Positions 1-64,000 of a stretch of 64,000 nt of DNA are shown in pieces. The translations under genes were made by a program, and so were the position numbers. Positions within the stretch are counted from its first letter, which is position 1; each line of letters starts with the position of its first letter. The stretch is from an uncultured Dehalococcoidales bacterium (GTDB lineage: Bacteria > Chloroflexota > Dehalococcoidia > Dehalococcoidales > UBA5627), in NCBI GenBank assembly GCA_964399425.1, contig CAYNQR010000001.1:68494-132493 (forward strand). Reading direction: 5' to 3'. Under the pieces are notes generated by a model, which did no database searches, was not told the origin of the DNA, and saw only the letters and a program-made list of their open reading frames with translations.

Positions 1-1
1 C

Positions 2-565
2 GGCGTTAAAATTACCGCCGAGGTAACACCGCATCACCTTACTATGGACGAGGAAATGGTGCTCGACTATGATACCAATGCCAAAGTAAATCCCCCGCTG
101 CGCACTCGAAAGGATATCGAGGCGCTGATAAGAGGGCTTAAAGACGGCACTATCGACATCATTGCTACCGACCATGCCCCGCATACCGATAATGAAAAAT
201 TGTGTGAATTTTCTAAAGCTCCATTCGGAATCAGCGGTTTCGAAACTGCGCTGGGCAGCCTGATGAAACTGGTGCACAACGGCGATATCGCAATCAATCT
301 GCTGATATCGATGTTGACTGCCGCTCCGGCAAGAATCATCGGCAACAGGCACGGCAAACTGGGGACATTGGAAGAAGGAACGATAGCGGATATCACAGTA
401 TTCGACCCCGACGCGGAATGGACGGTAAACGTCAGGGATTTTTATTCGAAAGGCAGAAATACCCCTCTTGACGGTCATCAGTTAAAGGGTAAGGTTATGG
501 CAACATTATATAACGGAAAAATGGTTTACAAAGACAATTCGGTAAAACTAGGAGTTAAAGCGTGA
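2..565 (+). CDS. pyrC: dihydroorotase, C-terminal part (5' end lies outside the window)
   Basis: The frame is open from the window edge (GVKITAEVTPHHL...). It has the 'ATDHAPH' metal-ligand motif of dihydroorotases. Its stop overlaps the carA start (GTGA). Confidence 0.9.
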   Translation, partial: GVKITAEVTPHHLTMDEEMVLDYDTNAKVNPPLRTRKDIEALIRGLKDGTIDIIATDHAPHTDNEKLCEFSKAPFGISGFETALGSLMKLVHNGDIAINLLISMLTAAPARIIGNRHGKLGTLEEGTIADITVFDPDAEWTVNVRDFYSKGRNTPLDGHQLKGKVMATLYNGKMVYKDNSVKLGVKA

Positions 566-1653
566 ACAAGAAAGCTATTCTGGTACTTGAAGACGGGTCG
601 ATTTTCGAGGGATATTCCTTCGGCTCTGATACGGAAACCTATGGAGAAGTGGTATTCAATACCAGTATGGCCGGTTACCAGGAAATTCTGACCGACCCGT
701 CATATGCAGGGCAAATCGTAGTGCCGACCTACCCCATGATAGGCAACTACGGCGTCAATGACAACGACTTTGAATCCAAACGGATACAGGTCAGCGGATT
801 CGTCGTCAGGGAAGAATGTGAAGAACCCAGTCATTACCAGAGCAAAATGACGATTCATGAATACCTGGCTGAGAACGGCATTGCCGGAATACATGGAATC
901 GATACGCGGGCAATTACGCGGCTGCTGCGTTCATGCGGTGTTATGCGCGGCATTATAACCTGCGAAAAAACACCACAGCAGGCTTTAGCCGAAATAAAGT
1001 TAAAGCCGGATTACAGCAACACCGATTTTGTACACAAAGTTTCTTCACCTGATACTTACGATTGGCCGGCTCAAAATTGTACCGAAAGTGAGTATAACAT
1101 TGCTGTTTTAGATTGCGGCTTGAAATTCAGCATACTGAGAAAGTTAAGCGCTATAAACTGCAATATAAAAGTCTTTCCGTGCGATACCCCGGCAAATGAA
1201 ATCTTGAAGTTTAATCCGGACGGTATATTGCTTTCACCGGGGCCGGGAAATCCGGAACTGCTCGATTACATCGTCAACAATGTAAGGATACTCGCTGAAA
1301 AGAAACCTGTTATGGGTATCTGCCTCGGCAACCAGTTAATCGGCAGAGCCTTCGGTGCCAAGACTTTCAAACTGAAGTTCGGTCACCGCGGCGGCAATCA
1401 TCCTGTTAAAGAACTGGCTAACGGCAGGATACATATTACGGCACAGAATCACGGCTTTGCCTTAGACCCGGATACTGTGGCATACGGGCTCGAAGTCAGT
1501 TTTATCAACCTTAATGACGGTACGGTCGAAGGCGTAAAGCATAAAGAACTGCCGATTTTCGGTATCCAGTATCATTCGGAGGCCTCGCCGGGCCCGCTGG
1601 ATACTACCTACCTGTTTAAACAATTTTTAGCAATGATTGATAAGAGCAGATAA
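562..1653 (+). CDS. carA: carbamoyl-phosphate synthase small (glutaminase) subunit
   Basis: 363 aa. N-terminal CPSase small-chain domain plus a class-I amidotransferase region ('GICLGNQL', 'GIQYHSEASPGP'). Confidence 0.95.
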   Translation: MNKKAILVLEDGSIFEGYSFGSDTETYGEVVFNTSMAGYQEILTDPSYAGQIVVPTYPMIGNYGVNDNDFESKRIQVSGFVVREECEEPSHYQSKMTIHEYLAENGIAGIHGIDTRAITRLLRSCGVMRGIITCEKTPQQALAEIKLKPDYSNTDFVHKVSSPDTYDWPAQNCTESEYNIAVLDCGLKFSILRKLSAINCNIKVFPCDTPANEILKFNPDGILLSPGPGNPELLDYIVNNVRILAEKKPVMGICLGNQLIGRAFGAKTFKLKFGHRGGNHPVKELANGRIHITAQNHGFALDPDTVAYGLEVSFINLNDGTVEGVKHKELPIFGIQYHSEASPGPLDTTYLFKQFLAMIDKSR

Positions 1654-1654
1654 G

Positions 1655-1693
1655 TCACCCCTCCCTTTGACAAAGGGAGATTGAGAGGGATTT
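1655..1693. repeat. palindromic element in the carA-carB spacer
   Basis: CTCCCTTTG-A-CAAAGGGAG (1661-1679) is flanked by CCCCTCCC and GAGAGGGA. Confidence 0.5.
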
Positions 1694-1730
1694 AGGAATT
1701 ACACATACTGCAAACTTGAAAGGGAATTAA

Positions 1731-4700
1731 ATGACTGAAAAACCTAAAAAAGTACTGATTATCGGTTCGGGTCCTATTGTTATAGGTCAGGCGGCAGAGT
1801 TCGATTACGCCGGAACACAGGCATGCAAGGCTATGCGCGAAGAGGGCATTATATCGGTTCTCGTTAACTCGAATCCTGCAACCATCATGACCGACGAGGA
1901 TATTGCCGATATCGTATATATAGAACCTCTGACGGTCGAGGTCATTACGCGAATTATAGAGAAAGAACGTCCCGACGGATTATTACCGACGCTTGGCGGA
2001 CAAACCGGACTGAATATGGCGGTAGACCTGGACAACGCCGGAGTACTTAAAAAATATAATGTCAGGTCGCTGGGAACGCCGATTGAAGCGATTCGCAAAG
2101 GCGAAGACCGTGAACTATTCAAGGAAATGCTTGAGGAAATCGGCGAACCGGTGCCTCCCAGCGCTACTGTAACGAACCTTAAGGAAGCTCGCGAAGTAGC
2201 ACAGAGACTGGGATTACCGCTTGTTATCCGTCCGGCTTATACCCTGGGGGGTACGGGCGGCGGTTTTGCCAATACATGGGAACAGTTCGATGAAGTTGTT
2301 ACTACGGGACTAAATGCCAGCCCGATTCACCAGGTACTTCTGGAAATATCTCTGGTCGGCTGGAAGGAAATCGAATACGAGGTTATGCGCGACGGGGCTA
2401 ATAACTGTATTACGATCTGCAATATGGAAAATATCGACCCTATGGGTGTGCATACCGGCGACAGCATCGTCGTCGCTCCCACCCAGACGCTTACCAATAA
2501 AGAATGCCAGATGTTGAGAACCGCCAGTCTCAAGATAATACGCGCACTGGGTGTGGAAGGCGGATGCAACGTGCAGTTTGCCCTCGACCCGAAGAGCGAT
2601 AAATACTATGTAATCGAAGTAAATCCGCGTGTCAGCCGCAGTTCGGCGCTTGCCAGCAAGGCTACAGGATATCCTATAGCACGGGTTGCTTCAAAGATTG
2701 CCATCGGCAAAAGGCTGGATGAAATTCCAAATGCCGTTACCGGAAAAACAATGGCTTCATTCGAACCTTCTATCGACTATATCGTAGCCAAAATCCCCCG
2801 CTGGCCGTTCGATAAATTCGAGTCGGGCGACCGGGTTATCGGTACGCAAATGAAAGCTACCGGTGAAGTAATGGCCATCGACAGGTGTTTCGAAGCCGCT
2901 ATCCAAAAAGCCGTGCGCTCCCTTGAATTCGGCAAACGCTCTCTTTTATGGGAAGACCCCAAATGGGAGCTGACGGACGATATAAAATCATATCCCCTTT
3001 ATCCCAACGACCTCAGGTTATGGGCGGTCATGGCTGCGCTTCGCAGAGGCAAGACTGTGGAAGAAATTGCCGGACGCACCGGATATGACCTGTGGTTCCT
3101 GAAAAAGTTGAGAAATATTGTCGACATGGAAAAGAGATTACTATCAGAATCGTTGACGCCGGAGCTTTTATGGCAGGCAAAACGGCTCGGTTTCTCAGAT
3201 AGCCAAATCGGGACTTTGGCAGACAGGCTTACAGCCCAAGTGAGGCAATTGCGGAATGACTGGGGGATGCGCCCCGTTTACAAGATGGTCGATACCTGCG
3301 CCGCAGAATTCGATGCCGCCACCCCCTATTTCTACAGCAGCTACGAAAAAGAAAACGAAGCTGTTACAGAACATCGCAACAAGGCGATAGTTATCGGCAG
3401 CGGTCCCATCCGTATCGGACAGGGCATCGAATTCGATTATTGCAGCGTGCATTCAGCCTGGGCACTGCAAAAGGCCGGCTTTCAGAGCATTATGGTAAAT
3501 TCCAACCCGGAAACTGTCTCGACCGACTTCGATACCAGCGACCGGCTGTACTTCGAAGCGCTCGACGAAGAAAGCATGAGAGACATCATCGAAAATGAAG
3601 GGTATTTTATCAATTCAGATAATCCTGATATAACAGAACCTCCCTGTATCGTCCAGTTCGGCGGGCAGACTGCAATAAATCTGGCTACACCGCTTACGCG
3701 AGCGGGGCTGCCGCTTATCGGTTCGACTTCTGAAACAATCGACCTGGCTGAAGACCGGAAGAGATTCGAGCACTTCTTAAGTGAACTGGGGATTCCACAG
3801 GCACCGGGGGCTGCGGTTACCACAGTCGAAGAGGCAATAAAAATCGCCGAACTTATCGGCTACCCTGTACTTGTGCGTCCCAGCTATGTTCTCGGCGGCA
3901 GAGCCATGGAAATCGTGCATAATGTTAATGAACTCGCGCGTTATGTAAAACTGGCAGCCGACCTGGATACCGGTCACCCTGTACTTATCGATAAATACCT
4001 GCTTGGCAAAGAGTGTGAAATCGATGCTATCGGCGATGGCGAGAGTGTCTTTATCCCCGGCATCATGGAACACATCGAAAGAGCCGGTGTGCACAGCGGC
4101 GATTCGATGGCGATTTATCCGGCTATCAAGCTGACTAAAAACGAAATCGATACCATTGTTGACTACTCGGTTCGCATCGGACTGGCCCTCGGCATCAGAG
4201 GGTTGATGAATATCCAGTTCGATGTTGTCAGGGACAGCGCCGGAAAATCCAAGATATATGTTCTCGAAGTCAATCCGCGCGCCAGCCGTACCGTACCTTT
4301 TATATCCAAGGTTACCGGTATACCCATTGTAGATGTCGCAACAAGAGTTATGTTAGGACAAAGCCTTAAGGAACAGGGTTTCCAGACAGGGTTATTCCCC
4401 AGCAAGAAATTGATTGCTATCAAAGCCCCGGTATTTTCGATGTCGAAGCTGTTGGGAGTGGATACCTATCTGGGACCGGAAATGAAATCTACCGGTGAGG
4501 TTATGGGAATTGATACCACTTTTAACGGTGCGCTGATTAAAGCTCTTATGGCAGCGGGTTTGATGCTTCCGGAAAAAGGCAGCATGCTTTTCAGCATTGC
4601 AGACCGCGATAAGGCCGAAGCGCTCCCGATTATAAGAAATTTCCATGATGCCGGATTCAAGCTCTATGCAACCGAGGGCACATCGGAACTTTTGCGCAAC

Positions 4701-4976
4701 GCCGGATTATCCGTATCCATGATTACCAAAAAACTGGATGAAGGGCATCCCAATGTAATCGACATCATTCAGGACGGAACGGTAAACGGGGTAATTAATA
4801 CCATAACCGGCGGCAGGGTTTCACTGAGAGACGGCTTCCACATCCGGCGTGCCGCCGCTGAGAGGCGTATACCCTGCTTTACTTCACTGGACACCGCCAG
4901 AGCGGTCGCCGAAGTGCTGGTCAACGGACAATACAACTATAATGTATTATCCATGCCGGAATACCGCAACCGTTAA
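1731..4976 (+). CDS. carB: carbamoyl-phosphate synthase large subunit
   Basis: 1081 aa with a duplicated ATP-grasp architecture ('[24 protein letters not shown]' and '[20 protein letters not shown]') and an MGS-like C-terminus. Confidence 0.97.
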
Positions 4977-5027
4977 ATAATAGTCCTACAGGAGTATGAA
5001 ATAGACAGCAAAACTCTAAATAACGCC

Positions 5028-5792
5028 GTGCATTCGATATGCAACGTCATTTCCAACGATGAGATAATGCCTGGAGTGTTTCTGATGTGGATGGAAGCCC
5101 CGACCATCACAGGCAAGGCAAAACCCGGGCAATTTGCAATGATACTATGCGGCGACGAACCTCTGCTTCGCAGACCGATCAGCATTCACCGGGTCGAAGG
5201 GAGCAAACTGGCAGTTTTATATGCCAGATTAGGCAGCGGCACCCAATGGCTTTCAAAGCAGAAGGAACACACCTCAATTGACATCCTGGGGCCTCTGGGG
5301 AACGGTTATACGGTTCGTGACGAAGATAAAAACCTGCTGCTTATTGCCGGGGGAATGGGCATTGCTCCGTTAACTTTCCTGGCAGAAACCGCTGTAAATC
5401 ATGATAAAAAGGTTACACTGCTACTCGGCGCACAGAAAAAAGATTTGGTGTTTCCAAATAATTTAATTCCCCCGGGAATTGACTGCATCATAACAACTGA
5501 TGACGGTTCGACGGGTATTAAAGGTAGAACGACCGATATGCTATCTGCTTACCTTGATAAAGCAGACCTGGTATTTGCCTGCGGCCCGGCGCCAATGTAC
5601 CGCACAATATATAAAAATAACCTCTTAAAAAATAAACCCTGCCAGGTTTCGCTGGAAGTCCGTATGGCGTGCGGTATGGGCGCCTGCTACGGATGTACAA
5701 TCAAGACGAAAAACGGATTAAAACAGGTTTGCCACGACGGCCCGGTTTTCGACTTCCACGATGTGTTATGGGATGAACTGGTTGATATTTAA
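5028..5792 (+). CDS. pyrK: dihydroorotate dehydrogenase electron-transfer subunit (FAD/2Fe-2S)
   Basis: 254 aa ferredoxin-reductase-type fold with a C-terminal Cys cluster, 'CGMGACYGCT...C', typical of PyrK. It follows carB. Confidence 0.85.
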   Translation: MHSICNVISNDEIMPGVFLMWMEAPTITGKAKPGQFAMILCGDEPLLRRPISIHRVEGSKLAVLYARLGSGTQWLSKQKEHTSIDILGPLGNGYTVRDEDKNLLLIAGGMGIAPLTFLAETAVNHDKKVTLLLGAQKKDLVFPNNLIPPGIDCIITTDDGSTGIKGRTTDMLSAYLDKADLVFACGPAPMYRTIYKNNLLKNKPCQVSLEVRMACGMGACYGCTIKTKNGLKQVCHDGPVFDFHDVLWDELVDI

Positions 5793-5834
5793 ACCGGTTT
5801 ATATATAATACCTGAAAATACAGGAGGCGTATTT

Positions 5835-6041
5835 ATGTCGGCTTTATTTAAAGGTTTAACCACCGCAGTTATCTGGATTCTGTTTATTTTCGGCGTTTTA
5901 AGATTGGTAATCGGGCTGGTTATGGCATTTTCAACCGGCCCCGATACGGCAGCTATCGAAAACTATCTGGATTTCTTTGTAGGCATTTGCAGCCTGACAT
6001 TATCGGTCGTGGTTATGAAGTTGCGACAGTCGATGCTATAG
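5835..6041 (+). CDS. small hypothetical membrane protein (2 predicted TM helices)
   Basis: 68 aa with two hydrophobic stretches. AGGAGG lies 7 nt upstream of the ATG. Confidence 0.5.
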   Translation: MSALFKGLTTAVIWILFIFGVLRLVIGLVMAFSTGPDTAAIENYLDFFVGICSLTLSVVVMKLRQSML

Positions 6042-6057
6042 ATAATTTTCAGTATAA

Positions 6058-7008
6058 TTAATCTGCTTTGTCGGCAAGGAATTTAATTATTCTATCGACG
6101 TACTCTTCGGGATAAGTCATGTAAGATTGGCTGTGTTTAGCCCCGTCCGCTATCCATATCTCATCCAGCGGATTACTGGATGCATTCAGCAAACTGTATG
6201 CATCATAAGGCGGTACCGATTTATCTTGCGAACCGTTAATGAAAAATATGGGGCAGTTTATATAAGGCACTTTGTCGATTGCGCTTTCTTTATCCAACCC
6301 GAAGAATAGCCTCCCCATTATTACCGCTCCCGGTCTGAAAATGGCAAACGGACGGAATGCGTGCGCCATTACCCTTTCCGCCATTAGTGGGATACTTTTA
6401 AAACAACTGTCGCAAATTATCGCCTTGATATCTTCATTTTCTCTGGCGGAAGCAATAGCCGCTGTGGCTCCGATAGATACTCCGAGCAAAATGATTTGTT
6501 CCCCGTCTCCGTTCCTGCCCCTTATATATTCAATCGCCCCGCCGAAATCCCTTCCCAGTATGGAACGCTGACTTAACCTCGCCGCCTGAGATTGCCCGCA
6601 GCCCCTTCTTTCGAAAACCAGAACATTATAACCCCTTTTCGCCAAGTCCAGGCATAATTCAAGCATTTTTGTGGAGCGGTCTTCTCTTGTCTGCTTCCCG
6701 CCCGGCATGGCAATAATCGTTTTATTGCTGCCCGCCGGAATATACCATCCCTTTAAAAGGAGACTATCGGTTTTACTGTAAAAAGAGACATCTTCGTACG
6801 GCAGTCCGAAATAGGCAGGGGTCATCGTAACCGCCCTTCTCAAGCTCATGGCAATTCCGTTTGCTATCAAGAAAGACGTCAGCAAATACAAGAATATTAC
6901 TCCTGCAATTATCCATATCGCAATATACATTGTCATTCTCAACCATATTATATAAGCAATTATGTTATATAAGAACCGATTAATCAAGTGTTTTTCACAT
7001 TTTGCCAT
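6058..7008 (-). CDS. membrane-anchored alpha/beta-fold hydrolase (start uncertain; the internal Met at 6936 is more likely)
   Basis: Nucleophile elbow 'GVSIGA', a C-terminal 'GAKHS' His region, and an N-terminal hydrophobic helix. The long N-terminal extension would overlap the predicted promoter of the divergent gene. Confidence 0.75.
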   Translation of the reverse strand: MAKCEKHLINRFLYNIIAYIIWLRMTMYIAIWIIAGVIFLYLLTSFLIANGIAMSLRRAVTMTPAYFGLPYEDVSFYSKTDSLLLKGWYIPAGSNKTIIAMPGGKQTREDRSTKMLELCLDLAKRGYNVLVFERRGCGQSQAARLSQRSILGRDFGGAIEYIRGRNGDGEQIILLGVSIGATAAIASARENEDIKAIICDSCFKSIPLMAERVMAHAFRPFAIFRPGAVIMGRLFFGLDKESAIDKVPYINCPIFFINGSQDKSVPPYDAYSLLNASSNPLDEIWIADGAKHSQSYMTYPEEYVDRIIKFLADKAD

Positions 7009-7030
7009 TATTTGAGTTCGCAGCTATAAT
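7002..7030 (+). promoter_or_regulatory. sigma70-like promoter for the CN-hydrolase gene
   Basis: TTGCCA, 17 nt, TATAAT. The GGGAGG SD and the ATG lie ~16-29 nt downstream. Confidence 0.5.
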
Positions 7031-7058
7031 CTTTTATATATTACCGGGAGGTACTGAT

Positions 7059-7907
7059 ATGACCGATACAATAAAAATTGCCGCGGTTCAGATGGAACCC
7101 AAATTAAAGCAAAACAAATATAATCTCGATAATATGATATCGAAAATAAAGACCGCCGCGGAAGCGGGCGCGCAGCTTATCGTATTTCCCGAATGCGCCC
7201 TTTCCGGCTATATGTTTAACAGTCTCGATGAAGCGCTGCCTTATATGGAGACCATACCGGGACCGTTTACCGATGAGCTTGCAAATCAGGCTAATAACCT
7301 CAACGTACACATCATCGCCGGACTGCTGGAAAAAGACGGGGAAAGGTATTTCAATGCTTCGGTGTTAATCAGCCCGAATGGTCTTATCGGCAAGTACCGC
7401 AAGATTCATCTGCCATTTTTGGGTATCGATAAATATATCGATAAGGGAGACCAACCGTTCGAGGTCTATAATACATCAATCGGAAATATCGGCATGCACA
7501 TCTGTTACGACTGCAATTTCCCGGAATGCGCACGTGTTATGGCGCTTCTGGGAGCGGATATCCTGGTGCTGCCGACCAACTGGCCCCAAGGAAGGCAAAA
7601 AATAGCGGAACATGTCGTCTTATGCCGCGCCTATGAAAACAAGGTTAATTTTATTGCCGCAAACCGCACCGGAATCGAACGTGATGCCAGGTTTATCGGT
7701 TTGAGCAGAATCATCGATACGCGGGGAGACATCGTGGCCGCAGCTACCGGTGACACTGAACAAATAGTATACGGAGATGTCAGCCTTTCCGAAGCGCGCC
7801 AAAAACAGATAATTTTTAAAACCCGTGAATTCGAAATCAACTTTTTTGCCGATAGAAGACCGGAGTATTACAGCATAATAACGGATAAAAGCGACCGGAG
7901 AGAATAA
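7059..7907 (+). CDS. carbon-nitrogen hydrolase (nitrilase superfamily)
   Basis: Glu-Lys-Cys triad contexts 'FPECAL', 'YRKIHL' and 'ICYDCNFPE'. The start is set at the ATG preceded by GGGAGG; the ORF-track start at 7002 is upstream of that SD. Confidence 0.85.
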   Translation: MTDTIKIAAVQMEPKLKQNKYNLDNMISKIKTAAEAGAQLIVFPECALSGYMFNSLDEALPYMETIPGPFTDELANQANNLNVHIIAGLLEKDGERYFNASVLISPNGLIGKYRKIHLPFLGIDKYIDKGDQPFEVYNTSIGNIGMHICYDCNFPECARVMALLGADILVLPTNWPQGRQKIAEHVVLCRAYENKVNFIAANRTGIERDARFIGLSRIIDTRGDIVAAATGDTEQIVYGDVSLSEARQKQIIFKTREFEINFFADRRPEYYSIITDKSDRRE

Positions 7908-8010
7908 TCCACCCACAGGTATGTATACTTGGATTCGGTATAAATCCTTACTATATCTGCAATTTATATTCTATATCGAATACACTGACGACTTGTAGCC
8001 TAATCCATAA

Positions 8011-8193
8011 TTAGTTGGCGGATTGTTCGACAAGTTGCGAAAGATTTTCCATCTCTCCGATAGATTGTATCCCGTTTAATAAAACCTCATATCCGCACAG
8101 AAAACAATGTTCCGAAATTATCCCTTCATCGTTTTCCAGATACAGACTCCTGCTGCCGCACTTGGGGCAGTTTTTCACCTTGTTTTTACGCAT
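8011..8193 (-). CDS. small zinc-ribbon protein, function unknown
   Basis: 60 aa with CPKC...CFLC, a 4-Cys ribbon. Confidence 0.5.
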   Translation of the reverse strand: MRKNKVKNCPKCGSRSLYLENDEGIISEHCFLCGYEVLLNGIQSIGEMENLSQLVEQSAN

Positions 8194-8349
8194 ATAACCA
8201 TTGCTCCTGCAAAAATTTATTCAGTATGTGCTGCCTGATTTTTTACAAGATGTTATTTTACTCCATGTTATAAAATTTGCCAAGTCCGGCAATAAATACG
8301 ATGCACTAAAATAATTCACTTAAAGCAAATATTGCCCTATAATATCGAT

Positions 8350-9708
8350 ATGATTAAAAATAAAACCTTTCATATGGTATCGCTCGGTTGCGACAAGAAT
8401 GCCGTCGATGCCGATTCGATGTCGCAGCTTTTAATCGATTCCGGATATGAACCTGTTGCAGATTTTAAGAAGGCGCATGTAATAATTGTTAACACCTGCG
8501 GCTTCATCGGTTCTTCGAAAGAGGAATCGTATAATACACTGGAAAAGTTTTCCGCTAAAAAGAAGAGCGGACAGATACTCATCGCTGCCGGCTGCCTGAC
8601 CCAGCGATACGGACAGGATGTTTCCGGTCGTGTAAAAGATATCGACGGCATAATCGGCACGCGCCGCTGGATGGATATTATCGATGTTATCGATAATATC
8701 ACTGACGAAAATAAATCAATACCATATTGCCATCTGCCGGATACTGCCGCTACCGTCGGAACTGATGAGGGAAACACTATACGAGTTTCTGTTCAAGGCG
8801 CCAGCGCCTATTTAAAGATTGCCGACGGCTGCCGCTGTTCCTGCGCTTACTGCATAATCCCGAAGATTAAGGGGCCGCTAATCAGCCGCCCGATGGACAA
8901 GATTCTGGCGGAAGCACGTCTTTTGCAGGAAGAAGGCATGCGCGAAATTATACTGATTGCACAGAATACCACCGATTACGGTTACGACCTCGGAATTAAA
9001 AACGGGCTGGCTACCCTTTTAAAACAAATGACTGTCAGCGTTCCCGATATCAACTGGATACGCATTCTTTATGCCTATCCCGGATATGTTACCGACCAAT
9101 TAATCGAGATTATGGCAACGAACAAGCAAATCGTTCCCTATCTCGACCTGCCATTGCAGCATGCCCACCCGGCGATATTAAAAAGAATGCAGCGCCCCGC
9201 TAACATCGACTGGGTATACAGGACTCTCGAAAAAATGCGCCAAGCTATTCCGGAGATGGCTTTACGCACCACGTTTATAGTTGGCTACCCCGGTGAAACC
9301 GATGACGAGTTCCAGACACTGCTCGATTTTGTCGAGGAGATACGCTTTGATAAATTGGGCGCATTTAAATACTCGTTTGAAGAAGGAACGCCGGCGGAAC
9401 CGCTGGGAGATCCTATTCCCGACGAAGTTAAAGAAAACCGTTTAATGAGATTGATGGAAAAACAACAGCGTATATCGTTGGAGCGCAACAGGTCTTTTAT
9501 CGGGCGCAACCTGGATGTGCTTATCGAAGGGACGGGGAAAGATATCTCCATAGGACGCAGTTACCGCGACGCCCCCAAGATTGACGGGCTGGTACTGGTA
9601 AGAGGGGAACACAAGCCTGGATACATGATTTCCGTTCATATAGAAAAGGCTATGGAATACGACCTTATGGGAACAATAAATACTGAGGCAAATGATATTT
9701 CCCGTTAA
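8350..9708 (+). CDS. rimO: ribosomal protein S12 methylthiotransferase (radical SAM MTTase)
   Basis: MTTase N-domain ('VSLGCDKN'), a radical-SAM Cys motif ('CRCSCAYCIIP'), 'YLDLPLQHAHPAILKRMQRP', and a TRAM-like C-terminus. The start is taken at the ATG (MIKNK...). Confidence 0.85.
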   Translation: MIKNKTFHMVSLGCDKNAVDADSMSQLLIDSGYEPVADFKKAHVIIVNTCGFIGSSKEESYNTLEKFSAKKKSGQILIAAGCLTQRYGQDVSGRVKDIDGIIGTRRWMDIIDVIDNITDENKSIPYCHLPDTAATVGTDEGNTIRVSVQGASAYLKIADGCRCSCAYCIIPKIKGPLISRPMDKILAEARLLQEEGMREIILIAQNTTDYGYDLGIKNGLATLLKQMTVSVPDINWIRILYAYPGYVTDQLIEIMATNKQIVPYLDLPLQHAHPAILKRMQRPANIDWVYRTLEKMRQAIPEMALRTTFIVGYPGETDDEFQTLLDFVEEIRFDKLGAFKYSFEEGTPAEPLGDPIPDEVKENRLMRLMEKQQRISLERNRSFIGRNLDVLIEGTGKDISIGRSYRDAPKIDGLVLVRGEHKPGYMISVHIEKAMEYDLMGTINTEANDISR

Positions 9709-9816
9709 AAATATCCCGGAATAGAACTGTCATACTATCCCGGGATACGGTTTTCCGGATATAACTGAAACCAGCTAATCTAAATTGCCCTAAAAATTTA
9801 TCATCAATGGCGTATT

Positions 9817-10764
9817 TTATTCAACAAGGTCGCCGACAGTAACCTCATGATTTTTAACATTATCACCGGCAAGGGGCTTAAAGGATAATTTAAATTGACG
9901 GTTAGTACCCGGTTCCAAATCCTTTACCGGAATAACTTTTGTCCCGATACCTTCTTTATCCTCGTTGAAGAACTTAACTATGAGAGCGGCATCGGCTTTT
10001 TCCGCACTGATATTCTTGCAAATTATAGTAACTTCCTTATCGCCACCGACCGCTTTCATATCGCTTTGTACAATCTGCACTTTCTCCACGTCGGTCGTCA
10101 TAACGCGAGATATCCTGGCGTTGTAACTCTGTATTTTGAAACTCTCGCCTGACATAGGCACCGTAATCAATATGCCGCGGCTGCTACCCGGCAATAAATT
10201 CGTTTCCTTATGATTAGTTACATTTATAATATTTCCTTCACCGTCAAAAAAAGTACACTCGAACAGCAACGTAGCAATAACACTACCGGAAATATTTTTT
10301 ATACCGCATTCGAGACCTTCCAATATGGCATTATCCATATATTTGAGTTCGTGCTTCGTGATCAATATCATATCGTTGCCGGAGACTGACGGCCTGGGAA
10401 CCATTACAATATCCCTGACCTTTACACTGTAGTTCTCGACCGGTTTAGTTGTATCTTCCTTGTAAACCAAGCGCACCGTACGTATGCCGCTGGGCGCTAA
10501 ACCGGATACCTTCTGCTCTACAGTATCAATAACATTGCCGTCTTTATCGGAAAACACAGCTTCGAAAACAACGCTCCCTACCGCTCTATCCATAACATTT
10601 TTGATGTTAAGTTCGATAACTATTCTGCTGCTACCGCTTTCATCATCCTCTTTGAAAATATTATGGTCAAGTATGGCAATTTTATTTTCTTCCGGAACTG
10701 CTTGCCTGGATTCTTTCGCAGTCTCTTTGCATTTGTTATTTGCATCTTTTGCTGTTTTATCCAT
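9817..10764 (-). CDS. hypothetical protein with three internal ~95 aa repeats (FxLYD-like beta-sandwich pattern)
   Basis: 315 aa. The segments '...VVFEAVFSDKDGNVIDTV..L.PSG.R', '...LLFECTFFDGEGNIINVT..LLPGSSR' and '...LIVKFFNEDKEGIGTKV..LEPGTNR' repeat. Confidence 0.7.
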   Translation of the reverse strand: MDKTAKDANNKCKETAKESRQAVPEENKIAILDHNIFKEDDESGSSRIVIELNIKNVMDRAVGSVVFEAVFSDKDGNVIDTVEQKVSGLAPSGIRTVRLVYKEDTTKPVENYSVKVRDIVMVPRPSVSGNDMILITKHELKYMDNAILEGLECGIKNISGSVIATLLFECTFFDGEGNIINVTNHKETNLLPGSSRGILITVPMSGESFKIQSYNARISRVMTTDVEKVQIVQSDMKAVGGDKEVTIICKNISAEKADAALIVKFFNEDKEGIGTKVIPVKDLEPGTNRQFKLSFKPLAGDNVKNHEVTVGDLVE

Positions 10765-10966
10765 TTTTGCTTTCCGCTCCCTTGATAATATTATATTTTC
10801 GTGTTCGAGTTTAGAGCATTATTCAGGTTGTGTCAAAATCCTTGTCGATAATACAAACTGATACGATTTTATTCTTTATAAAAATATTGTCCGATAAACG
10901 AATTGCGGCATATGACGTATAATCCGATGCCCTGATGCAAATTCGTCGGGGCATCGATTGCGTGCT

Positions 10967-11434
10967 TTATTTTAACTGGGTCGAAAGGAATATCTGCGCT
11001 CCCAGTTGATTGATACCATCCTGAACTTCTTCGATATTGTCTATATGACGGTCTTCGTCCTGCAAAATAGACTGCAAAAGTTCACGCGTGGCATAATCCA
11101 TAGCTTCGGCACATATTACAATCGCCTCATTATATGCTTTTATGGCATCCTCTTCAGCTTTATGGTCATTGGAGAACATTTTGGGAACGTCAGAACCGAT
11201 ATAGATACCCTTCAAATTATTGACGACGGGAACTCCTTCAAGGAAAAGAATGCGTCCGATGAGCTTTTCGGCATGTTTCATTTCTTCGATAGCGCGTTTC
11301 TGAATTACGCCACCCAGCTTGTCATAGCCCCAATTTTCGCACATCTCGGCATGCACCATATATTGATTAACCGCTGTTAGTTCATCCGCCAACAATGAGT
11401 TTAAAACCGTAATCACTTTTGTCGAACCTTTCAT
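10967..11434 (-). CDS. bfr: bacterioferritin
   Basis: 155 aa ferritin-like four-helix protein with 'LNSLLADELTAVNQYMVHAEM...EEMKHAEKLI...DEDRHID'. Confidence 0.9.
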   Translation of the reverse strand: MKGSTKVITVLNSLLADELTAVNQYMVHAEMCENWGYDKLGGVIQKRAIEEMKHAEKLIGRILFLEGVPVVNNLKGIYIGSDVPKMFSNDHKAEEDAIKAYNEAIVICAEAMDYATRELLQSILQDEDRHIDNIEEVQDGINQLGAQIFLSTQLK

Positions 11435-11785
11435 TGCTGCTTAGTCCTCCCTTTAACAAAATTAAACCGACAACCGTGCCTGTGCTTTTCTGTTCCGACT
11501 AATATTATACTATATTTCAAACTGTTTTATGACGCATTTTAACAGATTATTTATACACAAGATGATAAATGCAGGAATTTTTGCCCCTTCAGCCGTAATT
11601 TACACCCAGATAGCAATACTAATTTAACGTTGATATATATTGCTGATATTTTTAGAGAAAGCATCGAAAATATCGTCGCACATCAGCCACAAAGAAAATC
11701 CTTTTTCCACCATCCAAAAAAAAGGTGCTTCAATATGCGGATTTCTATTTCAATTCACTTGTAAACTGTATTTTCAGGCGGTAGA

Positions 11786-12556
11786 TTACATCCCCATAAT
11801 GCTGTAGCCGCAATCTACATAAATAACCTGCCCCGTAATACCGGATGAACCATCGCAAGCCAGAAATACCGCCGTCTCGCCGATTTCCTCCGGCAGAACA
11901 TTCCTTTTTAAGGGGGAGTGATTCTCGCAGTGGTCAAGCATTGTATGGAAATCGTTAATGCCGCGGGCGGCAAGCGTATTAACAGGTCCTGCACTGATGC
12001 AATTAACACGTATTTTTTTTGTTCCGAGGTCGTAAGCCAGATACCTGGTCGAGGCTTCAAGCGCTGCTTTGGCAACTCCCATCACGTTATAATGCGGGAA
12101 AACCTTTTCCGAACCATAGTAACTCATGGCTATGATACTGCCGCCGTTTTTCATCAGCGGGGCAGCGGCCTGCGCCAGCGCTGTCAGTGAATACGCGCTT
12201 ATTTCAAGAGCAGTATTAAAACTCTCCCTGCTCGTACTTATAAATTCCCCGTCAAGCGCTTCACGGGGCGCATAAGCAACCGAATGAAGCACCATATCGC
12301 ATCTACCGAAGTGCTCCTCAATATACTGAAATACCGAAGCGATTTCATCATCTTTGGTAACATCGCATTGCAGGATAACTGAGCCGGAATCCAACGTCTC
12401 GACCAATTCCTGGATATTCTTTTTAAATCGCTCCCCCTGATAGGTAAAAACCAGGGTTGCACTTTCTCTATGCCATGCTTTGGCTATCGCCCATGCAATG
12501 GAGTATTTGTTGGCAACTCCGAATACCAGCCCTATCTTACCTTCCAATTGCGGCAT
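11786..12556 (-). CDS. fabI: enoyl-ACP reductase (NADH), FabI type
   Basis: SDR fold with 'GVANKYSIAWAIA' and the Tyr/Lys region 'MSYYGSEKVFPHYNVMGVAKAALE'. The start is set at the ATG with GGGGGA 4 nt upstream; the track start is a TTG 4 codons earlier. Confidence 0.9.
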   Translation of the reverse strand: MPQLEGKIGLVFGVANKYSIAWAIAKAWHRESATLVFTYQGERFKKNIQELVETLDSGSVILQCDVTKDDEIASVFQYIEEHFGRCDMVLHSVAYAPREALDGEFISTSRESFNTALEISAYSLTALAQAAAPLMKNGGSIIAMSYYGSEKVFPHYNVMGVAKAALEASTRYLAYDLGTKKIRVNCISAGPVNTLAARGINDFHTMLDHCENHSPLKRNVLPEEIGETAVFLACDGSSGITGQVIYVDCGYSIMGM

Positions 12557-12780
12557 ATGTTCCCCCAAATTATTGTGTGTTTAACGATGTCTTATGTGAA
12601 TATTTAATAAAACGGTAACTTCTATAGTTTTTTTGCGAACTTATAATTGAAAACAAAAAAGAACAGGAAAGAATAAAATGTTCCATCTTCGATTATTTTA
12701 CAAATAATATAATATGCGCTTATACATTGTAAAGTATAGCTGTAAAATACATACGCAATATCGCCTGATTTCAGAAGGAT

Positions 12781-12809
12781 TTGTGATGTAGCGATTCAAA
12801 CTGTATAAT
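12781..12809 (+). promoter_or_regulatory. sigma70-like promoter for the FabK-like gene
   Basis: TTGTGA, 17 nt, TATAAT. It would give a ~150 nt leader. Confidence 0.45.
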
Positions 12810-12968
12810 ATTCTGTCAGGTGATTGAAACTGGCAAGCCGTATTTATTTTTCAATCGATTTATAAGGCCTGATATTTTTAACACAACTCCAGTATCCTTC
12901 CTTTAAACCGGTATACGACAAAATAAACGCTTAAATACAGTTGTATTATACTTACGGAGGTATAATTT

Positions 12969-14084
12969 ATGAGCCTCGGGTTAAAAATGCCGAAACTGCA
13001 AATCGGCGACTTAACAGCTAATATTCCCATTGTTCAAGGTGGAATGGGTATTGGTATTTCAATGTCGAATCTTGCCGCCGCCGTTGCCAATGAAGGCGGC
13101 ATCGGTGTTATCTCCGCCAGCGGAGTCGGCTTATACGAAACCGATTTTAACAGTAATTTCACAGAAGCCAATAGGCGCGCTCTAAGAAATGAGATTAAAA
13201 AAGCCAGGCAAATGACAAAAGGTGTTATCGGCCTCAATATAATGGTTGCCTTTAAAGACTATCTCGACCTTATTAAAACTGCCGTCGAGGAATTCGTGGA
13301 TGTCATATTTATCGGCGCGGGACTTCCCTTAAACATCCCCGATTCCTTAATTCCCGGAAAACAGGATAATATTAAAACAAAAATCGCGCCTATCGTATCT
13401 TCGGGCAAGGCTGCCAACCTGATTTTCCGCTATTGGCAAAGTCATTTTAACCGTGTACCGGACGCCGTAGTAGTTGAAGGCCCCATGGCAGGAGGACATC
13501 TCGGGTTTAAAAATGAACAGATTGACGACCCGAAATACTGTCTGGAAAACCTGGTATCCGACGTTATAAGTGAAGTAAAACCCTATGAATCATATGCAAA
13601 TGCGGCTATTCCGGTAATTGCAGCCGGAGGTATTTATACAGGAGCCGATATCCACAGGTTCATCAGTTCCGGTGCACAGGGTGTTCAAATGGCCACCAGA
13701 TTTGTGGCAACTCACGAATGCGATGCATCTAAGGATTTCAAAGATACGTATATAAAATGCAAAAAAGAAGACTTGAAGATAATCAAAAGCCCGGCAGGCT
13801 TACCGGGAAGAGCGATAAAAAACAAATTCCTCGAAGATGTGGAGCTCGGTAAAAAAGTGCCTTCAAAGTGCAGATGGCGATGCCTTACGACCTGTACTTT
13901 CCAAAACTCGCCCTATTGTATTTGCGATGCACTGGTTAATGCGCAAAAAGGAAACTTGAACGACGGATATGCCTTTGCAGGCGCCAATGCTTACCGCGTG
14001 GATTCCATCATGTCTGTAAAAGAGCTGATAGCAACTCTGGTTGAAGAATACAGACAGGCTGCAGGTAATAAACCGGCTTTATAA
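12969..14084 (+). CDS. nitronate monooxygenase-family FMN oxidoreductase (possible FabK-type enoyl-ACP reductase)
   Basis: 371 aa TIM-barrel NMO family ('PIVQGGMGIG', 'IPVIAAGGI') with a Cys-rich C-terminal insert ('KCRWRCLTTC...YCIC'). It lies in a FAS II neighbourhood. Confidence 0.8.
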   Translation: MSLGLKMPKLQIGDLTANIPIVQGGMGIGISMSNLAAAVANEGGIGVISASGVGLYETDFNSNFTEANRRALRNEIKKARQMTKGVIGLNIMVAFKDYLDLIKTAVEEFVDVIFIGAGLPLNIPDSLIPGKQDNIKTKIAPIVSSGKAANLIFRYWQSHFNRVPDAVVVEGPMAGGHLGFKNEQIDDPKYCLENLVSDVISEVKPYESYANAAIPVIAAGGIYTGADIHRFISSGAQGVQMATRFVATHECDASKDFKDTYIKCKKEDLKIIKSPAGLPGRAIKNKFLEDVELGKKVPSKCRWRCLTTCTFQNSPYCICDALVNAQKGNLNDGYAFAGANAYRVDSIMSVKELIATLVEEYRQAAGNKPAL

Positions 14085-15629
14085 CGGTATATTGCCGTGT
14101 TTTCTCGACGGGATTCTTTTGGCTTTATTTTGCAGCATTTCGAGAGCCGTAATTATTTTAATCCTGGTTTCAGCAGGGTCGATTACATCGTCGATATATC
14201 CGCGGGCGGCAGCCACATACGGGTTGCTGAATTTTTCCTTGTAATCGTTTACAAGTTTCTGCGTCGTTTCACCCGGTTTATCCGATGCCGCAATTTCTTT
14301 CCGGCAGATAATATTCACAGCTCCTTCCGCTCCCATCACCGCAATTTCCGCCGTTGGCCAGGCAATGTTAATATCGCCGCCGAGATGTTTGGAACTCATA
14401 ACTATATATGCCCCGCCGTATGCTTTTCGCGTAATAACCGTAACCTTGGGGACTGTAGCTTCGGCATATGCGAAAATTAATTTTGCGCCATGGCGGATTA
14501 TTCCGCCGTGTTCCTGAGCCTGCCCCGGCATAAATCCGGGAACATCTACAAGACTGACTATCGGAATATTGAAAGCGTCACAGAAACGAACGAATCTGGA
14601 TGCCTTGACAGAAGCGTCGATATCGATAACGCCTGCCATATAATTCGGCTGCTGGGCAATAATGCCTGCCGTTTTACCAGCGAACCTGGCAAAACCGACG
14701 ATGATATTGGGCGCAAACTGTTGATGAATCTCGATAAAATCGCCGCTGTCTATAATACTGGAAATCAGTATTTTCATATCATAGGCTTTTTTAGGGTCGT
14801 CGGGAATCAAATCCTTTAAACTGTAATCGACACGTTTGGGGTCGTCCGGGGATGCATAAACTACCGGCTTCGATTCCCAGTTCTGCGGCAGAAAACTGAA
14901 AAGATGGCGCACTTTATTAAAACAGTCATTTTCGCTGTCGCAAATAAAGTGCGCAACGCCGCTTTTACGGGCATGAACTTCAGCCCCGCCGAGTTCCTGG
15001 TGAGTCAATTCTTCGTGCGTAACCGCTTTTACCACGTCAGGGCCCGTAATATACATCTGGCTTATGCCTTTAACCGTAAAAATGAAATCGGTTATAGCAG
15101 GGCAATAAACCGCCCCTCCCGCGCTCGGGCCTACGACAATGGAAATCTGCGGCACAACACCCGAACATAATGTGTTATATAAAAGCATATCCCCCACACC
15201 GCAGAGGCTGTCTACGCCTTCCTGAATGCGCGCTCCCCCGGAATCGAAGATGGCAATTACAGGCGCTTTGTTATCCAGCGCCAGTTCCATAACCTGTCGT
15301 ACTTTTTGCCCCACCGCCTCCGAAATCGAACCGCCGAGTACGGTGAAGTCCTGGGAGTATATAAAAACAGGCCTTCCGTCGATTTTACCGCTTCCCGTAA
15401 CCACAGCATCGCCCGGACAGATATTGTCGTCAGCCACTGTATCGCACTGGCGGGGTTTGATGAAACAACCCAGTTCACAGAAACTGTCGGGGTCAAGGAG
15501 AAGATCAATACGTTGCCTTGCAGTCAATTTCCCTCTTGCCTGCTGCTGTTTATTACGTTCTATCCCGCCGCCTTCCAATGCTTTTTGTTTTAAGACGGCA
15601 AGTTTTTTTATTTTATCTTTAGTTGTCAA
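14079..15629 (-). CDS. acyl-CoA carboxylase carboxyltransferase subunit (PccB/AccD5/12S type)
   Basis: 516 aa fused N- and C-carboxyltransferase domains ('GKLTARQRIDLLLDPDSF', 'GGSISEA', 'GGAYIVMSSKHLG'). Confidence 0.9.
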   Translation of the reverse strand: MTTKDKIKKLAVLKQKALEGGGIERNKQQQARGKLTARQRIDLLLDPDSFCELGCFIKPRQCDTVADDNICPGDAVVTGSGKIDGRPVFIYSQDFTVLGGSISEAVGQKVRQVMELALDNKAPVIAIFDSGGARIQEGVDSLCGVGDMLLYNTLCSGVVPQISIVVGPSAGGAVYCPAITDFIFTVKGISQMYITGPDVVKAVTHEELTHQELGGAEVHARKSGVAHFICDSENDCFNKVRHLFSFLPQNWESKPVVYASPDDPKRVDYSLKDLIPDDPKKAYDMKILISSIIDSGDFIEIHQQFAPNIIVGFARFAGKTAGIIAQQPNYMAGVIDIDASVKASRFVRFCDAFNIPIVSLVDVPGFMPGQAQEHGGIIRHGAKLIFAYAEATVPKVTVITRKAYGGAYIVMSSKHLGGDINIAWPTAEIAVMGAEGAVNIICRKEIAASDKPGETTQKLVNDYKEKFSNPYVAAARGYIDDVIDPAETRIKIITALEMLQNKAKRIPSRKHGNIPL

Positions 15630-15695
15630 TTCATTTCTCCAAATTTATATTTGAAAGCGAGTGTGGATTGAATTCAATATCAAATTAAATCGATT

Positions 15696-16127
15696 TTATT
15701 CCCTGGCCGGTAAAACAACGACGGCAGTGCCTGTCAATGTTTTTTCCCCGCCCGGATTCTCAGCCCATATCTTCAACGATACTAGATTTTCGCCTCCGTC
15801 TGTTTGCTTATTGATTACCACCCCACCGCATGTTATGGTTTCACCGGGAATATTCATTCCCCGGTAGGTAACGGTAAACTTCTTCAATTGTCCCTTTTCG
15901 CCTATCCAATCGGTTAACATTTGACCTAAATAACAAGCGGCCAGTTGCCCGTGCACGATAACTCCCGGTAAATTATGCTCTATGGCATAATCCTTATCGT
16001 AGTGAATCGGATTATAATCGCCAGAAGCCCCGGCCCATTTTACAAGCTGCATTTTATCCGGGGTTTTAATCAACGTTGGGATATCGCTGCCCGGGATGAT
16101 ATCTTCATAATACAGTTGTTTATCCAT
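15696..16127 (-). CDS. MaoC-type (R)-specific hydratase/dehydratase, catalytic hotdog subunit
   Basis: 143 aa. Hydratase-2 motif 'SGDYNPIHYDKDYA'. Confidence 0.85.
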   Translation of the reverse strand: MDKQLYYEDIIPGSDIPTLIKTPDKMQLVKWAGASGDYNPIHYDKDYAIEHNLPGVIVHGQLAACYLGQMLTDWIGEKGQLKKFTVTYRGMNIPGETITCGGVVINKQTDGGENLVSLKIWAENPGGEKTLTGTAVVVLPARE

Positions 16128-16141
16128 AACTTATATTTTAT

Positions 16142-16576
16142 TCAGTAAATAATAGCCAGCTGCCGACATACTGATGTCAATTCGTGCCTTTGGTTTCTGC
16201 ATCTAATCTCGAAGTTGATGAACAATGTCTGCCCGGTCTTCCCTTCGCGTTCGCGGATATTGGTAATGCACATTTCTGTTGTAAGGGTATCACCGGCTAC
16301 GATGGGTAGATAGCTCTCGAGTTCCGTACTGCCGTGAAGAATGGTCAGTGAAAGCTCTTTGTTCAACTCCTGTATCATATGGTCGAAACCAAGTATGAGG
16401 GAAAAGGCGGGAGGAGCAATAAGCTGCCCGTTATCATTTCGCCACTTGGAACTGCCGTCTCCGACAGCCTGCAAAAAACGTTCTATCGTCCCGTTTTCGA
16501 CATTATAAACAATCGGGGGATACGGGATGCCGCTAAGCTTTTTTATTTCCTCAAATACTTGCGAAGAATTCGCCAT
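16142..16576 (-). CDS. hotdog-fold protein, non-catalytic MaoC/FAS1-dehydratase-like partner subunit
   Basis: 144 aa, the same size as and adjacent to the catalytic hotdog (14 nt gap). It lacks the D-x-N-P-x-H motif. Confidence 0.7.
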   Translation of the reverse strand: MANSSQVFEEIKKLSGIPYPPIVYNVENGTIERFLQAVGDGSSKWRNDNGQLIAPPAFSLILGFDHMIQELNKELSLTILHGSTELESYLPIVAGDTLTTEMCITNIREREGKTGQTLFINFEIRCRNQRHELTSVCRQLAIIY

Positions 16577-16687
16577 AAATCTATTCCCCGTAAAGTTTTT
16601 AGAGTTTAATTCAATAGTAAAGATGTTATCGACAGACTTTATTAACCGTCTGCAAAAAAGCCCCTTCTTTACATTAAAAGCACCTGA

Positions 16688-17683
16688 TTATTCCTTGTTT
16701 AATTCGCTAATCTTCCGGCAGATATTTCCTTCTGCGGTGCGTTTTGCAAGGCCGATAGCATTTTTTATTGCCTTGGCGCGCGAACGGCCGTGAGAAACTA
16801 TGACATTGCCTTTTACCCCGAGAAGACAGGCGCCCCCGTATTCGCGAAAATCCATACTTTTGACAAGAAATCCGAGACCCACATCCGCAAGCAGGGCGCG
16901 CCCGTGCAACCTGTAACTGCCGTCGTGTTCCGATTTCGACTGGCGGAGCTTAATAAAGGAATCTCCCAGCCCTTCTACTGTTTTTAGAATGATATTGCCG
17001 GTAAACCCGTCGGTAACGATAACATCCGCCATACCGGTAGCCAGGTCATTGCCTTCGATATTGCCGATAAAATTGAGACTGGATGCTTTTAGTAGAGCAT
17101 GACTCTCAAGCGTCAAACGATTGCCTTTTGTTTCTTCCTCTCCATTGCTGACCAAACCGACACGGGGGTTATCGATACCGAATAGATGTCTTGCATAGAT
17201 TTCACCCAGTTGGGCAAATTGAAGCAGGTTGAAAGGGCGGCAATCCGCATTGGCTCCGACATCCAGGAGTATCGCCGGATTCGAACGATTCAGTTCAACA
17301 AGGCTTGCCAGCGCCGGACGTTCGATATTTTCTATCCTTCCCAGAATAAAAAGCGAAGCGCACAGCACCGCACCCGTGCTCCCGGCAGATATAAAAGCAT
17401 CCCCGTCACCCTTTTTTAAATGATTGATTCCCGCCACTATAGATGACTGCGGTTTCTTTTTTACAGCTTCTACAGGGTGTTCGTGAAATTCAATCGTCTG
17501 CGGCGCATCGATAATCGTAATATTATGTTTTGTTAAGTGTTTACCGACAAGAACGTGCAGTAAGGATTTTTTTCCTACGAGTGCGATTTCTATATCGTTA
17601 AATTCTGCTGCTGCCTTTATGACGCCCTTGACTACCTCACGGGGAGCATAATCTCCTCCGGATGCATCTACCAGTATTTTCAT
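16688..17683 (-). CDS. plsX: phosphate acyltransferase
   Basis: 331 aa with '[14 protein letters not shown]' and '[10 protein letters not shown]', which are PlsX signatures. Confidence 0.92.
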
Positions 17684-17901
17684 TCGTTCTCCCGATTTTC
17701 GACATTAAAATGAGCACATAAAACCGCAGTGGATAACTCATCGTTTGTTAATCGAATTTTCATCATCACGGTCGATATTTTAACTATATTCGAAAATATA
17801 TAATCAAAACCCGGAAACAGAGGATAGAAGAATATATCTCCTTCCTTTATAGAAAACCAAAGGAGATACAAATATACGGAATTCGGTTTTAATTTATAGA
17901 T

Positions 17902-18156
17902 TTAAGCTATATTTAAAGCAGCTAAATAGTCGTTAACGTCCTTAACGGTTTTTAATTTATTTGCATCTTCATCGGGTATTTTTATCTGTTTATCAGGAGT
18001 GCTGAATTCTTCCTCGAATGCCATTATCAATTCTACCAAATCGAGAGAATCCGCCCCGAGATCTGTAGTAAAACTGGCGGTCGGTACTATGCTGGACTCC
18101 TCTACTCCGAGTTTATTCAAGATTACTTTCTTAGTTCTTTCAGGAATTGTCGCCAC
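17902..18156 (-). CDS. acpP: acyl carrier protein
   Basis: 84 aa with the phosphopantetheine site '[19 protein letters not shown]'. Confidence 0.92.
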
Positions 18157-18329
18157 ACTGTTCCTCCAATTTATTATTAATCAGCAAAAGACTAATGAGA
18201 AACCTTTCTTCAAAATAAAGGTTTAATTGTTCTAAATCATCTGATAATCACTATAGCCGAAATGTCGCTATCCTCAACCGACTTCATATTATGAAATAAA
18301 CCTTAAAATATTGCAAGCCGAAAGCAACT

Positions 18330-19073
18330 TCATGCCATCCGCATTCCGCCATCGACAGATAAAACCTGGCCGGTGATATACGCCGCTTCGTCCGAAGCCA
18401 GAAATGCAACGGCATTCGCAATATCATCGGGATCGCCCAGATAGCCCACAGGTATGCGGTTAATTAATTCCGTTTTTTGTTCTTCGGTTAAATGCTGCGT
18501 CATTTCAGTTACGATAAATCCGGGAGCAATTGCGTTGACCGTGATACCCCGCGGCGCCACTTCTCTGGCTATCGTCTTTGTAAAACCGAGAATACCGGCT
18601 TTGGCAGAAGCGTAGTTCGCCTGCCCTGCGTTGCCTGTCAGCCCGACTACGCTCGAAATGCTTATTATTCTACCGTAACGCTGTTTTAGCATGTATTTAA
18701 TAACAGCCCGCGTGCATAAAAAAACGCTTTTCAGATTTACGTTAAGAACGCTATCCCATTCTTCGTCCGTCATTCTGAGTAAAAGCTGGTCGCGGATAAT
18801 GCCGGCGTTATTAACTAAAATATCGATTCTGCCGAATGTCTCCACCACCTTGTCTATCATGGCGTTTACTTCAAGAGAAGAGCCGACATTCGCAACACAA
18901 GCTATACTCTGTTTTCCATTTAGACGCAGCTGCTCAGCTATTGTTTCGGCATTTCCGCTGCTGTCATTGGTAACCACACTTGCCCCGGCTTCGGAAAGTT
19001 TTATGGCTATAGCCTTGCCTATTCCCCTGCTGCTGCCGGTAACCAGCGCAACCCTGTCAGCTAGATTAAACAT
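18330..19073 (-). CDS. fabG: 3-oxoacyl-ACP reductase
   Basis: 247 aa SDR with 'TGSSRGIGKAIA', 'NNAGI' and 'YASAKAG'. Confidence 0.92.
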   Translation of the reverse strand: MFNLADRVALVTGSSRGIGKAIAIKLSEAGASVVTNDSSGNAETIAEQLRLNGKQSIACVANVGSSLEVNAMIDKVVETFGRIDILVNNAGIIRDQLLLRMTDEEWDSVLNVNLKSVFLCTRAVIKYMLKQRYGRIISISSVVGLTGNAGQANYASAKAGILGFTKTIAREVAPRGITVNAIAPGFIVTEMTQHLTEEQKTELINRIPVGYLGDPDDIANAVAFLASDEAAYITGQVLSVDGGMRMA

Positions 19074-19115
19074 AATCTGATTGTTTTCTCCTTAATATAT
19101 TCTCTTGAGATACTT

Positions 19116-20060
19116 TTATACGGATGCGAAATCGAGTTTTTTTATAGATTCGATATCGCAAATATTAAGGGTTTTAATTTCTTTGTTAATTCTTTTTATC
19201 AGTCCGCAAAGCACCTTTCCGGGTCCTATTTCAATAAATGTATCCACTCCGTCATTTATCATAGATTCTACGGAATGCTGCCATCGTACGCCCTGGCACA
19301 GTTGGTTTACCAGTTCCTGCTTAATCGAACCGGAAGAAGCGGTTGCCTGAGCGCTGGTATTAGCTATAACAGGAATATCGGCATCTTTAAAATCGATTGC
19401 GCTTATATAATCCGACAATCCCCGGGAGGCTGGCGACATTAAGGGTGTATGGAAAGCGCCGCTTACCTGCAAAGGGATAACCCGCATTGCACCTTTGCTT
19501 TTAGCCATTTCCCCCGCTTTTTCAAGATTCTCAGTTTTTCCGCTGATTACCGTCTGACCCGGGCAATTATAATTGGCTATATATGTTTCAGTCAGGCTGC
19601 ATATTTCTGCAAGAGTATTTTCATCCAGCCCGATTATTGCTGTCATCGACCCCGGATTTATTTGCCCTGTCTGATACATCAATCGACCGCGTTCCCTTGC
19701 CAGGCAAATGGTTTCTGCAACTGTAAGCACACCGGCAACAGCCAGGGCGGTATATTCACCCAAACTATGTCCGGCTACACAATACGGTTTGGGGAAATTT
19801 TCCTTCCCGACATACTCTTTGGCAGCAGATAACAGGGCGATGCTTGTAGCGACAATGGCAGGTTGAACGTTTATTGTCTTTATAAGTTCATCATCCGGGC
19901 CGTTGAAACAAAGCTGCGACAGAGAGAAACCGAGCGACTCGTCGGCTTGTTCGAAGATCGCTCTTGCTGACGGAAAATCGTTAAAAACATCATGCCCCAT
20001 ACCTGTATACTGGGCTCCCTGTCCGGGGAATACAAAAGCCACTTTTTTCAATTCCGTCAT
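19116..20060 (-). CDS. fabD: malonyl-CoA:ACP transacylase
   Basis: 'FVFPGQGAQY' and the active site 'GHSLGEY'. The start is set at the ATG (MTELKK) with GGAGAGG 7 nt upstream. Confidence 0.92.
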   Translation of the reverse strand: MTELKKVAFVFPGQGAQYTGMGHDVFNDFPSARAIFEQADESLGFSLSQLCFNGPDDELIKTINVQPAIVATSIALLSAAKEYVGKENFPKPYCVAGHSLGEYTALAVAGVLTVAETICLARERGRLMYQTGQINPGSMTAIIGLDENTLAEICSLTETYIANYNCPGQTVISGKTENLEKAGEMAKSKGAMRVIPLQVSGAFHTPLMSPASRGLSDYISAIDFKDADIPVIANTSAQATASSGSIKQELVNQLCQGVRWQHSVESMINDGVDTFIEIGPGKVLCGLIKRINKEIKTLNICDIESIKKLDFASV

Positions 20061-20596
20061 TAACAAACCTCTCCGTTTAATAATCCCGATTTCAGGACTG
20101 GATAACGATATCAGAGCGGATTTGCGGCTAATCTGCTTTTCATCCGCCTCTTAAATTATTACAGGCAGCAGCCATGATTTTACATTATAAATTGAAAACA
20201 CATATTTACAGGAGAAACTGGAATGAGGGAAGCAGACAGATTAACCGGAGGAGTTTTCTCCCTTAAGTTTATAATCTTGTTATTATTAAATCTATATTGC
20301 TCTCGTTATGATATCCCGGAAACGGTTATTTATCTTATCATAATAATACGGTTTTTTAAAATCAGGCTGGAAGGATAAACCCTTACTCAATTTTACACAA
20401 AATATTTGACGTTACCTTATATACTATATTTTGAGTCGGCATAGTATTGATTTTGCAATCATTATACGATATATGCTATAAATAAGCAGTTTGTCCGGTA
20501 ACTCATGAAAGCACATTTACCATTTAACCGCACTCTCCTCCAATCATTGTGTTCAATGAAATAAAACTTCTACTATAATTTAGGAGATTATCAAAT

Positions 20597-21856
20597 ATGA
20601 ATTATAAAAGCAATCGGGTCGTAGTCACAGGAATCGGAATTGTCAGCCCTCTCGGTTTGGATGCAAATACAACGTGGACGGGGCTTATTAACGGTAAATC
20701 GGGAATCGATTACGTTACACAATTCGATGCCGGTTCTCTCGATACCAAATTCGGAGGAGAAATTAAAGGTTTCGACCCTAACAGCTATATGAGCGCCAAA
20801 GACGCACGGCGCGCCGACCGCTTCGCCCAACTGGCGGTTGCCGCCAGCAAAGAAGCCTTAGTGCAATCGCGGCTTGAGATTAATAACGGTAACGAAAAGA
20901 ATATCGGAGTAATAATAGGCAGCGGCATCGGCGGCCTGACCACTCTCTACGAACAAATGGCGGTTTTGAAGGAAAAAGGCCCTGACAGAGTCAGCCCTTT
21001 CCTGGTGCCGATGATGATCGGCGATATGGCGGCCGGACAGGTATCTATCGCTCTGGGGGCTAAGGGACCGGCTTTGTGCACTACATCCGCCTGTGCCAGC
21101 GGAGCCGACGCCATCGGTGCCGCCTATGAGCTAATCAAACACGGTGAAATTAAAGCTATGATAGCCGGCGGCAGCGAATCTATAATGAACGAAATCGGAT
21201 TTGCCGGTTTCAATGCCCTCAGGGCGTTATCCACCAGAAATGACAACCCCCAGACAGCTTCAAGACCATTCGATAAAGACCGGGATGGATTTGTAATCGG
21301 CGAAGGCGCCGGAGTGCTGGTTCTGGAAAATCTGGAATATGCGCAAGAACGCGGCGCAAATATATTGGCAGAGATTCTTGCTTACGGAGCCTGTGCGGAT
21401 GCATACCATATCACACAACCGAGGGAGGATGCCGAAGGAGCTACCAGCGCTATGAAAATAGCTCTCGATAAAGCGGGATTGCAGCCTGCCGATATAGACT
21501 ATATCAATGCGCATGGCACTTCAACCCCGTTGAACGACAAGACCGAAACCAAGGCAATCAAAAATGCTTTCGGCGATTATGCTCTTAAAGTGCCGGTCAG
21601 TTCGACTAAATCGATGACGGGACACCTGATAGGGGCTGCGGGAGCGGTTGAGGCCGCTATTTGCGTATTCGTCATTCTCAACGGCATCATTCCACCGACA
21701 ATTAATTATTCCATTTCAGACCCTGATTGCGACCTGGATTACGTACCCAATACGGCACGCAAGGCTAACGTTACAAATGCATTATCCAATTCGTTCGGAT
21801 TCGGCGGACATAATTCAACACTTATAATAAGCAGGTATAATGCAGAACGGAATTAA
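20597..21856 (+). CDS. fabF: 3-oxoacyl-ACP synthase II
   Basis: 419 aa with the active-site Cys context 'TTSACASGADAIG', 'NAHGTSTPLND' and 'GFGGHNSTL'. Confidence 0.95.
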   Translation: MNYKSNRVVVTGIGIVSPLGLDANTTWTGLINGKSGIDYVTQFDAGSLDTKFGGEIKGFDPNSYMSAKDARRADRFAQLAVAASKEALVQSRLEINNGNEKNIGVIIGSGIGGLTTLYEQMAVLKEKGPDRVSPFLVPMMIGDMAAGQVSIALGAKGPALCTTSACASGADAIGAAYELIKHGEIKAMIAGGSESIMNEIGFAGFNALRALSTRNDNPQTASRPFDKDRDGFVIGEGAGVLVLENLEYAQERGANILAEILAYGACADAYHITQPREDAEGATSAMKIALDKAGLQPADIDYINAHGTSTPLNDKTETKAIKNAFGDYALKVPVSSTKSMTGHLIGAAGAVEAAICVFVILNGIIPPTINYSISDPDCDLDYVPNTARKANVTNALSNSFGFGGHNSTLIISRYNAERN

Positions 21857-21980
21857 AGGTTATACCAACACCTTTATATTTTTATAGTTTAATATGCAAG
21901 CGATTACTTTGTCAGGAATAGCTGTCCTTTATAACCAGAGGCTTGAGCAATAGCTTTTATCATATCCGGAGCCCGATTTT

Positions 21981-23144
21981 ATGATTATTTTAGAAGAACC
22001 TTATGTATCCGACGATCTACTGGAATATATATATAAATACAAGATTCCGGTTCTTAAAAATGATTATTCCGTATCTAATAACAGGGGATTCGCCCTTAAT
22101 TATATCGGCACCGAAGAAGCCGTTGGGAGATATGACAAAGGCGAACACGTATATACTGTTTCGGAACACAGCCTCGACTGGATATATAATAATCTCCCGG
22201 GCAGCGAACTTGTTGAAAAAATCGGGGTTTGCAAGAATAAAGCCATGTTCAGAACATTGATATCTGAACTGTATCCGGATTTGTTTTTTGAGGAAATCGC
22301 TTTCGAACAACTGAAAGACCTCGATTATGCTAATCTACCCTATCCTGTTATTCTTAAACCTTCGGTCGGCTTTCACAGTATGGGAGTGTATGCTTTATTC
22401 GACCAAAATGATTTTAAAAACGCCCTTTCAGACCTGGCATCGATAACAAAAAACAGGATGGACTTATTCCCCGAAAGTGTCATCGGCACCAAATTTATTC
22501 TGGAACAATACATTCAGGGAGAAGAATTTGCCATCGATGCCTATTTTGATAAGAATGGAACACCCGTGATTCTTAATATCCTGAAACACAGGTTTTCATC
22601 AAAAAGCGACGTTCATGACAGGATATATTATACGACAACGGAGATAATCAGCCGTTATCTTAATCCTTTCACGGAATTTCTTGAACGTATCAACAGCAAA
22701 TTGAATGTTACGGATTTCCCGGTGCATATCGAAGCCAGAATTACCGGTGACGATATAGTTCCAATCGAATTTAATCCTCTGAGGTTTGCGGGAGCATGCT
22801 GTACTGACATTGCTTATTATGCATATGGAATAAATACCGTCGATTGTTATCTCAACCAAACAAAGCCTGATTTTAATGATATTCTTCATCGGAATTCCGA
22901 CAAAATCTATAGCCTGATTCTTGTCGACAAGAATGGAAAGGATATAGACAACAATAAGTTCGATTATAACAGATTGTATAATGACTTCGAACATATCCTG
23001 TCGCTGCGTAAAATCGATAATACGGCTATGGGATTGTTTGCCATTTTATTTACGGAGACAAGCAAAGGCAACGAAGCTGAATTGGATAAGGCATTAACAG
23101 CCGATTATTCCGGGTATATTTTTCAAGAAGATAATGTCAGTTAA
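21981..23144 (+). CDS. ATP-grasp domain protein, substrate unknown
   Basis: 387 aa with 'PVILKPSVGFHSMGV', 'ILEQYIQGEEFAIDAYF' and 'IEFNPLRFAG', an ATP-grasp pattern. The gene looks AT-rich by eye. Confidence 0.7.
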   Translation: MIILEEPYVSDDLLEYIYKYKIPVLKNDYSVSNNRGFALNYIGTEEAVGRYDKGEHVYTVSEHSLDWIYNNLPGSELVEKIGVCKNKAMFRTLISELYPDLFFEEIAFEQLKDLDYANLPYPVILKPSVGFHSMGVYALFDQNDFKNALSDLASITKNRMDLFPESVIGTKFILEQYIQGEEFAIDAYFDKNGTPVILNILKHRFSSKSDVHDRIYYTTTEIISRYLNPFTEFLERINSKLNVTDFPVHIEARITGDDIVPIEFNPLRFAGACCTDIAYYAYGINTVDCYLNQTKPDFNDILHRNSDKIYSLILVDKNGKDIDNNKFDYNRLYNDFEHILSLRKIDNTAMGLFAILFTETSKGNEAELDKALTADYSGYIFQEDNVS

Positions 23145-23247
23145 TTATTTAAACATTTGCCAAATATCACTGTTGGAGTACGTGTAATTTGTATTCGGAG
23201 GTGGGGTGGGTTTTTATTATCTAAAAATAATTATTAAAATATAAATA

Positions 23248-23277
23248 AATACCTGCTAATCGAAACCAGCAGGTATT
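23248..23277 (-). terminator. hairpin downstream of hicB
   Basis: A 10-bp stem, AATACCTGCT/AGCAGGTATT, with T-rich sequence following on the minus strand. Confidence 0.5.
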
Positions 23278-23312
23278 ATGAAACCCATTTTTACTCTACC
23301 ACTAGCAGCAAA

Positions 23313-23708
23313 TCAAACAACTTTTTCTTTTTTTCGGGTGTATTGCCCATCAGCGAAACCGACAGCCCTAGATAATATTGAATCAATATATTGATTAAGA
23401 CTGACATTTTCCAATTCTGCCATTCTCGCAAGTGATTCGTGTAATGACGGCTGTATGCGCAAGTGGAATTGACCAGTATATTTACTGGGCTCAGGAATCG
23501 GCAATCCTTCTTCAATATTTACTTCAATCTTCATACGTTTATGCAATTCTAGTTCTTCTATCGCCTCTGTTTGAGTATTACCAACTCCAATACAATGAGG
23601 AAGTTCTAATAATGTAGCTACATAACAAACACTACCATCGTTGTTTTCATCAGTTTTTACAATAGTTGTATAAGGCAAATTCATATAGTATTCAATATTC
23701 TTTTTCAT
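23313..23708 (-). CDS. hicB: HicB-family antitoxin with a C-terminal RHH DNA-binding domain
   Basis: 131 aa. HicB-like N-domain ('YVATLLELPHCIGVGNTQTEAIEEL') plus an RHH tail ('LHESLARMAELENVSLNQYI'). Confidence 0.8.
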   Translation of the reverse strand: MKKNIEYYMNLPYTTIVKTDENNDGSVCYVATLLELPHCIGVGNTQTEAIEELELHKRMKIEVNIEEGLPIPEPSKYTGQFHLRIQPSLHESLARMAELENVSLNQYIDSILSRAVGFADGQYTRKKEKVV

Positions 23709-23722
23709 TATAACCTCCTTTA

Positions 23723-23944
23723 TTATTTTAATTTATCTATCATTTCCAGTAGATTCCTAACATATAAATGGTGCATTGGATTTTTTCTAGGATAAGGAAG
23801 GCTTTCATTCCCAATAATAGCGACAGCATGATTGCCACCAGTTCTAATCTTACCATACTGGCTAATAAGCCACTCAAAATCTTCAAGAGATACATTCTTG
23901 ATATTTTCTCTTATTTTCAGTTCTCGCTTATCTCTCTTGCCCAT
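23723..23944 (-). CDS. hicA: HicA-family mRNA-interferase toxin (divergent)
   Basis: 73 aa, 14 nt upstream of hicB in toxin-first order. Pattern 'KNVSLEDFEWL...GGNHAV...PYPRKNP...YVRNLL' resembles HicA variants. Confidence 0.65.
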   Translation of the reverse strand: MGKRDKRELKIRENIKNVSLEDFEWLISQYGKIRTGGNHAVAIIGNESLPYPRKNPMHHLYVRNLLEMIDKLK

Positions 23945-24168
23945 TATCTATCCTTATAGAAATATAATACCATATATGGTATATCATATCAATTATTTGA
24001 ATTAATGACATTAATTGTTATCACTTGTCATCTCCCCCCCCCGTTCCCTCCCCATCCCCAATGGCGTATAATACCGGGCATAAAAGACAGTTAACAAACA
24101 AAGGAGGAACACATTCGTGGCTGTAAAGCAAAAAGTTTACAAAAGAGGAAACGCCAAAAAGTTTTAAA

Positions 24169-24243
24169 TGGAGCGGGTGGCGGGATTCGAACCCGTGACG
24201 TCTTGCTTGGGAAGCAAGCACTCTACCGCTGAGTTACACCCGC
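24169..24243 (-). tRNA. tRNA-Gly (anticodon CCC)
   Basis: The reverse complement reads GCGGGTG...CTTGC-TTCCCAA-GCAAG...GGTTCGAATCC...CACCCGC-T-CCA. It folds as a cloverleaf with an encoded CCA and one A:C mismatch in the T stem. Confidence 0.9.
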
Positions 24244-24382
24244 TCAAAAAGGTATATCTATTCTACCGTTAATAACCCTTATCTGTAAAGATAAAAATCC
24301 CCTGTATAAATACAGTATTTTTACTCTCATTATTATTGACACGTTTGCCCATACAATGGATAAGAGACAAATCAAGAGAAAT

Positions 24383-24423
24383 AAAAAAACGGGAAGCAGG
24401 AATTATCTCAACCTCCCGTTTTT
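24383..24423 (-). terminator. rho-independent terminator closing the ftsA-ftsZ (and micro-ORF) unit
   Basis: The minus strand reads ACGGGAGG...CTTCCCGT followed by T7. Confidence 0.6.
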
Positions 24424-24452
24424 ATCAGGGATACAATTCCCCTGTAATTTTC

Positions 24453-24530
24453 TTATTTCTTTTTTGCCGGTTTGGCAGGAGCAGCTGCCGGTTTTCCGCC
24501 TGCCGCTTTCGCTGGAGCTTTGTGACCCAT
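24453..24530 (-). CDS. candidate 25-aa basic Ala/Pro/Lys-rich micro-protein (MGHKAPAKAAGGKPAAAPAKPAKKK)
   Basis: It is below the ORF-track cutoff. AAAGGGGG lies 6 nt upstream of the ATG, the ORF starts 62 nt downstream of the ftsZ stop, and a hairpin plus T7 terminator follows it. Confidence 0.4.
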   Translation of the reverse strand: MGHKAPAKAAGGKPAAAPAKPAKKK

Positions 24531-24592
24531 TTTTAACCCCCTTTCATAGTTCTGGAAAAATTATTTAAATTAAAGAATATTATATCAAATAT

Positions 24593-25687
24593 TTATTTAT
24601 TATTTCTATCTTTTTTATTGAAATGCCGGAAAAAAGAAGGCGTATCCAGTTCATCCTCGTTTTCACTGTTCAAGAGCCGTTTCATGTTTTCCTGTTTCTC
24701 GTCATCCAGCAGTTTTTCTCTGGCTGCGGATTCTTCTCTTGTTTCAAAACCGGTAGCTATAAGTGTCAGACGAATTCTGCTGTCCATAGCAGGTTCCATC
24801 ATTACCCCGAATATTACATTGGCATCCGGAGCGACCGCCTTTTTTATAATCTCCGCAGCGTCATTAACCTCGAAAAGCGTCAGGTCTCTACCGCCGACCA
24901 CGTTAAACATTACTTTCGTAGCTCCGTGAACCGATGCATCCAGCAAAGGGCTGGTCAATGCCTGCTTGGCCGCTTCGACAGCGCGGTTTTGTCCGTTTCC
25001 CCATCCGATAGACATCCAGGCATGTCCTGAATCCTTCATAATAGCCTTAACATCGGCAAAATCGAGATTAATAATACCCGGAACGGTAATTACCTCGGCA
25101 ATTGCCTGCACCCCCTGGTGCAATACTTCATCTGCCATTCGAAACGCATTACTTATATTGGTTCTTTTATCGCAAATATCGAGTATTTTTTCATTCGGAA
25201 CAATTATTAAAGTATCGGCATGCGGAGCAAGATTACGAATACCTTCCTCTGCCACCCTGGCACGATGCAGTCCCTCGAATTTAAAAGGACGCGTAACTAC
25301 CGCTATTGTTAATGCCCCGCTCTTTTTTGCAATCTCGGCGACTACCGGAGCGGAACCCGTTCCGGTTCCGCCACCCATCCCGGCGGTAACGAATACCATG
25401 TCCGAGCCTCTTACTACGGATTGTATTTCATCGAGGCATTCCTCTGCCGCTCTGCGTCCCCTGGTATGGTCACCACCCGCCCCCAACCCGCGTGCCGATC
25501 TTTCACCCAGTTGGATTTTAACGGGCGCTTCAGTTATTTCAAGGTGCTGAGTATCGGTATTCATGGCAATAAACTCGACACCCCTGATTCCTTCCTGAAC
25601 CATTCGCGTTATGGCATTGCACCCGGACCCTCCCATACCTATGACCTTTATCTTAGCCGGACTTGGGACATTTATTGATTGTGTCAT
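24593..25687 (-). CDS. ftsZ: cell division GTPase FtsZ
   Basis: 364 aa with the tubulin signature 'GGGTGTGSAPV' and 'NTDTQHL'. Confidence 0.97.
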   Translation of the reverse strand: MTQSINVPSPAKIKVIGMGGSGCNAITRMVQEGIRGVEFIAMNTDTQHLEITEAPVKIQLGERSARGLGAGGDHTRGRRAAEECLDEIQSVVRGSDMVFVTAGMGGGTGTGSAPVVAEIAKKSGALTIAVVTRPFKFEGLHRARVAEEGIRNLAPHADTLIIVPNEKILDICDKRTNISNAFRMADEVLHQGVQAIAEVITVPGIINLDFADVKAIMKDSGHAWMSIGWGNGQNRAVEAAKQALTSPLLDASVHGATKVMFNVVGGRDLTLFEVNDAAEIIKKAVAPDANVIFGVMMEPAMDSRIRLTLIATGFETREESAAREKLLDDEKQENMKRLLNSENEDELDTPSFFRHFNKKDRNNK

Positions 25688-25713
25688 ATGTTAAACTCTC
25701 CTGCATCTTCTAT

Positions 25714-26901
25714 CTAGGAAATTCCACCCATCAATCTGGAAATATAATTGGCATTCCTCGACTGCTTTTCATTATTCATCAACTTCCATAGTAACAAACC
25801 CACACCGGTCGCATGCATCGGATCACTCAATGCATCGGAAACACCGGGCAACCTGGCCGGATAACCAATTCGGGCAGGTAAATGAGTCGTGCTGACCGCC
25901 AGTTCGGCAAGGCCTGGTATATTGGCCGACCCGCCGCTTAATACCATGCTTAACGAAGCGACATTCGGTAAATCTATCTCGGATAGTTCAATCATTACCA
26001 GCCTTAAAAGCTCTTCCATTCGCGTACTTATTATTTTCGTTAAATTATCATGGGAAATCCTGAAGTCTCCATACACTATATCTTTTTTATCCGGAGCTGC
26101 TCCGCCGTACGGAATAACACTACCGTATTTAATTTTAATTTCCTCAGCCATGTCGAATGAAATTCCGGTGGCAATCGATATATCTCTCGTTACCTGATAT
26201 CCCGATACCGGTAGAACGAAAGCATACCAAGGGCTGCCGTTCTGAAAAACAACGACATCGGTCGTACCGCCGCCGATATCCAGCATGACTGAGCCGTCCT
26301 GTTTTTCCTCTTCTGTCAGTACGGCTTCGGCGCTGGCTAACGGTTCCAGCACTATATCTTCTACTCTTATCCCGCTGCTGCGTACGCATTTTACCAGATT
26401 CTGTACAGATGTGGAGGCTGCCGTTATGATATTCGTTTCGGCATCGAGACGATTGGCGTGCATACCAACAGGGCTGTTTATTCCGGACTGTCCGTCCAGC
26501 GCATAAGACCGGGGGATGACATGCAGTATTTCCCTTCCCTGCGGTAATTCGATATCTCTGGCTATTTTAAGTACGCGTTCCAAATCGATAGGGTGAACAA
26601 TTTTTCTAGCATGCGTTATTGATATCACAGCATGATTATTGATAGAACTTATATGCTTGCCGGTTATGCCGACACAAGCCGATTCCATTTTATATCCGGC
26701 CGCCTGTTCGGCTTTCATAACCGAGAGTTGAATCGATTCCTTGGCTTCTTTAAAATCGGAAACCATACCTTTGTGCAACCCGTTCGAAGGTACGACACCA
26801 ACACCAAGAACAGTAGGCAAACCGCTTTCATCCACCTCTGCCATTATAGTACAAACTTTAGTTGTCCCGACATCGATTGCAGCGAGTCTGTTTTTTTTCA
26901 T
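25714..26901 (-). CDS. ftsA: cell division protein FtsA (actin-like ATPase)
   Basis: 395 aa with 'AAIDVGTTKV' and 'DIGGGTTD'. It lies directly upstream of ftsZ. Confidence 0.93.
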   Translation of the reverse strand: MKKNRLAAIDVGTTKVCTIMAEVDESGLPTVLGVGVVPSNGLHKGMVSDFKEAKESIQLSVMKAEQAAGYKMESACVGITGKHISSINNHAVISITHARKIVHPIDLERVLKIARDIELPQGREILHVIPRSYALDGQSGINSPVGMHANRLDAETNIITAASTSVQNLVKCVRSSGIRVEDIVLEPLASAEAVLTEEEKQDGSVMLDIGGGTTDVVVFQNGSPWYAFVLPVSGYQVTRDISIATGISFDMAEEIKIKYGSVIPYGGAAPDKKDIVYGDFRISHDNLTKIISTRMEELLRLVMIELSEIDLPNVASLSMVLSGGSANIPGLAELAVSTTHLPARIGYPARLPGVSDALSDPMHATGVGLLLWKLMNNEKQSRNANYISRLMGGIS

Positions 26902-27000
26902 CCGTTCTTTAAATACCCCCTTTGAATTGTACGACTTTTTTACATCGGCATATCGATTAAATAAGCCTGAAAAAACTTACCGCAAAATAAATTAAATAAT

Positions 27001-27029
27001 ATACTATCCGAATCAGCAACAATCGTCAA
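27001..27029 (-). promoter_or_regulatory. sigma70-like promoter for ftsA-ftsZ
   Basis: The minus strand reads TTGACG, 17 nt, TAGTAT. It lies just downstream of the terminator of the Ala-rich gene. Confidence 0.5.
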
Positions 27030-27061
27030 TTATTATTCTTTTCAGCATATTACCGATTATT

Positions 27062-27094
27062 AAAAAAATGCCCTGCAAAAACAGGGCATTTTTT
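27062..27094 (-). terminator. rho-independent terminator (bidirectional hairpin) after the Ala-rich gene
   Basis: An A-run, ATGCCCTG, a caaaaa loop, CAGGGCAT, then a T-run. It lies 19 nt downstream of the stop at 27113. Confidence 0.75.
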
Positions 27095-27112
27095 GCATAT
27101 TTTATCTTTATA

Positions 27113-28966
27113 TTAACCGAGCATTATCAATCCCAAACTGATTGTTACCGCTGCAATTATCGAACCGAGCACCGAAAGAACAATAATAGTAGTGAGTTCT
27201 TTCGACGAAAGGACCTTCTTTACCAGCGTTCTCAAGAGGGCTTCCTGTGCCTTCTGCAAAGCCTCTTCAGCTTTAAGGCTGGCTCTATTCGCTATCTCTT
27301 CGGCAGAAGCCTTGACGTCAGCGGCTGCTCTCTCGGCACGTGCGCTGGCAGCCAGGGCTGCGCCCTTGGCATCTTCGGCTGCTCTTCTTGCTTCCTCTGC
27401 CGCCCTCTTGGCTTCCTCTATTTTTGCCGTCGCTTCTTTACTGGTAGCCTTCATAGCAGCTTCGGCAGCTTCTTTGGCGTCCAAAGCCGATTTCGATGCT
27501 CCGGCCAAAGCTGCTTCAGCAGCTTTTTTAGCTTCTTCGGCTGCTCTCTTGGCTTCGAGTATCTTAGCCTGTGCTTCGTCTCCTGTAGCTTTCATGGTCG
27601 CTTCGGCTGCGGACTGTGCATCGATAGATGCCTTATTGGCTAATGCTGCCGCCTTTTCAGCGGCTTTTGCCAGTTCTTCAGCCTTCATAACCAATTTGTG
27701 CAAGGCTTTAGCTGCCGCATCTATGGCATCGTCGCCGGCAAGGTCTGTTTGTTCGGCTTTACCACGAGTTTTTTCCGCCGCTTTAAATGCAGCCAATGCC
27801 GCCTGCTTAGCTTCCTGTCCGGCTTTTTCAGTGCTGTCGGCAAGCGGGCCGGTAACCTTTGTTGCCGCCGCGAGAGCTTCTTCCCCAGCTATATCGGCAA
27901 GTTCAGCCTTTCTTTCGATTTCTTCCGCCAGCCTGAAACCGGCAGCCGCAGTTCTCTTGGCTTTCTTTCCTGCCTCATCGGCTTTGGTTGCCGTTTCAGC
28001 GGATAAATTATTTTCCAGGTCTGTCTGTGCCGTTTTAACGAGCTTAATACTATCATCGAGTTGTTTGTTAATATTACTGGATTGTGCAACAGCAGAATCC
28101 ACAGACCCCTTTGCCATAATAGCCGCCGCCTCAGCCCTTGCCGCTGCTTCCTGCGCTCTCTTCAATGCATCGGCGACTGCTTCCCTGGCTGCCAGGTCAA
28201 GCTCTTCCGCTTTTCTGGCAGCTTCTTCAGCCGCATATCTGGCATTCCTGGCGGTTTCTTCGGCCTTAGCCGCAGCATCTTCCGCCCTGGCTACAGCTTC
28301 TGCCGCAGCCTGAATAGCGGATTCCGATGCTTCCCTTGCCGCCGCAGCCGCTTCTTCCGCTTTTCTGATTGCTTCGGCAGCCTTTTTGGCGGCATCCGCT
28401 GCTGCCATAGCAGCCGCTCTCGCTGCTTCTTCCTGCGCTTCCTTGGCAATTCTGGCGGCTTCTTCAGCCTTTTTAGATGCTTCCGCTGCTGCTTCCCGTG
28501 CTGCCTTAGCAGCTGCCGCAGCATCAGCTTTTGCTAATGCGCCGGCTTCCTCAGCTCGCTTAACAGCTTCACTGGCAGCTAATTTTGCCGACTGAGCGGC
28601 ATCTCGCGAACTTTTATCAGCTTCCTCTGATTTCGCAGCAGCTTTCTCGGCTGCGATTATGGCGTCTTTTGCAATTTTTTCTGCTTTTGCAGCAGCTTCC
28701 GCCGCTGCCCTGGTAGCATCGCCGGCGGCTTTCTCGCCAGCCTTACGCGCTTCTTCAGCCCTTTTACCGGCTTCCAGCGAAGCCTGTGTAGCTGCCGTAG
28801 CCGCTTCTCTCGAAGAACGCGCAGCTTCTTCAGCCCTTTTTGCCGCAGCTGCAGCAGCGCGAATATTGTCGTCCATTTCATCCAATATCTGCGGCAGCGG
28901 CTTCTGCATTATTTTAGGAGTATCAACTTGTTCGGTCAGCCTGTTTTCATTTTCTTTATTTACCAC
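27113..28966 (-). CDS. alanine-rich coiled-coil protein with a single C-terminal transmembrane anchor (tail-anchored)
   Basis: 617 aa. About 500 aa are low-complexity A/E/K/R helix ('KRAEEAA', 'AAKAEE' recurring). The C-terminal 26 aa, 'TTIIVLSVLGSIIAAVTISLGLIMLG', are hydrophobic. GTG start with AGGAG 9 nt upstream, and the gene has its own terminator. Confidence 0.8.
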   Translation of the reverse strand: MVNKENENRLTEQVDTPKIMQKPLPQILDEMDDNIRAAAAAAKRAEEAARSSREAATAATQASLEAGKRAEEARKAGEKAAGDATRAAAEAAAKAEKIAKDAIIAAEKAAAKSEEADKSSRDAAQSAKLAASEAVKRAEEAGALAKADAAAAAKAAREAAAEASKKAEEAARIAKEAQEEAARAAAMAAADAAKKAAEAIRKAEEAAAAAREASESAIQAAAEAVARAEDAAAKAEETARNARYAAEEAARKAEELDLAAREAVADALKRAQEAAARAEAAAIMAKGSVDSAVAQSSNINKQLDDSIKLVKTAQTDLENNLSAETATKADEAGKKAKRTAAAGFRLAEEIERKAELADIAGEEALAAATKVTGPLADSTEKAGQEAKQAALAAFKAAEKTRGKAEQTDLAGDDAIDAAAKALHKLVMKAEELAKAAEKAAALANKASIDAQSAAEATMKATGDEAQAKILEAKRAAEEAKKAAEAALAGASKSALDAKEAAEAAMKATSKEATAKIEEAKRAAEEARRAAEDAKGAALAASARAERAAADVKASAEEIANRASLKAEEALQKAQEALLRTLVKKVLSSKELTTIIVLSVLGSIIAAVTISLGLIMLG

Positions 28967-29507
28967 CCTGCTTCACTCCTTTTCATTTTTATTTATTTTT
29001 TATGAATTACCAAAACACCGTTTTTAAAAATCGTGCTCTTGTTAAGTAATGGCGCTACTGGCAAAACAACACGTGTAAAAGGATGAATTGCCATCCTTTA
29101 TATAAAGAAGGTGCCAATTAAATCACGGGCTATTATCGACAATCTCGGGATGATTACTTTTATCTTGATTTATTAACGGATTGCCTTATTTCCCCGCCAC
29201 TTATTCTCACCATCCTTTCATTTTACAAAAATGCAGAACTTGACCGCGGTATTCATCTACGCAATCACCGTAGCCGTGTTTAATCGAATTTGCGTACGAT
29301 ATTAATAATATGCTGTTTTAATCTCTTTGTAAATGCCCGCCAGATACGAATTTAAAAATATTTTTTGCATTTTCCGGAGAGGATTTATATCATTTGATTT
29401 TATTCTGTGGAAGACTATTTACAGTTTATCGATAAGTAATTGGTATTTTGTCCGAAAGCTTATCCCGATTTTATTAATACTATATCTTCCCCCCCACCCC
29501 AATCTCT

Positions 29508-29536
29508 TTGACGAGGTTAGCGGCACCAAGTATAAT
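29508..29536 (+). promoter_or_regulatory. sigma70-like promoter for tRNA-Ser(CGA)
   Basis: TTGACG, 17 nt, TATAAT, ~55 nt upstream of the mature tRNA 5' end. Confidence 0.6.
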
Positions 29537-29591
29537 TAAACGGCAGAAAAATTAACTGCCCATATCATCAACACATTTATGTTAACTCACT

Positions 29592-29681
29592 GGAGAGGTG
29601 TCCGAGTGGTTCATGGTGCCGCTCTCGAAAAGCGGTCTTCGCGCAAGTGAAGCGTGGGTTCGAATCCCACCCTCTCCGCCA
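29592..29681 (+). tRNA. tRNA-Ser (anticodon CGA)
   Basis: 90 nt. Acceptor GGAGAGG/CCTCTCC, anticodon arm CCGCT-CTCGAAA-AGCGG, long variable arm, T loop GGTTCGAATCC, encoded CCA. Confidence 0.92.
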
Positions 29682-29721
29682 TTATTACCAATCACCCCGC
29701 CGTTTGAATAGAGGTAAGCCT

Positions 29722-30432
29722 ATGACAAATATACTGGATGAAATCAGGGCAAAACTAAACGAAAATATCGATGAAAACACCCGCGAAACAGGCAAACGCT
29801 ATTTTAAGGAGCAGGTAACTTTATACGGCGTTAAAACCGCTACCGTCGAAAAAATAGCCAAGGAATTCTTCAACATCATTAAAACCGATAAGAACAAGGC
29901 TGAAATATTTGTTTTATGCGACCAACTCTGGCAGTCCGGTTACATGGAAGAATCATTTATCGCCTGCAACTGGTCTTATGCTTTGAACAAGCAATTCGAG
30001 GAAAAGGACTGGATTATTTTCGAAAACTGGATTAATAATTATGTCAGCAACTGGGCATCCTGCGATACATTATGCAACCATACTGTCGGTTCTTTTATAG
30101 AAATGTATCCGCAGTATGTAAACGAATTGAAGAATTGGGCGAAATCCGATAACAGGTGGGTAAAACGCGCCTCGGCGGTAACTTTGATAATTCCGGCGCG
30201 AAAGGGATTGTTTTTAAAAGATATCTTTAAAATTGCCGGCACACTGCTAACGGATAAAGACGACCTGGTGCAAAAGGGCTACGGATGGATGCTGAAAGCC
30301 GCCAGCCAGGCTTACGAGAAAGAGGTCTTCGATTACGTTATGAGCAACAAGAAAGTTATGCCGAGGACTGCCCTGCGCTATGCCATTGAAAAAATGCCGC
30401 CCGAATTAAAATCGAAGGCGATGGAAAAATAG
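29722..30432 (+). CDS. DNA alkylation repair protein (AlkD-like HEAT-repeat family)
   Basis: Family-like pattern ('KRYFKEQV..YGVKTATV..IAKEF', 'W.SGYMEE', 'WASCDTLC', 'RWVKRA'). The start is moved to the ATG at 29722 because the ORF-track start at 29647 lies inside the tRNA. Confidence 0.8.
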   Translation: MTNILDEIRAKLNENIDENTRETGKRYFKEQVTLYGVKTATVEKIAKEFFNIIKTDKNKAEIFVLCDQLWQSGYMEESFIACNWSYALNKQFEEKDWIIFENWINNYVSNWASCDTLCNHTVGSFIEMYPQYVNELKNWAKSDNRWVKRASAVTLIIPARKGLFLKDIFKIAGTLLTDKDDLVQKGYGWMLKAASQAYEKEVFDYVMSNKKVMPRTALRYAIEKMPPELKSKAMEK

Positions 30433-30468
30433 GTTTTTTAAAATCATTGTTGTTATTAACAATTCGAC

Positions 30469-30503
30469 GCCGTTTAGTTCGACAAGCTCACTACGAACGG
30501 CTT
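30469..30503 (+). repeat. structured intergenic repeat element, copy 1
   Basis: The core TTCGACAAGCTCACTACGAACGGCTT (30478-30503) lies inside a GCCGTT/AACGGC hairpin. It matches the reverse complement of 52553-52578 at 25 of 26 positions. Confidence 0.8.
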
Positions 30504-30708
30504 TTTAAGACTCACTATGAGAGGCTTATTTAGGCTTAGCAATAGCGATTTTTTAGACTTATCATGATTTTTCTTTGACAAGATATTTTTTCTTCCGTAC
30601 GCTCTGAGTCCCGATGTATCGGGAAAGGGTTTAAGAGCGAAAGCAACCATGATTGGCAAAAATGTATAAAGTCTGATTTCCGTGAACAAATACCGGAGGT
30701 TTCAATAA

Positions 30709-31326
30709 ATGGACAAGCTGGATTTAAAAAAGGAATTTAAACAACTCTACTCTCCTTCCACCAATGCCGTATCGGTAGTAGATATTCCTGTTTTTAGCTA
30801 CATCATGGTTGACGGAGAGGGCGCTCCCGACGGCGCCGAAGCTCAACAGGCAATCGAAATGCTTTTCCCTGTGGCCTATGCCATTAAATTCATCTCTAAA
30901 GCCAGGGATAAGGATTACGGTGTTATGCCGCTCGAAGGATTATGGTGGGCCGACGATATGAGCGATTTCACAGCAGGCCGCAGGGATAAATGGAAATGGA
31001 CATATATGATTATGCAGCCGGAATTCATATCCCAAAACGACTTTGAAGAAGCTATCGGGAAGGTACAGTCCAAAAATAGGATGATGAACCTGTCAAATGT
31101 ACATCTTAACTCCCTTACTGAAGGAAAAGCGGCACAGATAATGCATATTGGACCGTTTTCTGAGGAACACACCAATATCCGGAAAATTCACGAACATATC
31201 GCCAGTCTCGGCGGGAAATTCGACGGCTCAAAAGAAAAACACCACGAAATTTACTTGAGCGATATGCGCAAGGTTTCCCCGTCTGCCATGAAAACTATCC
31301 TGCGCCAGCCGTTTCACATTATTTAA
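30709..31326 (+). CDS. GyrI-like small-molecule-binding domain protein
   Basis: 205 aa. 'LKKEFKQLYSPS..VVDIPVFSYIMVDGEGAP' and 'HHEIYLSDMRKV' are typical of this family. Confidence 0.75.
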   Translation: MDKLDLKKEFKQLYSPSTNAVSVVDIPVFSYIMVDGEGAPDGAEAQQAIEMLFPVAYAIKFISKARDKDYGVMPLEGLWWADDMSDFTAGRRDKWKWTYMIMQPEFISQNDFEEAIGKVQSKNRMMNLSNVHLNSLTEGKAAQIMHIGPFSEEHTNIRKIHEHIASLGGKFDGSKEKHHEIYLSDMRKVSPSAMKTILRQPFHII

Positions 31327-31443
31327 AATAATAAAAGGAATGCTTTAATACTCTCTACGGCTTTGAGAGTATATCTCGCTGGAATTAAAACAAGAAATAT
31401 ACTACAATATACCAGATTCTTTTCTTATTTACATGGCCGATTT

Positions 31444-31533
<90 letters not shown>

Positions 31534-31626
31534 TTTTATTTTGAATCTCCGGACGTGTATTCCAATCATCTTTCTCACAATGCTATTTTTCATTATTAAT
31601 TATTATTGTGCTAGAATGTAACCACT

Positions 31627-32766
31627 TTGACTACAAATAATGAAAACAACAAATACTGGGTCGGTTTTAATCTGATTCCGGGTATCGGCAGAGTAAAATT
31701 TACCCAGATCGAAAATTACTTCGGCGATATTCGGAAAGCATGGAACGCCGGCAACGATGAGTTTAAAAAAGCCGGGCTTGATGATAATGCCACGAACTCT
31801 ATTGCACAATGGCGCCCCAAGATATCGCTTGACTCCGAGATAGAAAAACTGGAAAAGCATAATATAAAAGCCTTCAATTATCACGATAAGGATTATCCTG
31901 CCCGACTGAAAGAGATACATGATTTTCCGCCGTTAATTTATGTCCGAGGTAATATATTAGCTGAAGATGAATACTGTCTGGCGGTAGTCGGTACCCGAAA
32001 CCCCAGCGTCTATGGAAGGCAGTTAACCGAAGAAATAGTGTCGGAACTGGCGCACAGTAAAATAACCATCGTTAGCGGATTGGCCAAAGGCATCGATACC
32101 ATCGCCCACCGTTCGGCTCTTGGTGCCGGCGGCAGAACTATTGCCGTTATGGGCGGAGGACTCGACAGCGTATATCCGGCCGAAAACGCCAACCTGGCGC
32201 GTAATATACTGAAAAACGGAGCTATGATAAGTGAATACGCTCCCGGCACAAAACCGAGACCGGAGAATTTCCCGCGCCGTAACCGCATTATGAGCGGATT
32301 GTGTCTTGGCGTGCTGGTAATCGAAGCCGGAGAAACCAGCGGTTCCTTGATTACTGCCCACCTGGCATTCGAACAGGACCGTGAAGTTTTCGCCATACCC
32401 GGCAGCGTGTTGTCCCCGGCCAGCATAGGCACTAACAAACTCATCATGGAAGGAACCGCCCGGCTGGTACGTAATGCGTCAGATATATTGCAGGAGCTTA
32501 ATTTAACGGCGATTGCCGAACAGATTGAGGTAAAAGAGGTTATTCCCGCTTCGGATACGGAAGCAGTAATTCTCAGTCAACTGGGAGCCGAACCGAAGCA
32601 TATCGATGAAGTCTGCCGCGCCAGCGGACTACCCGTACCCGTCATCAGCAGCACCTTGGCGATGATGGAACTGAAAGGCATAGTGAAACAGGTAGGTTCG
32701 ATGAATTATGCGCTGTGCCGTGAAGTACGTGAAAATAAAGAATTATATAAAATCGAGATAAATTAA
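31627..32766 (+). CDS. dprA: DNA processing protein DprA/Smf
   Basis: 379 aa with 'VVGTRNPS.YG', 'IVSGLAKGIDT.AH' and 'RNRIMSGL'. TTG start with no clear SD, so the start is uncertain. Confidence 0.9.
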   Translation: MTTNNENNKYWVGFNLIPGIGRVKFTQIENYFGDIRKAWNAGNDEFKKAGLDDNATNSIAQWRPKISLDSEIEKLEKHNIKAFNYHDKDYPARLKEIHDFPPLIYVRGNILAEDEYCLAVVGTRNPSVYGRQLTEEIVSELAHSKITIVSGLAKGIDTIAHRSALGAGGRTIAVMGGGLDSVYPAENANLARNILKNGAMISEYAPGTKPRPENFPRRNRIMSGLCLGVLVIEAGETSGSLITAHLAFEQDREVFAIPGSVLSPASIGTNKLIMEGTARLVRNASDILQELNLTAIAEQIEVKEVIPASDTEAVILSQLGAEPKHIDEVCRASGLPVPVISSTLAMMELKGIVKQVGSMNYALCREVRENKELYKIEIN

Positions 32767-34869
32767 ATGAAAAACAATCTTGTAATAGTAGAATCGCCGG
32801 CAAAAGCGAAGACTCTGACAAAAATACTGGGAAAAGGTTACACCATCAGGGCTTCCCTGGGGCACATCAGGGATTTGCCGAAAAGCCGGCTGGGCGTGGA
32901 TACAGATAATAATTTCGAGCCTAAATACGTCGTTGCCAGGGATAAAAATAAAACCGTAAAAGAGTTGAAGGATGCCGCCAGGACAGCCTCTACCGTATAT
33001 CTGGCGACAGACCCCGACCGCGAAGGGGAAGCTATTGCCTGGCATCTTGTCGAGGCTATAAAACTGAATGATGTTAAATATCGCCGCGTCACCTTTCATG
33101 AAATAACGCAGGAAGCTATCACGCATGCCTTCAAATCCCCGCGCGAAATCGACATGCAACTGGTGAATGCGCAGCAGACACGCCGTATACTGGACAGGCT
33201 GGTCGGATATACACTCAGCCCGCTATTGTGGCGTAAAGTCAGAAAGGGGTTATCCGCCGGAAGAGTTCAATCGGTGGCGGTAAAAATCATCGTAGACCGC
33301 GAACGTGAAATCGAAAATTTCGTTCCGGTCGAATACTGGACTATCGAAGCCGAACTGCAAAAAGACCCTGACGGAGACAGCAAACCGTTCCGCGCTTTAC
33401 TGGTTAAAACCGCAGATAACAACGCATCTGATATAAAAAACCGGGACCAGGCAAAAGCAGTCAAAACGGAACTGGAAAAAGCCGATTACAGCGTCAGCAA
33501 GGTCGGTATCAAGAAAACACCGCGCCAGCCGGCGCCTCCCTTTATTACCAGCACGCTGCAGCAGGAAGCCTGGAGACGTTTCCGCTTTACCGCAAAAATG
33601 ACCATGGCGACAGCGCAGCAACTTTACGAAGGCTTGCCTGTGGGAGAAGAAGGCAGCATCGGTCTGATTACCTATATGAGAACCGACTCGACACACGTTG
33701 CTCCCTCGGCGCTGGCAGAGGTAAGAAACTATATTTCGGAGAAATACGGCGCGGATTATTTGCCGGCTCACGCACGCTCTTTTGCCCATAAAGTAAAGGG
33801 AGCGCAGGAAGCCCATGAAGCCATCCGCCCTACCAAGGTATGGAGGACTCCTGCTTCCGTAAAGCAGTATCTCAATCCCACGCAATACAAGATATACAAC
33901 CTGATATGGCAAAGAATGGTAGCCAGCCAGATGACGGAGGCTTCTTTTGAAAATACCACCGTCGATATCGACGCCAAATGCGCTCTGTCTAAAAATAAAT
34001 ACCTCTTCCGGGCAACCAGCTCGATTAATATCTTTCCCGGGTTCATGATTCTCTACAGTGAAGGTAAAGACGAAGAGGAAGAAGACAAATTGCCTGCGCT
34101 GCCGCAGATGGCAAAAGGCGACAGGTTGAAGCTCTTAAACTTAGTCGACGAACAGCATTTTACCAAGCCGCCGTCACGCTATACGGAAGCTACGCTCATT
34201 AAAATGCTGGAACAATGGGGTATCGGACGTCCGAGCACCTATGCCCCGATTTTATCCACCATTCAGGAACGCGAGTATGTCACCAAGCCCGGCGGCAGTT
34301 TCAAACCGACGGAACTGGGAGTCATCGTTAACGACCTGCTGTTTCAGCACTTCTCCAACATCGTCAATATAGATTTCACCGCCCGTCTGGAAAACGACCT
34401 CGATAAAATCGCCAATGAAGGTATGGACTGGATAAAGGTAGTCAAAGAGTTTTTCGAGCCTTTTAACGATGACCTCAAGAAAGCCGCCGAAGTTATTGAA
34501 AAAGTTAAACTGGCGGATGAGGAAACGGGAGAAGTATGTCCCTTATGCGCCAAACCGGTGGTGATTAAGGTCGGCCGTTTCGGTAAATTCCTGGCCTGCA
34601 GCGGTTATCCGGAATGCAAATATACCAGCTCATTTAAGATTAAGACCGGCGCCAAATGCCCTGAATGCGCTGCGGATATAATAGAAAAACGCAACAAGAA
34701 GAAACGCGTGTTTTACGGATGCAGCAATTACCCGAAGTGTAATTTCGCTATTAACACGAAACCTTTACCCCAACCCTGCCCGAAATGCGGCGGGCTGGTA
34801 ACAGTTTACAGGACAAAGTGGGGTAAATGCACCAAATGCGATTATAAAAATAAACTCCAGCAGGATTAA
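32767..34869 (+). CDS. topA: DNA topoisomerase I
   Basis: 700 aa. Toprim domain ('LVIVESPAKAKT', 'ATDPDREGEAIAWH'), active-site Tyr region ('GLITYMRTDS'), and C-terminal Cys4 zinc ribbons. Confidence 0.97.
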   Translation: MKNNLVIVESPAKAKTLTKILGKGYTIRASLGHIRDLPKSRLGVDTDNNFEPKYVVARDKNKTVKELKDAARTASTVYLATDPDREGEAIAWHLVEAIKLNDVKYRRVTFHEITQEAITHAFKSPREIDMQLVNAQQTRRILDRLVGYTLSPLLWRKVRKGLSAGRVQSVAVKIIVDREREIENFVPVEYWTIEAELQKDPDGDSKPFRALLVKTADNNASDIKNRDQAKAVKTELEKADYSVSKVGIKKTPRQPAPPFITSTLQQEAWRRFRFTAKMTMATAQQLYEGLPVGEEGSIGLITYMRTDSTHVAPSALAEVRNYISEKYGADYLPAHARSFAHKVKGAQEAHEAIRPTKVWRTPASVKQYLNPTQYKIYNLIWQRMVASQMTEASFENTTVDIDAKCALSKNKYLFRATSSINIFPGFMILYSEGKDEEEEDKLPALPQMAKGDRLKLLNLVDEQHFTKPPSRYTEATLIKMLEQWGIGRPSTYAPILSTIQEREYVTKPGGSFKPTELGVIVNDLLFQHFSNIVNIDFTARLENDLDKIANEGMDWIKVVKEFFEPFNDDLKKAAEVIEKVKLADEETGEVCPLCAKPVVIKVGRFGKFLACSGYPECKYTSSFKIKTGAKCPECAADIIEKRNKKKRVFYGCSNYPKCNFAINTKPLPQPCPKCGGLVTVYRTKWGKCTKCDYKNKLQQD

Positions 34870-34874
34870 TTTCA

Positions 34875-35822
34875 ATGCAGGAAGTTTTTAACAGGTATAT
34901 CAATTATTTGATTGCCGAACGCAACGTATCGCCATATACGGTGCGCAACTATACCAGCGACCTGGTGGGTAATTCCAAGCGCGGCACGGAGAAAGGCTTC
35001 TTCCAGTTTTTACGGATGAAAAAAATCGAATCGCTGGATAAAGCGGATAAGTGGATATTACGGGAATATCTGGCATATCTAGCCAACCAGGGGGTTGCTA
35101 AAGCCAGTATTGCACGCAAACTCTCTGCTATCCGCTCTTTTTACCGCTATCTTTCAAGAGAGAAAATCCTCGATAAAAACCCTTTGGAACACTCCGTCTC
35201 TCCGAAGCTTGATAAACGTTTACCCGAATTTTTAACAATCGAAGAGGTTGTAAGTTTATTAAATGCGCCCGATTTATCCACTCCGCAGGGTTTACGCGAC
35301 CGTGCCCTGACGGAACTGGTATATGCTTCCGGTTTACGCGTAAGCGAACTGGTAAATTTGAACATCGATAACATTAATATGGAAAGCCGCGAAATACGCG
35401 TCTGGGGCAAAGGCTCCAAGGAACGCATCGTGCTGATGGGAGAACACGCTGCAACAGCTATAAACAACTATCTTTCTCATGGCAGGCCTAAACTGCTGGT
35501 AAAAAAAGACGGGGGAGGAGCTTTGTTCTTGAACCGCGATGGCAACCGGCTTACCGAGCGAATGGTGCAGCTACTTATGCGTAAATATGCCAGATTGGCC
35601 GGCATCGATAAAGATGTACACCCGCATCTGCTGCGCCATACATTCGCCACACATATGCTTGACGGCGGCGCCGACCTGAGGGTGGTGCAGGAACTATTAG
35701 GGCATTCAAACCTGTCGACTACCCAGATTTATACTCATGTTACCCACGGGCAGGCACGCAAGGTCTATCTAGCCGCGCATCCGATGGCTAAACTGGAAGG
35801 AAAGACAGATGCAGATAGATAA
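34875..35822 (+). CDS. xerC: tyrosine recombinase XerC/XerD family
   Basis: 315 aa with 'GLRVSEL', 'HLLRHTFATHML' and 'LGHSNLSTTQIYTHV'. Confidence 0.9.
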   Translation: MQEVFNRYINYLIAERNVSPYTVRNYTSDLVGNSKRGTEKGFFQFLRMKKIESLDKADKWILREYLAYLANQGVAKASIARKLSAIRSFYRYLSREKILDKNPLEHSVSPKLDKRLPEFLTIEEVVSLLNAPDLSTPQGLRDRALTELVYASGLRVSELVNLNIDNINMESREIRVWGKGSKERIVLMGEHAATAINNYLSHGRPKLLVKKDGGGALFLNRDGNRLTERMVQLLMRKYARLAGIDKDVHPHLLRHTFATHMLDGGADLRVVQELLGHSNLSTTQIYTHVTHGQARKVYLAAHPMAKLEGKTDADR

Positions 35823-36879
35823 GCGAATCGCTAAATTGAGGCGGACACTTGATGAAAAAGAGATAGATGCATTTTTAATATCCCAGCCTGAAAACAGGTA
35901 TTACCTCTCCGGTTTCAGCGGTTCGGCAGGCTATCTTTTCATAACGCAGAACAGCATGGTACTGGCTACCGATTTTCGTTATGTCGAGCAGGTAAAAATA
36001 CAATCACCGGATTACACCCTATTCCAGATATCGGGCAGCATTAGCAAATGGTTCCCGGAAATAATTGATGGTTTAAAGATTAAAACACTCGGCTTCGAAT
36101 CAGCGGATATGACTTTTGACAGATATCAAAACCTTTCGAGTATAATCAGCAAAAAAGGAATACAACTACAACTTGTGCCCATGATGGATACTGTCGAAAC
36201 TATAAGAGCTGTAAAAGACGCCGGAGAAATCGCCTGCATCGAACGCGCGGCAGAAATAAGCGACATCGCATTTAAGCATATTGCCGAAATAATTTGCGCC
36301 GGAATGACGGAACTGGAACTGGCCTGGGAACTGGAAAAATCCCTGCACGAGATGGGCAGTCAGTCGATGCCTTTTGAAATAATCGTCGGCTCAGGGACTA
36401 ATGCTGCCCTGCCCCACGCCCATCCCTCTGAACGTATTATTCAAGAAGGCGAGACGGTTGTCATCGATTTCGGAGCCAAAGTCGAAGGTTATTGCAGCGA
36501 TATTACCAGGACGCTTTATGTCGGCAAACCGGTTGCCGTTTTTAAAAAAATATATAATATTGTACTCGATGCCCAAATGGCAGCCATATCCAGGATTGTA
36601 GATGGGACGACAGGCGCGCAAGCAGACGCATTTGCCCGAAGCATTATCGAAGAGGCGGGATACGGCGAAGCCTTCGGTCACAGCCTGGGACACGGTATCG
36701 GTCTGGCAGCGCACGAAAAACCTTCTCTCAATCGCATTTCGGAGGATATACTGACTGAGAATATGGTTTTTACCGTAGAACCGGGGATTTATATAGCGGG
36801 GTGGGGAGGTGTCCGTATAGAAGATACAGTTATCATAAAAAATGGTAAAATACGCGTACTTTCACAGTCGATTAAATAA
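35809..36879 (+). CDS. pepP: Xaa-Pro aminopeptidase (M24B)
   Basis: 356 aa with metal ligands in 'VIDFGAKVEGYCSDITRT', 'GHSLGHGIGL' and 'FTVEPGIY'. It overlaps xerC by 14 nt. Confidence 0.88.
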   Translation: MQIDKRIAKLRRTLDEKEIDAFLISQPENRYYLSGFSGSAGYLFITQNSMVLATDFRYVEQVKIQSPDYTLFQISGSISKWFPEIIDGLKIKTLGFESADMTFDRYQNLSSIISKKGIQLQLVPMMDTVETIRAVKDAGEIACIERAAEISDIAFKHIAEIICAGMTELELAWELEKSLHEMGSQSMPFEIIVGSGTNAALPHAHPSERIIQEGETVVIDFGAKVEGYCSDITRTLYVGKPVAVFKKIYNIVLDAQMAAISRIVDGTTGAQADAFARSIIEEAGYGEAFGHSLGHGIGLAAHEKPSLNRISEDILTENMVFTVEPGIYIAGWGGVRIEDTVIIKNGKIRVLSQSIK

Positions 36880-36894
36880 CAGGCAGGAGATTGA

Positions 36895-37452
36895 ATGTTA
36901 AGCGGTTCTGAATTAAGAAAAGGGGTTGTCATCGTATTCAACGATAAATTATATCAGGTCGTAGATTACAAGCATATAAAAATGAAGCGGACGGCGCTGG
37001 CTCATGTAAAACTGCGTGACATTGTCGCCGGGCATACCATCGAACAGAGTTTCCAGTCGGACGATAAATTTAAAAGAGCCGATCTGGATAGACGTTATAT
37101 GCAATATCTTTATAACGACGGCGGATTGTACTACTTTATGGACAGCGAGAATTTCGAACAAATAACCGTTAATGAATCACAACTGGAAGATTCTATAGGT
37201 TATCTCAAGGAAGGAATGCAGGTCGAAGTATCGAGCTATAAAGAAAAGATTTTAGATATCGAGATACCGTTTTCCGTCGAACTCGAGGTAATCGAAACGG
37301 AACCCGGCTTCAAGGGAGATACCGCAACTGCGGGAACAAAACCAGCCAAACTGGAAACCGGTATCAGTATTCAGGTTCCCTTATTCGTTAACATAGGAGA
37401 CATTGTCAAAGTGGATACTCGATCGGGTGCCTATCTGGAAAGGAAAAATTGA
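36895..37452 (+). CDS. efp: translation elongation factor P (non-canonical tip loop)
   Basis: 185 aa with 'MQYLY', 'VIETEPGFKGDTA' and 'IQVPLFVN'. The loop reads HIKMKRTALAHVKLR instead of the usual H-V-KPGKG-x-A. Confidence 0.95.
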   Translation: MLSGSELRKGVVIVFNDKLYQVVDYKHIKMKRTALAHVKLRDIVAGHTIEQSFQSDDKFKRADLDRRYMQYLYNDGGLYYFMDSENFEQITVNESQLEDSIGYLKEGMQVEVSSYKEKILDIEIPFSVELEVIETEPGFKGDTATAGTKPAKLETGISIQVPLFVNIGDIVKVDTRSGAYLERKN

Positions 37453-37455
37453 TAA

Positions 37456-38103
37456 ATGCTGAAAGCAGACCTGCACGTCCATACCTGCTATTCGACGGAT
37501 TCAGATAATTCACTCGATGATATAATCAGAAAATGCCTGAAAATAGGCATTAATTGTCTGGCAGTATGCGACCATGGCACCACCGAAGGAGCGCTGAAGT
37601 TACAGACAATAGCTCCCTTTAAAGTAATTGTGGCTGAAGAAATATTAACACCGCACGGAGAAATAATGGGTATGTTCCTGAAAGAAACGATACCCAGCCT
37701 GATAACGCCGCAAGAGGCGATAAAAAGAATCAGGGAACAGGACGGACTGGTATGTATTCCGCATCCTTTCGACAAGTTCCGTTCATCGGCATTTCAAGGG
37801 ATAAACATTGAAAAGATTAAGCAAGACATCGATATAATCGAGGTTCATAACGCCAGGACGCTTCCCTTCCAAAACCGTAAACAGGCGATGGAATATGCCA
37901 TAAAAAACAATTTAAAGCAAAGCGTCGGCAGCGATGCGCATGCAATTTTCGAAATAGGCGTCAGTTATATTGAAATACCGGATTTCAATGATAAAGACGG
38001 CTTTTTAACCGCTCTGGAGCAGGGTAAAATCACGAAGCGTTCTTCCAGCCCGCTGGTACACTTTGTCAGCGTAAAAAATAAGATCATGAAACGGTTCAAG
38101 TAA
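37456..38103 (+). CDS. PHP-domain metal-dependent phosphoesterase
   Basis: 215 aa with the 'DLHVHTCYSTDS' N-terminal His motif, 'CDHGT' and 'PHPFD'. It starts 3 nt after the efp stop. Confidence 0.8.
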   Translation: MLKADLHVHTCYSTDSDNSLDDIIRKCLKIGINCLAVCDHGTTEGALKLQTIAPFKVIVAEEILTPHGEIMGMFLKETIPSLITPQEAIKRIREQDGLVCIPHPFDKFRSSAFQGINIEKIKQDIDIIEVHNARTLPFQNRKQAMEYAIKNNLKQSVGSDAHAIFEIGVSYIEIPDFNDKDGFLTALEQGKITKRSSSPLVHFVSVKNKIMKRFK

Positions 38104-38104
38104 A

Positions 38105-38923
38105 ATGTATTATTTCGGATGGTTTTCGACAGGCAGAGGAAAAGGGTCGAGAGAGCTTTTTAAAGTAGCCCTAAATGGTATCAACAGCGGTCGAATTCAA
38201 AATGCCCGCATTTCCTATGTCTTTTGCAGCCGTGAACCCGGCGAATCCCCCGAAACAGACCTGTTTATCGAACTCGTAAAAAGCAGCGGGATACCTCTGG
38301 TCTGTTTTTCCTATCAGAAATTCAAAGGCGATAAGCCCGATAACACCATCGATGAACAGTTGCCGGAATGGCGTCTGGAATACGACCGTCACGTTATGTC
38401 ATTAATTAAGGATTTCCGCTCAGACCTCTGCGTGCTGGCGGGGTATATGCTAATTGTTGGCCAGGAAATGTGCACAAAATATAATATGCTCAACCTGCAT
38501 CCGGCAGCCCCCGGCGGACCGAAAGGAACATGGCGCGAGGTTATCTGGCAATTGATTGACTTGCGAGCCAAAGAAACCGGAGTAATGATGCACATGGTAA
38601 CCCCCGAACTGGATAAAGGCCCGGTTGTCAGCTACTGCAAGTTCCCGATAACAGGAAAGCCATTCGATGAGCATTGGCAGGCAATCGCAGGAAAGACAGC
38701 CGATGAAATAAAAAGAGAGCAGGGTGAAGATAATCAACTGTTCAAGACCATCCGCGAACACGGCTTAAAACGGGAGTTCCCCCTGATACTGTCAACAATA
38801 GCTGCCTTCAGTTCAGGCAAGGTGGTTATTTCAGATGGATTGGTATTCGACTCGAACGGAAATAAAATCAACGGCTACAACCTTACCGAAGAAATCGAAA
38901 AGCTGCTGAGAGAGAATAATTAA
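38105..38923 (+). CDS. formyltransferase-fold protein (PurN-like catalytic N/H/D, with a C-terminal extension)
   Basis: 272 aa. 'MLNLHPAAPGG' supplies the Asn-x-His and 'PELDKGPVV' the Asp. It starts 1 nt after the PHP gene stop. Confidence 0.7.
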   Translation: MYYFGWFSTGRGKGSRELFKVALNGINSGRIQNARISYVFCSREPGESPETDLFIELVKSSGIPLVCFSYQKFKGDKPDNTIDEQLPEWRLEYDRHVMSLIKDFRSDLCVLAGYMLIVGQEMCTKYNMLNLHPAAPGGPKGTWREVIWQLIDLRAKETGVMMHMVTPELDKGPVVSYCKFPITGKPFDEHWQAIAGKTADEIKREQGEDNQLFKTIREHGLKREFPLILSTIAAFSSGKVVISDGLVFDSNGNKINGYNLTEEIEKLLRENN

Positions 38924-38989
38924 CCGTTTCATTCAAATAATCTCTTCGTCATCCCCAGGCTATTCACAGCATGATTATGACTTGCATAT

Positions 38990-39262
38990 TTTAATCGTTA
39001 ACCCCGTAGGGACGGGTAATGCCCGTCCCTACGATTTTTATTTGTCATGTTGAGTACAGCGAAGCATTTAAATGCGATTCGATATTCACCACCGTTATGG
39101 TTCGATCCCGACATGTCGGGATTTCGTTCCGAACTACGGAACTCAACATCCGGGGGGATGTTAACAGCTTTCCCCTCGGGGAAGGTGGCATTTACGAAGT
39201 AAATGACGGATGAGGGTTGGTATTCCACTTGTACCGGCAGGATATCGCTACCCTGCCGGCAT
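38990..39262. repeat. composite block of palindromic REP-like intergenic elements
   Basis: Several perfect or near-perfect hairpins are packed into 270 nt: CGTAGGGACGGG/CCCGTCCCTACG, GATCCCGACATGTCGGGAT, TTCCCCTCGGGGAA and CCGGCAGG/CCTGCCGG. No credible CDS is present. Confidence 0.6.
39005..39040 (+). terminator. hairpin terminator after the formyltransferase-fold gene
   Basis: A perfect 12-bp stem, CGTAGGGACGGG with a taatg loop and CCCGTCCCTACG, followed by ATTTTTATTT. Confidence 0.65.
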
Positions 39263-39288
39263 TTTCATAAAATTAATTTATTTCAAGA

Positions 39289-39903
39289 CTATTTTTTCTT
39301 ATCTTCTTCCGGTTTGCTCAAAATCTCATCGATTAAACCGTATTCGACAGCCTGCTGCGGATTCAGATAGAAATCGCGGTCGGTATCGTGGATGATTTTT
39401 TCCACGGTTTGTCCGGTATTGGTTACCAGAATACCCCTGATTAAATCCTGCAATCTCATAATTTCACGTGCGGCAATCTCGATATCGGATGCCTGTCCCT
39501 GTGCGCCGCCGAGAGCCTGATGCATATGTATCGTAGAATTGGGCAAGGCATATCTCTTGCCTTTGGCGCCGGCGCTTAATAGTACGGTCGCCATACTGGC
39601 CGCCATCCCGACACATATCGTTGAAACGTCGGGTTTAATCAAGTTCATAGTATCGTAAATTGCCAATCCGGATGCGATAACGCCGCCGGGCGAGTTTATG
39701 TAAAGCTGGATATCCTTATCAGGGTCTTCCCTTTCCAGAAAGAGAAGCTGGGCAACAATAACATTGGAAACCTGGTCGTTTATCTGGGTACCCAGTATGA
39801 TGATACGTTCTTTCAAGAGTAAAGAGTAGATATCGTAAGCCCTTTCTCCTCTTGCACCGCTCTCAATCACCATGGGTATAACATTCATCGGATTCTCGTA
39901 CAT
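39289..39903 (-). CDS. clpP: ATP-dependent Clp protease proteolytic subunit
   Basis: 204 aa with the Ser context 'GMAASMA' and the His context 'IHMHQALGG'. Confidence 0.97.
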
Positions 39904-39928
39904 CTTTAGTACTCCTTTATTTATAATA

Positions 39929-41230
39929 TTAGCTTTCAGCCGGTGTATTTGCCTTAACTATTTCCACCAGTTTTTTGATGGTTTTCTTGGCGCTTAAAAA
40001 GTTTTCCACTTCGATGCGCCCGTTGTTCTCCTGCATATATTTACGCAGTTCTTCCTGCCTTTGTCCGGCATCTTTTAACATCCTATCTATTTCATCATCT
40101 ACTTCCTGCGCCGAAACTGTGATTTGTTCCTGTCTGGCTACCTCGCTTACCACCAGAGTCCACAAAACTCTCTTTTTTGCCATAGGCTTGCCGCTTTCTC
40201 TTAATTTCGCTTCCGGCACCTGCTTTATTCTCTCTTCGAATTCCTTTTCATCCCGGCAGGTAGCCTGTAACTGCTGCTTATATTCCTGAATGAGAGCCTG
40301 CAACTCCATATCGACCATAACCGGAGGATATTCCATTTTACTGCTTTCTATTAACTTTTCGACAACCTTTTCCTCATAATTGGCAACAGAGTTGCGTTCT
40401 TTTTCGTTTTTCAAATTAGTACGTATTATATCTTTTAGGGCATCGAGCGACTCGATACCTGGATTAACTTTCTTTGCAAACTCATCATCGAGTTCCGGCA
40501 GCGTCGTTCCCTGCACATCGTGTATTTTAACGCTGAATTCAATTTCTTTTCCGGCTACCACTTTATTTTCATAATCGTCGGGAAGCGTCAGTTTGAATTT
40601 CGATTCCTCCCCGTTTTTCAAGCCGACTATTTTATCCGCCAACCCGGGTATCTCCTTGGCAAATTCGGAATTCAACTCGAAATTGACACCCTTTTTACGA
40701 ATAATGGGAGATTCATAGATTTCACCGATTATATCTGCTGTTACCGAATCGCCCATCTTTATCGGACTGTCGGAAATATCGAAATGTCCGCCATATTGCT
40801 TGCGCAGATTATCCAAAACTTCATTCAGCTCTGCCTCACTTACTTCAAGCGGTTCAGGTTCCACTACCATAGTTTTATAGTCTCCGAGCTCTACAAGCGG
40901 TTTCAAGGCGACTATCATCTCGAACTTTAAAGGCTCGTTTTGCACGATTTTAACCATCGGCTGCATTATTGCTTCAAGGTTTTGCTCTTTTATAACGTTA
41001 TTGCAGATAACCGGCAACGCCTCCTTGATGGCATCTTCGAGCAGTTTTTCCCTGCCGACATGCTTTTCCAGGATATCTCTCGGCGCGTTACCTTTACGAA
41101 AGCCCGGCACCTCTGTTCTTTTCACCAGCCATTGATACGCCTTTTCCATATACTCTTCTATCTCCGATGCCTCGGTTACAACGGTCAGATAACTCATACG
41201 GTTTTCCGTTTTATCAAGTGTCGATTTCAT
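39929..41230 (-). CDS. tig: trigger factor
   Basis: 433 aa with the N-terminal ribosome-binding motif 'PGFRKGNAP' and an FKBP-like middle domain. It lies upstream of clpP. Confidence 0.92.
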
Positions 41231-41261
41231 TATTACCCCTTTATTTTATTTATTCTTTTAT

Positions 41262-43055
41262 CTATTCATCCACGAGTTTAATATGCAGTACATCAATATC
41301 TTCCTGACTGACGACATCGGGAGCATTGAAACACAAGTCGTAGGCATTCTGGTTCTTCGGGAAAGGAATGACTTCCCTGATACTGCTTTCGCCGGCAATC
41401 AGCATCAGCATACGGTCTACCCCGATAGCTATACCACCGTGAGGCGGCGCTCCATAGCTGAACGCCTCCAGCAAATGACCGAAAAGCTGGTCGATTGATG
41501 CATCGGTATGCCCCATCACTTTGAATACCCGCCTCTGCAATTCCGGATTGTGAATCCTGATACTGCCGCCGCCAACCTCATAGCCGTTTAATATAATATC
41601 ATAGCTCTGGCTGAAAACCTCCCCCGGACTCGATTCCAGAATCGGTATATCCCTTTCCTTGGGAGCTGTAAAAGGGTGATGCATCGATTCCCAGCGGTTG
41701 GTTTTATCATCCCGGTTGAATAACGGGAAGTTTATAATAAAACAATAAGCGAACAAATCCGGGTCGGCCAGTTTCAGGCGATTCCCCATTTCCAGGCGCA
41801 TCCTGCCAAGTATATTGCTGACGGCGGCATCGTCTCCGGCTGCAATCATCAACATATCCCCGGGAGCAGCGCCCAGACGTTTTGCCATCTCCTTAATCTG
41901 TTCGATAGTAAGAAATTTGGCTATCTGGGATTTAACCATGTCCATAGTCAATTCATTTATACTTGCTGCCGAAGAATCCAGAATTATGGTTGCCAGCCCT
42001 TTAGCCCCGAATCCCTTGGCTATTTCATTCAATTCGTTAATCTGTGCACGCGAATAACCGGCACAGCCGGGGGCGCTGATTCCCTTCACCTTGCCGCCGC
42101 CGGCAACAGCCGAACTGAACACCGCAAACTCGGAGTCAGCTACGATATCGGAAAGGTCTTTGATTTCCATTCCGAAACGGATATCAGGTTTATCGGAACC
42201 GTAACGTTCCATGGCATCGGCATAGTTCAAACGCGGAAACGGTTTAATGAAACGCTTCTCCGGCTTTAACTCTTCCATTATTTTGACGAAGAGGTCTTCG
42301 ATTAACTGCATCACATCCTCTTCTTCGGGGAAGCTCATTTCGATATCGAGCTGCGTAAATTCCGGCTGCCTGTCGGCACGCGTATCCTCATCGCGGAAAC
42401 ACTTGGCTACCTGGTAATACTTTTCGATGCCGGCTACCATTAAAAGCTGTTTCAACTGCTGCGGCGATTGCGGCAAGGCATAAAATTTACCCGGATAGAC
42501 GCGGCTGGGAACCAGGTAATCGCGTGCCCCTTCGGGAGTCCTTTTTATCAGAATGGGCGTTTCCACTTCCAGAAATCCCCTGTCGTCCATAAAATCGCGC
42601 ATCATCTTGACCACGCGATGGCGCAGGATGATGTTGTTCTTCATTCTTTCGCGCCTGATGTCAAGATAGCGGTATTTCAGGCGCAGGTTTTCATCGATAT
42701 CTATATCCTCGTTGATATAAAAAGGAGGGGTTTTTGCAGCATTCAATATCCTGACGCTGTCGGCCAGAATCTCGATTTCTCCGGTAGGTAATTTGGGATT
42801 TTCGGTACCTGCCGGTCGTAGCGACACCTGCCCGACTACCTGGATTACAAATTCGTTGCGCAACTGGCTGGCGGTATCATGGCATTCTTTCGAGGTTTCC
42901 GGATTGAAAACCACCTGTACCACGCCTTCCCTGTCCCTGAGGTCGATAAAAATCAAACCGCCGTGGTCGCGGCGGCGGTCTACCCAGCCGCCAAGGGTAA
43001 CAATCTGTTCGTTATTATTGCGGGTAAGTTCCCCGCAACTGTGACTTTTCAGCAA
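41262..43055 (-). CDS. aspS: aspartate--tRNA ligase
   Basis: 597 aa with an OB anticodon domain and class II motifs ('FRDEDTRADRQPEFTQLD', 'GGGSIRIH', 'GIAIGVDR'). Confidence 0.97.
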   Translation of the reverse strand: MLKSHSCGELTRNNNEQIVTLGGWVDRRRDHGGLIFIDLRDREGVVQVVFNPETSKECHDTASQLRNEFVIQVVGQVSLRPAGTENPKLPTGEIEILADSVRILNAAKTPPFYINEDIDIDENLRLKYRYLDIRRERMKNNIILRHRVVKMMRDFMDDRGFLEVETPILIKRTPEGARDYLVPSRVYPGKFYALPQSPQQLKQLLMVAGIEKYYQVAKCFRDEDTRADRQPEFTQLDIEMSFPEEEDVMQLIEDLFVKIMEELKPEKRFIKPFPRLNYADAMERYGSDKPDIRFGMEIKDLSDIVADSEFAVFSSAVAGGGKVKGISAPGCAGYSRAQINELNEIAKGFGAKGLATIILDSSAASINELTMDMVKSQIAKFLTIEQIKEMAKRLGAAPGDMLMIAAGDDAAVSNILGRMRLEMGNRLKLADPDLFAYCFIINFPLFNRDDKTNRWESMHHPFTAPKERDIPILESSPGEVFSQSYDIILNGYEVGGGSIRIHNPELQRRVFKVMGHTDASIDQLFGHLLEAFSYGAPPHGGIAIGVDRMLMLIAGESSIREVIPFPKNQNAYDLCFNAPDVVSQEDIDVLHIKLVDE

Positions 43056-43376
43056 AACTCTTCCCCCTGACGATACGAAATATACATTTTAAGTAAAGCT
43101 AATTATAACTCAGGACTGTATATTCTTCAAACACAAGCCGATTTAACAATCAGATATTTCCGGCAGGCACACCTTTTCCCGAATTTATTTGACCATAGTT
43201 TAGCGTTATCTTATACTATCATTTCACCCTGTTTCAGATAAATAAGTTATGCTTTTGATTGGTATCAGCGAAATTATTTACAATCAAATATTCCTTTATC
43301 ATACTAAACAAAGGTATAATTAATATCATCACCATTATCCTATAATTTCTTTACGAGAGGAAACGGAGATATTCAA

Positions 43377-45158
43377 ATGACGAATTTCGATATAACAACG
43401 CTCGACCCCACCAAATTGCAGGACTGGCAGGTGGCTGAAGAAGCCGAAAAGTACATGAAGCCGGTTACCGCTCTGGCTGATGACTGGGGTATAAAAAAAG
43501 AAGAGCTTTTGCCGTACGGCCATTTTATAGGCAAAGTGGATTTCCCGGTTATTCTCGAGAGGCTTAAGAATAAGCCGAATGGTAAATATATCGATGTTAC
43601 CGCCATAACCCCCACCCCGCTCGGGGAGGGCAAGAGCACCACTACCATGGGGCTGGTGCAGGGATTGGCTAAGAGAAATAAAAACGTATCGGGAGCTATC
43701 CGCCAGCCCTCGGGAGGTCCTACATTCAACATTAAGGGCAGCGCCGCCGGCGGAGGTTTATCGCAATGTATTCCGCTGACGCCGTTCTCGCTGGGTCTGA
43801 CCGGAGACATCGATAATGTAACCAACGCACATAACCTGGCAATGGTAGCTCTGACCTCGCGTTTGCAGCACGAATTCAATTACGACGATGCAACTTTAGC
43901 CCAAAAGAATTTGAAACGTCTGGATATCGACCCGCGCAATGTGCAGATGAAATGGGTAATGGACTTCTGTGCCCAGTCCCTGCGCGATATCGTCATCGGC
44001 ATCGGCGACAAGATGGACGGTTTCATGATGCGTTCCGGTTTTGCCATTTCGGTCAGTTCCGAAGTTATGGCGATACTTTCCGTATTTACCAGCCTGAAAG
44101 ACCTGCGGGAACGCATGTCTAAAATAGTGGTTGCCTATGACAAACAGGGAAATCCGGTAACCACCAAAGACCTGGAAGTCGATGGGGCTATGACCGCCTG
44201 GATGGTCAGAGCCGCCAATCCCAACCTGTTACAGACACTTGAAGGGCAGCCGGTGATGGTACATGCCGGACCTTTCGCCAATATCGCAGTCGGACAATCG
44301 TCGATTGTAGCCGACCAGGTAGCGCTGAAGCTCTCCGACTACCACGTGACGGAAAGCGGATTCGGCGCCGATATCGGCTTTGAAAAGTTCTGGAATATCA
44401 AGTGTCGTTTAAGCGGGCTGGTTCCCAACTGCGCCGTAATCGTTGCCACTGTCAGGGCGCTCAAGATGCACGGAGGCGGCCCCAAGGTCGCACCGGGCAA
44501 ACCCCTTGACCCGGCTTATACGCAGGAGAATGTCGGATTGGTCGAAAAAGGCTGCGCCAACCTGATTGCACATATCGAGACGGTGAAGAAAGCCGGCATC
44601 AATCCGGTCGTCTGCATCAACAATTTTTATACCGATACGAGAGACGAAATCAATACCGTCAGAAAGATGGCCGAACAGGCAGGAGCAAGGGTAGCACTAT
44701 CACAGCACTGGTTGAAGGGCGGAGCGGGAGCGCTGGAACTGGCTGATGCCGTTATAGAAGCCTGTGAAGACAAAGTAGATTTTAAATTGCTTTACGATGA
44801 CAATACTCCTGTAAAAAAGAGAATAGAAACTATCGCCAAAGAAGTATACGGAGCCGACGGCGTCAGTTATTCACCCGAAGCAAATGCCAGGATAGAACGC
44901 TTGGAGAAAGACCCCGATATCGATAAAATGGCGACCTGCATGGTAAAAACGCACCTTAGCCTGACACACGACCCCAACCTCAAGGGGCGTCCTACCGGTT
45001 GGACTTTACCGATAAAGGACGTTCTTGTATATAACGGGGCCGGATTTATAGTTCCGGTTGCCGGCGATATAAAATTAATGCCCGGTACGGGCTCCGACCC
45101 CGCTTTCCGCAGAATAGATGTGGATGTGGATACAGGAAAAATAAAAGGACTGTTTTAA
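43377..45158 (+). CDS. fhs: formate--tetrahydrofolate ligase
   Basis: 593 aa with '[13 protein letters not shown]' and '[14 protein letters not shown]'. Confidence 0.97.
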
Positions 45159-45159
45159 G

Positions 45160-47076
45160 ATGACGGAAGAAAATACGGAAATTAAATACACCGTACACTT
45201 CGAACCGGATAATATCGATATCGTTGTCAATGAGGGAGACAACCTGATGGAAGCAGCGGTTGCCGCCGGCGTACATATCAATGCCTCATGCGGCGGCGCC
45301 GGCGTCTGCGGAACCTGCAATGTCTTTATCAAACGCGGCCGGGTCGAAAGCACGAGGACGGATAAAATCCCGGAGCACGATTTTAAAAAGGGATTCAGAC
45401 AGTCCTGTAAAAGTAAAATCATGTCAGACCTGGTTGTCGAGATTCCGGGAACATCGAAACTGGAGAAAGCGGTGCTCTCGAGGGAAGAACTGCTATCGTC
45501 ATGCGCACTGGCAAGCGGATGGAAATTCGACCCGCCGGTAAAAAAGGCATATCTGGAACTGGCGCCGCCCGCTATGGAAGATAATACCAGCGATCTTTCG
45601 CGGCTGCTTAAAGGTTTAAAACAGCAATCCGGTTTCGATAGAGTTTCCGTTGACGGCGATATACTTTACGAACTGGCTGGTATTCTGCGTAGAGATGACT
45701 GGAGCGTCACGGCTACACTGCTGGAGGATAGCGATAACAGCTTCAAGCTGATTAATATCGAATCCGGCGATACTAGAGCAAGAAATTATACGTTGGTTTT
45801 TGACATCGGCACTACCGCGGTAAGGGGACAGTTGCTGGATGCAAACCGCGGGCGCGTGCTTGCTCAGGGCATCGATTATAACCGCCAAATCAGTTACGGA
45901 GAGGACGTTATCAGCCGCATCGCCTGGGCACAAAAACAGGATGGGATGGAGAAACTGCAAAAAGCGGTTGTCGCCACCATAAACGATATGATAAAGAACC
46001 TTGCCAGGAAGGCTGATACCGATATATCGGATATAACGCATATTATACTTGCCGCAAATACCGTAATGACGCATTTGCTGCTCGGTCTCAATCCGAAATA
46101 TTTAAGATTATCCCCCTATGTGCCGACGGCAAATTACCTGCCGCTTATAAAGGCGCGTAAAACAGGTATAGAAGCAGCCGACCATGTTTACCTGTATGCT
46201 ACCCCCTGTGTCGCCAGTTATGTCGGCGGTGATATTGTTTCGGGGATATTGGGTACGGGCACCTATCAAAAAGATAAATTGACGCTTTATATCGATATCG
46301 GCACCAACGGAGAAATCGTAATCGGCAATAAAGACTGGATGGTAACCGCTGCCTGTTCCGCCGGCCCGACCTTCGAGGGGGGAGGCATCAAGCACGGTAT
46401 GATAGCGGCATCGGGAGCCATCGAAGGCTTCGATGTCGATGCCAGGACATACGAACCGTATATCACGACAATCGATGACGCCAAACCTAAGGGAATCTGC
46501 GGTTCCGGATTAATAAATATCGCCGCAAAACTGCTTGAAAAAGGGGTTATAGACCGGGGGGGTAAATTCAATAAAGGGCTGTTGAATCGCAGAATCAGGG
46601 AAGGCGACAACGGATTCGAATATGTGCTGGCTTACGGCACAGAAACACAAACTTATAAAGATATCGTTCTGACGGAGACCGATATTGCGAATCTTATCCG
46701 TTCCAAGGCTGCCATGTACGCCGGATATCAGACCCTGCTGCAAAGCGTCGATAAGAAATTCATCAATCTGGAACAGGTAATTATCGCCGGCACTTTCGGT
46801 AATCATATCGATATAGAAAATGCCGTAACCATCGGGCTTCTCCCCGATATACCCAGAAACAGATTCCTGTTCGCGGGAAACGGTTCACTGCTGGGTGCGA
46901 GGTTATCCGCATACTCCCGCGACCTGCTTAACGAAGGAAGGAAAATTGCATCTATGATGACCAATCTCGAATTATCCGAAAACAGCCTGTTTATGGACAA
47001 CTATATCGCAGCCCTGTTTTTACCGCATACCGATGGAGGAGAATTCCCCACGGTAAAATTGGAGGGTAAAAACTAA
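45160..47076 (+). CDS. reductive activator of the corrinoid Fe-S protein (RACo/AcsV-type; 2Fe-2S ferredoxin plus ASKHA ATPase)
   Basis: 638 aa. N-terminal plant-type ferredoxin motif 'SCGGAGVCGTC', followed by an ASKHA-like 'DIGTTAV...DIGTNGE' domain. Confidence 0.85.
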   Translation: MTEENTEIKYTVHFEPDNIDIVVNEGDNLMEAAVAAGVHINASCGGAGVCGTCNVFIKRGRVESTRTDKIPEHDFKKGFRQSCKSKIMSDLVVEIPGTSKLEKAVLSREELLSSCALASGWKFDPPVKKAYLELAPPAMEDNTSDLSRLLKGLKQQSGFDRVSVDGDILYELAGILRRDDWSVTATLLEDSDNSFKLINIESGDTRARNYTLVFDIGTTAVRGQLLDANRGRVLAQGIDYNRQISYGEDVISRIAWAQKQDGMEKLQKAVVATINDMIKNLARKADTDISDITHIILAANTVMTHLLLGLNPKYLRLSPYVPTANYLPLIKARKTGIEAADHVYLYATPCVASYVGGDIVSGILGTGTYQKDKLTLYIDIGTNGEIVIGNKDWMVTAACSAGPTFEGGGIKHGMIAASGAIEGFDVDARTYEPYITTIDDAKPKGICGSGLINIAAKLLEKGVIDRGGKFNKGLLNRRIREGDNGFEYVLAYGTETQTYKDIVLTETDIANLIRSKAAMYAGYQTLLQSVDKKFINLEQVIIAGTFGNHIDIENAVTIGLLPDIPRNRFLFAGNGSLLGARLSAYSRDLLNEGRKIASMMTNLELSENSLFMDNYIAALFLPHTDGGEFPTVKLEGKN

Positions 47077-47078
47077 TA

Positions 47079-47969
47079 ATGACAGCAATTATCATCGACG
47101 GTACGGCAACTGCCAAGAGCATACGCCAGGAACTTACCGAAGAAGTCGTTCGTTTAAAAGAACAATATAATATAGTTCCGGGGCTGGCTACCATACTGGT
47201 AGGCGGAGACCCGGCATCGCAATTGTATGTAGGCATGAAGGTAAAAACATGCAAGGCTATGGGGCTGTATTCCGAAAACTACGACCTGCCCGCCGAAACC
47301 ACTGAAAATGAATTGCTGGCGCTGATAGAACGCCTTAACGATGAACCTAAAATACATGGAATATTGGTACAGGTTCCCCTGCCGCCGCATATTCATGATA
47401 ATACGGTACTGGCAGCTATTAACCCCATCAAGGATGTCGACGGCTTCAACCCCGAAAGTATCGGCAACCTGATGATAGGAGAAGCCAATTACCTGCCCTG
47501 TACGCCGCTGGGGATACAGGTTCTGTTGCAGAAATACAGCATTGAAACCGAAGGCGCCGATGTGGTAATTATCGGCAGGAGCAATATTCTGGGTAAGCCG
47601 ATGGCCGGTATACTGATGCAAAGAGGCAAAGGCGCCAACGCTACCGTGACCGTCTGCCATACCAAGACCAGGGACCTGGCATCCCATACACGCAGAGCCG
47701 ATATCCTGATTGCCGCCGCCGGCAGCAAACCGCGTTTTATCACTGCCGACATGGTAAAGGAAGGCGCGGTTGTCATCGATGCCAGCACCCACCGCATCGG
47801 GGAGACGGCGGACGGAAAAGCCGTGATTTGCGGCGATGTCGATTTCGAATCTGTCAAAGAGAAAGCCGGCGCCATTACACCCGTTCCCGGCGGCGTAGGA
47901 CCTATGACCATAGCCATGCTGATGTCTAATACCATCAAGGCAGCTAAAATTATAAATATGCTTGCATAA
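47079..47969 (+). CDS. folD: bifunctional methylene-THF dehydrogenase / methenyl-THF cyclohydrolase
   Basis: 296 aa with 'YVGMKVKTC', 'GILVQVPLP' and 'PVPGGVGPMT'. Confidence 0.96.
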   Translation: MTAIIIDGTATAKSIRQELTEEVVRLKEQYNIVPGLATILVGGDPASQLYVGMKVKTCKAMGLYSENYDLPAETTENELLALIERLNDEPKIHGILVQVPLPPHIHDNTVLAAINPIKDVDGFNPESIGNLMIGEANYLPCTPLGIQVLLQKYSIETEGADVVIIGRSNILGKPMAGILMQRGKGANATVTVCHTKTRDLASHTRRADILIAAAGSKPRFITADMVKEGAVVIDASTHRIGETADGKAVICGDVDFESVKEKAGAITPVPGGVGPMTIAMLMSNTIKAAKIINMLA

Positions 47970-47982
47970 TCCGGAGGATTGA

Positions 47983-48936
47983 ATGCCTTTTAAAACCCCC
48001 GAAATACAATACAACGGTCAAATCAGGGAAATAACGCTCGGTTGCGGAGATAAAGCTGTTACCGTAGGCGGCGAAAGCGCTTATAATTTTTATACCTTCG
48101 ACGCTGAAATGCCTCACGTTCCGGTAATCGCTATGGAAGTGTACGATGTAAAACCGGAAGATTGGGCGGAAGCAGCCGTCGAACCGTTTAATGATGTAAT
48201 CGATGACCCTGTAAGCTGGGCTAAAAAATGCATCGATGAATATAAAGCGGAGATGATTTGTTTGCAGCTTTCAAGCACCGACCCCAACGGACTAGACCGC
48301 GATGCCGATGAAGCAGCCGCTGTTGTCAAAAAGGTAGTCGAAGCAATCGATGTTCCGCTAGTTGTCTGGGGAACCGCCAATCATGAGAAGGATACTGAAG
48401 TATTGAACAGGATCTGCCGCGCCTGCAAAGGTAAAAACATTGCTATCGGCCCTCTCGAAGAAGGCGATTACAAAAATATCGCCCCCACAGCCATAGAATA
48501 CGGGCATACCGTTATCGCATCCAGCCCGATCGATATCAACCTGGCAAAACAACTTAATATTCTCATGGGGAATCTGGGAGTACCCGACGATAAAATCCTG
48601 ATCGACCCGACCGTCAGCAGCATCGGCTACGGTATCGAATACGCCTATTCCGTAATAGAAAGAATCAGGATCGCGGCTTTAACGCAGAACGATGAAAAGC
48701 TGCAATATCCCATCATATGCAATATCGCCGCCGAAACCTGGAAAACAAAGGAGTCCAAAACTCCTTCATGTGATAATCCGGCTCTCGGCGATGCCAAAAA
48801 ACGCGCTATCCTGCTTGAAGCGATGTCGGCGATGACGCTGGCTGCCGCAGGCGCCGATATACTTGTTATGAGGCACCCCGAAGCTATAAAACTCGTCAGG
48901 GAAATGATAGCCGACCTTACCTCCAATCAATTATAA
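47983..48936 (+). CDS. acsD: corrinoid iron-sulfur protein small subunit
   Basis: 317 aa TIM-barrel AcsD/CdhD-like protein, placed between folD and acsB in a tight operon. Confidence 0.85.
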   Translation: MPFKTPEIQYNGQIREITLGCGDKAVTVGGESAYNFYTFDAEMPHVPVIAMEVYDVKPEDWAEAAVEPFNDVIDDPVSWAKKCIDEYKAEMICLQLSSTDPNGLDRDADEAAAVVKKVVEAIDVPLVVWGTANHEKDTEVLNRICRACKGKNIAIGPLEEGDYKNIAPTAIEYGHTVIASSPIDINLAKQLNILMGNLGVPDDKILIDPTVSSIGYGIEYAYSVIERIRIAALTQNDEKLQYPIICNIAAETWKTKESKTPSCDNPALGDAKKRAILLEAMSAMTLAAAGADILVMRHPEAIKLVREMIADLTSNQL

Positions 48937-48974
48937 TTCAGATTGTTCCGGATTTATCCCTTATAAGGCTGAAA

Positions 48975-50228
48975 ATGTCAGAGATGAAAGAATTTCCATT
49001 TTCATACGGACAGGAATTCGAAGGCGAGAGAATACGCCCGGATAACCTGTATATCGAATTCGGCGGCGTAAACAGCCGCATGGTCGAATTACTGACTACC
49101 GCAGACATGAGAAACATCGAGGACGGCAGTATTGAAGTCGTCGGTCAGGATATAAAAGGCCTGGACAGGAATACGGCGCACCCGCTGGCAATCGTCGTCA
49201 AGGTAGCCGGGAAAAATATGCAGCCGGATTACGAACCGGTTCTGGAAAAGCAGATTCACCGCATCCTGAATCGCATACAGGGAGTAATGCACACCGGGCA
49301 GCGTGATATGGCATGCCTCAGAATCTCCAAAGCAGCAGTGGATAAAGGCTTTACACTTAATCATCTCGCAGTAATCCTTAATAGGAAACTAATCGAAGAC
49401 TTCGGACGGATTATCGATAGAGTACAGGTAACAATTTATACCGATGAGGATAAAGTTGCAGAAATTACTGCCGAAGCCGAAAAAGTTTACCGTTTAAGAG
49501 ATGAGCGCATCGAGGGAATGACCGATGAAGAAACGGACACCTTCTATTCGTGTACAATCTGCCAATCGTTTGCTCCCTTCCACGTATGTACCGTCAGCCC
49601 CGAAAGAAGCAGCCCCTGCGGCTCATACAACTGGCTGGATTGCAGGGCGTCGTACGCCATCGACCCGACAGTCCCGAACAAACCGGTTTTGAAAGGCAAC
49701 CTGAAAGATTTACGACTGGGACAATGGCAGGGTATAAATGATTTTATTGATAAAGCCTCACAGGGAAAAACCGGATATTATAATCTTTACAGCATTATGG
49801 ATAAGCCGATGCCGACCTGCGAATGGATAGAATGCATTTCAGTTGTGCTGCCCCTGTGCAACGGGGTTATGATTGTCGATAGAGATTATACGGGGATGAC
49901 TCCCTGCGGCATGGATTTCAAAACCATAATCGATAATATCAAGGGAGAATTGAATACACCCGGTTTTATGGGACACAGTAAATACAATATTACCCAGCGC
50001 AAGTTTTTAAACGCCGAGGGAAGCATTCAAAGAATCGTCTGGATGCCCCGACAGCTTAAAACGGAAATTACGAAAAGATTTAACATCAGAGCGAAAGAAT
50101 CAGGAATCCCGGATTTGATGAAAAGGATTGCAGATGAATCTGTCGGCGCTACCGAAGAGCAGATTTTGCCCTTTTTAAAAGAGGCAAAACATCCGGCACT
50201 TTCTATGAAACCCCTAATCCAGTTATAA
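48975..50228 (+). CDS. acsB: acetyl-CoA synthase beta-like protein, short CdhC-type form with an altered Ni-binding motif
   Basis: 417 aa. The N-terminus 'FEGERIRPDNLYIEFGG' resembles the CdhC/ACS middle domain. The [4Fe-4S] quartet C193-x2-C196-x8-C205-x9-C215 is present, but C282-E283-W284 sits where Cys-Gly-Cys is expected. Confidence 0.85.
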   Translation: MSEMKEFPFSYGQEFEGERIRPDNLYIEFGGVNSRMVELLTTADMRNIEDGSIEVVGQDIKGLDRNTAHPLAIVVKVAGKNMQPDYEPVLEKQIHRILNRIQGVMHTGQRDMACLRISKAAVDKGFTLNHLAVILNRKLIEDFGRIIDRVQVTIYTDEDKVAEITAEAEKVYRLRDERIEGMTDEETDTFYSCTICQSFAPFHVCTVSPERSSPCGSYNWLDCRASYAIDPTVPNKPVLKGNLKDLRLGQWQGINDFIDKASQGKTGYYNLYSIMDKPMPTCEWIECISVVLPLCNGVMIVDRDYTGMTPCGMDFKTIIDNIKGELNTPGFMGHSKYNITQRKFLNAEGSIQRIVWMPRQLKTEITKRFNIRAKESGIPDLMKRIADESVGATEEQILPFLKEAKHPALSMKPLIQL

Positions 50229-50249
50229 TACTGAAAAGGATAATCACTT

Positions 50250-51596
50250 ATGGCGATTACAGGCATAGAAATATTTAAATTGTTACCGAAAACCAATTGC
50301 GGTGAATGCGGCGTTCCTACCTGCCTGGCCTTTGCCATGAGCCTGGCTGCCGGCAAAGCGGAACTTTCAAAGTGCCCGTATCTTTCTGATGAAGCCCGTA
50401 ATAAGCTTGAAGAAGCCTCGACCCCTCCCATCAGGCCGGTAACTATAGGCAAGGGCGAATTCGCTAAAATAATCGGCGGCGAAACAGTGATGTTCCGCCA
50501 CGAAAAGCGGTTCGAAAACGCCCCGGCAATCGCCCTGCTTCTATGCGACGATATGACCGAAGCCGAAATAGACGGGCGGATAGAGAGATTTAATACTCTT
50601 GTTTACGAAAGAGTCGGGCAAACCCTGCGCAGCGAAATAATTGCCTTAAAATGCCAATCGGATGATGCGGATAAGTACAAAGCCCTGATAAATAGAGTTA
50701 TGCAGAAATGCAAAGCTAATATTATGTTAATCAACGAAAACCCCGATATAATTGAGGCAGGGTTATCGGTATGCTCCTATTTAAGACCGCTGATTCACGC
50801 GGCAACTAAAGAGAATTTTAATCGGATTGCCGCTCTTGTCAAAAATTATTCCTGTCCGGTAGCCGTTAAAGGTGAATCCATCGATGATATTATCGAATTG
50901 ACAACCCGGCTCGAACAATCGGGCATCAAAGATATTGTGATCGATTGCGGAGCAGACGATATAAAAAGCGCGCTGCAAGACCAGGTGGCAATCAGGCGTG
51001 CCGCGCTGAATCAAAAGATGCGCCCGCTCGGATACCCAACAATAGTTATGGTTAACGAAATGACCGGCGACCCGCTGAAAGAAGCAATGATTGCAGCTAC
51101 GTTCGTTGCCAAATATGCCGGTATCATCGTGCTCTCCGACTTTACCGGCGAGACACTCTTTCCCCTGCTTGTCTTGAGAATGAACATCTTTTCCGACCCG
51201 CAGAGGCCGCTGGCAACAGCCGAGAATATTTACGAAATCGGCGGCCCCGGTGAGAACTCGCCGGTTCTTTTAACCTGCAATTTTTCCCTGACCTACTTTA
51301 TCATCTCCGGTGAAATCGAAAGCAGCCGCGTCCCCAGCTACCTGCTGATAAAGGATACCGAAGGGCTTTCCGTTATGACGGCCTGGGCAGCCGGCAAGTT
51401 CGGCGCCGATATCATCGCATCATTCGTGAAAAAATGCGGCATTACGGAAAAAGTAAAACACCGCAAGCTGATTATACCCGGTTATATTTCAATCGAAAGC
51501 GGCGCGCTGGAAGACGAGCTTCCCGACTGGGAAATCGTTGTCGGGCCGCGGGAAGGCGCGCACATACCGGCTTATCTAAAAACATGGAAAGCATAA
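50250..51596 (+). CDS. acsC: corrinoid iron-sulfur protein large subunit
   Basis: 448 aa with the N-terminal 4Fe-4S motif 'CGECGVPTCLAFAM...KCP', followed by TIM-barrel and B12-binding regions. Confidence 0.9.
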   Translation: MAITGIEIFKLLPKTNCGECGVPTCLAFAMSLAAGKAELSKCPYLSDEARNKLEEASTPPIRPVTIGKGEFAKIIGGETVMFRHEKRFENAPAIALLLCDDMTEAEIDGRIERFNTLVYERVGQTLRSEIIALKCQSDDADKYKALINRVMQKCKANIMLINENPDIIEAGLSVCSYLRPLIHAATKENFNRIAALVKNYSCPVAVKGESIDDIIELTTRLEQSGIKDIVIDCGADDIKSALQDQVAIRRAALNQKMRPLGYPTIVMVNEMTGDPLKEAMIAATFVAKYAGIIVLSDFTGETLFPLLVLRMNIFSDPQRPLATAENIYEIGGPGENSPVLLTCNFSLTYFIISGEIESSRVPSYLLIKDTEGLSVMTAWAAGKFGADIIASFVKKCGITEKVKHRKLIIPGYISIESGALEDELPDWEIVVGPREGAHIPAYLKTWKA

Positions 51597-51606
51597 GGGG
51601 TTCTTT

Positions 51607-52485
51607 ATGATACTTATCGGCGAAAATATCAATATAATGTCCAAAAAGATCGGCGCGGCAATGCGCGAACGCCTGCCAGACCCTGTCCGAGAGCTTGCCA
51701 GAGCCGAAACCGCAGCCGGAATGGATTATCTTGACCTCAACATCGGCCCCGCCCGCAAGGACGGTGATGAACTGATGAAATGGCTGGTGGAAACCGTACA
51801 GGAAGTAATCGATAAACCGCTGTCGCTGGATACCACCAACCCGCTGGCAACCGAAGCCGGACTGAAAATCTGTAAAAAACGTGCGCTTATCAATTCGGTA
51901 TCATTGCAACCGGAACGTCTGGAAAAAGTGTTGCCGATGGCAAAAGAATATAATGCCGAGATTATCGGACTGTTGTGGGGAACAGACGGTATGCCTCGCG
52001 ATGCCAACGAAAGATGTATGCTGGCGGTAGATATCGTTTATAAAGCCAACGAAATCGGAATTCCGAATGAAGATATCTGGATAGACCCCATCGTTACTCC
52101 TGTCAGCGTCGATATCAACCAGGTTAAAGCATGTATAGAATTTATGAGCATGCTGGGCGATATCGCTCCCGGATGCAAATCGGTGGTCGGGCTTTCGAAT
52201 GTTTCCAATGGAACGCCTGCCAATCTCAGGCCGTATTTGAACAGGGCATATCTGGCAATGCTGATGAAGTACAGCATCTATTCCGCTATCGTGGATGCTT
52301 TCGACGCTGAATTGATTCGATTGGCAAGGGGCGAAATGCCGGAGATCCTCGAACTGGTGCATAAGATGATGGACGGCTACAGTCCCGATATCTCGACTCT
52401 TTCCCCTAAAGAGAAAGAATATGCCAAATCGGTAAAGGTTTTAAGCGGCGATTCTCTATACTCCCATTCGTGGCTGGAGATATAA
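51607..52485 (+). CDS. acsE: methyl-THF:corrinoid Fe-S protein methyltransferase (pterin-binding)
   Basis: 292 aa, collinear with Moorella MeTr: 'LIGENIN', 'LDLNIGPA', 'LSLDTTN', 'INSVS', 'IDPIV', 'VVGLSNVSNG'. Confidence 0.9.
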   Translation: MILIGENINIMSKKIGAAMRERLPDPVRELARAETAAGMDYLDLNIGPARKDGDELMKWLVETVQEVIDKPLSLDTTNPLATEAGLKICKKRALINSVSLQPERLEKVLPMAKEYNAEIIGLLWGTDGMPRDANERCMLAVDIVYKANEIGIPNEDIWIDPIVTPVSVDINQVKACIEFMSMLGDIAPGCKSVVGLSNVSNGTPANLRPYLNRAYLAMLMKYSIYSAIVDAFDAELIRLARGEMPEILELVHKMMDGYSPDISTLSPKEKEYAKSVKVLSGDSLYSHSWLEI

Positions 52486-52552
52486 AAAGGTATTATAAGA
52501 GATTAATCATGGTTACTGGCACTGATACCTTATATTATAAAAACAAATTTTA

Positions 52553-52591
52553 AAGCCGTTCGTGGTGAGCTTGTCGAATCCATAGCGGCTT
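52553..52591 (-). repeat. structured intergenic repeat element, copy 2 (inverted)
   Basis: AAGCCGTTCGTGGTGAGCTTGTCGAA is followed by a pairing GCGGCTT. It lies downstream of acsE. Confidence 0.8.
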
Positions 52592-52643
52592 CGAATTATG
52601 ATTATAACCTATGTAATTGATAATAACTGGCAGTTCTTCTGTC

Positions 52644-52672
52644 TTGACACAAAAAGGTTAAAACATTACTAT
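52644..52672 (+). promoter_or_regulatory. sigma70-like promoter for trxA
   Basis: TTGACA, 17 nt, TACTAT. The AAGGAG SD and the ATG follow. Confidence 0.5.
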
Positions 52673-52712
52673 AGAAAAGTAGCCCCAATTATTATAAAAA
52701 GGAGATGGCATC

Positions 52713-53030
52713 ATGGTACATGAAATTAACGACCAGAGTTTTGAAACCGAGGTTTTAAAAGCGACCCAGCCGGTTCTGCTGGATTTATGGGCGCCGTGGT
52801 GCGGTCCCTGCCGCATGGTCGGCCCGGTTATCGATAAGCTGGCGGAACAATATACCGGCAAATTCAAATTCTGCAAGATGAATGTAGATGATAACCAGAA
52901 AACCGCCGCCAGGTTTAATGTCATGTCCATCCCGACCCTCATTTTCTTTAAGGACGGAAAAGCGGTCGATACGGTCGTCGGTGCCCAATCCGAATCGGCA
53001 TTGAAAGCTAAAATCGACAGCATGTTATAA
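52713..53030 (+). CDS. trxA: thioredoxin
   Basis: 105 aa with the 'WAPWCGPC' active site. Confidence 0.95.
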   Translation: MVHEINDQSFETEVLKATQPVLLDLWAPWCGPCRMVGPVIDKLAEQYTGKFKFCKMNVDDNQKTAARFNVMSIPTLIFFKDGKAVDTVVGAQSESALKAKIDSML

Positions 53031-53064
53031 TACTGATTAAAGGTATATTAACGGAGATAATTCG

Positions 53065-53376
53065 ATGAGCGATATTTTAGACGAAGCATACGGTATTGTG
53101 CAGTGCAAGGAATGCCCCTGGTATAAAACCTGCCTGGTGCCGATGAAGTTTACCACTGAGGATATTCGCAGGCAGATGGAGAATACTCCCGGGTTCGATG
53201 CTTCGGCAAAGGACAACCCGGAAGTAAACAGCCTGATTTCAAGTATGGCTTATTCGGCGCAGCAATCGATGGTCGAGGGCTGCCCGATTTTTATCGAACG
53301 CCTTCGCCAGAGCCCGAAACTGGCTCAGCGTATCAAGCAAATAATGATGAACTGGAGCAGTGAAGAAGATAAGTAG
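53065..53376 (+). CDS. small Cys-containing hypothetical protein co-oriented with trxA
   Basis: 103 aa with 'CKECPWYKTC' and 'GCPIF'. It starts 34 nt after trxA. Confidence 0.6.
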   Translation: MSDILDEAYGIVQCKECPWYKTCLVPMKFTTEDIRRQMENTPGFDASAKDNPEVNSLISSMAYSAQQSMVEGCPIFIERLRQSPKLAQRIKQIMMNWSSEEDK

Positions 53377-53379
53377 CCG

Positions 53380-54762
53380 TCACTGCTCCGGTTGTAATTC
53401 CTTTATCATGTACCCGTTTTCCAGTTTGTAGCCTTCGCTGCGATAGTACTCCCTTGCCCCCACCCCGCTGAGTATAGCCATTCGACTGATACCGAACTCA
53501 TCCGATGCAATGCGTTCCGCTTCCGCCAGTAAAGACTTCCCCATCCCTTTATGCTGTACGGCTTCGATATCTTTACTGCCTAGCATTACCTCAGGGCCAT
53601 AAACATGTAATTCTCTTATTAAGGACGTATCGCTACCGAACCCGGGATTAAGAGAGGAATTCTTTTGAATCCGCAGCCTCAACAAACCGAAGAGCGTCAT
53701 GTATTGGTCTTCGAAGGAAAGAAATATCTCGCGCCCGCCCGAAGCTTCATAATCCATCCTGTTCAATACAGGCGTCCCCACTGGAAGCCCTGTATTAACC
53801 TTGTGCCCGTATTCACGGCAGCGAACACACTGGCAGCTTATACCCTTCTGTTCCATTATTTGCTTTAACGGTTCACGCAGGGAATCTTTAAGCCCGGCTA
53901 CTATAAACTTTGCCGGGATATCGCGCAGTACGCGGGATATCCTGACATATTTAGGCACCAGCCCCTTGATATCAGCCATCAGGTTTATCATAGTGTCTTT
54001 ATCATACGGATGATAGGCGCCAGCCCGGTACCATTCATAGAGCACAGTCCCCTCGACAACCATAGTAGGATACAGCTTGAGACCATCGGGCTTGAAAGAT
54101 TCGCTTTCAAACATCATCCTCGAAAGCTCCAGGTCATGTTCCGGTGTCGACCCGGGCAGCCCGGGCATCCAGTGATAATGCACCTTTAATCCGGTTTCTT
54201 TAAGCATGCCGGTGGCTCTGATAACGTTTTCGACGCAATGGCCGCGCCTGACCGTTTCGTAAATTTTGTCATCCAGCGTTTGAACTCCGAGTTCCACCCT
54301 GGTGGTTCCGAATTCAATCATCCTGCGAATATCTTCTTCCTTGCACCAATCCGGTCTTGTTTCGATACACAAACCGACACAGCGATGCCTGGCGCTTTCA
54401 TTGATTTTCTGCGCCTCTTTCAGGTTTCCGGAAATCGTTCCGTTCAACGCATCATAGCATCCCTTAATAAATTTATACTGGTATTCGGAAGGATATGATA
54501 AAAAGGTACCCCCCATAATTATCATTTCTATTTTATCGGTGGGATGTCCCATTTCAGAAAGGATACGCAGCCTTAATTCTACCTGTTTAGCGGCATCGTA
54601 ATCGCAGCTTTTCGCTCTTAAAACCGCCGGCGACTCGGGTGTATAGCTTTGAGGAGTGGCGACATAGGTCGGACAATAGATGCATTTACCGGGGCACCCC
54701 TGGGGTGAAGTCATCACGGCAACCGGCGTTACGCCCGATATCGTCCTGGATACTTTTTTCAT
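53380..54762 (-). CDS. elp3: Elp3-like radical SAM / GNAT tRNA-modification enzyme
   Basis: 460 aa. Radical-SAM motif 'CPGKCIYCP', an Elp3 central region, and a C-terminal GNAT domain 'VQHKGMGKSLLAEAERIA'. Confidence 0.9.
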   Translation of the reverse strand: MKKVSRTISGVTPVAVMTSPQGCPGKCIYCPTYVATPQSYTPESPAVLRAKSCDYDAAKQVELRLRILSEMGHPTDKIEMIIMGGTFLSYPSEYQYKFIKGCYDALNGTISGNLKEAQKINESARHRCVGLCIETRPDWCKEEDIRRMIEFGTTRVELGVQTLDDKIYETVRRGHCVENVIRATGMLKETGLKVHYHWMPGLPGSTPEHDLELSRMMFESESFKPDGLKLYPTMVVEGTVLYEWYRAGAYHPYDKDTMINLMADIKGLVPKYVRISRVLRDIPAKFIVAGLKDSLREPLKQIMEQKGISCQCVRCREYGHKVNTGLPVGTPVLNRMDYEASGGREIFLSFEDQYMTLFGLLRLRIQKNSSLNPGFGSDTSLIRELHVYGPEVMLGSKDIEAVQHKGMGKSLLAEAERIASDEFGISRMAILSGVGAREYYRSEGYKLENGYMIKELQPEQ

Positions 54763-54863
54763 CTATACTCTCAATAATTTTTTATAAATGATATAATCAG
54801 TCTACCAGTTTTAAAGATTAGCCTCAACTCAGAACGCAATAAAAATAATTAGGGGTTGCCTCT

Positions 54864-55520
54864 TTGGATAAAGGATTAAAGGATGTCTTCGACCGCATAG
54901 CGCCTTCCTGGTACAACTACAGGCATCGCTCCATTTTCAAAGCGGAGCTTGAAAAACTGGCAGCCGGATGGAAACAGGGTAAATTAATTAATCTCGGTTG
55001 CGGGCACGGCGCAGACTTTCTGCCATTCAAAGATAATTTCGAGCTTTACGGCGTTGATTTTTCTTCCGGTATGTTGAAACTGGCGCAAAAATATGCCTCA
55101 AAATTCGATTACCCTGTTTCTCTTTTTCAGGCCGATATCCGTTATCTACCTTTTCCCGACAATACATTCGACTGGGCGATATCGGCTGCCACATATCATC
55201 ATATAAAAGGAAAAGACGAGCGCTTGAAAGCCTTTATCGAATTGAAAAGAGTCTTGAAACCGGAAGCCGAAGCCTTCGTTACGGTATGGAATAAGTGGCA
55301 ACCGGCTTTCTGGTTTAAGAAAAAAGACGTCTATATCCCCTGGAAAGAAAAGGATGACATCCTCTTGAGATACTACTACCTCTTTTCTTATAATGAAGTT
55401 AAGCAACTGGCTGTAAAAGCCGGTTTTAAAGTTATGGCGTCGTTTCCCGAGAAAAGATACGGTTTCCCTGTAAAATATTTTTCGAGAAATATTTGCTTGC
55501 TGTTAAAAAAAGAAAGCTAA
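54864..55520 (+). CDS. class I SAM-dependent methyltransferase, Trm9/ALKBH8-MTase-like
   Basis: 218 aa with 'VFDRIAPSWYNYR', motif I 'LINLGCGHG', 'FDWAISAATYHHIKGKDERLKA', 'VYIPW' and 'RYYYLFSYNEV', which parallel yeast Trm9 landmarks. TTG start with AGGGG upstream. Confidence 0.8.
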   Translation: MDKGLKDVFDRIAPSWYNYRHRSIFKAELEKLAAGWKQGKLINLGCGHGADFLPFKDNFELYGVDFSSGMLKLAQKYASKFDYPVSLFQADIRYLPFPDNTFDWAISAATYHHIKGKDERLKAFIELKRVLKPEAEAFVTVWNKWQPAFWFKKKDVYIPWKEKDDILLRYYYLFSYNEVKQLAVKAGFKVMASFPEKRYGFPVKYFSRNICLLLKKES

Positions 55521-55577
55521 AACGGTTTGCCTATCATTAATTAAGCTGTTAATATTATTAGAGGAGGAAAAAGCACA

Positions 55578-55796
55578 ATGGCAATTAAAATCAAATGCCC
55601 CGCATGTAATAACGAAGGTAGTATTTCACTTTTAGACCAGGAATTTTCAGGACCGTATCGCTGTTGGAAATGCCGCGCTCTTTATACAATCAACATCCAT
55701 GAGGGATCTGTAGTAACAATCGAGCCGTTGAGCGAGGAAGCGCTGGAAAAGCTGAAACAACTGGAAGAACTGAAGAAAAAGTTTATGCGTCAATAG
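55578..55796 (+). CDS. small zinc-ribbon protein with a C-terminal helical tail
   Basis: 72 aa with CPAC...CWKC. GAGGAGGA lies upstream of the ATG. Confidence 0.55.
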   Translation: MAIKIKCPACNNEGSISLLDQEFSGPYRCWKCRALYTINIHEGSVVTIEPLSEEALEKLKQLEELKKKFMRQ

Positions 55797-55829
55797 TGAT
55801 TATTTAATCTGGTGTATAGGGGGCATAAA

Positions 55830-56015
55830 ATGCCTGTAATCATCGTTGAGATGTGGCAGGGGCGAACCCTGGAACAAAAAAAACAGCTGGCACAGGGAAT
55901 AACCGCTGAATTTATAAAAATAGGTGTTCCCGCAGAGCAGGTGCAAATAATATTCAAAGATAATGCGAAACAGAACTGGGCAATCGGCGGCAAGTTATCC
56001 GCAGAACAAGATTAG
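55830..56015 (+). CDS. 4-oxalocrotonate tautomerase family protein
   Basis: 61 aa starting Met-Pro ('MPVIIVEMWQGRTLEQKKQL'), with the catalytic Pro1 context. The start is set at the ATG after GGGGG. Confidence 0.8.
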   Translation: MPVIIVEMWQGRTLEQKKQLAQGITAEFIKIGVPAEQVQIIFKDNAKQNWAIGGKLSAEQD

Positions 56016-56034
56016 TTTTATAAAAATTCCAAAA

Positions 56035-56616
56035 TTACGATAAAGGAGCAGTCAAGATAATTTCGGCTGCTCCCCGTTTTTTACGGTAATCGTTTTTTAA
56101 TTTTTTAAATAATTCTTTAAAAGCGCCGCCGTTAATATCATCTACAGTCATTATAAACCCGTCTTCACGGTTATCCGTATAATATCCCTTCCGCATCCCC
56201 TCAACAGTAAAGCCGTACTTTTCGTAAAGTTTTTGCGCCGTGACGTTCGAGACTCTGACCTCAAGAGTTATCATATTGCAGCACATGTTTAAAGCGAGCT
56301 CGATTAACGCTATCAGCAGCAGTTCACCTATGCCGCAGCGCCGGTAATCATAATCTACGGCAATATTGACCATATGCGCTTCGCCTACCATTATCCATAA
56401 ACCGGCATAGCCGACGATATTATTCTCAACATCAGCGGCATTCGACGGTTTTTCCCTGCAAGCCACGATATAATGGGCAACACAATTGTTTAGCTCTTTC
56501 ACGAAGTTGGTAGGCATTTGCATATCGGGAAATACTTGACGGTCTACCTTGGAAACCGCGGGTATATCCTCTACGGTCATAAGCCTTACAAAATAAGACA
56601 AATCACAAACTCCCAT
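56035..56616 (-). CDS. rimI: GNAT N-acetyltransferase, RimI-like
   Basis: GNAT motif A 'RRCGIGELLL'. The start is ambiguous: Met1 at 56616 or Met13 at 56580. Confidence 0.75.
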   Translation of the reverse strand: MGVCDLSYFVRLMTVEDIPAVSKVDRQVFPDMQMPTNFVKELNNCVAHYIVACREKPSNAADVENNIVGYAGLWIMVGEAHMVNIAVDYDYRRCGIGELLLIALIELALNMCCNMITLEVRVSNVTAQKLYEKYGFTVEGMRKGYYTDNREDGFIMTVDDINGGAFKELFKKLKNDYRKKRGAAEIILTAPLS

Positions 56617-56715
56617 CGCATCGATTCGTTAATTCTAACATATTACAAAAGAGAGAGAATATAGATATTTATGAAGGAAAACGGACTAAAGCGTATTTTA
56701 AAAGGCTTTTACAAA

Positions 56716-57279
56716 TTACTGGTTAGAGGGCGGCTCTATCGTCTTGCCGGTATATCGCTCCCATTCGCTGTAAACGCAGCCGCAGTATTGCTGGCGGTAT
56801 AAATCCATCGGCTTGGTGATACGGCGGCTGTCGGAATATCGCTTTCGCAAGTCTGTATATAGAAAATTGACGCCAGTATCCCGTGCCAGTTTTTCACCGA
56901 TTTCCTTCAGCAAATCGTGTTTCTGCTGGTGGCTTATCAGCAATGTGGAAGTGAAATTGCCGATTCCCGATTCAATGGCCGTTTCCGCTGTTTTTGCAAG
57001 CCTCATATCAAAACAAAATGCGCATCTTTCGGCTTCATGCCCCGCCACCCGCCGGAAATATGAAACAAAATCGTAGCTGTCATCTGCTATCAGATTAAAG
57101 CCCATATTCTGCGAAAGGGTTTTCATCGCCTCAAGGCGGTTCTGATGTTCCATGTAAGGATGAATATTGGGGTTATACCAGAAAGCGGTTACCTCGTATC
57201 CCTGCTCCCGCCAGTATTTAACGGTATAGGCTGTGCAATGGGCGCAACAACAGTGAATCAATACAGATTTGCTGCTCAT
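56716..57279 (-). CDS. queH: epoxyqueuosine reductase QueH (DUF208)
   Basis: 187 aa with 'LIHCCCAHC' and 'YCGCVYSEWE', the QueH Cys signatures. Confidence 0.88.
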   Translation of the reverse strand: MSSKSVLIHCCCAHCTAYTVKYWREQGYEVTAFWYNPNIHPYMEHQNRLEAMKTLSQNMGFNLIADDSYDFVSYFRRVAGHEAERCAFCFDMRLAKTAETAIESGIGNFTSTLLISHQQKHDLLKEIGEKLARDTGVNFLYTDLRKRYSDSRRITKPMDLYRQQYCGCVYSEWERYTGKTIEPPSNQ

Positions 57280-57280
57280 A

Positions 57281-58312
57281 TCAGAATAACGGCTGCTGCG
57301 GCGGTTTTTCCTTGTTGTTGCAGGGGATTCCGAGATGCTGGTAAGCCAGCGGAGTTGCCAGTCTGCCGCGCGGCGTCCTTTCCAGGAAACCCAGTTGCAT
57401 CAGGTAAGGCTCATAAACGTCCATGATGGTATCCGCTTCCTCGCTGATGGATGCGGCAATGGTTTCGATGCCGACCGGCCCTCCGTTGAATTTCTTTATA
57501 ATGGTATGTAAAACCTTATTATCGACATCATCCAGCCCCATATGGTCGACTTCCAGTTTCGAGAGCGCCTCTACCGCCATCGCAGCGGTAGCCGTGCCGT
57601 CGCCTTTCACCTGCGCGTAGTCCCTGACCCGTTTCAACAGGCGGTTAGCCACTCTCGGCGTTCCGCGCGAACGGCAGGCGATTTCATGCAGCCCGTCCGC
57701 TTCGGCTCTAACCCCGAGGATTTTTGCCGAGCGTTTCAGGATTTCTTCTATATCTTCAATATTGTAAAAATCGAGGCGGTAAACAGCCCCGAACCTGTCT
57801 CTCAAGGGGGAGCTTAGTTGTGCGTAGCGCGTGGTCGCCCCGATTAAAGTGAAAGCCGGCAGATTCAAACGCAGACTCTTGGCGCCGGGGCCTTTGCCTA
57901 TCATGATATCCAGTGCGCGGTCTTCCATTGCCGGATAGAGTATTTCTTCAACCACCCTGCTGAGACGATGTATTTCATCGATAAACAGGATATCCTGGCT
58001 GTGAATATTGGTTAAGATAGCCGCCAGGTCGCCGGTTCGTTCTATGGCCGGTCCCGAGGTTATCCTGAGGTTGACCCCCATCTCGATAGCAATTATATTC
58101 GCCAGTGTGGTTTTGCCAAGTCCAGGAGGCCCGTAAAGCAATATGTGGTCGAGAGCTTCGCCTCTGCCTTTGGCGGCTTCGATGGCAATGTTCAGATTTT
58201 CCCTGACCCTGGATTGCCCGATAAAATCGCTGAAATATCTCGGCCTGAGAGTGCTATCCAGGGGAGAATCTTCATCGTTGTTTTTACCGGATATTATGCG
58301 TTCTATTTCAAT
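57281..58312 (-). CDS. ruvB: Holliday junction branch-migration helicase RuvB (non-canonical start: ATT at 58312 or ATA at 58306)
   Basis: Walker A 'GPPGLGKTT', with 'DEIHRL' and '[11 protein letters not shown]'. The conserved N-terminal 57 codons ('IEIERIIS...[12 protein letters not shown]...ALDHI') lie upstream of the first TTG and contain no ATG, GTG or TTG. An in-frame TAA lies at 58325-58327. Confidence 0.88.
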
Positions 58313-58334
58313 GCTCCCTGCCCGTTATTGGGTT

Positions 58335-58343
58335 ATTATACCA
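58335..58343 (-). promoter_or_regulatory. extended -10 element (TGGTATAAT) upstream of ruvB
   Basis: The minus strand reads TGGTATAAT, 22 nt upstream of the proposed ATT start and downstream of the pilT terminator. Confidence 0.45.
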
Positions 58344-58388
58344 CATGAGAGACAGCATTCCGTAAACAACCTGCAAAATGGATTCGGA

Positions 58389-58413
58389 TAAAAAAGAGGG
58401 GGCGCTGCCCCTC
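58389..58413 (-). terminator. rho-independent terminator after pilT
   Basis: The minus strand reads GAGGGGC-AGC-GCCCCCTC followed by TTTTTTAT. Confidence 0.75.
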
Positions 58414-58462
58414 AAAATTGTTTATGATATCGTGATTTGGATAATAATTGCGTTGTTACAGC

Positions 58463-59590
58463 TTATCCCCTGGATTTGCTTTTCCTTACGATTACCTTGC
58501 CCTTGCTGCCGCCGATGATATTCTCGACCTCTTTGCAATTGGTGCAATAGCGCATAACGGTATCGTACTTAATGACACCCTTTTTATACAGTTCTGTAAG
58601 CGCTTCATCCATGGAAATCATGCCGTTTTCACGGTTCGTTACGATTACATTGTGCAGTTGATAGATCTTGCCCTCCCGCACCAGGTTCTTTACCGCATCG
58701 TTTGCCAGCATTATCTCGACTGCGGCAATTCTGCCCGTTCCGCTGGCGCGCGGCACCAGTGTCTGGCAGATAACCGCCACCAGCAGAGATGCCAGCCTAG
58801 TCTGCGCCAGATTGCGCTCGTGCAGGGGGAATAAGTCGATTATGCGTTCCAGCGCTTGCGGTGCGCTGGGGGCATGGCTGGTACTGAGTACCAGGTGTCC
58901 GGTCTCGGCGATGTTTAAAACCGCCGCCGCCGTTTCCATATCGCGCATTTCACCTACTAAAATAACATCGGGGTCCTGCCTTAAAACATGTCTCAAAGCA
59001 TGCCCGAAAGAATAGGTATCGCTCCCCAGTTCGCGTTGGGTGATAACGCTCTTGTCGGAATGATGGACGTATTCAATGGGGTCTTCAATAGTTAAAATAT
59101 GACGACTGTCGGTTTTGTTCAGATGGTTTATCATCGCCGCCAGTGTCGTCGTCTTTCCGCTGCCGGTAGGGCCTGTAACGATAATCAGTCCTCTTGGTTG
59201 GGTAATCAACTCTTCGAATACTGCGGGTAATTCCAGCTGTTTAATAGTCGGCACTTCGGCAGGCAGCAGGCGTATGGCAAGGCTAATCGCACCGCGTTGA
59301 ATCGAAGCATTGCAACGGAACTGTGCGACTTCGGGTATAGCATAACTGAAATCCAGTTCCCGGTTTTCCTCAAAATGCGCTCTTTCCCTCGGCGTAGTAA
59401 TTTGCTCGAAAGCAACCCTGATATCCTGCGCCGTAAGCGGTTGCGAGCCGTTAACACTCTTCAGAACTCCATCGATACGAAACATCGGAGGGGTATCCAG
59501 CACCATATGCAGGTCGGACGCCCTCTCATCCTTTGCACTTTTCAGCAGGTCTATAATATCCACAATCCCCTCTTCCTTACCATGTGGCAT
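58463..59590 (-). CDS. pilT: type IV pilus retraction ATPase PilT
   Basis: Walker A 'GPTGSGKTTT', 'ILTIEDPIE' and 'ILVGEMRD'. The start is taken at the ATG (MPHGKEE); the track's TTG start at 59626 would overlap the upstream gene by 50 nt. Confidence 0.9.
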   Translation of the reverse strand: MPHGKEEGIVDIIDLLKSAKDERASDLHMVLDTPPMFRIDGVLKSVNGSQPLTAQDIRVAFEQITTPRERAHFEENRELDFSYAIPEVAQFRCNASIQRGAISLAIRLLPAEVPTIKQLELPAVFEELITQPRGLIIVTGPTGSGKTTTLAAMINHLNKTDSRHILTIEDPIEYVHHSDKSVITQRELGSDTYSFGHALRHVLRQDPDVILVGEMRDMETAAAVLNIAETGHLVLSTSHAPSAPQALERIIDLFPLHERNLAQTRLASLLVAVICQTLVPRASGTGRIAAVEIMLANDAVKNLVREGKIYQLHNVIVTNRENGMISMDEALTELYKKGVIKYDTVMRYCTNCKEVENIIGGSKGKVIVRKSKSRG

Positions 59591-61118
59591 AAATATAAAA
59601 TTCGAATGTACTGGCGCTATCAACAACAGCGTTTACAATTACCGAGTTGAATTGCCCGCTTTCTCTCAAGGCACGGGCATAATCATAAATATTGTCCTCG
59701 CTTGTTCCTGTGCCGTAGATACCAATCTGGTCGGCGATGTAAACGACATTCAATACGTCCACTTTACCGCCGGACAATGTGGTTATCATGCTTAAGTCGA
59801 TGTTGGTTTTCGCCAATGCATCGCTTAAATTATCGAGCAATTGCTGCATTACGACAGCCTGTTCATGTTCGTCAATCGGCAGCATATTCGTAGCTATTTG
59901 TCTATCTATAGCTCTCTGCATTAACAAGACTTCATTTTGTTTTTGTTTATTTGCATCTTCGATAAGCGAAAGCTGAGATTCAAGGTTATCCGCATCCTTG
60001 TTAAGATTGGTAATAGCGCTATTCAATGCCGTATTCTGCGCCTGCAACTGCGACAGTTCCGTTCTCATCTTTTGGGTTTCATCGATTGTATTTTGCAGTA
60101 ACAGCCATCCGTAATAAATTCCTGCCAAAGCCACAACTATCAACACCGGCACCAGTATATTAACCAGCTTCGGAGCCGGAGGTTGATGCGCCTTTGGCAG
60201 AGCTTCTATATCGATAACAGAATAATAAATGTCCTTCCCCTTCGGCAACTGTCCTTTAAGAAACATCCCTATGTTTACCATATACTGGCTGGCCGGAAAT
60301 TCAGCGTCCATTGTAAACGGCACCGCCAGGGTAAACACCGCATTCCCAAGTCCGCCCAGATTTTCCTTCAAGTCCTCTTCTTTATTCGCCAGGTCTCCGC
60401 ATACCATAATCGGCGTCGAATCGTCCAGCGCCTTATCGGGATAGCTTGTTTTATAATAAGATATCGTTCTGTTGATTTCCTCGCCTATAATCGGTAATTT
60501 TTGCCCCATTTCATCGGAATCGATTGGTAAAGAAAGGCTGCGGAGGACTTTGGGCAAACCATCGGAAAGCACTATTATATCCAGATACGTCAACCATGAA
60601 TTCACAATTACAGCGCTCGGCTCGTTGACGCAGCGCGCCAGAGCCAGCGGGGCCAGGTCGAGCGACTGCGGTTTCAATCCTGCCGCTTTAACGGCATTAA
60701 TCAAGGTATCGGTAGCATTGCGCGGCTGCGCAGCCAGAAAATACTGGGTCTCGCCTTTATCGCCGGCAATGTGTTGATATGAGAGGTATACCTGTTCGAC
60801 AGAAATAGGTAGCACGCGCCGTGCTTCATTTATTATCGCCTCATCCAACATGGAACGCGGTATATCGGCGGGAAAAGTGATAAAACGAAAAACCGAATTC
60901 AAACCGCTCAAACCGACTGTTACCTTCTTGTCATTCACTTCGGTGGCTGCCATAATATTTTTGATTTCTTTAGCTATCTGTTTTTCATCCAGTATGACGC
61001 CGTCGCTGACCAGTTTCTGTTCGAGAACCAGGCTTGCCCACTTGAGCACCTTTTTACCATCGCTAACTACAAGCTTGATTTCCGCATCTTCTATATATAA
61101 AGTAACTTTGCGTGCCAT
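59577..61118 (-). CDS. pilM: PilM (actin-like) fused to a PilN-like TM, coiled-coil and C-terminal domain
   Basis: 513 aa. The N-terminal ~320 aa are PilM-like. These are followed by the TM helix 'LVNILVPVLIVVALAGIYYGWLLL', a coiled coil, and a PilN/PilO-like C-terminal domain. Confidence 0.78.
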   Translation of the reverse strand: MARKVTLYIEDAEIKLVVSDGKKVLKWASLVLEQKLVSDGVILDEKQIAKEIKNIMAATEVNDKKVTVGLSGLNSVFRFITFPADIPRSMLDEAIINEARRVLPISVEQVYLSYQHIAGDKGETQYFLAAQPRNATDTLINAVKAAGLKPQSLDLAPLALARCVNEPSAVIVNSWLTYLDIIVLSDGLPKVLRSLSLPIDSDEMGQKLPIIGEEINRTISYYKTSYPDKALDDSTPIMVCGDLANKEEDLKENLGGLGNAVFTLAVPFTMDAEFPASQYMVNIGMFLKGQLPKGKDIYYSVIDIEALPKAHQPPAPKLVNILVPVLIVVALAGIYYGWLLLQNTIDETQKMRTELSQLQAQNTALNSAITNLNKDADNLESQLSLIEDANKQKQNEVLLMQRAIDRQIATNMLPIDEHEQAVVMQQLLDNLSDALAKTNIDLSMITTLSGGKVDVLNVVYIADQIGIYGTGTSEDNIYDYARALRESGQFNSVIVNAVVDSASTFEFYIYATW

Positions 61119-62350
61119 TATTCTTCCTCCTGCGAGGTATTATAAGTATAGACGGCAATTCTAACAGTACCGCTGGAAGCGGTTTCCATTTCTATTATCA
61201 GTTCATTTGCCGCTGCCTGTGCGCTCAATAAAACCAGCGGCGTAACATGCTCGACCATTCTTTTCTCTATACATTCCGATATATATGTCTTCAATAAACC
61301 GGCAATATCCGAAGTCAGAGCCCCGGATAATTCACTGCTTAACAAGGCAGCAATATCTTCTCCCACTATCGTTTCCAGATTGTCGCCGTTTTCCAGGGCT
61401 GCCGCAATTCTTTCCGATAATTCCTTTATAACTTTATCTGCCAACCAATCGTTGATATGTTGTTTTATCAATGCCGCCAGGTCGAATGCTAAACTGTCAT
61501 CGTAATCTTCCGTCAGGGTATGCTCCAGCGGTTCCTCAAATACTTCCTGCATCAACTCAGCCAGTATTTGCTTGATTGCAGTTGCCATTTCCTGAACAGT
61601 TTGCGTGCTAATGTAATTACCGGTGACATCGGCTATTCCGAGGACAATAAAATTACATATCTGGTCGAGTGATAAATCGGCAATGCCTTCCAGTACCATT
61701 TCATCGAGAACTATATCGAACACAAGTTCTTTCTCGTCAGCTGTAAGCATTTTGGGCAATGAAAGGCTTATATTATCGAAAAGAGCGGTATTGAATGAGG
61801 CATCGGATTGTATTTTTATCAGATAATCGAGAATACCGGCTTTTTTACCGGAAATCGCGAGGTCTAAAATAACTATATCGTAATTAACTCCCTCTATATT
61901 AATGGTAGCGCCGATGGAATAGATGATTTGAGAAAGCGTAATCCCGGACGAATCCGCCAGGGCAAATAATAACTCGCCGTACTCAATGCTTTCAACAGCG
62001 CTTAGGAATTTAGCCTCTGTAGCATTAAGCAGGGCAATTGCTTCCTGTATCGCCTGTTCCCGTTCAGCTTCCAACTGCAGGAGTTCGTCTTGCAGCAGAT
62101 TCAGTTCCTGTTGCAGTTCTGCCGTTTTTTCTCCGGCCGCTGCGATATCCGCTTCGAGCTTCTGTATCTTCTGCTCCAGGTTATTTTTGCTCATTGTGCG
62201 CACCAGCGCCATCTGCTTAGCGGTATTTATCTGCTGCTGGAGGGTTTCCTGTTCATTCTTATTGCTGTTATAAGGGATATACAGCGCTACGGCTGCTGCA
62301 ATTAAAACCACCACCCCGATTACTGCCCACCGCTTACCGCTCATTTTCAT
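61118..62350 (-). CDS. bitopic coiled-coil protein, PilO-like N-terminus with a long acidic helical C-domain
   Basis: 410 aa. TM helix 'WAVIGVVVLIAAAVALYI', then a heptad-rich segment 'LEQKIQKLEADIAAAGEKTAELQQELNLLQDELLQLEAE'. Its stop overlaps the pilM ATG (TAATG). Confidence 0.55.
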   Translation of the reverse strand: MKMSGKRWAVIGVVVLIAAAVALYIPYNSNKNEQETLQQQINTAKQMALVRTMSKNNLEQKIQKLEADIAAAGEKTAELQQELNLLQDELLQLEAEREQAIQEAIALLNATEAKFLSAVESIEYGELLFALADSSGITLSQIIYSIGATINIEGVNYDIVILDLAISGKKAGILDYLIKIQSDASFNTALFDNISLSLPKMLTADEKELVFDIVLDEMVLEGIADLSLDQICNFIVLGIADVTGNYISTQTVQEMATAIKQILAELMQEVFEEPLEHTLTEDYDDSLAFDLAALIKQHINDWLADKVIKELSERIAAALENGDNLETIVGEDIAALLSSELSGALTSDIAGLLKTYISECIEKRMVEHVTPLVLLSAQAAANELIIEMETASSGTVRIAVYTYNTSQEEE

Positions 62351-62382
62351 ATATTACATGCCCCTTAAAATAAAGATTCGGC

Positions 62383-63549
62383 TTAACTGATTTCCCAGCT
62401 TAATACAGACGGCGCTCCATAAATATAACCGGGGAGCTGTAATGTATCTGCATAACTGGAATCATAAACTATTGTAAACGATTTATCTATATCGATTTCC
62501 GTTATTTCAACCTGTCCTCCGCATACGATGCTGCCGAAAACACTTGATTCCTTATCGAAAGAAACATTGCCGTTCGGCGCATATATCAAAGCATGCAGTT
62601 CGGCTTCCTTTTTAAAGGCTATGTCTCCGTTTAACGAGAAGATTATAGCATCCGTATTCGACGTATAATCCGGCATTTTCCCCATATATATATTATTTAC
62701 AGCTATAATACTATAGTTGCCGGTAATATTGCTGGATTTTTGAATATCGATGTCGCCCGTTACATATACGGTTCCCGTTAAATTTATTGTTACATCTTTA
62801 CTAGCTGTCAGATTACCATCTATATATATCGGCCCCAGGTTGACATTCGAGTTAATATCGTAGTTTCCGATATATATATTATTCGTAGCTTTGGCTTCAT
62901 TTTCATATTTTTTAGCAAAATCGGCGAGTTGTGTAGGGCTCGGGAAGTAACCGGATACATCTTGATTTTCGTAAACTTCTCCATTGGTAAGTGTTAATGT
63001 GCCGTTGATACTAAAATCGCCGCCGCATATAATATCGCCGTCGACTACTGTGGTATCCTTCTTTAAAGAAATGTTTCCGCTGCTAACCAGCGCCCCCTGG
63101 AAAGCCATCAAGTTAGTACCCGCAGTACGTATAACGACAGCCTGCACGACAGTAGTATCGGCAAAGGAATTTATCTGATAGTATTCGACGTTATTGAAAG
63201 CATAATATCTTATAATAACGTCTACAACAGTTCCGTTTACAGAACTGATGGTAAATTCATAATCGTCCGTATCCTCGCCTTCTTCTAAAACTCCGTTCAA
63301 TCTACCGTCAGGCACAGAATCCGGCAAATTACGAATAGTCAATATCGCAGTTTCCACACCCGCATCGGCGGCATAAAATATATCCGTTTTCTCTTCTACT
63401 ATTCTTCCGGCATTTATTCCGGCAGTCATCAACGAAACAGCCGGTGCAATCAATAAAGCGCCAATAACGAGGACAACGAGCGCGGTAACCAGAACCGCCC
63501 CTTGCTCTTTGTTGCCTCTTTTTAACAACTCTTTCAACATCATCCGCAC
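62383..63549 (-). CDS. PilX-N-like pseudopilin with a predicted beta-helical body
   Basis: 388 aa. The N-terminus 'KEQGAVLVTALVVLVIGALLIA' resembles the PilX N-domain. The body has recurring G-[DN]-[IV] turns. C-terminal block 'IYAPNGNVSF...FGSIVCGG...LSWEIS'. Confidence 0.6.
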   Translation of the reverse strand: MRMMLKELLKRGNKEQGAVLVTALVVLVIGALLIAPAVSLMTAGINAGRIVEEKTDIFYAADAGVETAILTIRNLPDSVPDGRLNGVLEEGEDTDDYEFTISSVNGTVVDVIIRYYAFNNVEYYQINSFADTTVVQAVVIRTAGTNLMAFQGALVSSGNISLKKDTTVVDGDIICGGDFSINGTLTLTNGEVYENQDVSGYFPSPTQLADFAKKYENEAKATNNIYIGNYDINSNVNLGPIYIDGNLTASKDVTINLTGTVYVTGDIDIQKSSNITGNYSIIAVNNIYMGKMPDYTSNTDAIIFSLNGDIAFKKEAELHALIYAPNGNVSFDKESSVFGSIVCGGQVEITEIDIDKSFTIVYDSSYADTLQLPGYIYGAPSVLSWEIS

Positions 63550-63589
63550 CTCCTCCGGTATATTTTATATTCAAAGAACATTAATAAAT

Positions 63590-64000
63590 TCAGCTTATAG
63601 TCCAGGACATTACTATCAATCCTGATGGGGTTGTGGAGCCGGCCCCGCCGTCCCAGTCGATTATATACGGATTATCGATTACTCCCTGCGCATACTCGAT
63701 TTTTGCGCTACCGCCCATCGAAAGGCTGTCACATACAATTGAACCGTAAATGGTGATATCTCCTGTGTAGGAAACATTCGCCTCGGGGGCGTATATAACA
63801 GCCGAAATGTAGCTGCTGCCGCTTAAAGAGACGTTGCCGGTCGGCACCAGCAAAAACGGAATGTCGGCATCATCCAGCTTGGTCGCGCCTACCAGTGAAA
63901 CGTTGCCCATAACTACAAAGGTATGGCCGCCCTTAATCGCCGAACTTCCGCTCAACGATAAATTTCCTCCAACATATACTTCGGAGGAAATATTGATTTT
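63590..64000 (-). CDS. paralogue of the beta-helical PilX-like protein (5' end lies outside the window)
   Basis: The frame stays open to position 64000. It has the same C-terminal block, 'IYAPEANVSY...YGSIVCDS...MSWTIS'. Confidence 0.6.
   Translation of the reverse strand, partial: KINISSEVYVGGNLSLSGSSAIKGGHTFVVMGNVSLVGATKLDDADIPFLLVPTGNVSLSGSSYISAVIYAPEANVSYTGDITIYGSIVCDSLSMGGSAKIEYAQGVIDNPYIIDWDGGAGSTTPSGLIVMSWTIS

Follow-up and report, generated by a model that had tools for sequence, protein, structure and literature searches.

The closest described relatives of the protein analysed here are the bacterial acetyl-CoA synthases (ACS or AcsB; EC 2.3.1.169) of Moorella thermoacetica, Carboxydothermus hydrogenoformans and Clostridium autoethanogenum. 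In these enzymes, a Cys595-Gly596-Cys597 tripeptide (Moorella numbering) is the source of the thiolates and backbone amides for the two nickel sites of the A-cluster, Ni(p) and Ni(d), breaking the C-C bond requires a low-valent Ni(p) with three thiolate ligands, of which the Ni(d) metalloligand contributes two, and the N-terminal domain is responsible for docking on CODH and carries the CO tunnel. Archaeal CdhC (the ACDS beta subunit) has a two-domain architecture without the bacterial N-terminal domain and keeps both Cys-Gly-Cys and a partner CODH (CdhA). In Dehalococcoides mccartyi, an incomplete, CODH-free Wood-Ljungdahl pathway has been proposed to supply methyl groups for methionine (Zhuang et al. 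2014, cited after the summary in PMC7005905).

The locus described here lies in a 64-kb window (the whole stretch of DNA that was analysed) whose host, an uncultured Dehalococcoidales bacterium, belongs to the same order as D. mccartyi; the Elp3 encoded in the window matches the D. mccartyi Elp3 structure 5L7J with 701 bits, and the acs operon is absent from the locus reached by Elp3 synteny. The operon of interest (Table 1) encodes a short AcsB, hereafter AcsB*, whose gene is always found between acsD and acsC, with spacers of 38 and 21 nt. As judged from profile matches, the corrinoid protein (AcsC and AcsD), a pterin-binding AcsE and RACo are co-encoded with it, and these, together with fhs and folD, are the genes that also surround bacterial acsB. 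The CODH-free set of AcsB, AcsC, AcsD, Fhs and FolD is likewise that of D. mccartyi. However, D. mccartyi is reported to lack acsE (PMC7005905), an orthologue of which is present here, and its model needs an acetyl-CoA-cleaving A-cluster, whereas AcsB* is without the nickel ligands (D. mccartyi being compared by description only). The RACo/AcsV-type protein scores 649 bits against NF040756 (AcsV), below the 800-bit cutoff. AcsE also falls short of its cutoff, but since the orthologue from a canonical CODH-containing operon scores alike against NF005719 (232 bits), it can be regarded as the normal AcsE of this lineage. Neither metF nor core-MetE had a Pfam match among the 48 window ORFs scanned.

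Table 1. Genes of the operon and sites in AcsB*, with positions in the window.
Feature	Position	Strand	Support
fhs, formate--tetrahydrofolate ligase; first gene of the operon	43377..45158	+	PF01268 770 bits; NF010032 1130 bits (cutoff 938)
RACo/AcsV-type reductive activator of corrinoid protein, 2Fe-2S domain and ASKHA ATPase	45160..47076	+	PF14574, PF17651, PF17650, PF00111
folD, methylene-THF dehydrogenase/cyclohydrolase	47079..47969	+	PF02882, PF00763
acsD, corrinoid iron-sulfur protein small subunit	47983..48936	+	PF03599; NF003377 556 bits (cutoff 527)
AcsB*, 417 aa, restricted to the middle and C-terminal domains of ACS	48975..50228	+	PF03598, PF19436
Acetyl-CoA pocket residues, middle domain: K92, H95, G108, C114	49248..49316	+	R-x2-H-x12-G-x5-W spacing
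Cubane quartet C193-x2-C196-x8-C205-x9-C215, including F199	49551..49619	+	gap-free alignment to solved ACS
TGC GAA TGG, Cys282-Glu283-Trp284, replacing Cys595-Gly596-Cys597	49818..49826	+	alignment to solved ACS
acsC, corrinoid iron-sulfur protein large subunit	50250..51596	+	PF04060 and PF03599; NF003195 613 bits (cutoff 306)
acsE-type methyl-THF:corrinoid methyltransferase, pterin-binding	51607..52485	+	PF00809; NF005719 240 bits (cutoff 259)

AcsB* corresponds to the middle and C-terminal domains of the bacterial enzyme. PF03598 spans its residues 7-161 (194 bits) and PF19436 its residues 172-415 (340 bits), while residues 6-416 (about 410 aligned) match the Carboxydothermus and Moorella ACS in the PDB with an E-value of 1e-124 (phmmer); the CODH-docking N-terminal domain is missing. 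NF040764, the NCBIfam equivalog, is covered from model position 296 to 705 with 616 bits (cutoff 800) and NF007078 gives 615 bits (cutoff 809). TIGR00316 (cdhC), by contrast, scores 363.3 bits, just above its cutoff of 355.95, and NF003379 scores 400 bits (cutoff 372). Despite this likeness to CdhC, AcsB* has no Cys-Gly-Cys, and in the phylogeny it nests beside sequences from Dehalococcoidales, as a bacterial AcsB that has been truncated and not as one of the archaeal type. Clade members, which PGAP labels as ACS beta subunit or hypothetical protein, have a constant length of 415-420 aa. An AlphaFold2 model computed from a 15-sequence clade alignment had pLDDT values below 50 across the whole C-terminal domain and was left unused.

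The metal-binding region could be assigned column by column from the phmmer alignments, with an offset of +316 to 1RU3 (Carboxydothermus) and of +313 to 1OAO (Moorella). C193, C196, C205, C215 and C282 (out of cysteines 114, 193, 196, 205, 215, 223, 282, 287, 295 and 311) fall on Moorella Cys506, Cys509, Cys518, Cys528 and Cys595, E283 on Gly596 and W284 on Cys597, the codons from C193 to C287 running from 49551 to 49835. F199 is Moorella Phe512, i.e. Carboxydothermus Phe515, and E283 is Carboxydothermus Gly599, both Carboxydothermus residues being named in PMC12289521. The four cubane cysteines, which bacterial AcsB shares, are invariant in the 15-sequence clade alignment. The motif region aligns without gaps ('pmptCEWiecisvvlplcng' in AcsB* and 'pmtsCGCfeaimaylpelng' in the solved ACS), and since conserved P-M-x-T and E-C-I-S...L-P-x-C-N-G segments flank the tripeptide, an alternative register holding Cys-Gly-Cys is ruled out. 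Such a register was considered and rejected, there being no C-G-C anywhere in the 417 residues and both flanks being conserved. What an earlier note had read from the letters, namely cubane ligands spaced as in Moorella C506/C509/C518/C528, C282 in the C595 column followed by Glu-Trp in place of Gly-Cys, no C-G-C in the protein and a further Cys at 287, is thus borne out by alignment and translation. G596E and C597W remove the partners of two of the three Ni(p) thiolate ligands and the entire N2S2 Ni(d) site, so that neither nickel site can form as in known structures. In a distant, fully syntenic orthologue (P0017/L083) the tripeptide is Ser-Glu-Trp, the position of Cys282 (Cys595) being Ser (TCG). 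As far as can be judged from sequence, AcsB* has kept the ligands of the [4Fe-4S] cubane but has most likely lost the ability to assemble the Ni-Ni part of the A-cluster.

The acetyl-CoA pocket appears to have changed as well. For C. autoethanogenum, roles have been assigned to the pocket residues, Trp405 stacking on the adenine (bioRxiv 10.1101/2024.08.05.606187); CoA-binding residues are not given in PMC12289521 or PMC13370988. Mapped by the R-x2-H-x12-G-x5-W spacing and not by structural superposition, Arg383, His386, Gly399 and Trp405 of this enzyme correspond to K92, H95, G108 and C114 of AcsB*. The His and Gly are thus retained, while the Arg and Trp, which are 100% conserved in a local canonical set of 210 sequences, are replaced: position 92, the canonical catalytic Arg, is Lys in 40/40 clade sequences, and position 114 is Cys in 34, Ser in five and His in one. 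The same Trp is kept in 7/41 of the ACS-family representatives without Cys-Gly-Cys vs 26/33 of those with it (Fisher p = 1e-7), i.e. the loss of the tripeptide goes together with the loss of the acetyl-CoA Trp across these representatives.

Changes outside the A-cluster emerge when the operon is set against four canonical sister operons (L026, L013, L029 and L032), in which the order is fhs-(RACo)-cooC-like-folD-acsD-CODH-acsB-acsC-acsE. These carry a CODH (TIGR01702, 656 bits), a 734-aa AcsB (NF040764, 1074 bits) and, directly upstream of folD, a gene for a P-loop ATPase of 253 aa, for which CooC is the best match in the PDB (3KJE, E = 3e-17); in the window, the gap between RACo and FolD is 2 nt. 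Absence was assessed in the 64-kb window and within 10 kb on either side of the orthologous loci, and tblastn with three L026 queries (CODH, CooC-like protein, N-domain of AcsB) gave no match in the window, in L003-L008 or in L083/84. The earlier note's proposal to look for co-occurrence with CODH was thereby answered in the negative for these loci, and its statement that the operon partners look intact does not hold relative to the sister operons. Relative to the sister operons, the AcsB* lineage has deleted three things: CODH, the ~317 codons at the start of acsB, and the gene for the CooC-like ATPase. These absences are seen within 64 kb, and CODH, cooC, metF or a second acsB could lie elsewhere in the genome, a point counted against the nickel-free reading discussed below.

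AcsB* is not an isolated case. Four other short AcsB forms, distinct in sequence, belong to the same CODH-free operon type and are also without Cys-Gly-Cys; the tripeptides in these FolD-AcsD-short AcsB-AcsC-AcsE operons are C-G-Y, C-G-F, S-A-C and S-D-C, and their N-terminal junctions differ. The S-A-C form P0163 was a singleton in a homology search seeded with it, and the S-D-C form P0186 was found at three loci in a metagenome scan. P0020, P0031 and P0089 were considered as short intermediates that keep Cys-Gly-Cys and were rejected, as they are split gene calls of full-length acsB beside CODH. Over the whole family, about 40% of the cluster representatives that cover the motif have another tripeptide, including nine with Cys-Ser-Cys and three with Cys-Arg-Cys, forms that may still hold nickel. 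No paper describing such tripeptides was found in the literature searched.

An obvious concern is that Cys-Glu-Trp might have arisen from faulty sequencing or assembly or from a mutation confined to a single strain, the more so as each of the two codons differs from its canonical counterpart by one nucleotide (GAA from GGA and TGG from TGC/TGT, as the earlier note had pointed out). This is practically negligible as an explanation. Two Logan assemblies from different runs (SRR10178537 and SRR35900205) match the window without a single difference along 4554 and 3551 bases. Glu283 and Trp284 are present in 40/40 clade sequences, and Cys-Glu-Trp occurs without exception in 17 clusters (formed at 90% identity) that share 70-79% identity with AcsB* and recurs in six GTDB species representatives (among the best 80 of 533 relatives). 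The comparison of orthologues for C-E-W versus C-G-C that the earlier note had suggested gave no canonical motif in any of the close relatives retrieved (70-79% identity). The nearest Cys-Gly-Cys homologues among the matches listed are at most 63% identical, and D. mccartyi is not among the best 80 of 533 GTDB relatives. Nor is it at all probable that AcsB* is a functionless remnant, decaying slowly after the loss of CODH and persisting only through its position in an essential operon. Its dN/dS of ~0.12 (range 0.10-0.21) is admittedly the highest in the operon (~0.04 for fhs within the clade, 0.06-0.09 for AcsCD, AcsE and RACo), AcsB* accumulates non-synonymous changes at 1.4-3.3 times the rate of its operon neighbours vs 0.65-1.15 for the same ratio in canonical operons (i.e. 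2-4 times faster change relative to neighbours), the clade sits on a long stem branch and the tripeptides are heterogeneous across lineages. However, these dN/dS values are far below neutral, 40 sequences are free of frameshifts and stop codons although synonymous sites are near saturation, 167/265 locally conserved canonical positions are retained, length is constant and residues 269-289, around the former nickel site, form the 21-residue window with the highest conservation in the clade (column identity 0.96). AcsB* is kept under purifying selection. Both the error and the pseudogene readings were rejected in view of the identical independent assemblies, the dN/dS values and the synonymous GAA/GAG variation of the Glu283 codon, and the earlier note was right that this does not look like a decaying pseudogene.

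More serious alternatives keep AcsB* catalytic. It might still be an acetyl-CoA decarbonylase of the D. mccartyi type, releasing CoA and CO and passing the methyl group to the corrinoid iron-sulfur protein (CoFeSP) for methionine synthesis, at an unconventional metal site such as a single Ni or Fe on Cys196, Cys282 and Glu283. The operon context fits the published CODH-free model, metF is reported missing from Dehalococcoidia (PMC7005905), the partners AcsCD, AcsE and RACo are kept under strong constraint, the cubane cysteines, Phe512, His386 and Gly399 remain, and the most conserved segment of the protein is the former active site. We nevertheless consider this rather unlikely: the three-thiolate Ni(p) with its Ni(d) metalloligand is gone, the bridging Cys196 alone remains in the Ser-Glu-Trp orthologue, the operon is without a CooC-like gene, the adenine-stacking Trp is lost and Arg383 has become Lys, and non-synonymous change relative to the neighbours is accelerated over canonical operons. 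Alternatively, AcsB* might be a new catalyst that moves a methyl group between a substrate other than acetyl-CoA and CoFeSP at a remodelled pocket, in the manner of MT-I in four-component corrinoid methyltransferase systems (e.g. O-demethylases). The other three components (a corrinoid protein, AcsCD; an MT-II-like AcsE; a RACo-type activator) are indeed in the operon, AcsB* would fill the logical place of MT-I purely by analogy of operon logic, the pocket substitutions are specific to the clade and were fixed and then conserved, and the operon architecture recurs in several lineages. Yet AcsB* shares no sequence relation with known MT-I families, there is no known candidate for the substrate nor any description of such chemistry in an ACS fold with the cubane alone, overall constraint on AcsB* is relaxed rather than tightened, and the tripeptides differ widely among lineages with the same operon architecture (C-E-W, C-G-Y, S-A-C, S-D-C), which argues against one shared new active site. 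This makes an MT-I-like role quite improbable.

The reading that we favour, to which we would give about an even chance, is that AcsB* partners the corrinoid protein as a nickel-free Fe-S protein and is not an acetyl-CoA synthase. Since the nickel-binding Cys-Gly-Cys, the CODH partner and the nickel-insertion helper have all been lost, AcsB* probably does something else together with the corrinoid protein. Conservation in the clade is highest in four segments (269-289, then windows 90-110, 315-335 and 198-218), and these are the ones that bear its clade-specific substitutions, which, together with the constant position between acsD and acsC, favours the earlier note's suggestion of a neofunctionalised or differently metallated ACS relative acting with the corrinoid protein, in so far as sequence can tell. 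A scenario can be outlined in which a canonical Dehalococcoidales operon lost CODH, the N-terminal ~317 acsB codons and the gene for the CooC-type ATPase, nickel chemistry on acetyl-CoA (making or cleaving) would have ceased, and AcsB* would have been retained as an Fe-S protein that docks on CoFeSP. It would then belong to a methyl-transfer module without CODH, in which AcsE, CoFeSP and RACo, supplied by Fhs and FolD, would pass methyl groups back and forth between methyl-THF and the corrinoid to serve biosynthesis. The absence of nickel, the lost acetyl-CoA chemistry, the docking on CoFeSP and this physiological role are each what is most likely. Several observations were counted against the nickel-free reading. 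The retained AcsB*, CoFeSP, AcsE and RACo are the exact set for transferring the methyl group of acetyl-CoA to THF, and a non-catalytic AcsB* leaves CoFeSP without a known second methyl partner in the window. All Dehalococcoidia genomes known in 2020 were without metF (PMC7005905), and if this holds here, no methyl source other than acetyl-CoA cleavage would be known. His386, Gly399 and Phe512 are kept, as are the four cubane cysteines, and Cys196, Cys282 and Glu283 could in principle bind one metal ion.

What does this mean for the family? It is possible, though doubtful, that cubane-only ACS homologues make up an unrecognised functional class, in which AcsB* is active and exchanges methyl groups with CoFeSP without a Ni-Ni centre. 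If true, this would be either acetyl-CoA cleavage at a new kind of metal site or the methyl-donor-specific part of a new corrinoid methyltransferase system, and AcsB* would supply methyl groups to CODH-free, possibly metF-free, Dehalococcoidales. Under the nickel-free reading, proteins of the AcsB* type, which are automatically annotated as CO-methylating acetyl-CoA synthase, are probably mislabelled, and metabolic reconstructions of Dehalococcoidia and other MAGs may, because of such automatic naming, credit organisms with acetyl-CoA synthesis or cleavage of which AcsB* is probably incapable. The accepted model for the methyl source of CODH-free, metF-free Dehalococcoidia is acetyl-CoA cleavage by AcsB, which presumes a working A-cluster; in view of AcsB* and the four other short-AcsB lineages without nickel ligands, either this model does not generalise or a different chemistry exists. 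AcsB* would illustrate one way in which a complex metalloenzyme can be taken apart, with partner, docking domain, maturation factor and metal ligands disappearing and the Fe-S scaffold surviving in remodelled form.

Judged by homology, AcsB*, the 417-aa acetyl-CoA synthase (ACS) relative encoded in the window, is a member of the ACS superfamily by fold and ancestry. Besides the two Pfam domains listed in the table, a phmmer search of all PDB chains matched it to the Carboxydothermus, Moorella and Clostridium enzymes (E = 1e-124), the alignment as printed being gap-free up to residue 378. AcsB* lacks the N-terminal third of a normal AcsB: in the NCBIfam bacterial AcsB model, which has 705 positions, the match covers 296-705 and scores below the cutoff (616 versus 800 bits). 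The earlier note had described a protein that keeps the four cysteines of the [4Fe-4S] cubane, reads Cys-Glu-Trp (C-E-W) in place of the nickel-binding Cys-Gly-Cys (C-G-C) and has no C-G-C elsewhere, and this description proved right in all details. By the match coordinates to 1OAO (offset +313), C193, C196, C205 and C215 correspond to Cys506, Cys509, Cys518 and Cys528, and C282, E283 and W284 to Cys595, Gly596 and Cys597; no C-G-C tripeptide occurs in the whole protein. The cubane region reads 'yscticqsfapfhvctvspersspcg' versus 'yscllcqsfapthvcivspervglcg' in solved ACS, and the tripeptide region 'pmptCEWiecisvvlplcng' versus 'pmtsCGCfeaimaylpelng'. The offset to 1RU3 is +316, so that F199 equals Phe515 and E283 equals Gly599, residues named for the Carboxydothermus enzyme (PMC12289521).

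Positions of the features discussed, in the window unless another locus or the protein is named
Feature	Location	Positions	Strand	Remarks
acsB* ORF	window	48975-50228	+	encodes 417 aa
Codons TGC GAA TGG (Cys282-Glu283-Trp284)	window	49818-49826	+	
ACS middle domain PF03598	AcsB* residues	7-161		Pfam
ACS C-terminal domain PF19436	AcsB* residues	172-415		Pfam
103-aa ORF	window	53065-53376	+	after thioredoxin; no Pfam match
elp3	window	53380-54762	-	bacterial Elp3-type radical SAM/GNAT tRNA-modification enzyme (TIGR01211, 588 bits)
ruvB	window	57281-58318	-	listed as only 286 aa from TTG start
Type IV pilus or secretion-like cluster	window	58463-63549	-	T2SSE ATPase, 513-aa PilM_2-domain protein, 410-aa ORF (no Pfam match), DUF7305 protein
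617-aa ORF	window	27113-28966	-	GTG start; no Pfam match
tRNA-Ser(CGA)	window	29592-29681		
DNA-alkylation-repair gene (PF08713)	window	29647-30432		listed GTG start
AcsC-AcsE fusion	L085	10502-12730		742 aa; FeS, CdhD, Pterin_bind domains
Full-length ACS homologue, S-G-Y	L090	8001-10154		717 aa
S-D-C short AcsB operon	L095	2275-3546		followed by GNAT and thioredoxin genes
Lower-ligand cobamide genes	L095	7006-10278	opposite	cobU, His_Phos_1 gene, cobS, cobT

Of the 120 top homologues in the database, 17 cluster representatives share 70-79% identity with AcsB*, and each of these is ~417 aa long and reads C-E-W. One homologue at 63% identity reads S-E-W, and the remaining ones, all at most 63% identical, read C-G-C (98) with two exceptions, short forms with C-G-Y and C-G-F. 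Likewise, in the best 80 of 533 matches among GTDB species representatives, C-E-W is found in six at 71-79% identity, all from metagenome-assembled genomes of uncultured Dehalococcoidales, and C-G-C in the other 74. The survey of orthologues proposed in the earlier note thus finds C-E-W in every relative retrieved at 70-79% identity and C-G-C only at 63% or below. A sequencing error was rejected because two assemblies from different SRA runs are identical to the window DNA over 4554 and 3551 bases, and a private mutation because E283 and W284 are present in 40 of 40 clade sequences (cluster members included). The Glu283 codon is GAA or GAG, and adjacent codons often differ synonymously with the amino acids constant. 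AcsB* is under purifying selection, with a dN/dS of 0.10-0.21 (median 0.12; Nei-Gojobori, a rough estimate as synonymous sites are near saturation); together with the constancy of E283 and W284 this upholds the claim that the gene is not a pseudogene.

The window operon has the order fhs-RACo-folD-acsD-acsB*-acsC-acsE, with spacers of 1-38 nt. This order and the flanking genes (clpP, tig and aspS on one side; trx, the 103-aa ORF and elp3 on the other) are common to the C-E-W loci L003-L008 and the S-E-W loci L083 and L084, AcsB* always being encoded between the two subunit genes of the corrinoid iron-sulfur protein (CoFeSP). The distance from acsD to the AcsB*-homologous part of acsB is ~40 nt, versus ~3 kb in the nearest C-G-C relatives (L009, L011, L013, L015, L026, L029 and L032). 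In L026, this region holds a 655-aa CODH (PF03063; TIGR01702, 656 bits versus a 478-bit cutoff) and, from the gene for a 734-aa AcsB with CODH_A_N (NF040764, 1074 bits), the initial ~317 codons. In canonical operons (C-G-C with CODH), folD is directly preceded by the gene for a 253-aa MinD/CbiA-type P-loop ATPase, which among solved structures is closest to CooC, a nickel-insertion protein (3KJE, E = 3e-17). Searched with tblastn, CODH, the CooC-like ATPase and the AcsB N-domain are present in canonical loci but had no match in the 64-kb window or in the C-E-W/S-E-W, C-G-Y and C-G-F loci, and Pfam, run on 48 ORFs of the window, showed nothing but housekeeping genes outside the operon. Judging from the gene content of these loci, this lineage has lost the CO-producing partner, its docking and CO-channelling domain and a likely nickel chaperone, in addition to the nickel ligands. 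As for the flanks, the 103-aa ORF is 89-92% conserved in the clade and has a homologue, 65-69% conserved, beside canonical operons L011 and L013; Elp3, which matches the Dehalococcoides mccartyi Elp3 crystal structure 5L7J with 701 bits, is syntenic with the acs operon throughout the clade.

In a neighbour-joining tree built on the shared 407 columns, C-E-W and S-E-W sequences form one group (100% bootstrap) with a long stem, beside the canonical Dehalococcoidales, and the C-G-Y and C-G-F forms nest within the canonical group (92% support). The homologous part of AcsB evolves slower than most of its neighbours in canonical operons and faster than all of them in the C-E-W/S-E-W clade, its dN relative to AcsC, AcsD, AcsE and FolD being 0.73, 0.86, 0.65 and 1.15 in the former versus 1.49, 1.44, 2.5 and 3.25 in the latter. 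Overall constraint on clade AcsB is relaxed, unevenly along the protein. The most conserved 21-residue window is 269-289 (YNLYSIMDKPMPTCEWIECIS, 0.96 column identity), followed by 90-110 (0.96), 315-335 (0.94) and 198-218 (0.93), and these four also carry clade-specific replacements, i.e. changes at residues that 210 local C-G-C sequences conserve to 90% or more. In Moorella numbering, these are R405K, H409R, Y413R and W427C; T525S, G526S and L527P; T593P, G596E, C597W, C598V and A602S; and K627D, G633D, T634N, G636K and G638E.

In the acetyl-CoA-bound C. autoethanogenum CODH/ACS, Trp405 stacks the adenine, Arg383 and His386 adjoin the proximal nickel, Ni(p), and are proposed to act in acetyl stabilisation and CoA deprotonation, Gly399 bonds the acetyl carbonyl and Phe491 is the mobile Phe (bioRxiv 10.1101/2024.08.05.606187). 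The spacing R-x2-H-x12-G-x5-W maps Arg383, His386, Gly399 and Trp405 to AcsB* positions 92, 95, 108 and 114, and Phe491 falls on 199. At these sites, clade members carry Lys92 (40/40), His95, Gly108 and Phe199, and Cys, Ser or His at position 114 (34, 5 and 1 sequences). By this mapping, the clade has lost the adenine-stacking Trp and has a conservative replacement of the Arg. Among 50%-identity cluster representatives, the Trp is kept in 26/33 with C-G-C versus 7/41 without (Fisher p = 1e-7) and the His in 29/33 versus 17/41 (p = 4e-5), p values that overstate the evidence since these representatives are phylogenetically non-independent, the direction of the effect being clear.

Loss of the nickel motif recurs in the family. 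In a full HMMER scan, 862 of 1.84 billion cluster representatives came out as family members, and the best 150 of these (P0160-P0309) were aligned to AcsB*. The tripeptide, covered in 103 of them, is C-G-C in 61, C-S-C in nine, C-R-C in three and different in 30 (e.g. S-A-C, S-S-L, C-S-Y, S-G-Y, C-G-R, C-G-D, C-Y-R, T-L-S, S-S-W); the cubane quartet is intact in nearly all of these representatives, and short forms (404-430 aa) are found alongside full-length ones (690-730 aa). Four more sequence-distinct short forms lie in a CODH-free operon of the type FolD-AcsD-AcsB-AcsC-AcsE: C-G-Y (L085, with AcsC and AcsE fused), C-G-F (L086), S-A-C (L094) and S-D-C (L095-L097, the motif being conserved in two sequences 84% identical). 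Their N-terminal junctions, variable in sequence as well as in length, point to independent truncations. Three candidate short forms with C-G-C (P0031, P0089 and P0020; L091, L092 and L093) were rejected as fragments of full-length acsB adjoining CODH, split by frameshifts or gene-calling breaks; such entries can pass for truncated forms in surveys. Every genuinely CODH-less, N-domain-less AcsB in this sample is without an intact C-G-C. A different context is that of an Omnitrophota MAG (GCA_028700175.1, L090), in which a full-length homologue with S-G-Y is preceded by FTCD_C, FolD, MTHFR and a pyridine-nucleotide oxidoreductase (Pyr_redox_2), with neither CODH nor CoFeSP within 8 kb. The surroundings of the L095 operon presumably resemble the D. 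mccartyi gene order. NCBI annotation is inconsistent across the clusters of P0011, P0017 and P0186, and the full-text literature, with most subscription journals outside coverage, yielded no description of ACS homologues with the cubane but without Cys-Gly-Cys.

Elsewhere in the window, the L083 RuvB orthologue (346 aa) is 88% identical in a single-frame alignment that extends to base 58318, and the orthologous start position shows no ATG, GTG or TTG. Three ORFs on the other strand, of 373, 191 and 158 aa, overlap the 617-aa ORF. The DNA-alkylation-repair gene overlaps tRNA-Ser(CGA) at its listed start, and its true start is probably further downstream.

In ACS, Ni(p) is bound by Cys509, Cys595 and Cys597. 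The distal nickel, Ni(d), is coordinated by two thiolates (Cys595 and Cys597) and two backbone amides (Gly596 and Cys597). We infer that the canonical A-cluster cannot form in AcsB*, and the S-E-W orthologue would keep only the equivalent of the bridging Cys509. Our leading reading, which we put at an even chance, is that AcsB*, as an Fe-S protein without nickel, no longer carries out acetyl-CoA chemistry and is kept as a docking partner for CoFeSP. Its place would be in a methyl-transfer module that comprises AcsE, CoFeSP and RACo and is supplied by Fhs and FolD.

Continued cleavage of acetyl-CoA, at an unconventional metal site, is unlikely but was given weight by the main argument against the docking-partner reading: the genes kept are the exact set for moving the acetyl-CoA methyl group to THF. 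Moreover, metF is missing from the Dehalococcoidia known in 2020, which rely on a route of this kind (PMC7005905). Of the systems described so far, the incomplete Wood-Ljungdahl pathway of D. mccartyi, compared here by its published description (PMC7005905), comes closest; unlike that pathway, the window operon includes acsE, and the ligands needed by the D. mccartyi model are absent from AcsB*. The clade-specific replacements, fixed and then held constant, are as expected of a remodelled site still in use, unlike neutral decay; that the remodelled pocket has acquired a new activity in methyl transfer is a slightly less likely alternative, and slow decay is improbable. That C-E-W is an artefact has a negligible chance, given the identical DNA from two SRA runs. 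AcsB* lacks both the defining nickel-ligand feature and the association with CODH, and is therefore not to be filed as a CO-methylating acetyl-CoA synthase.
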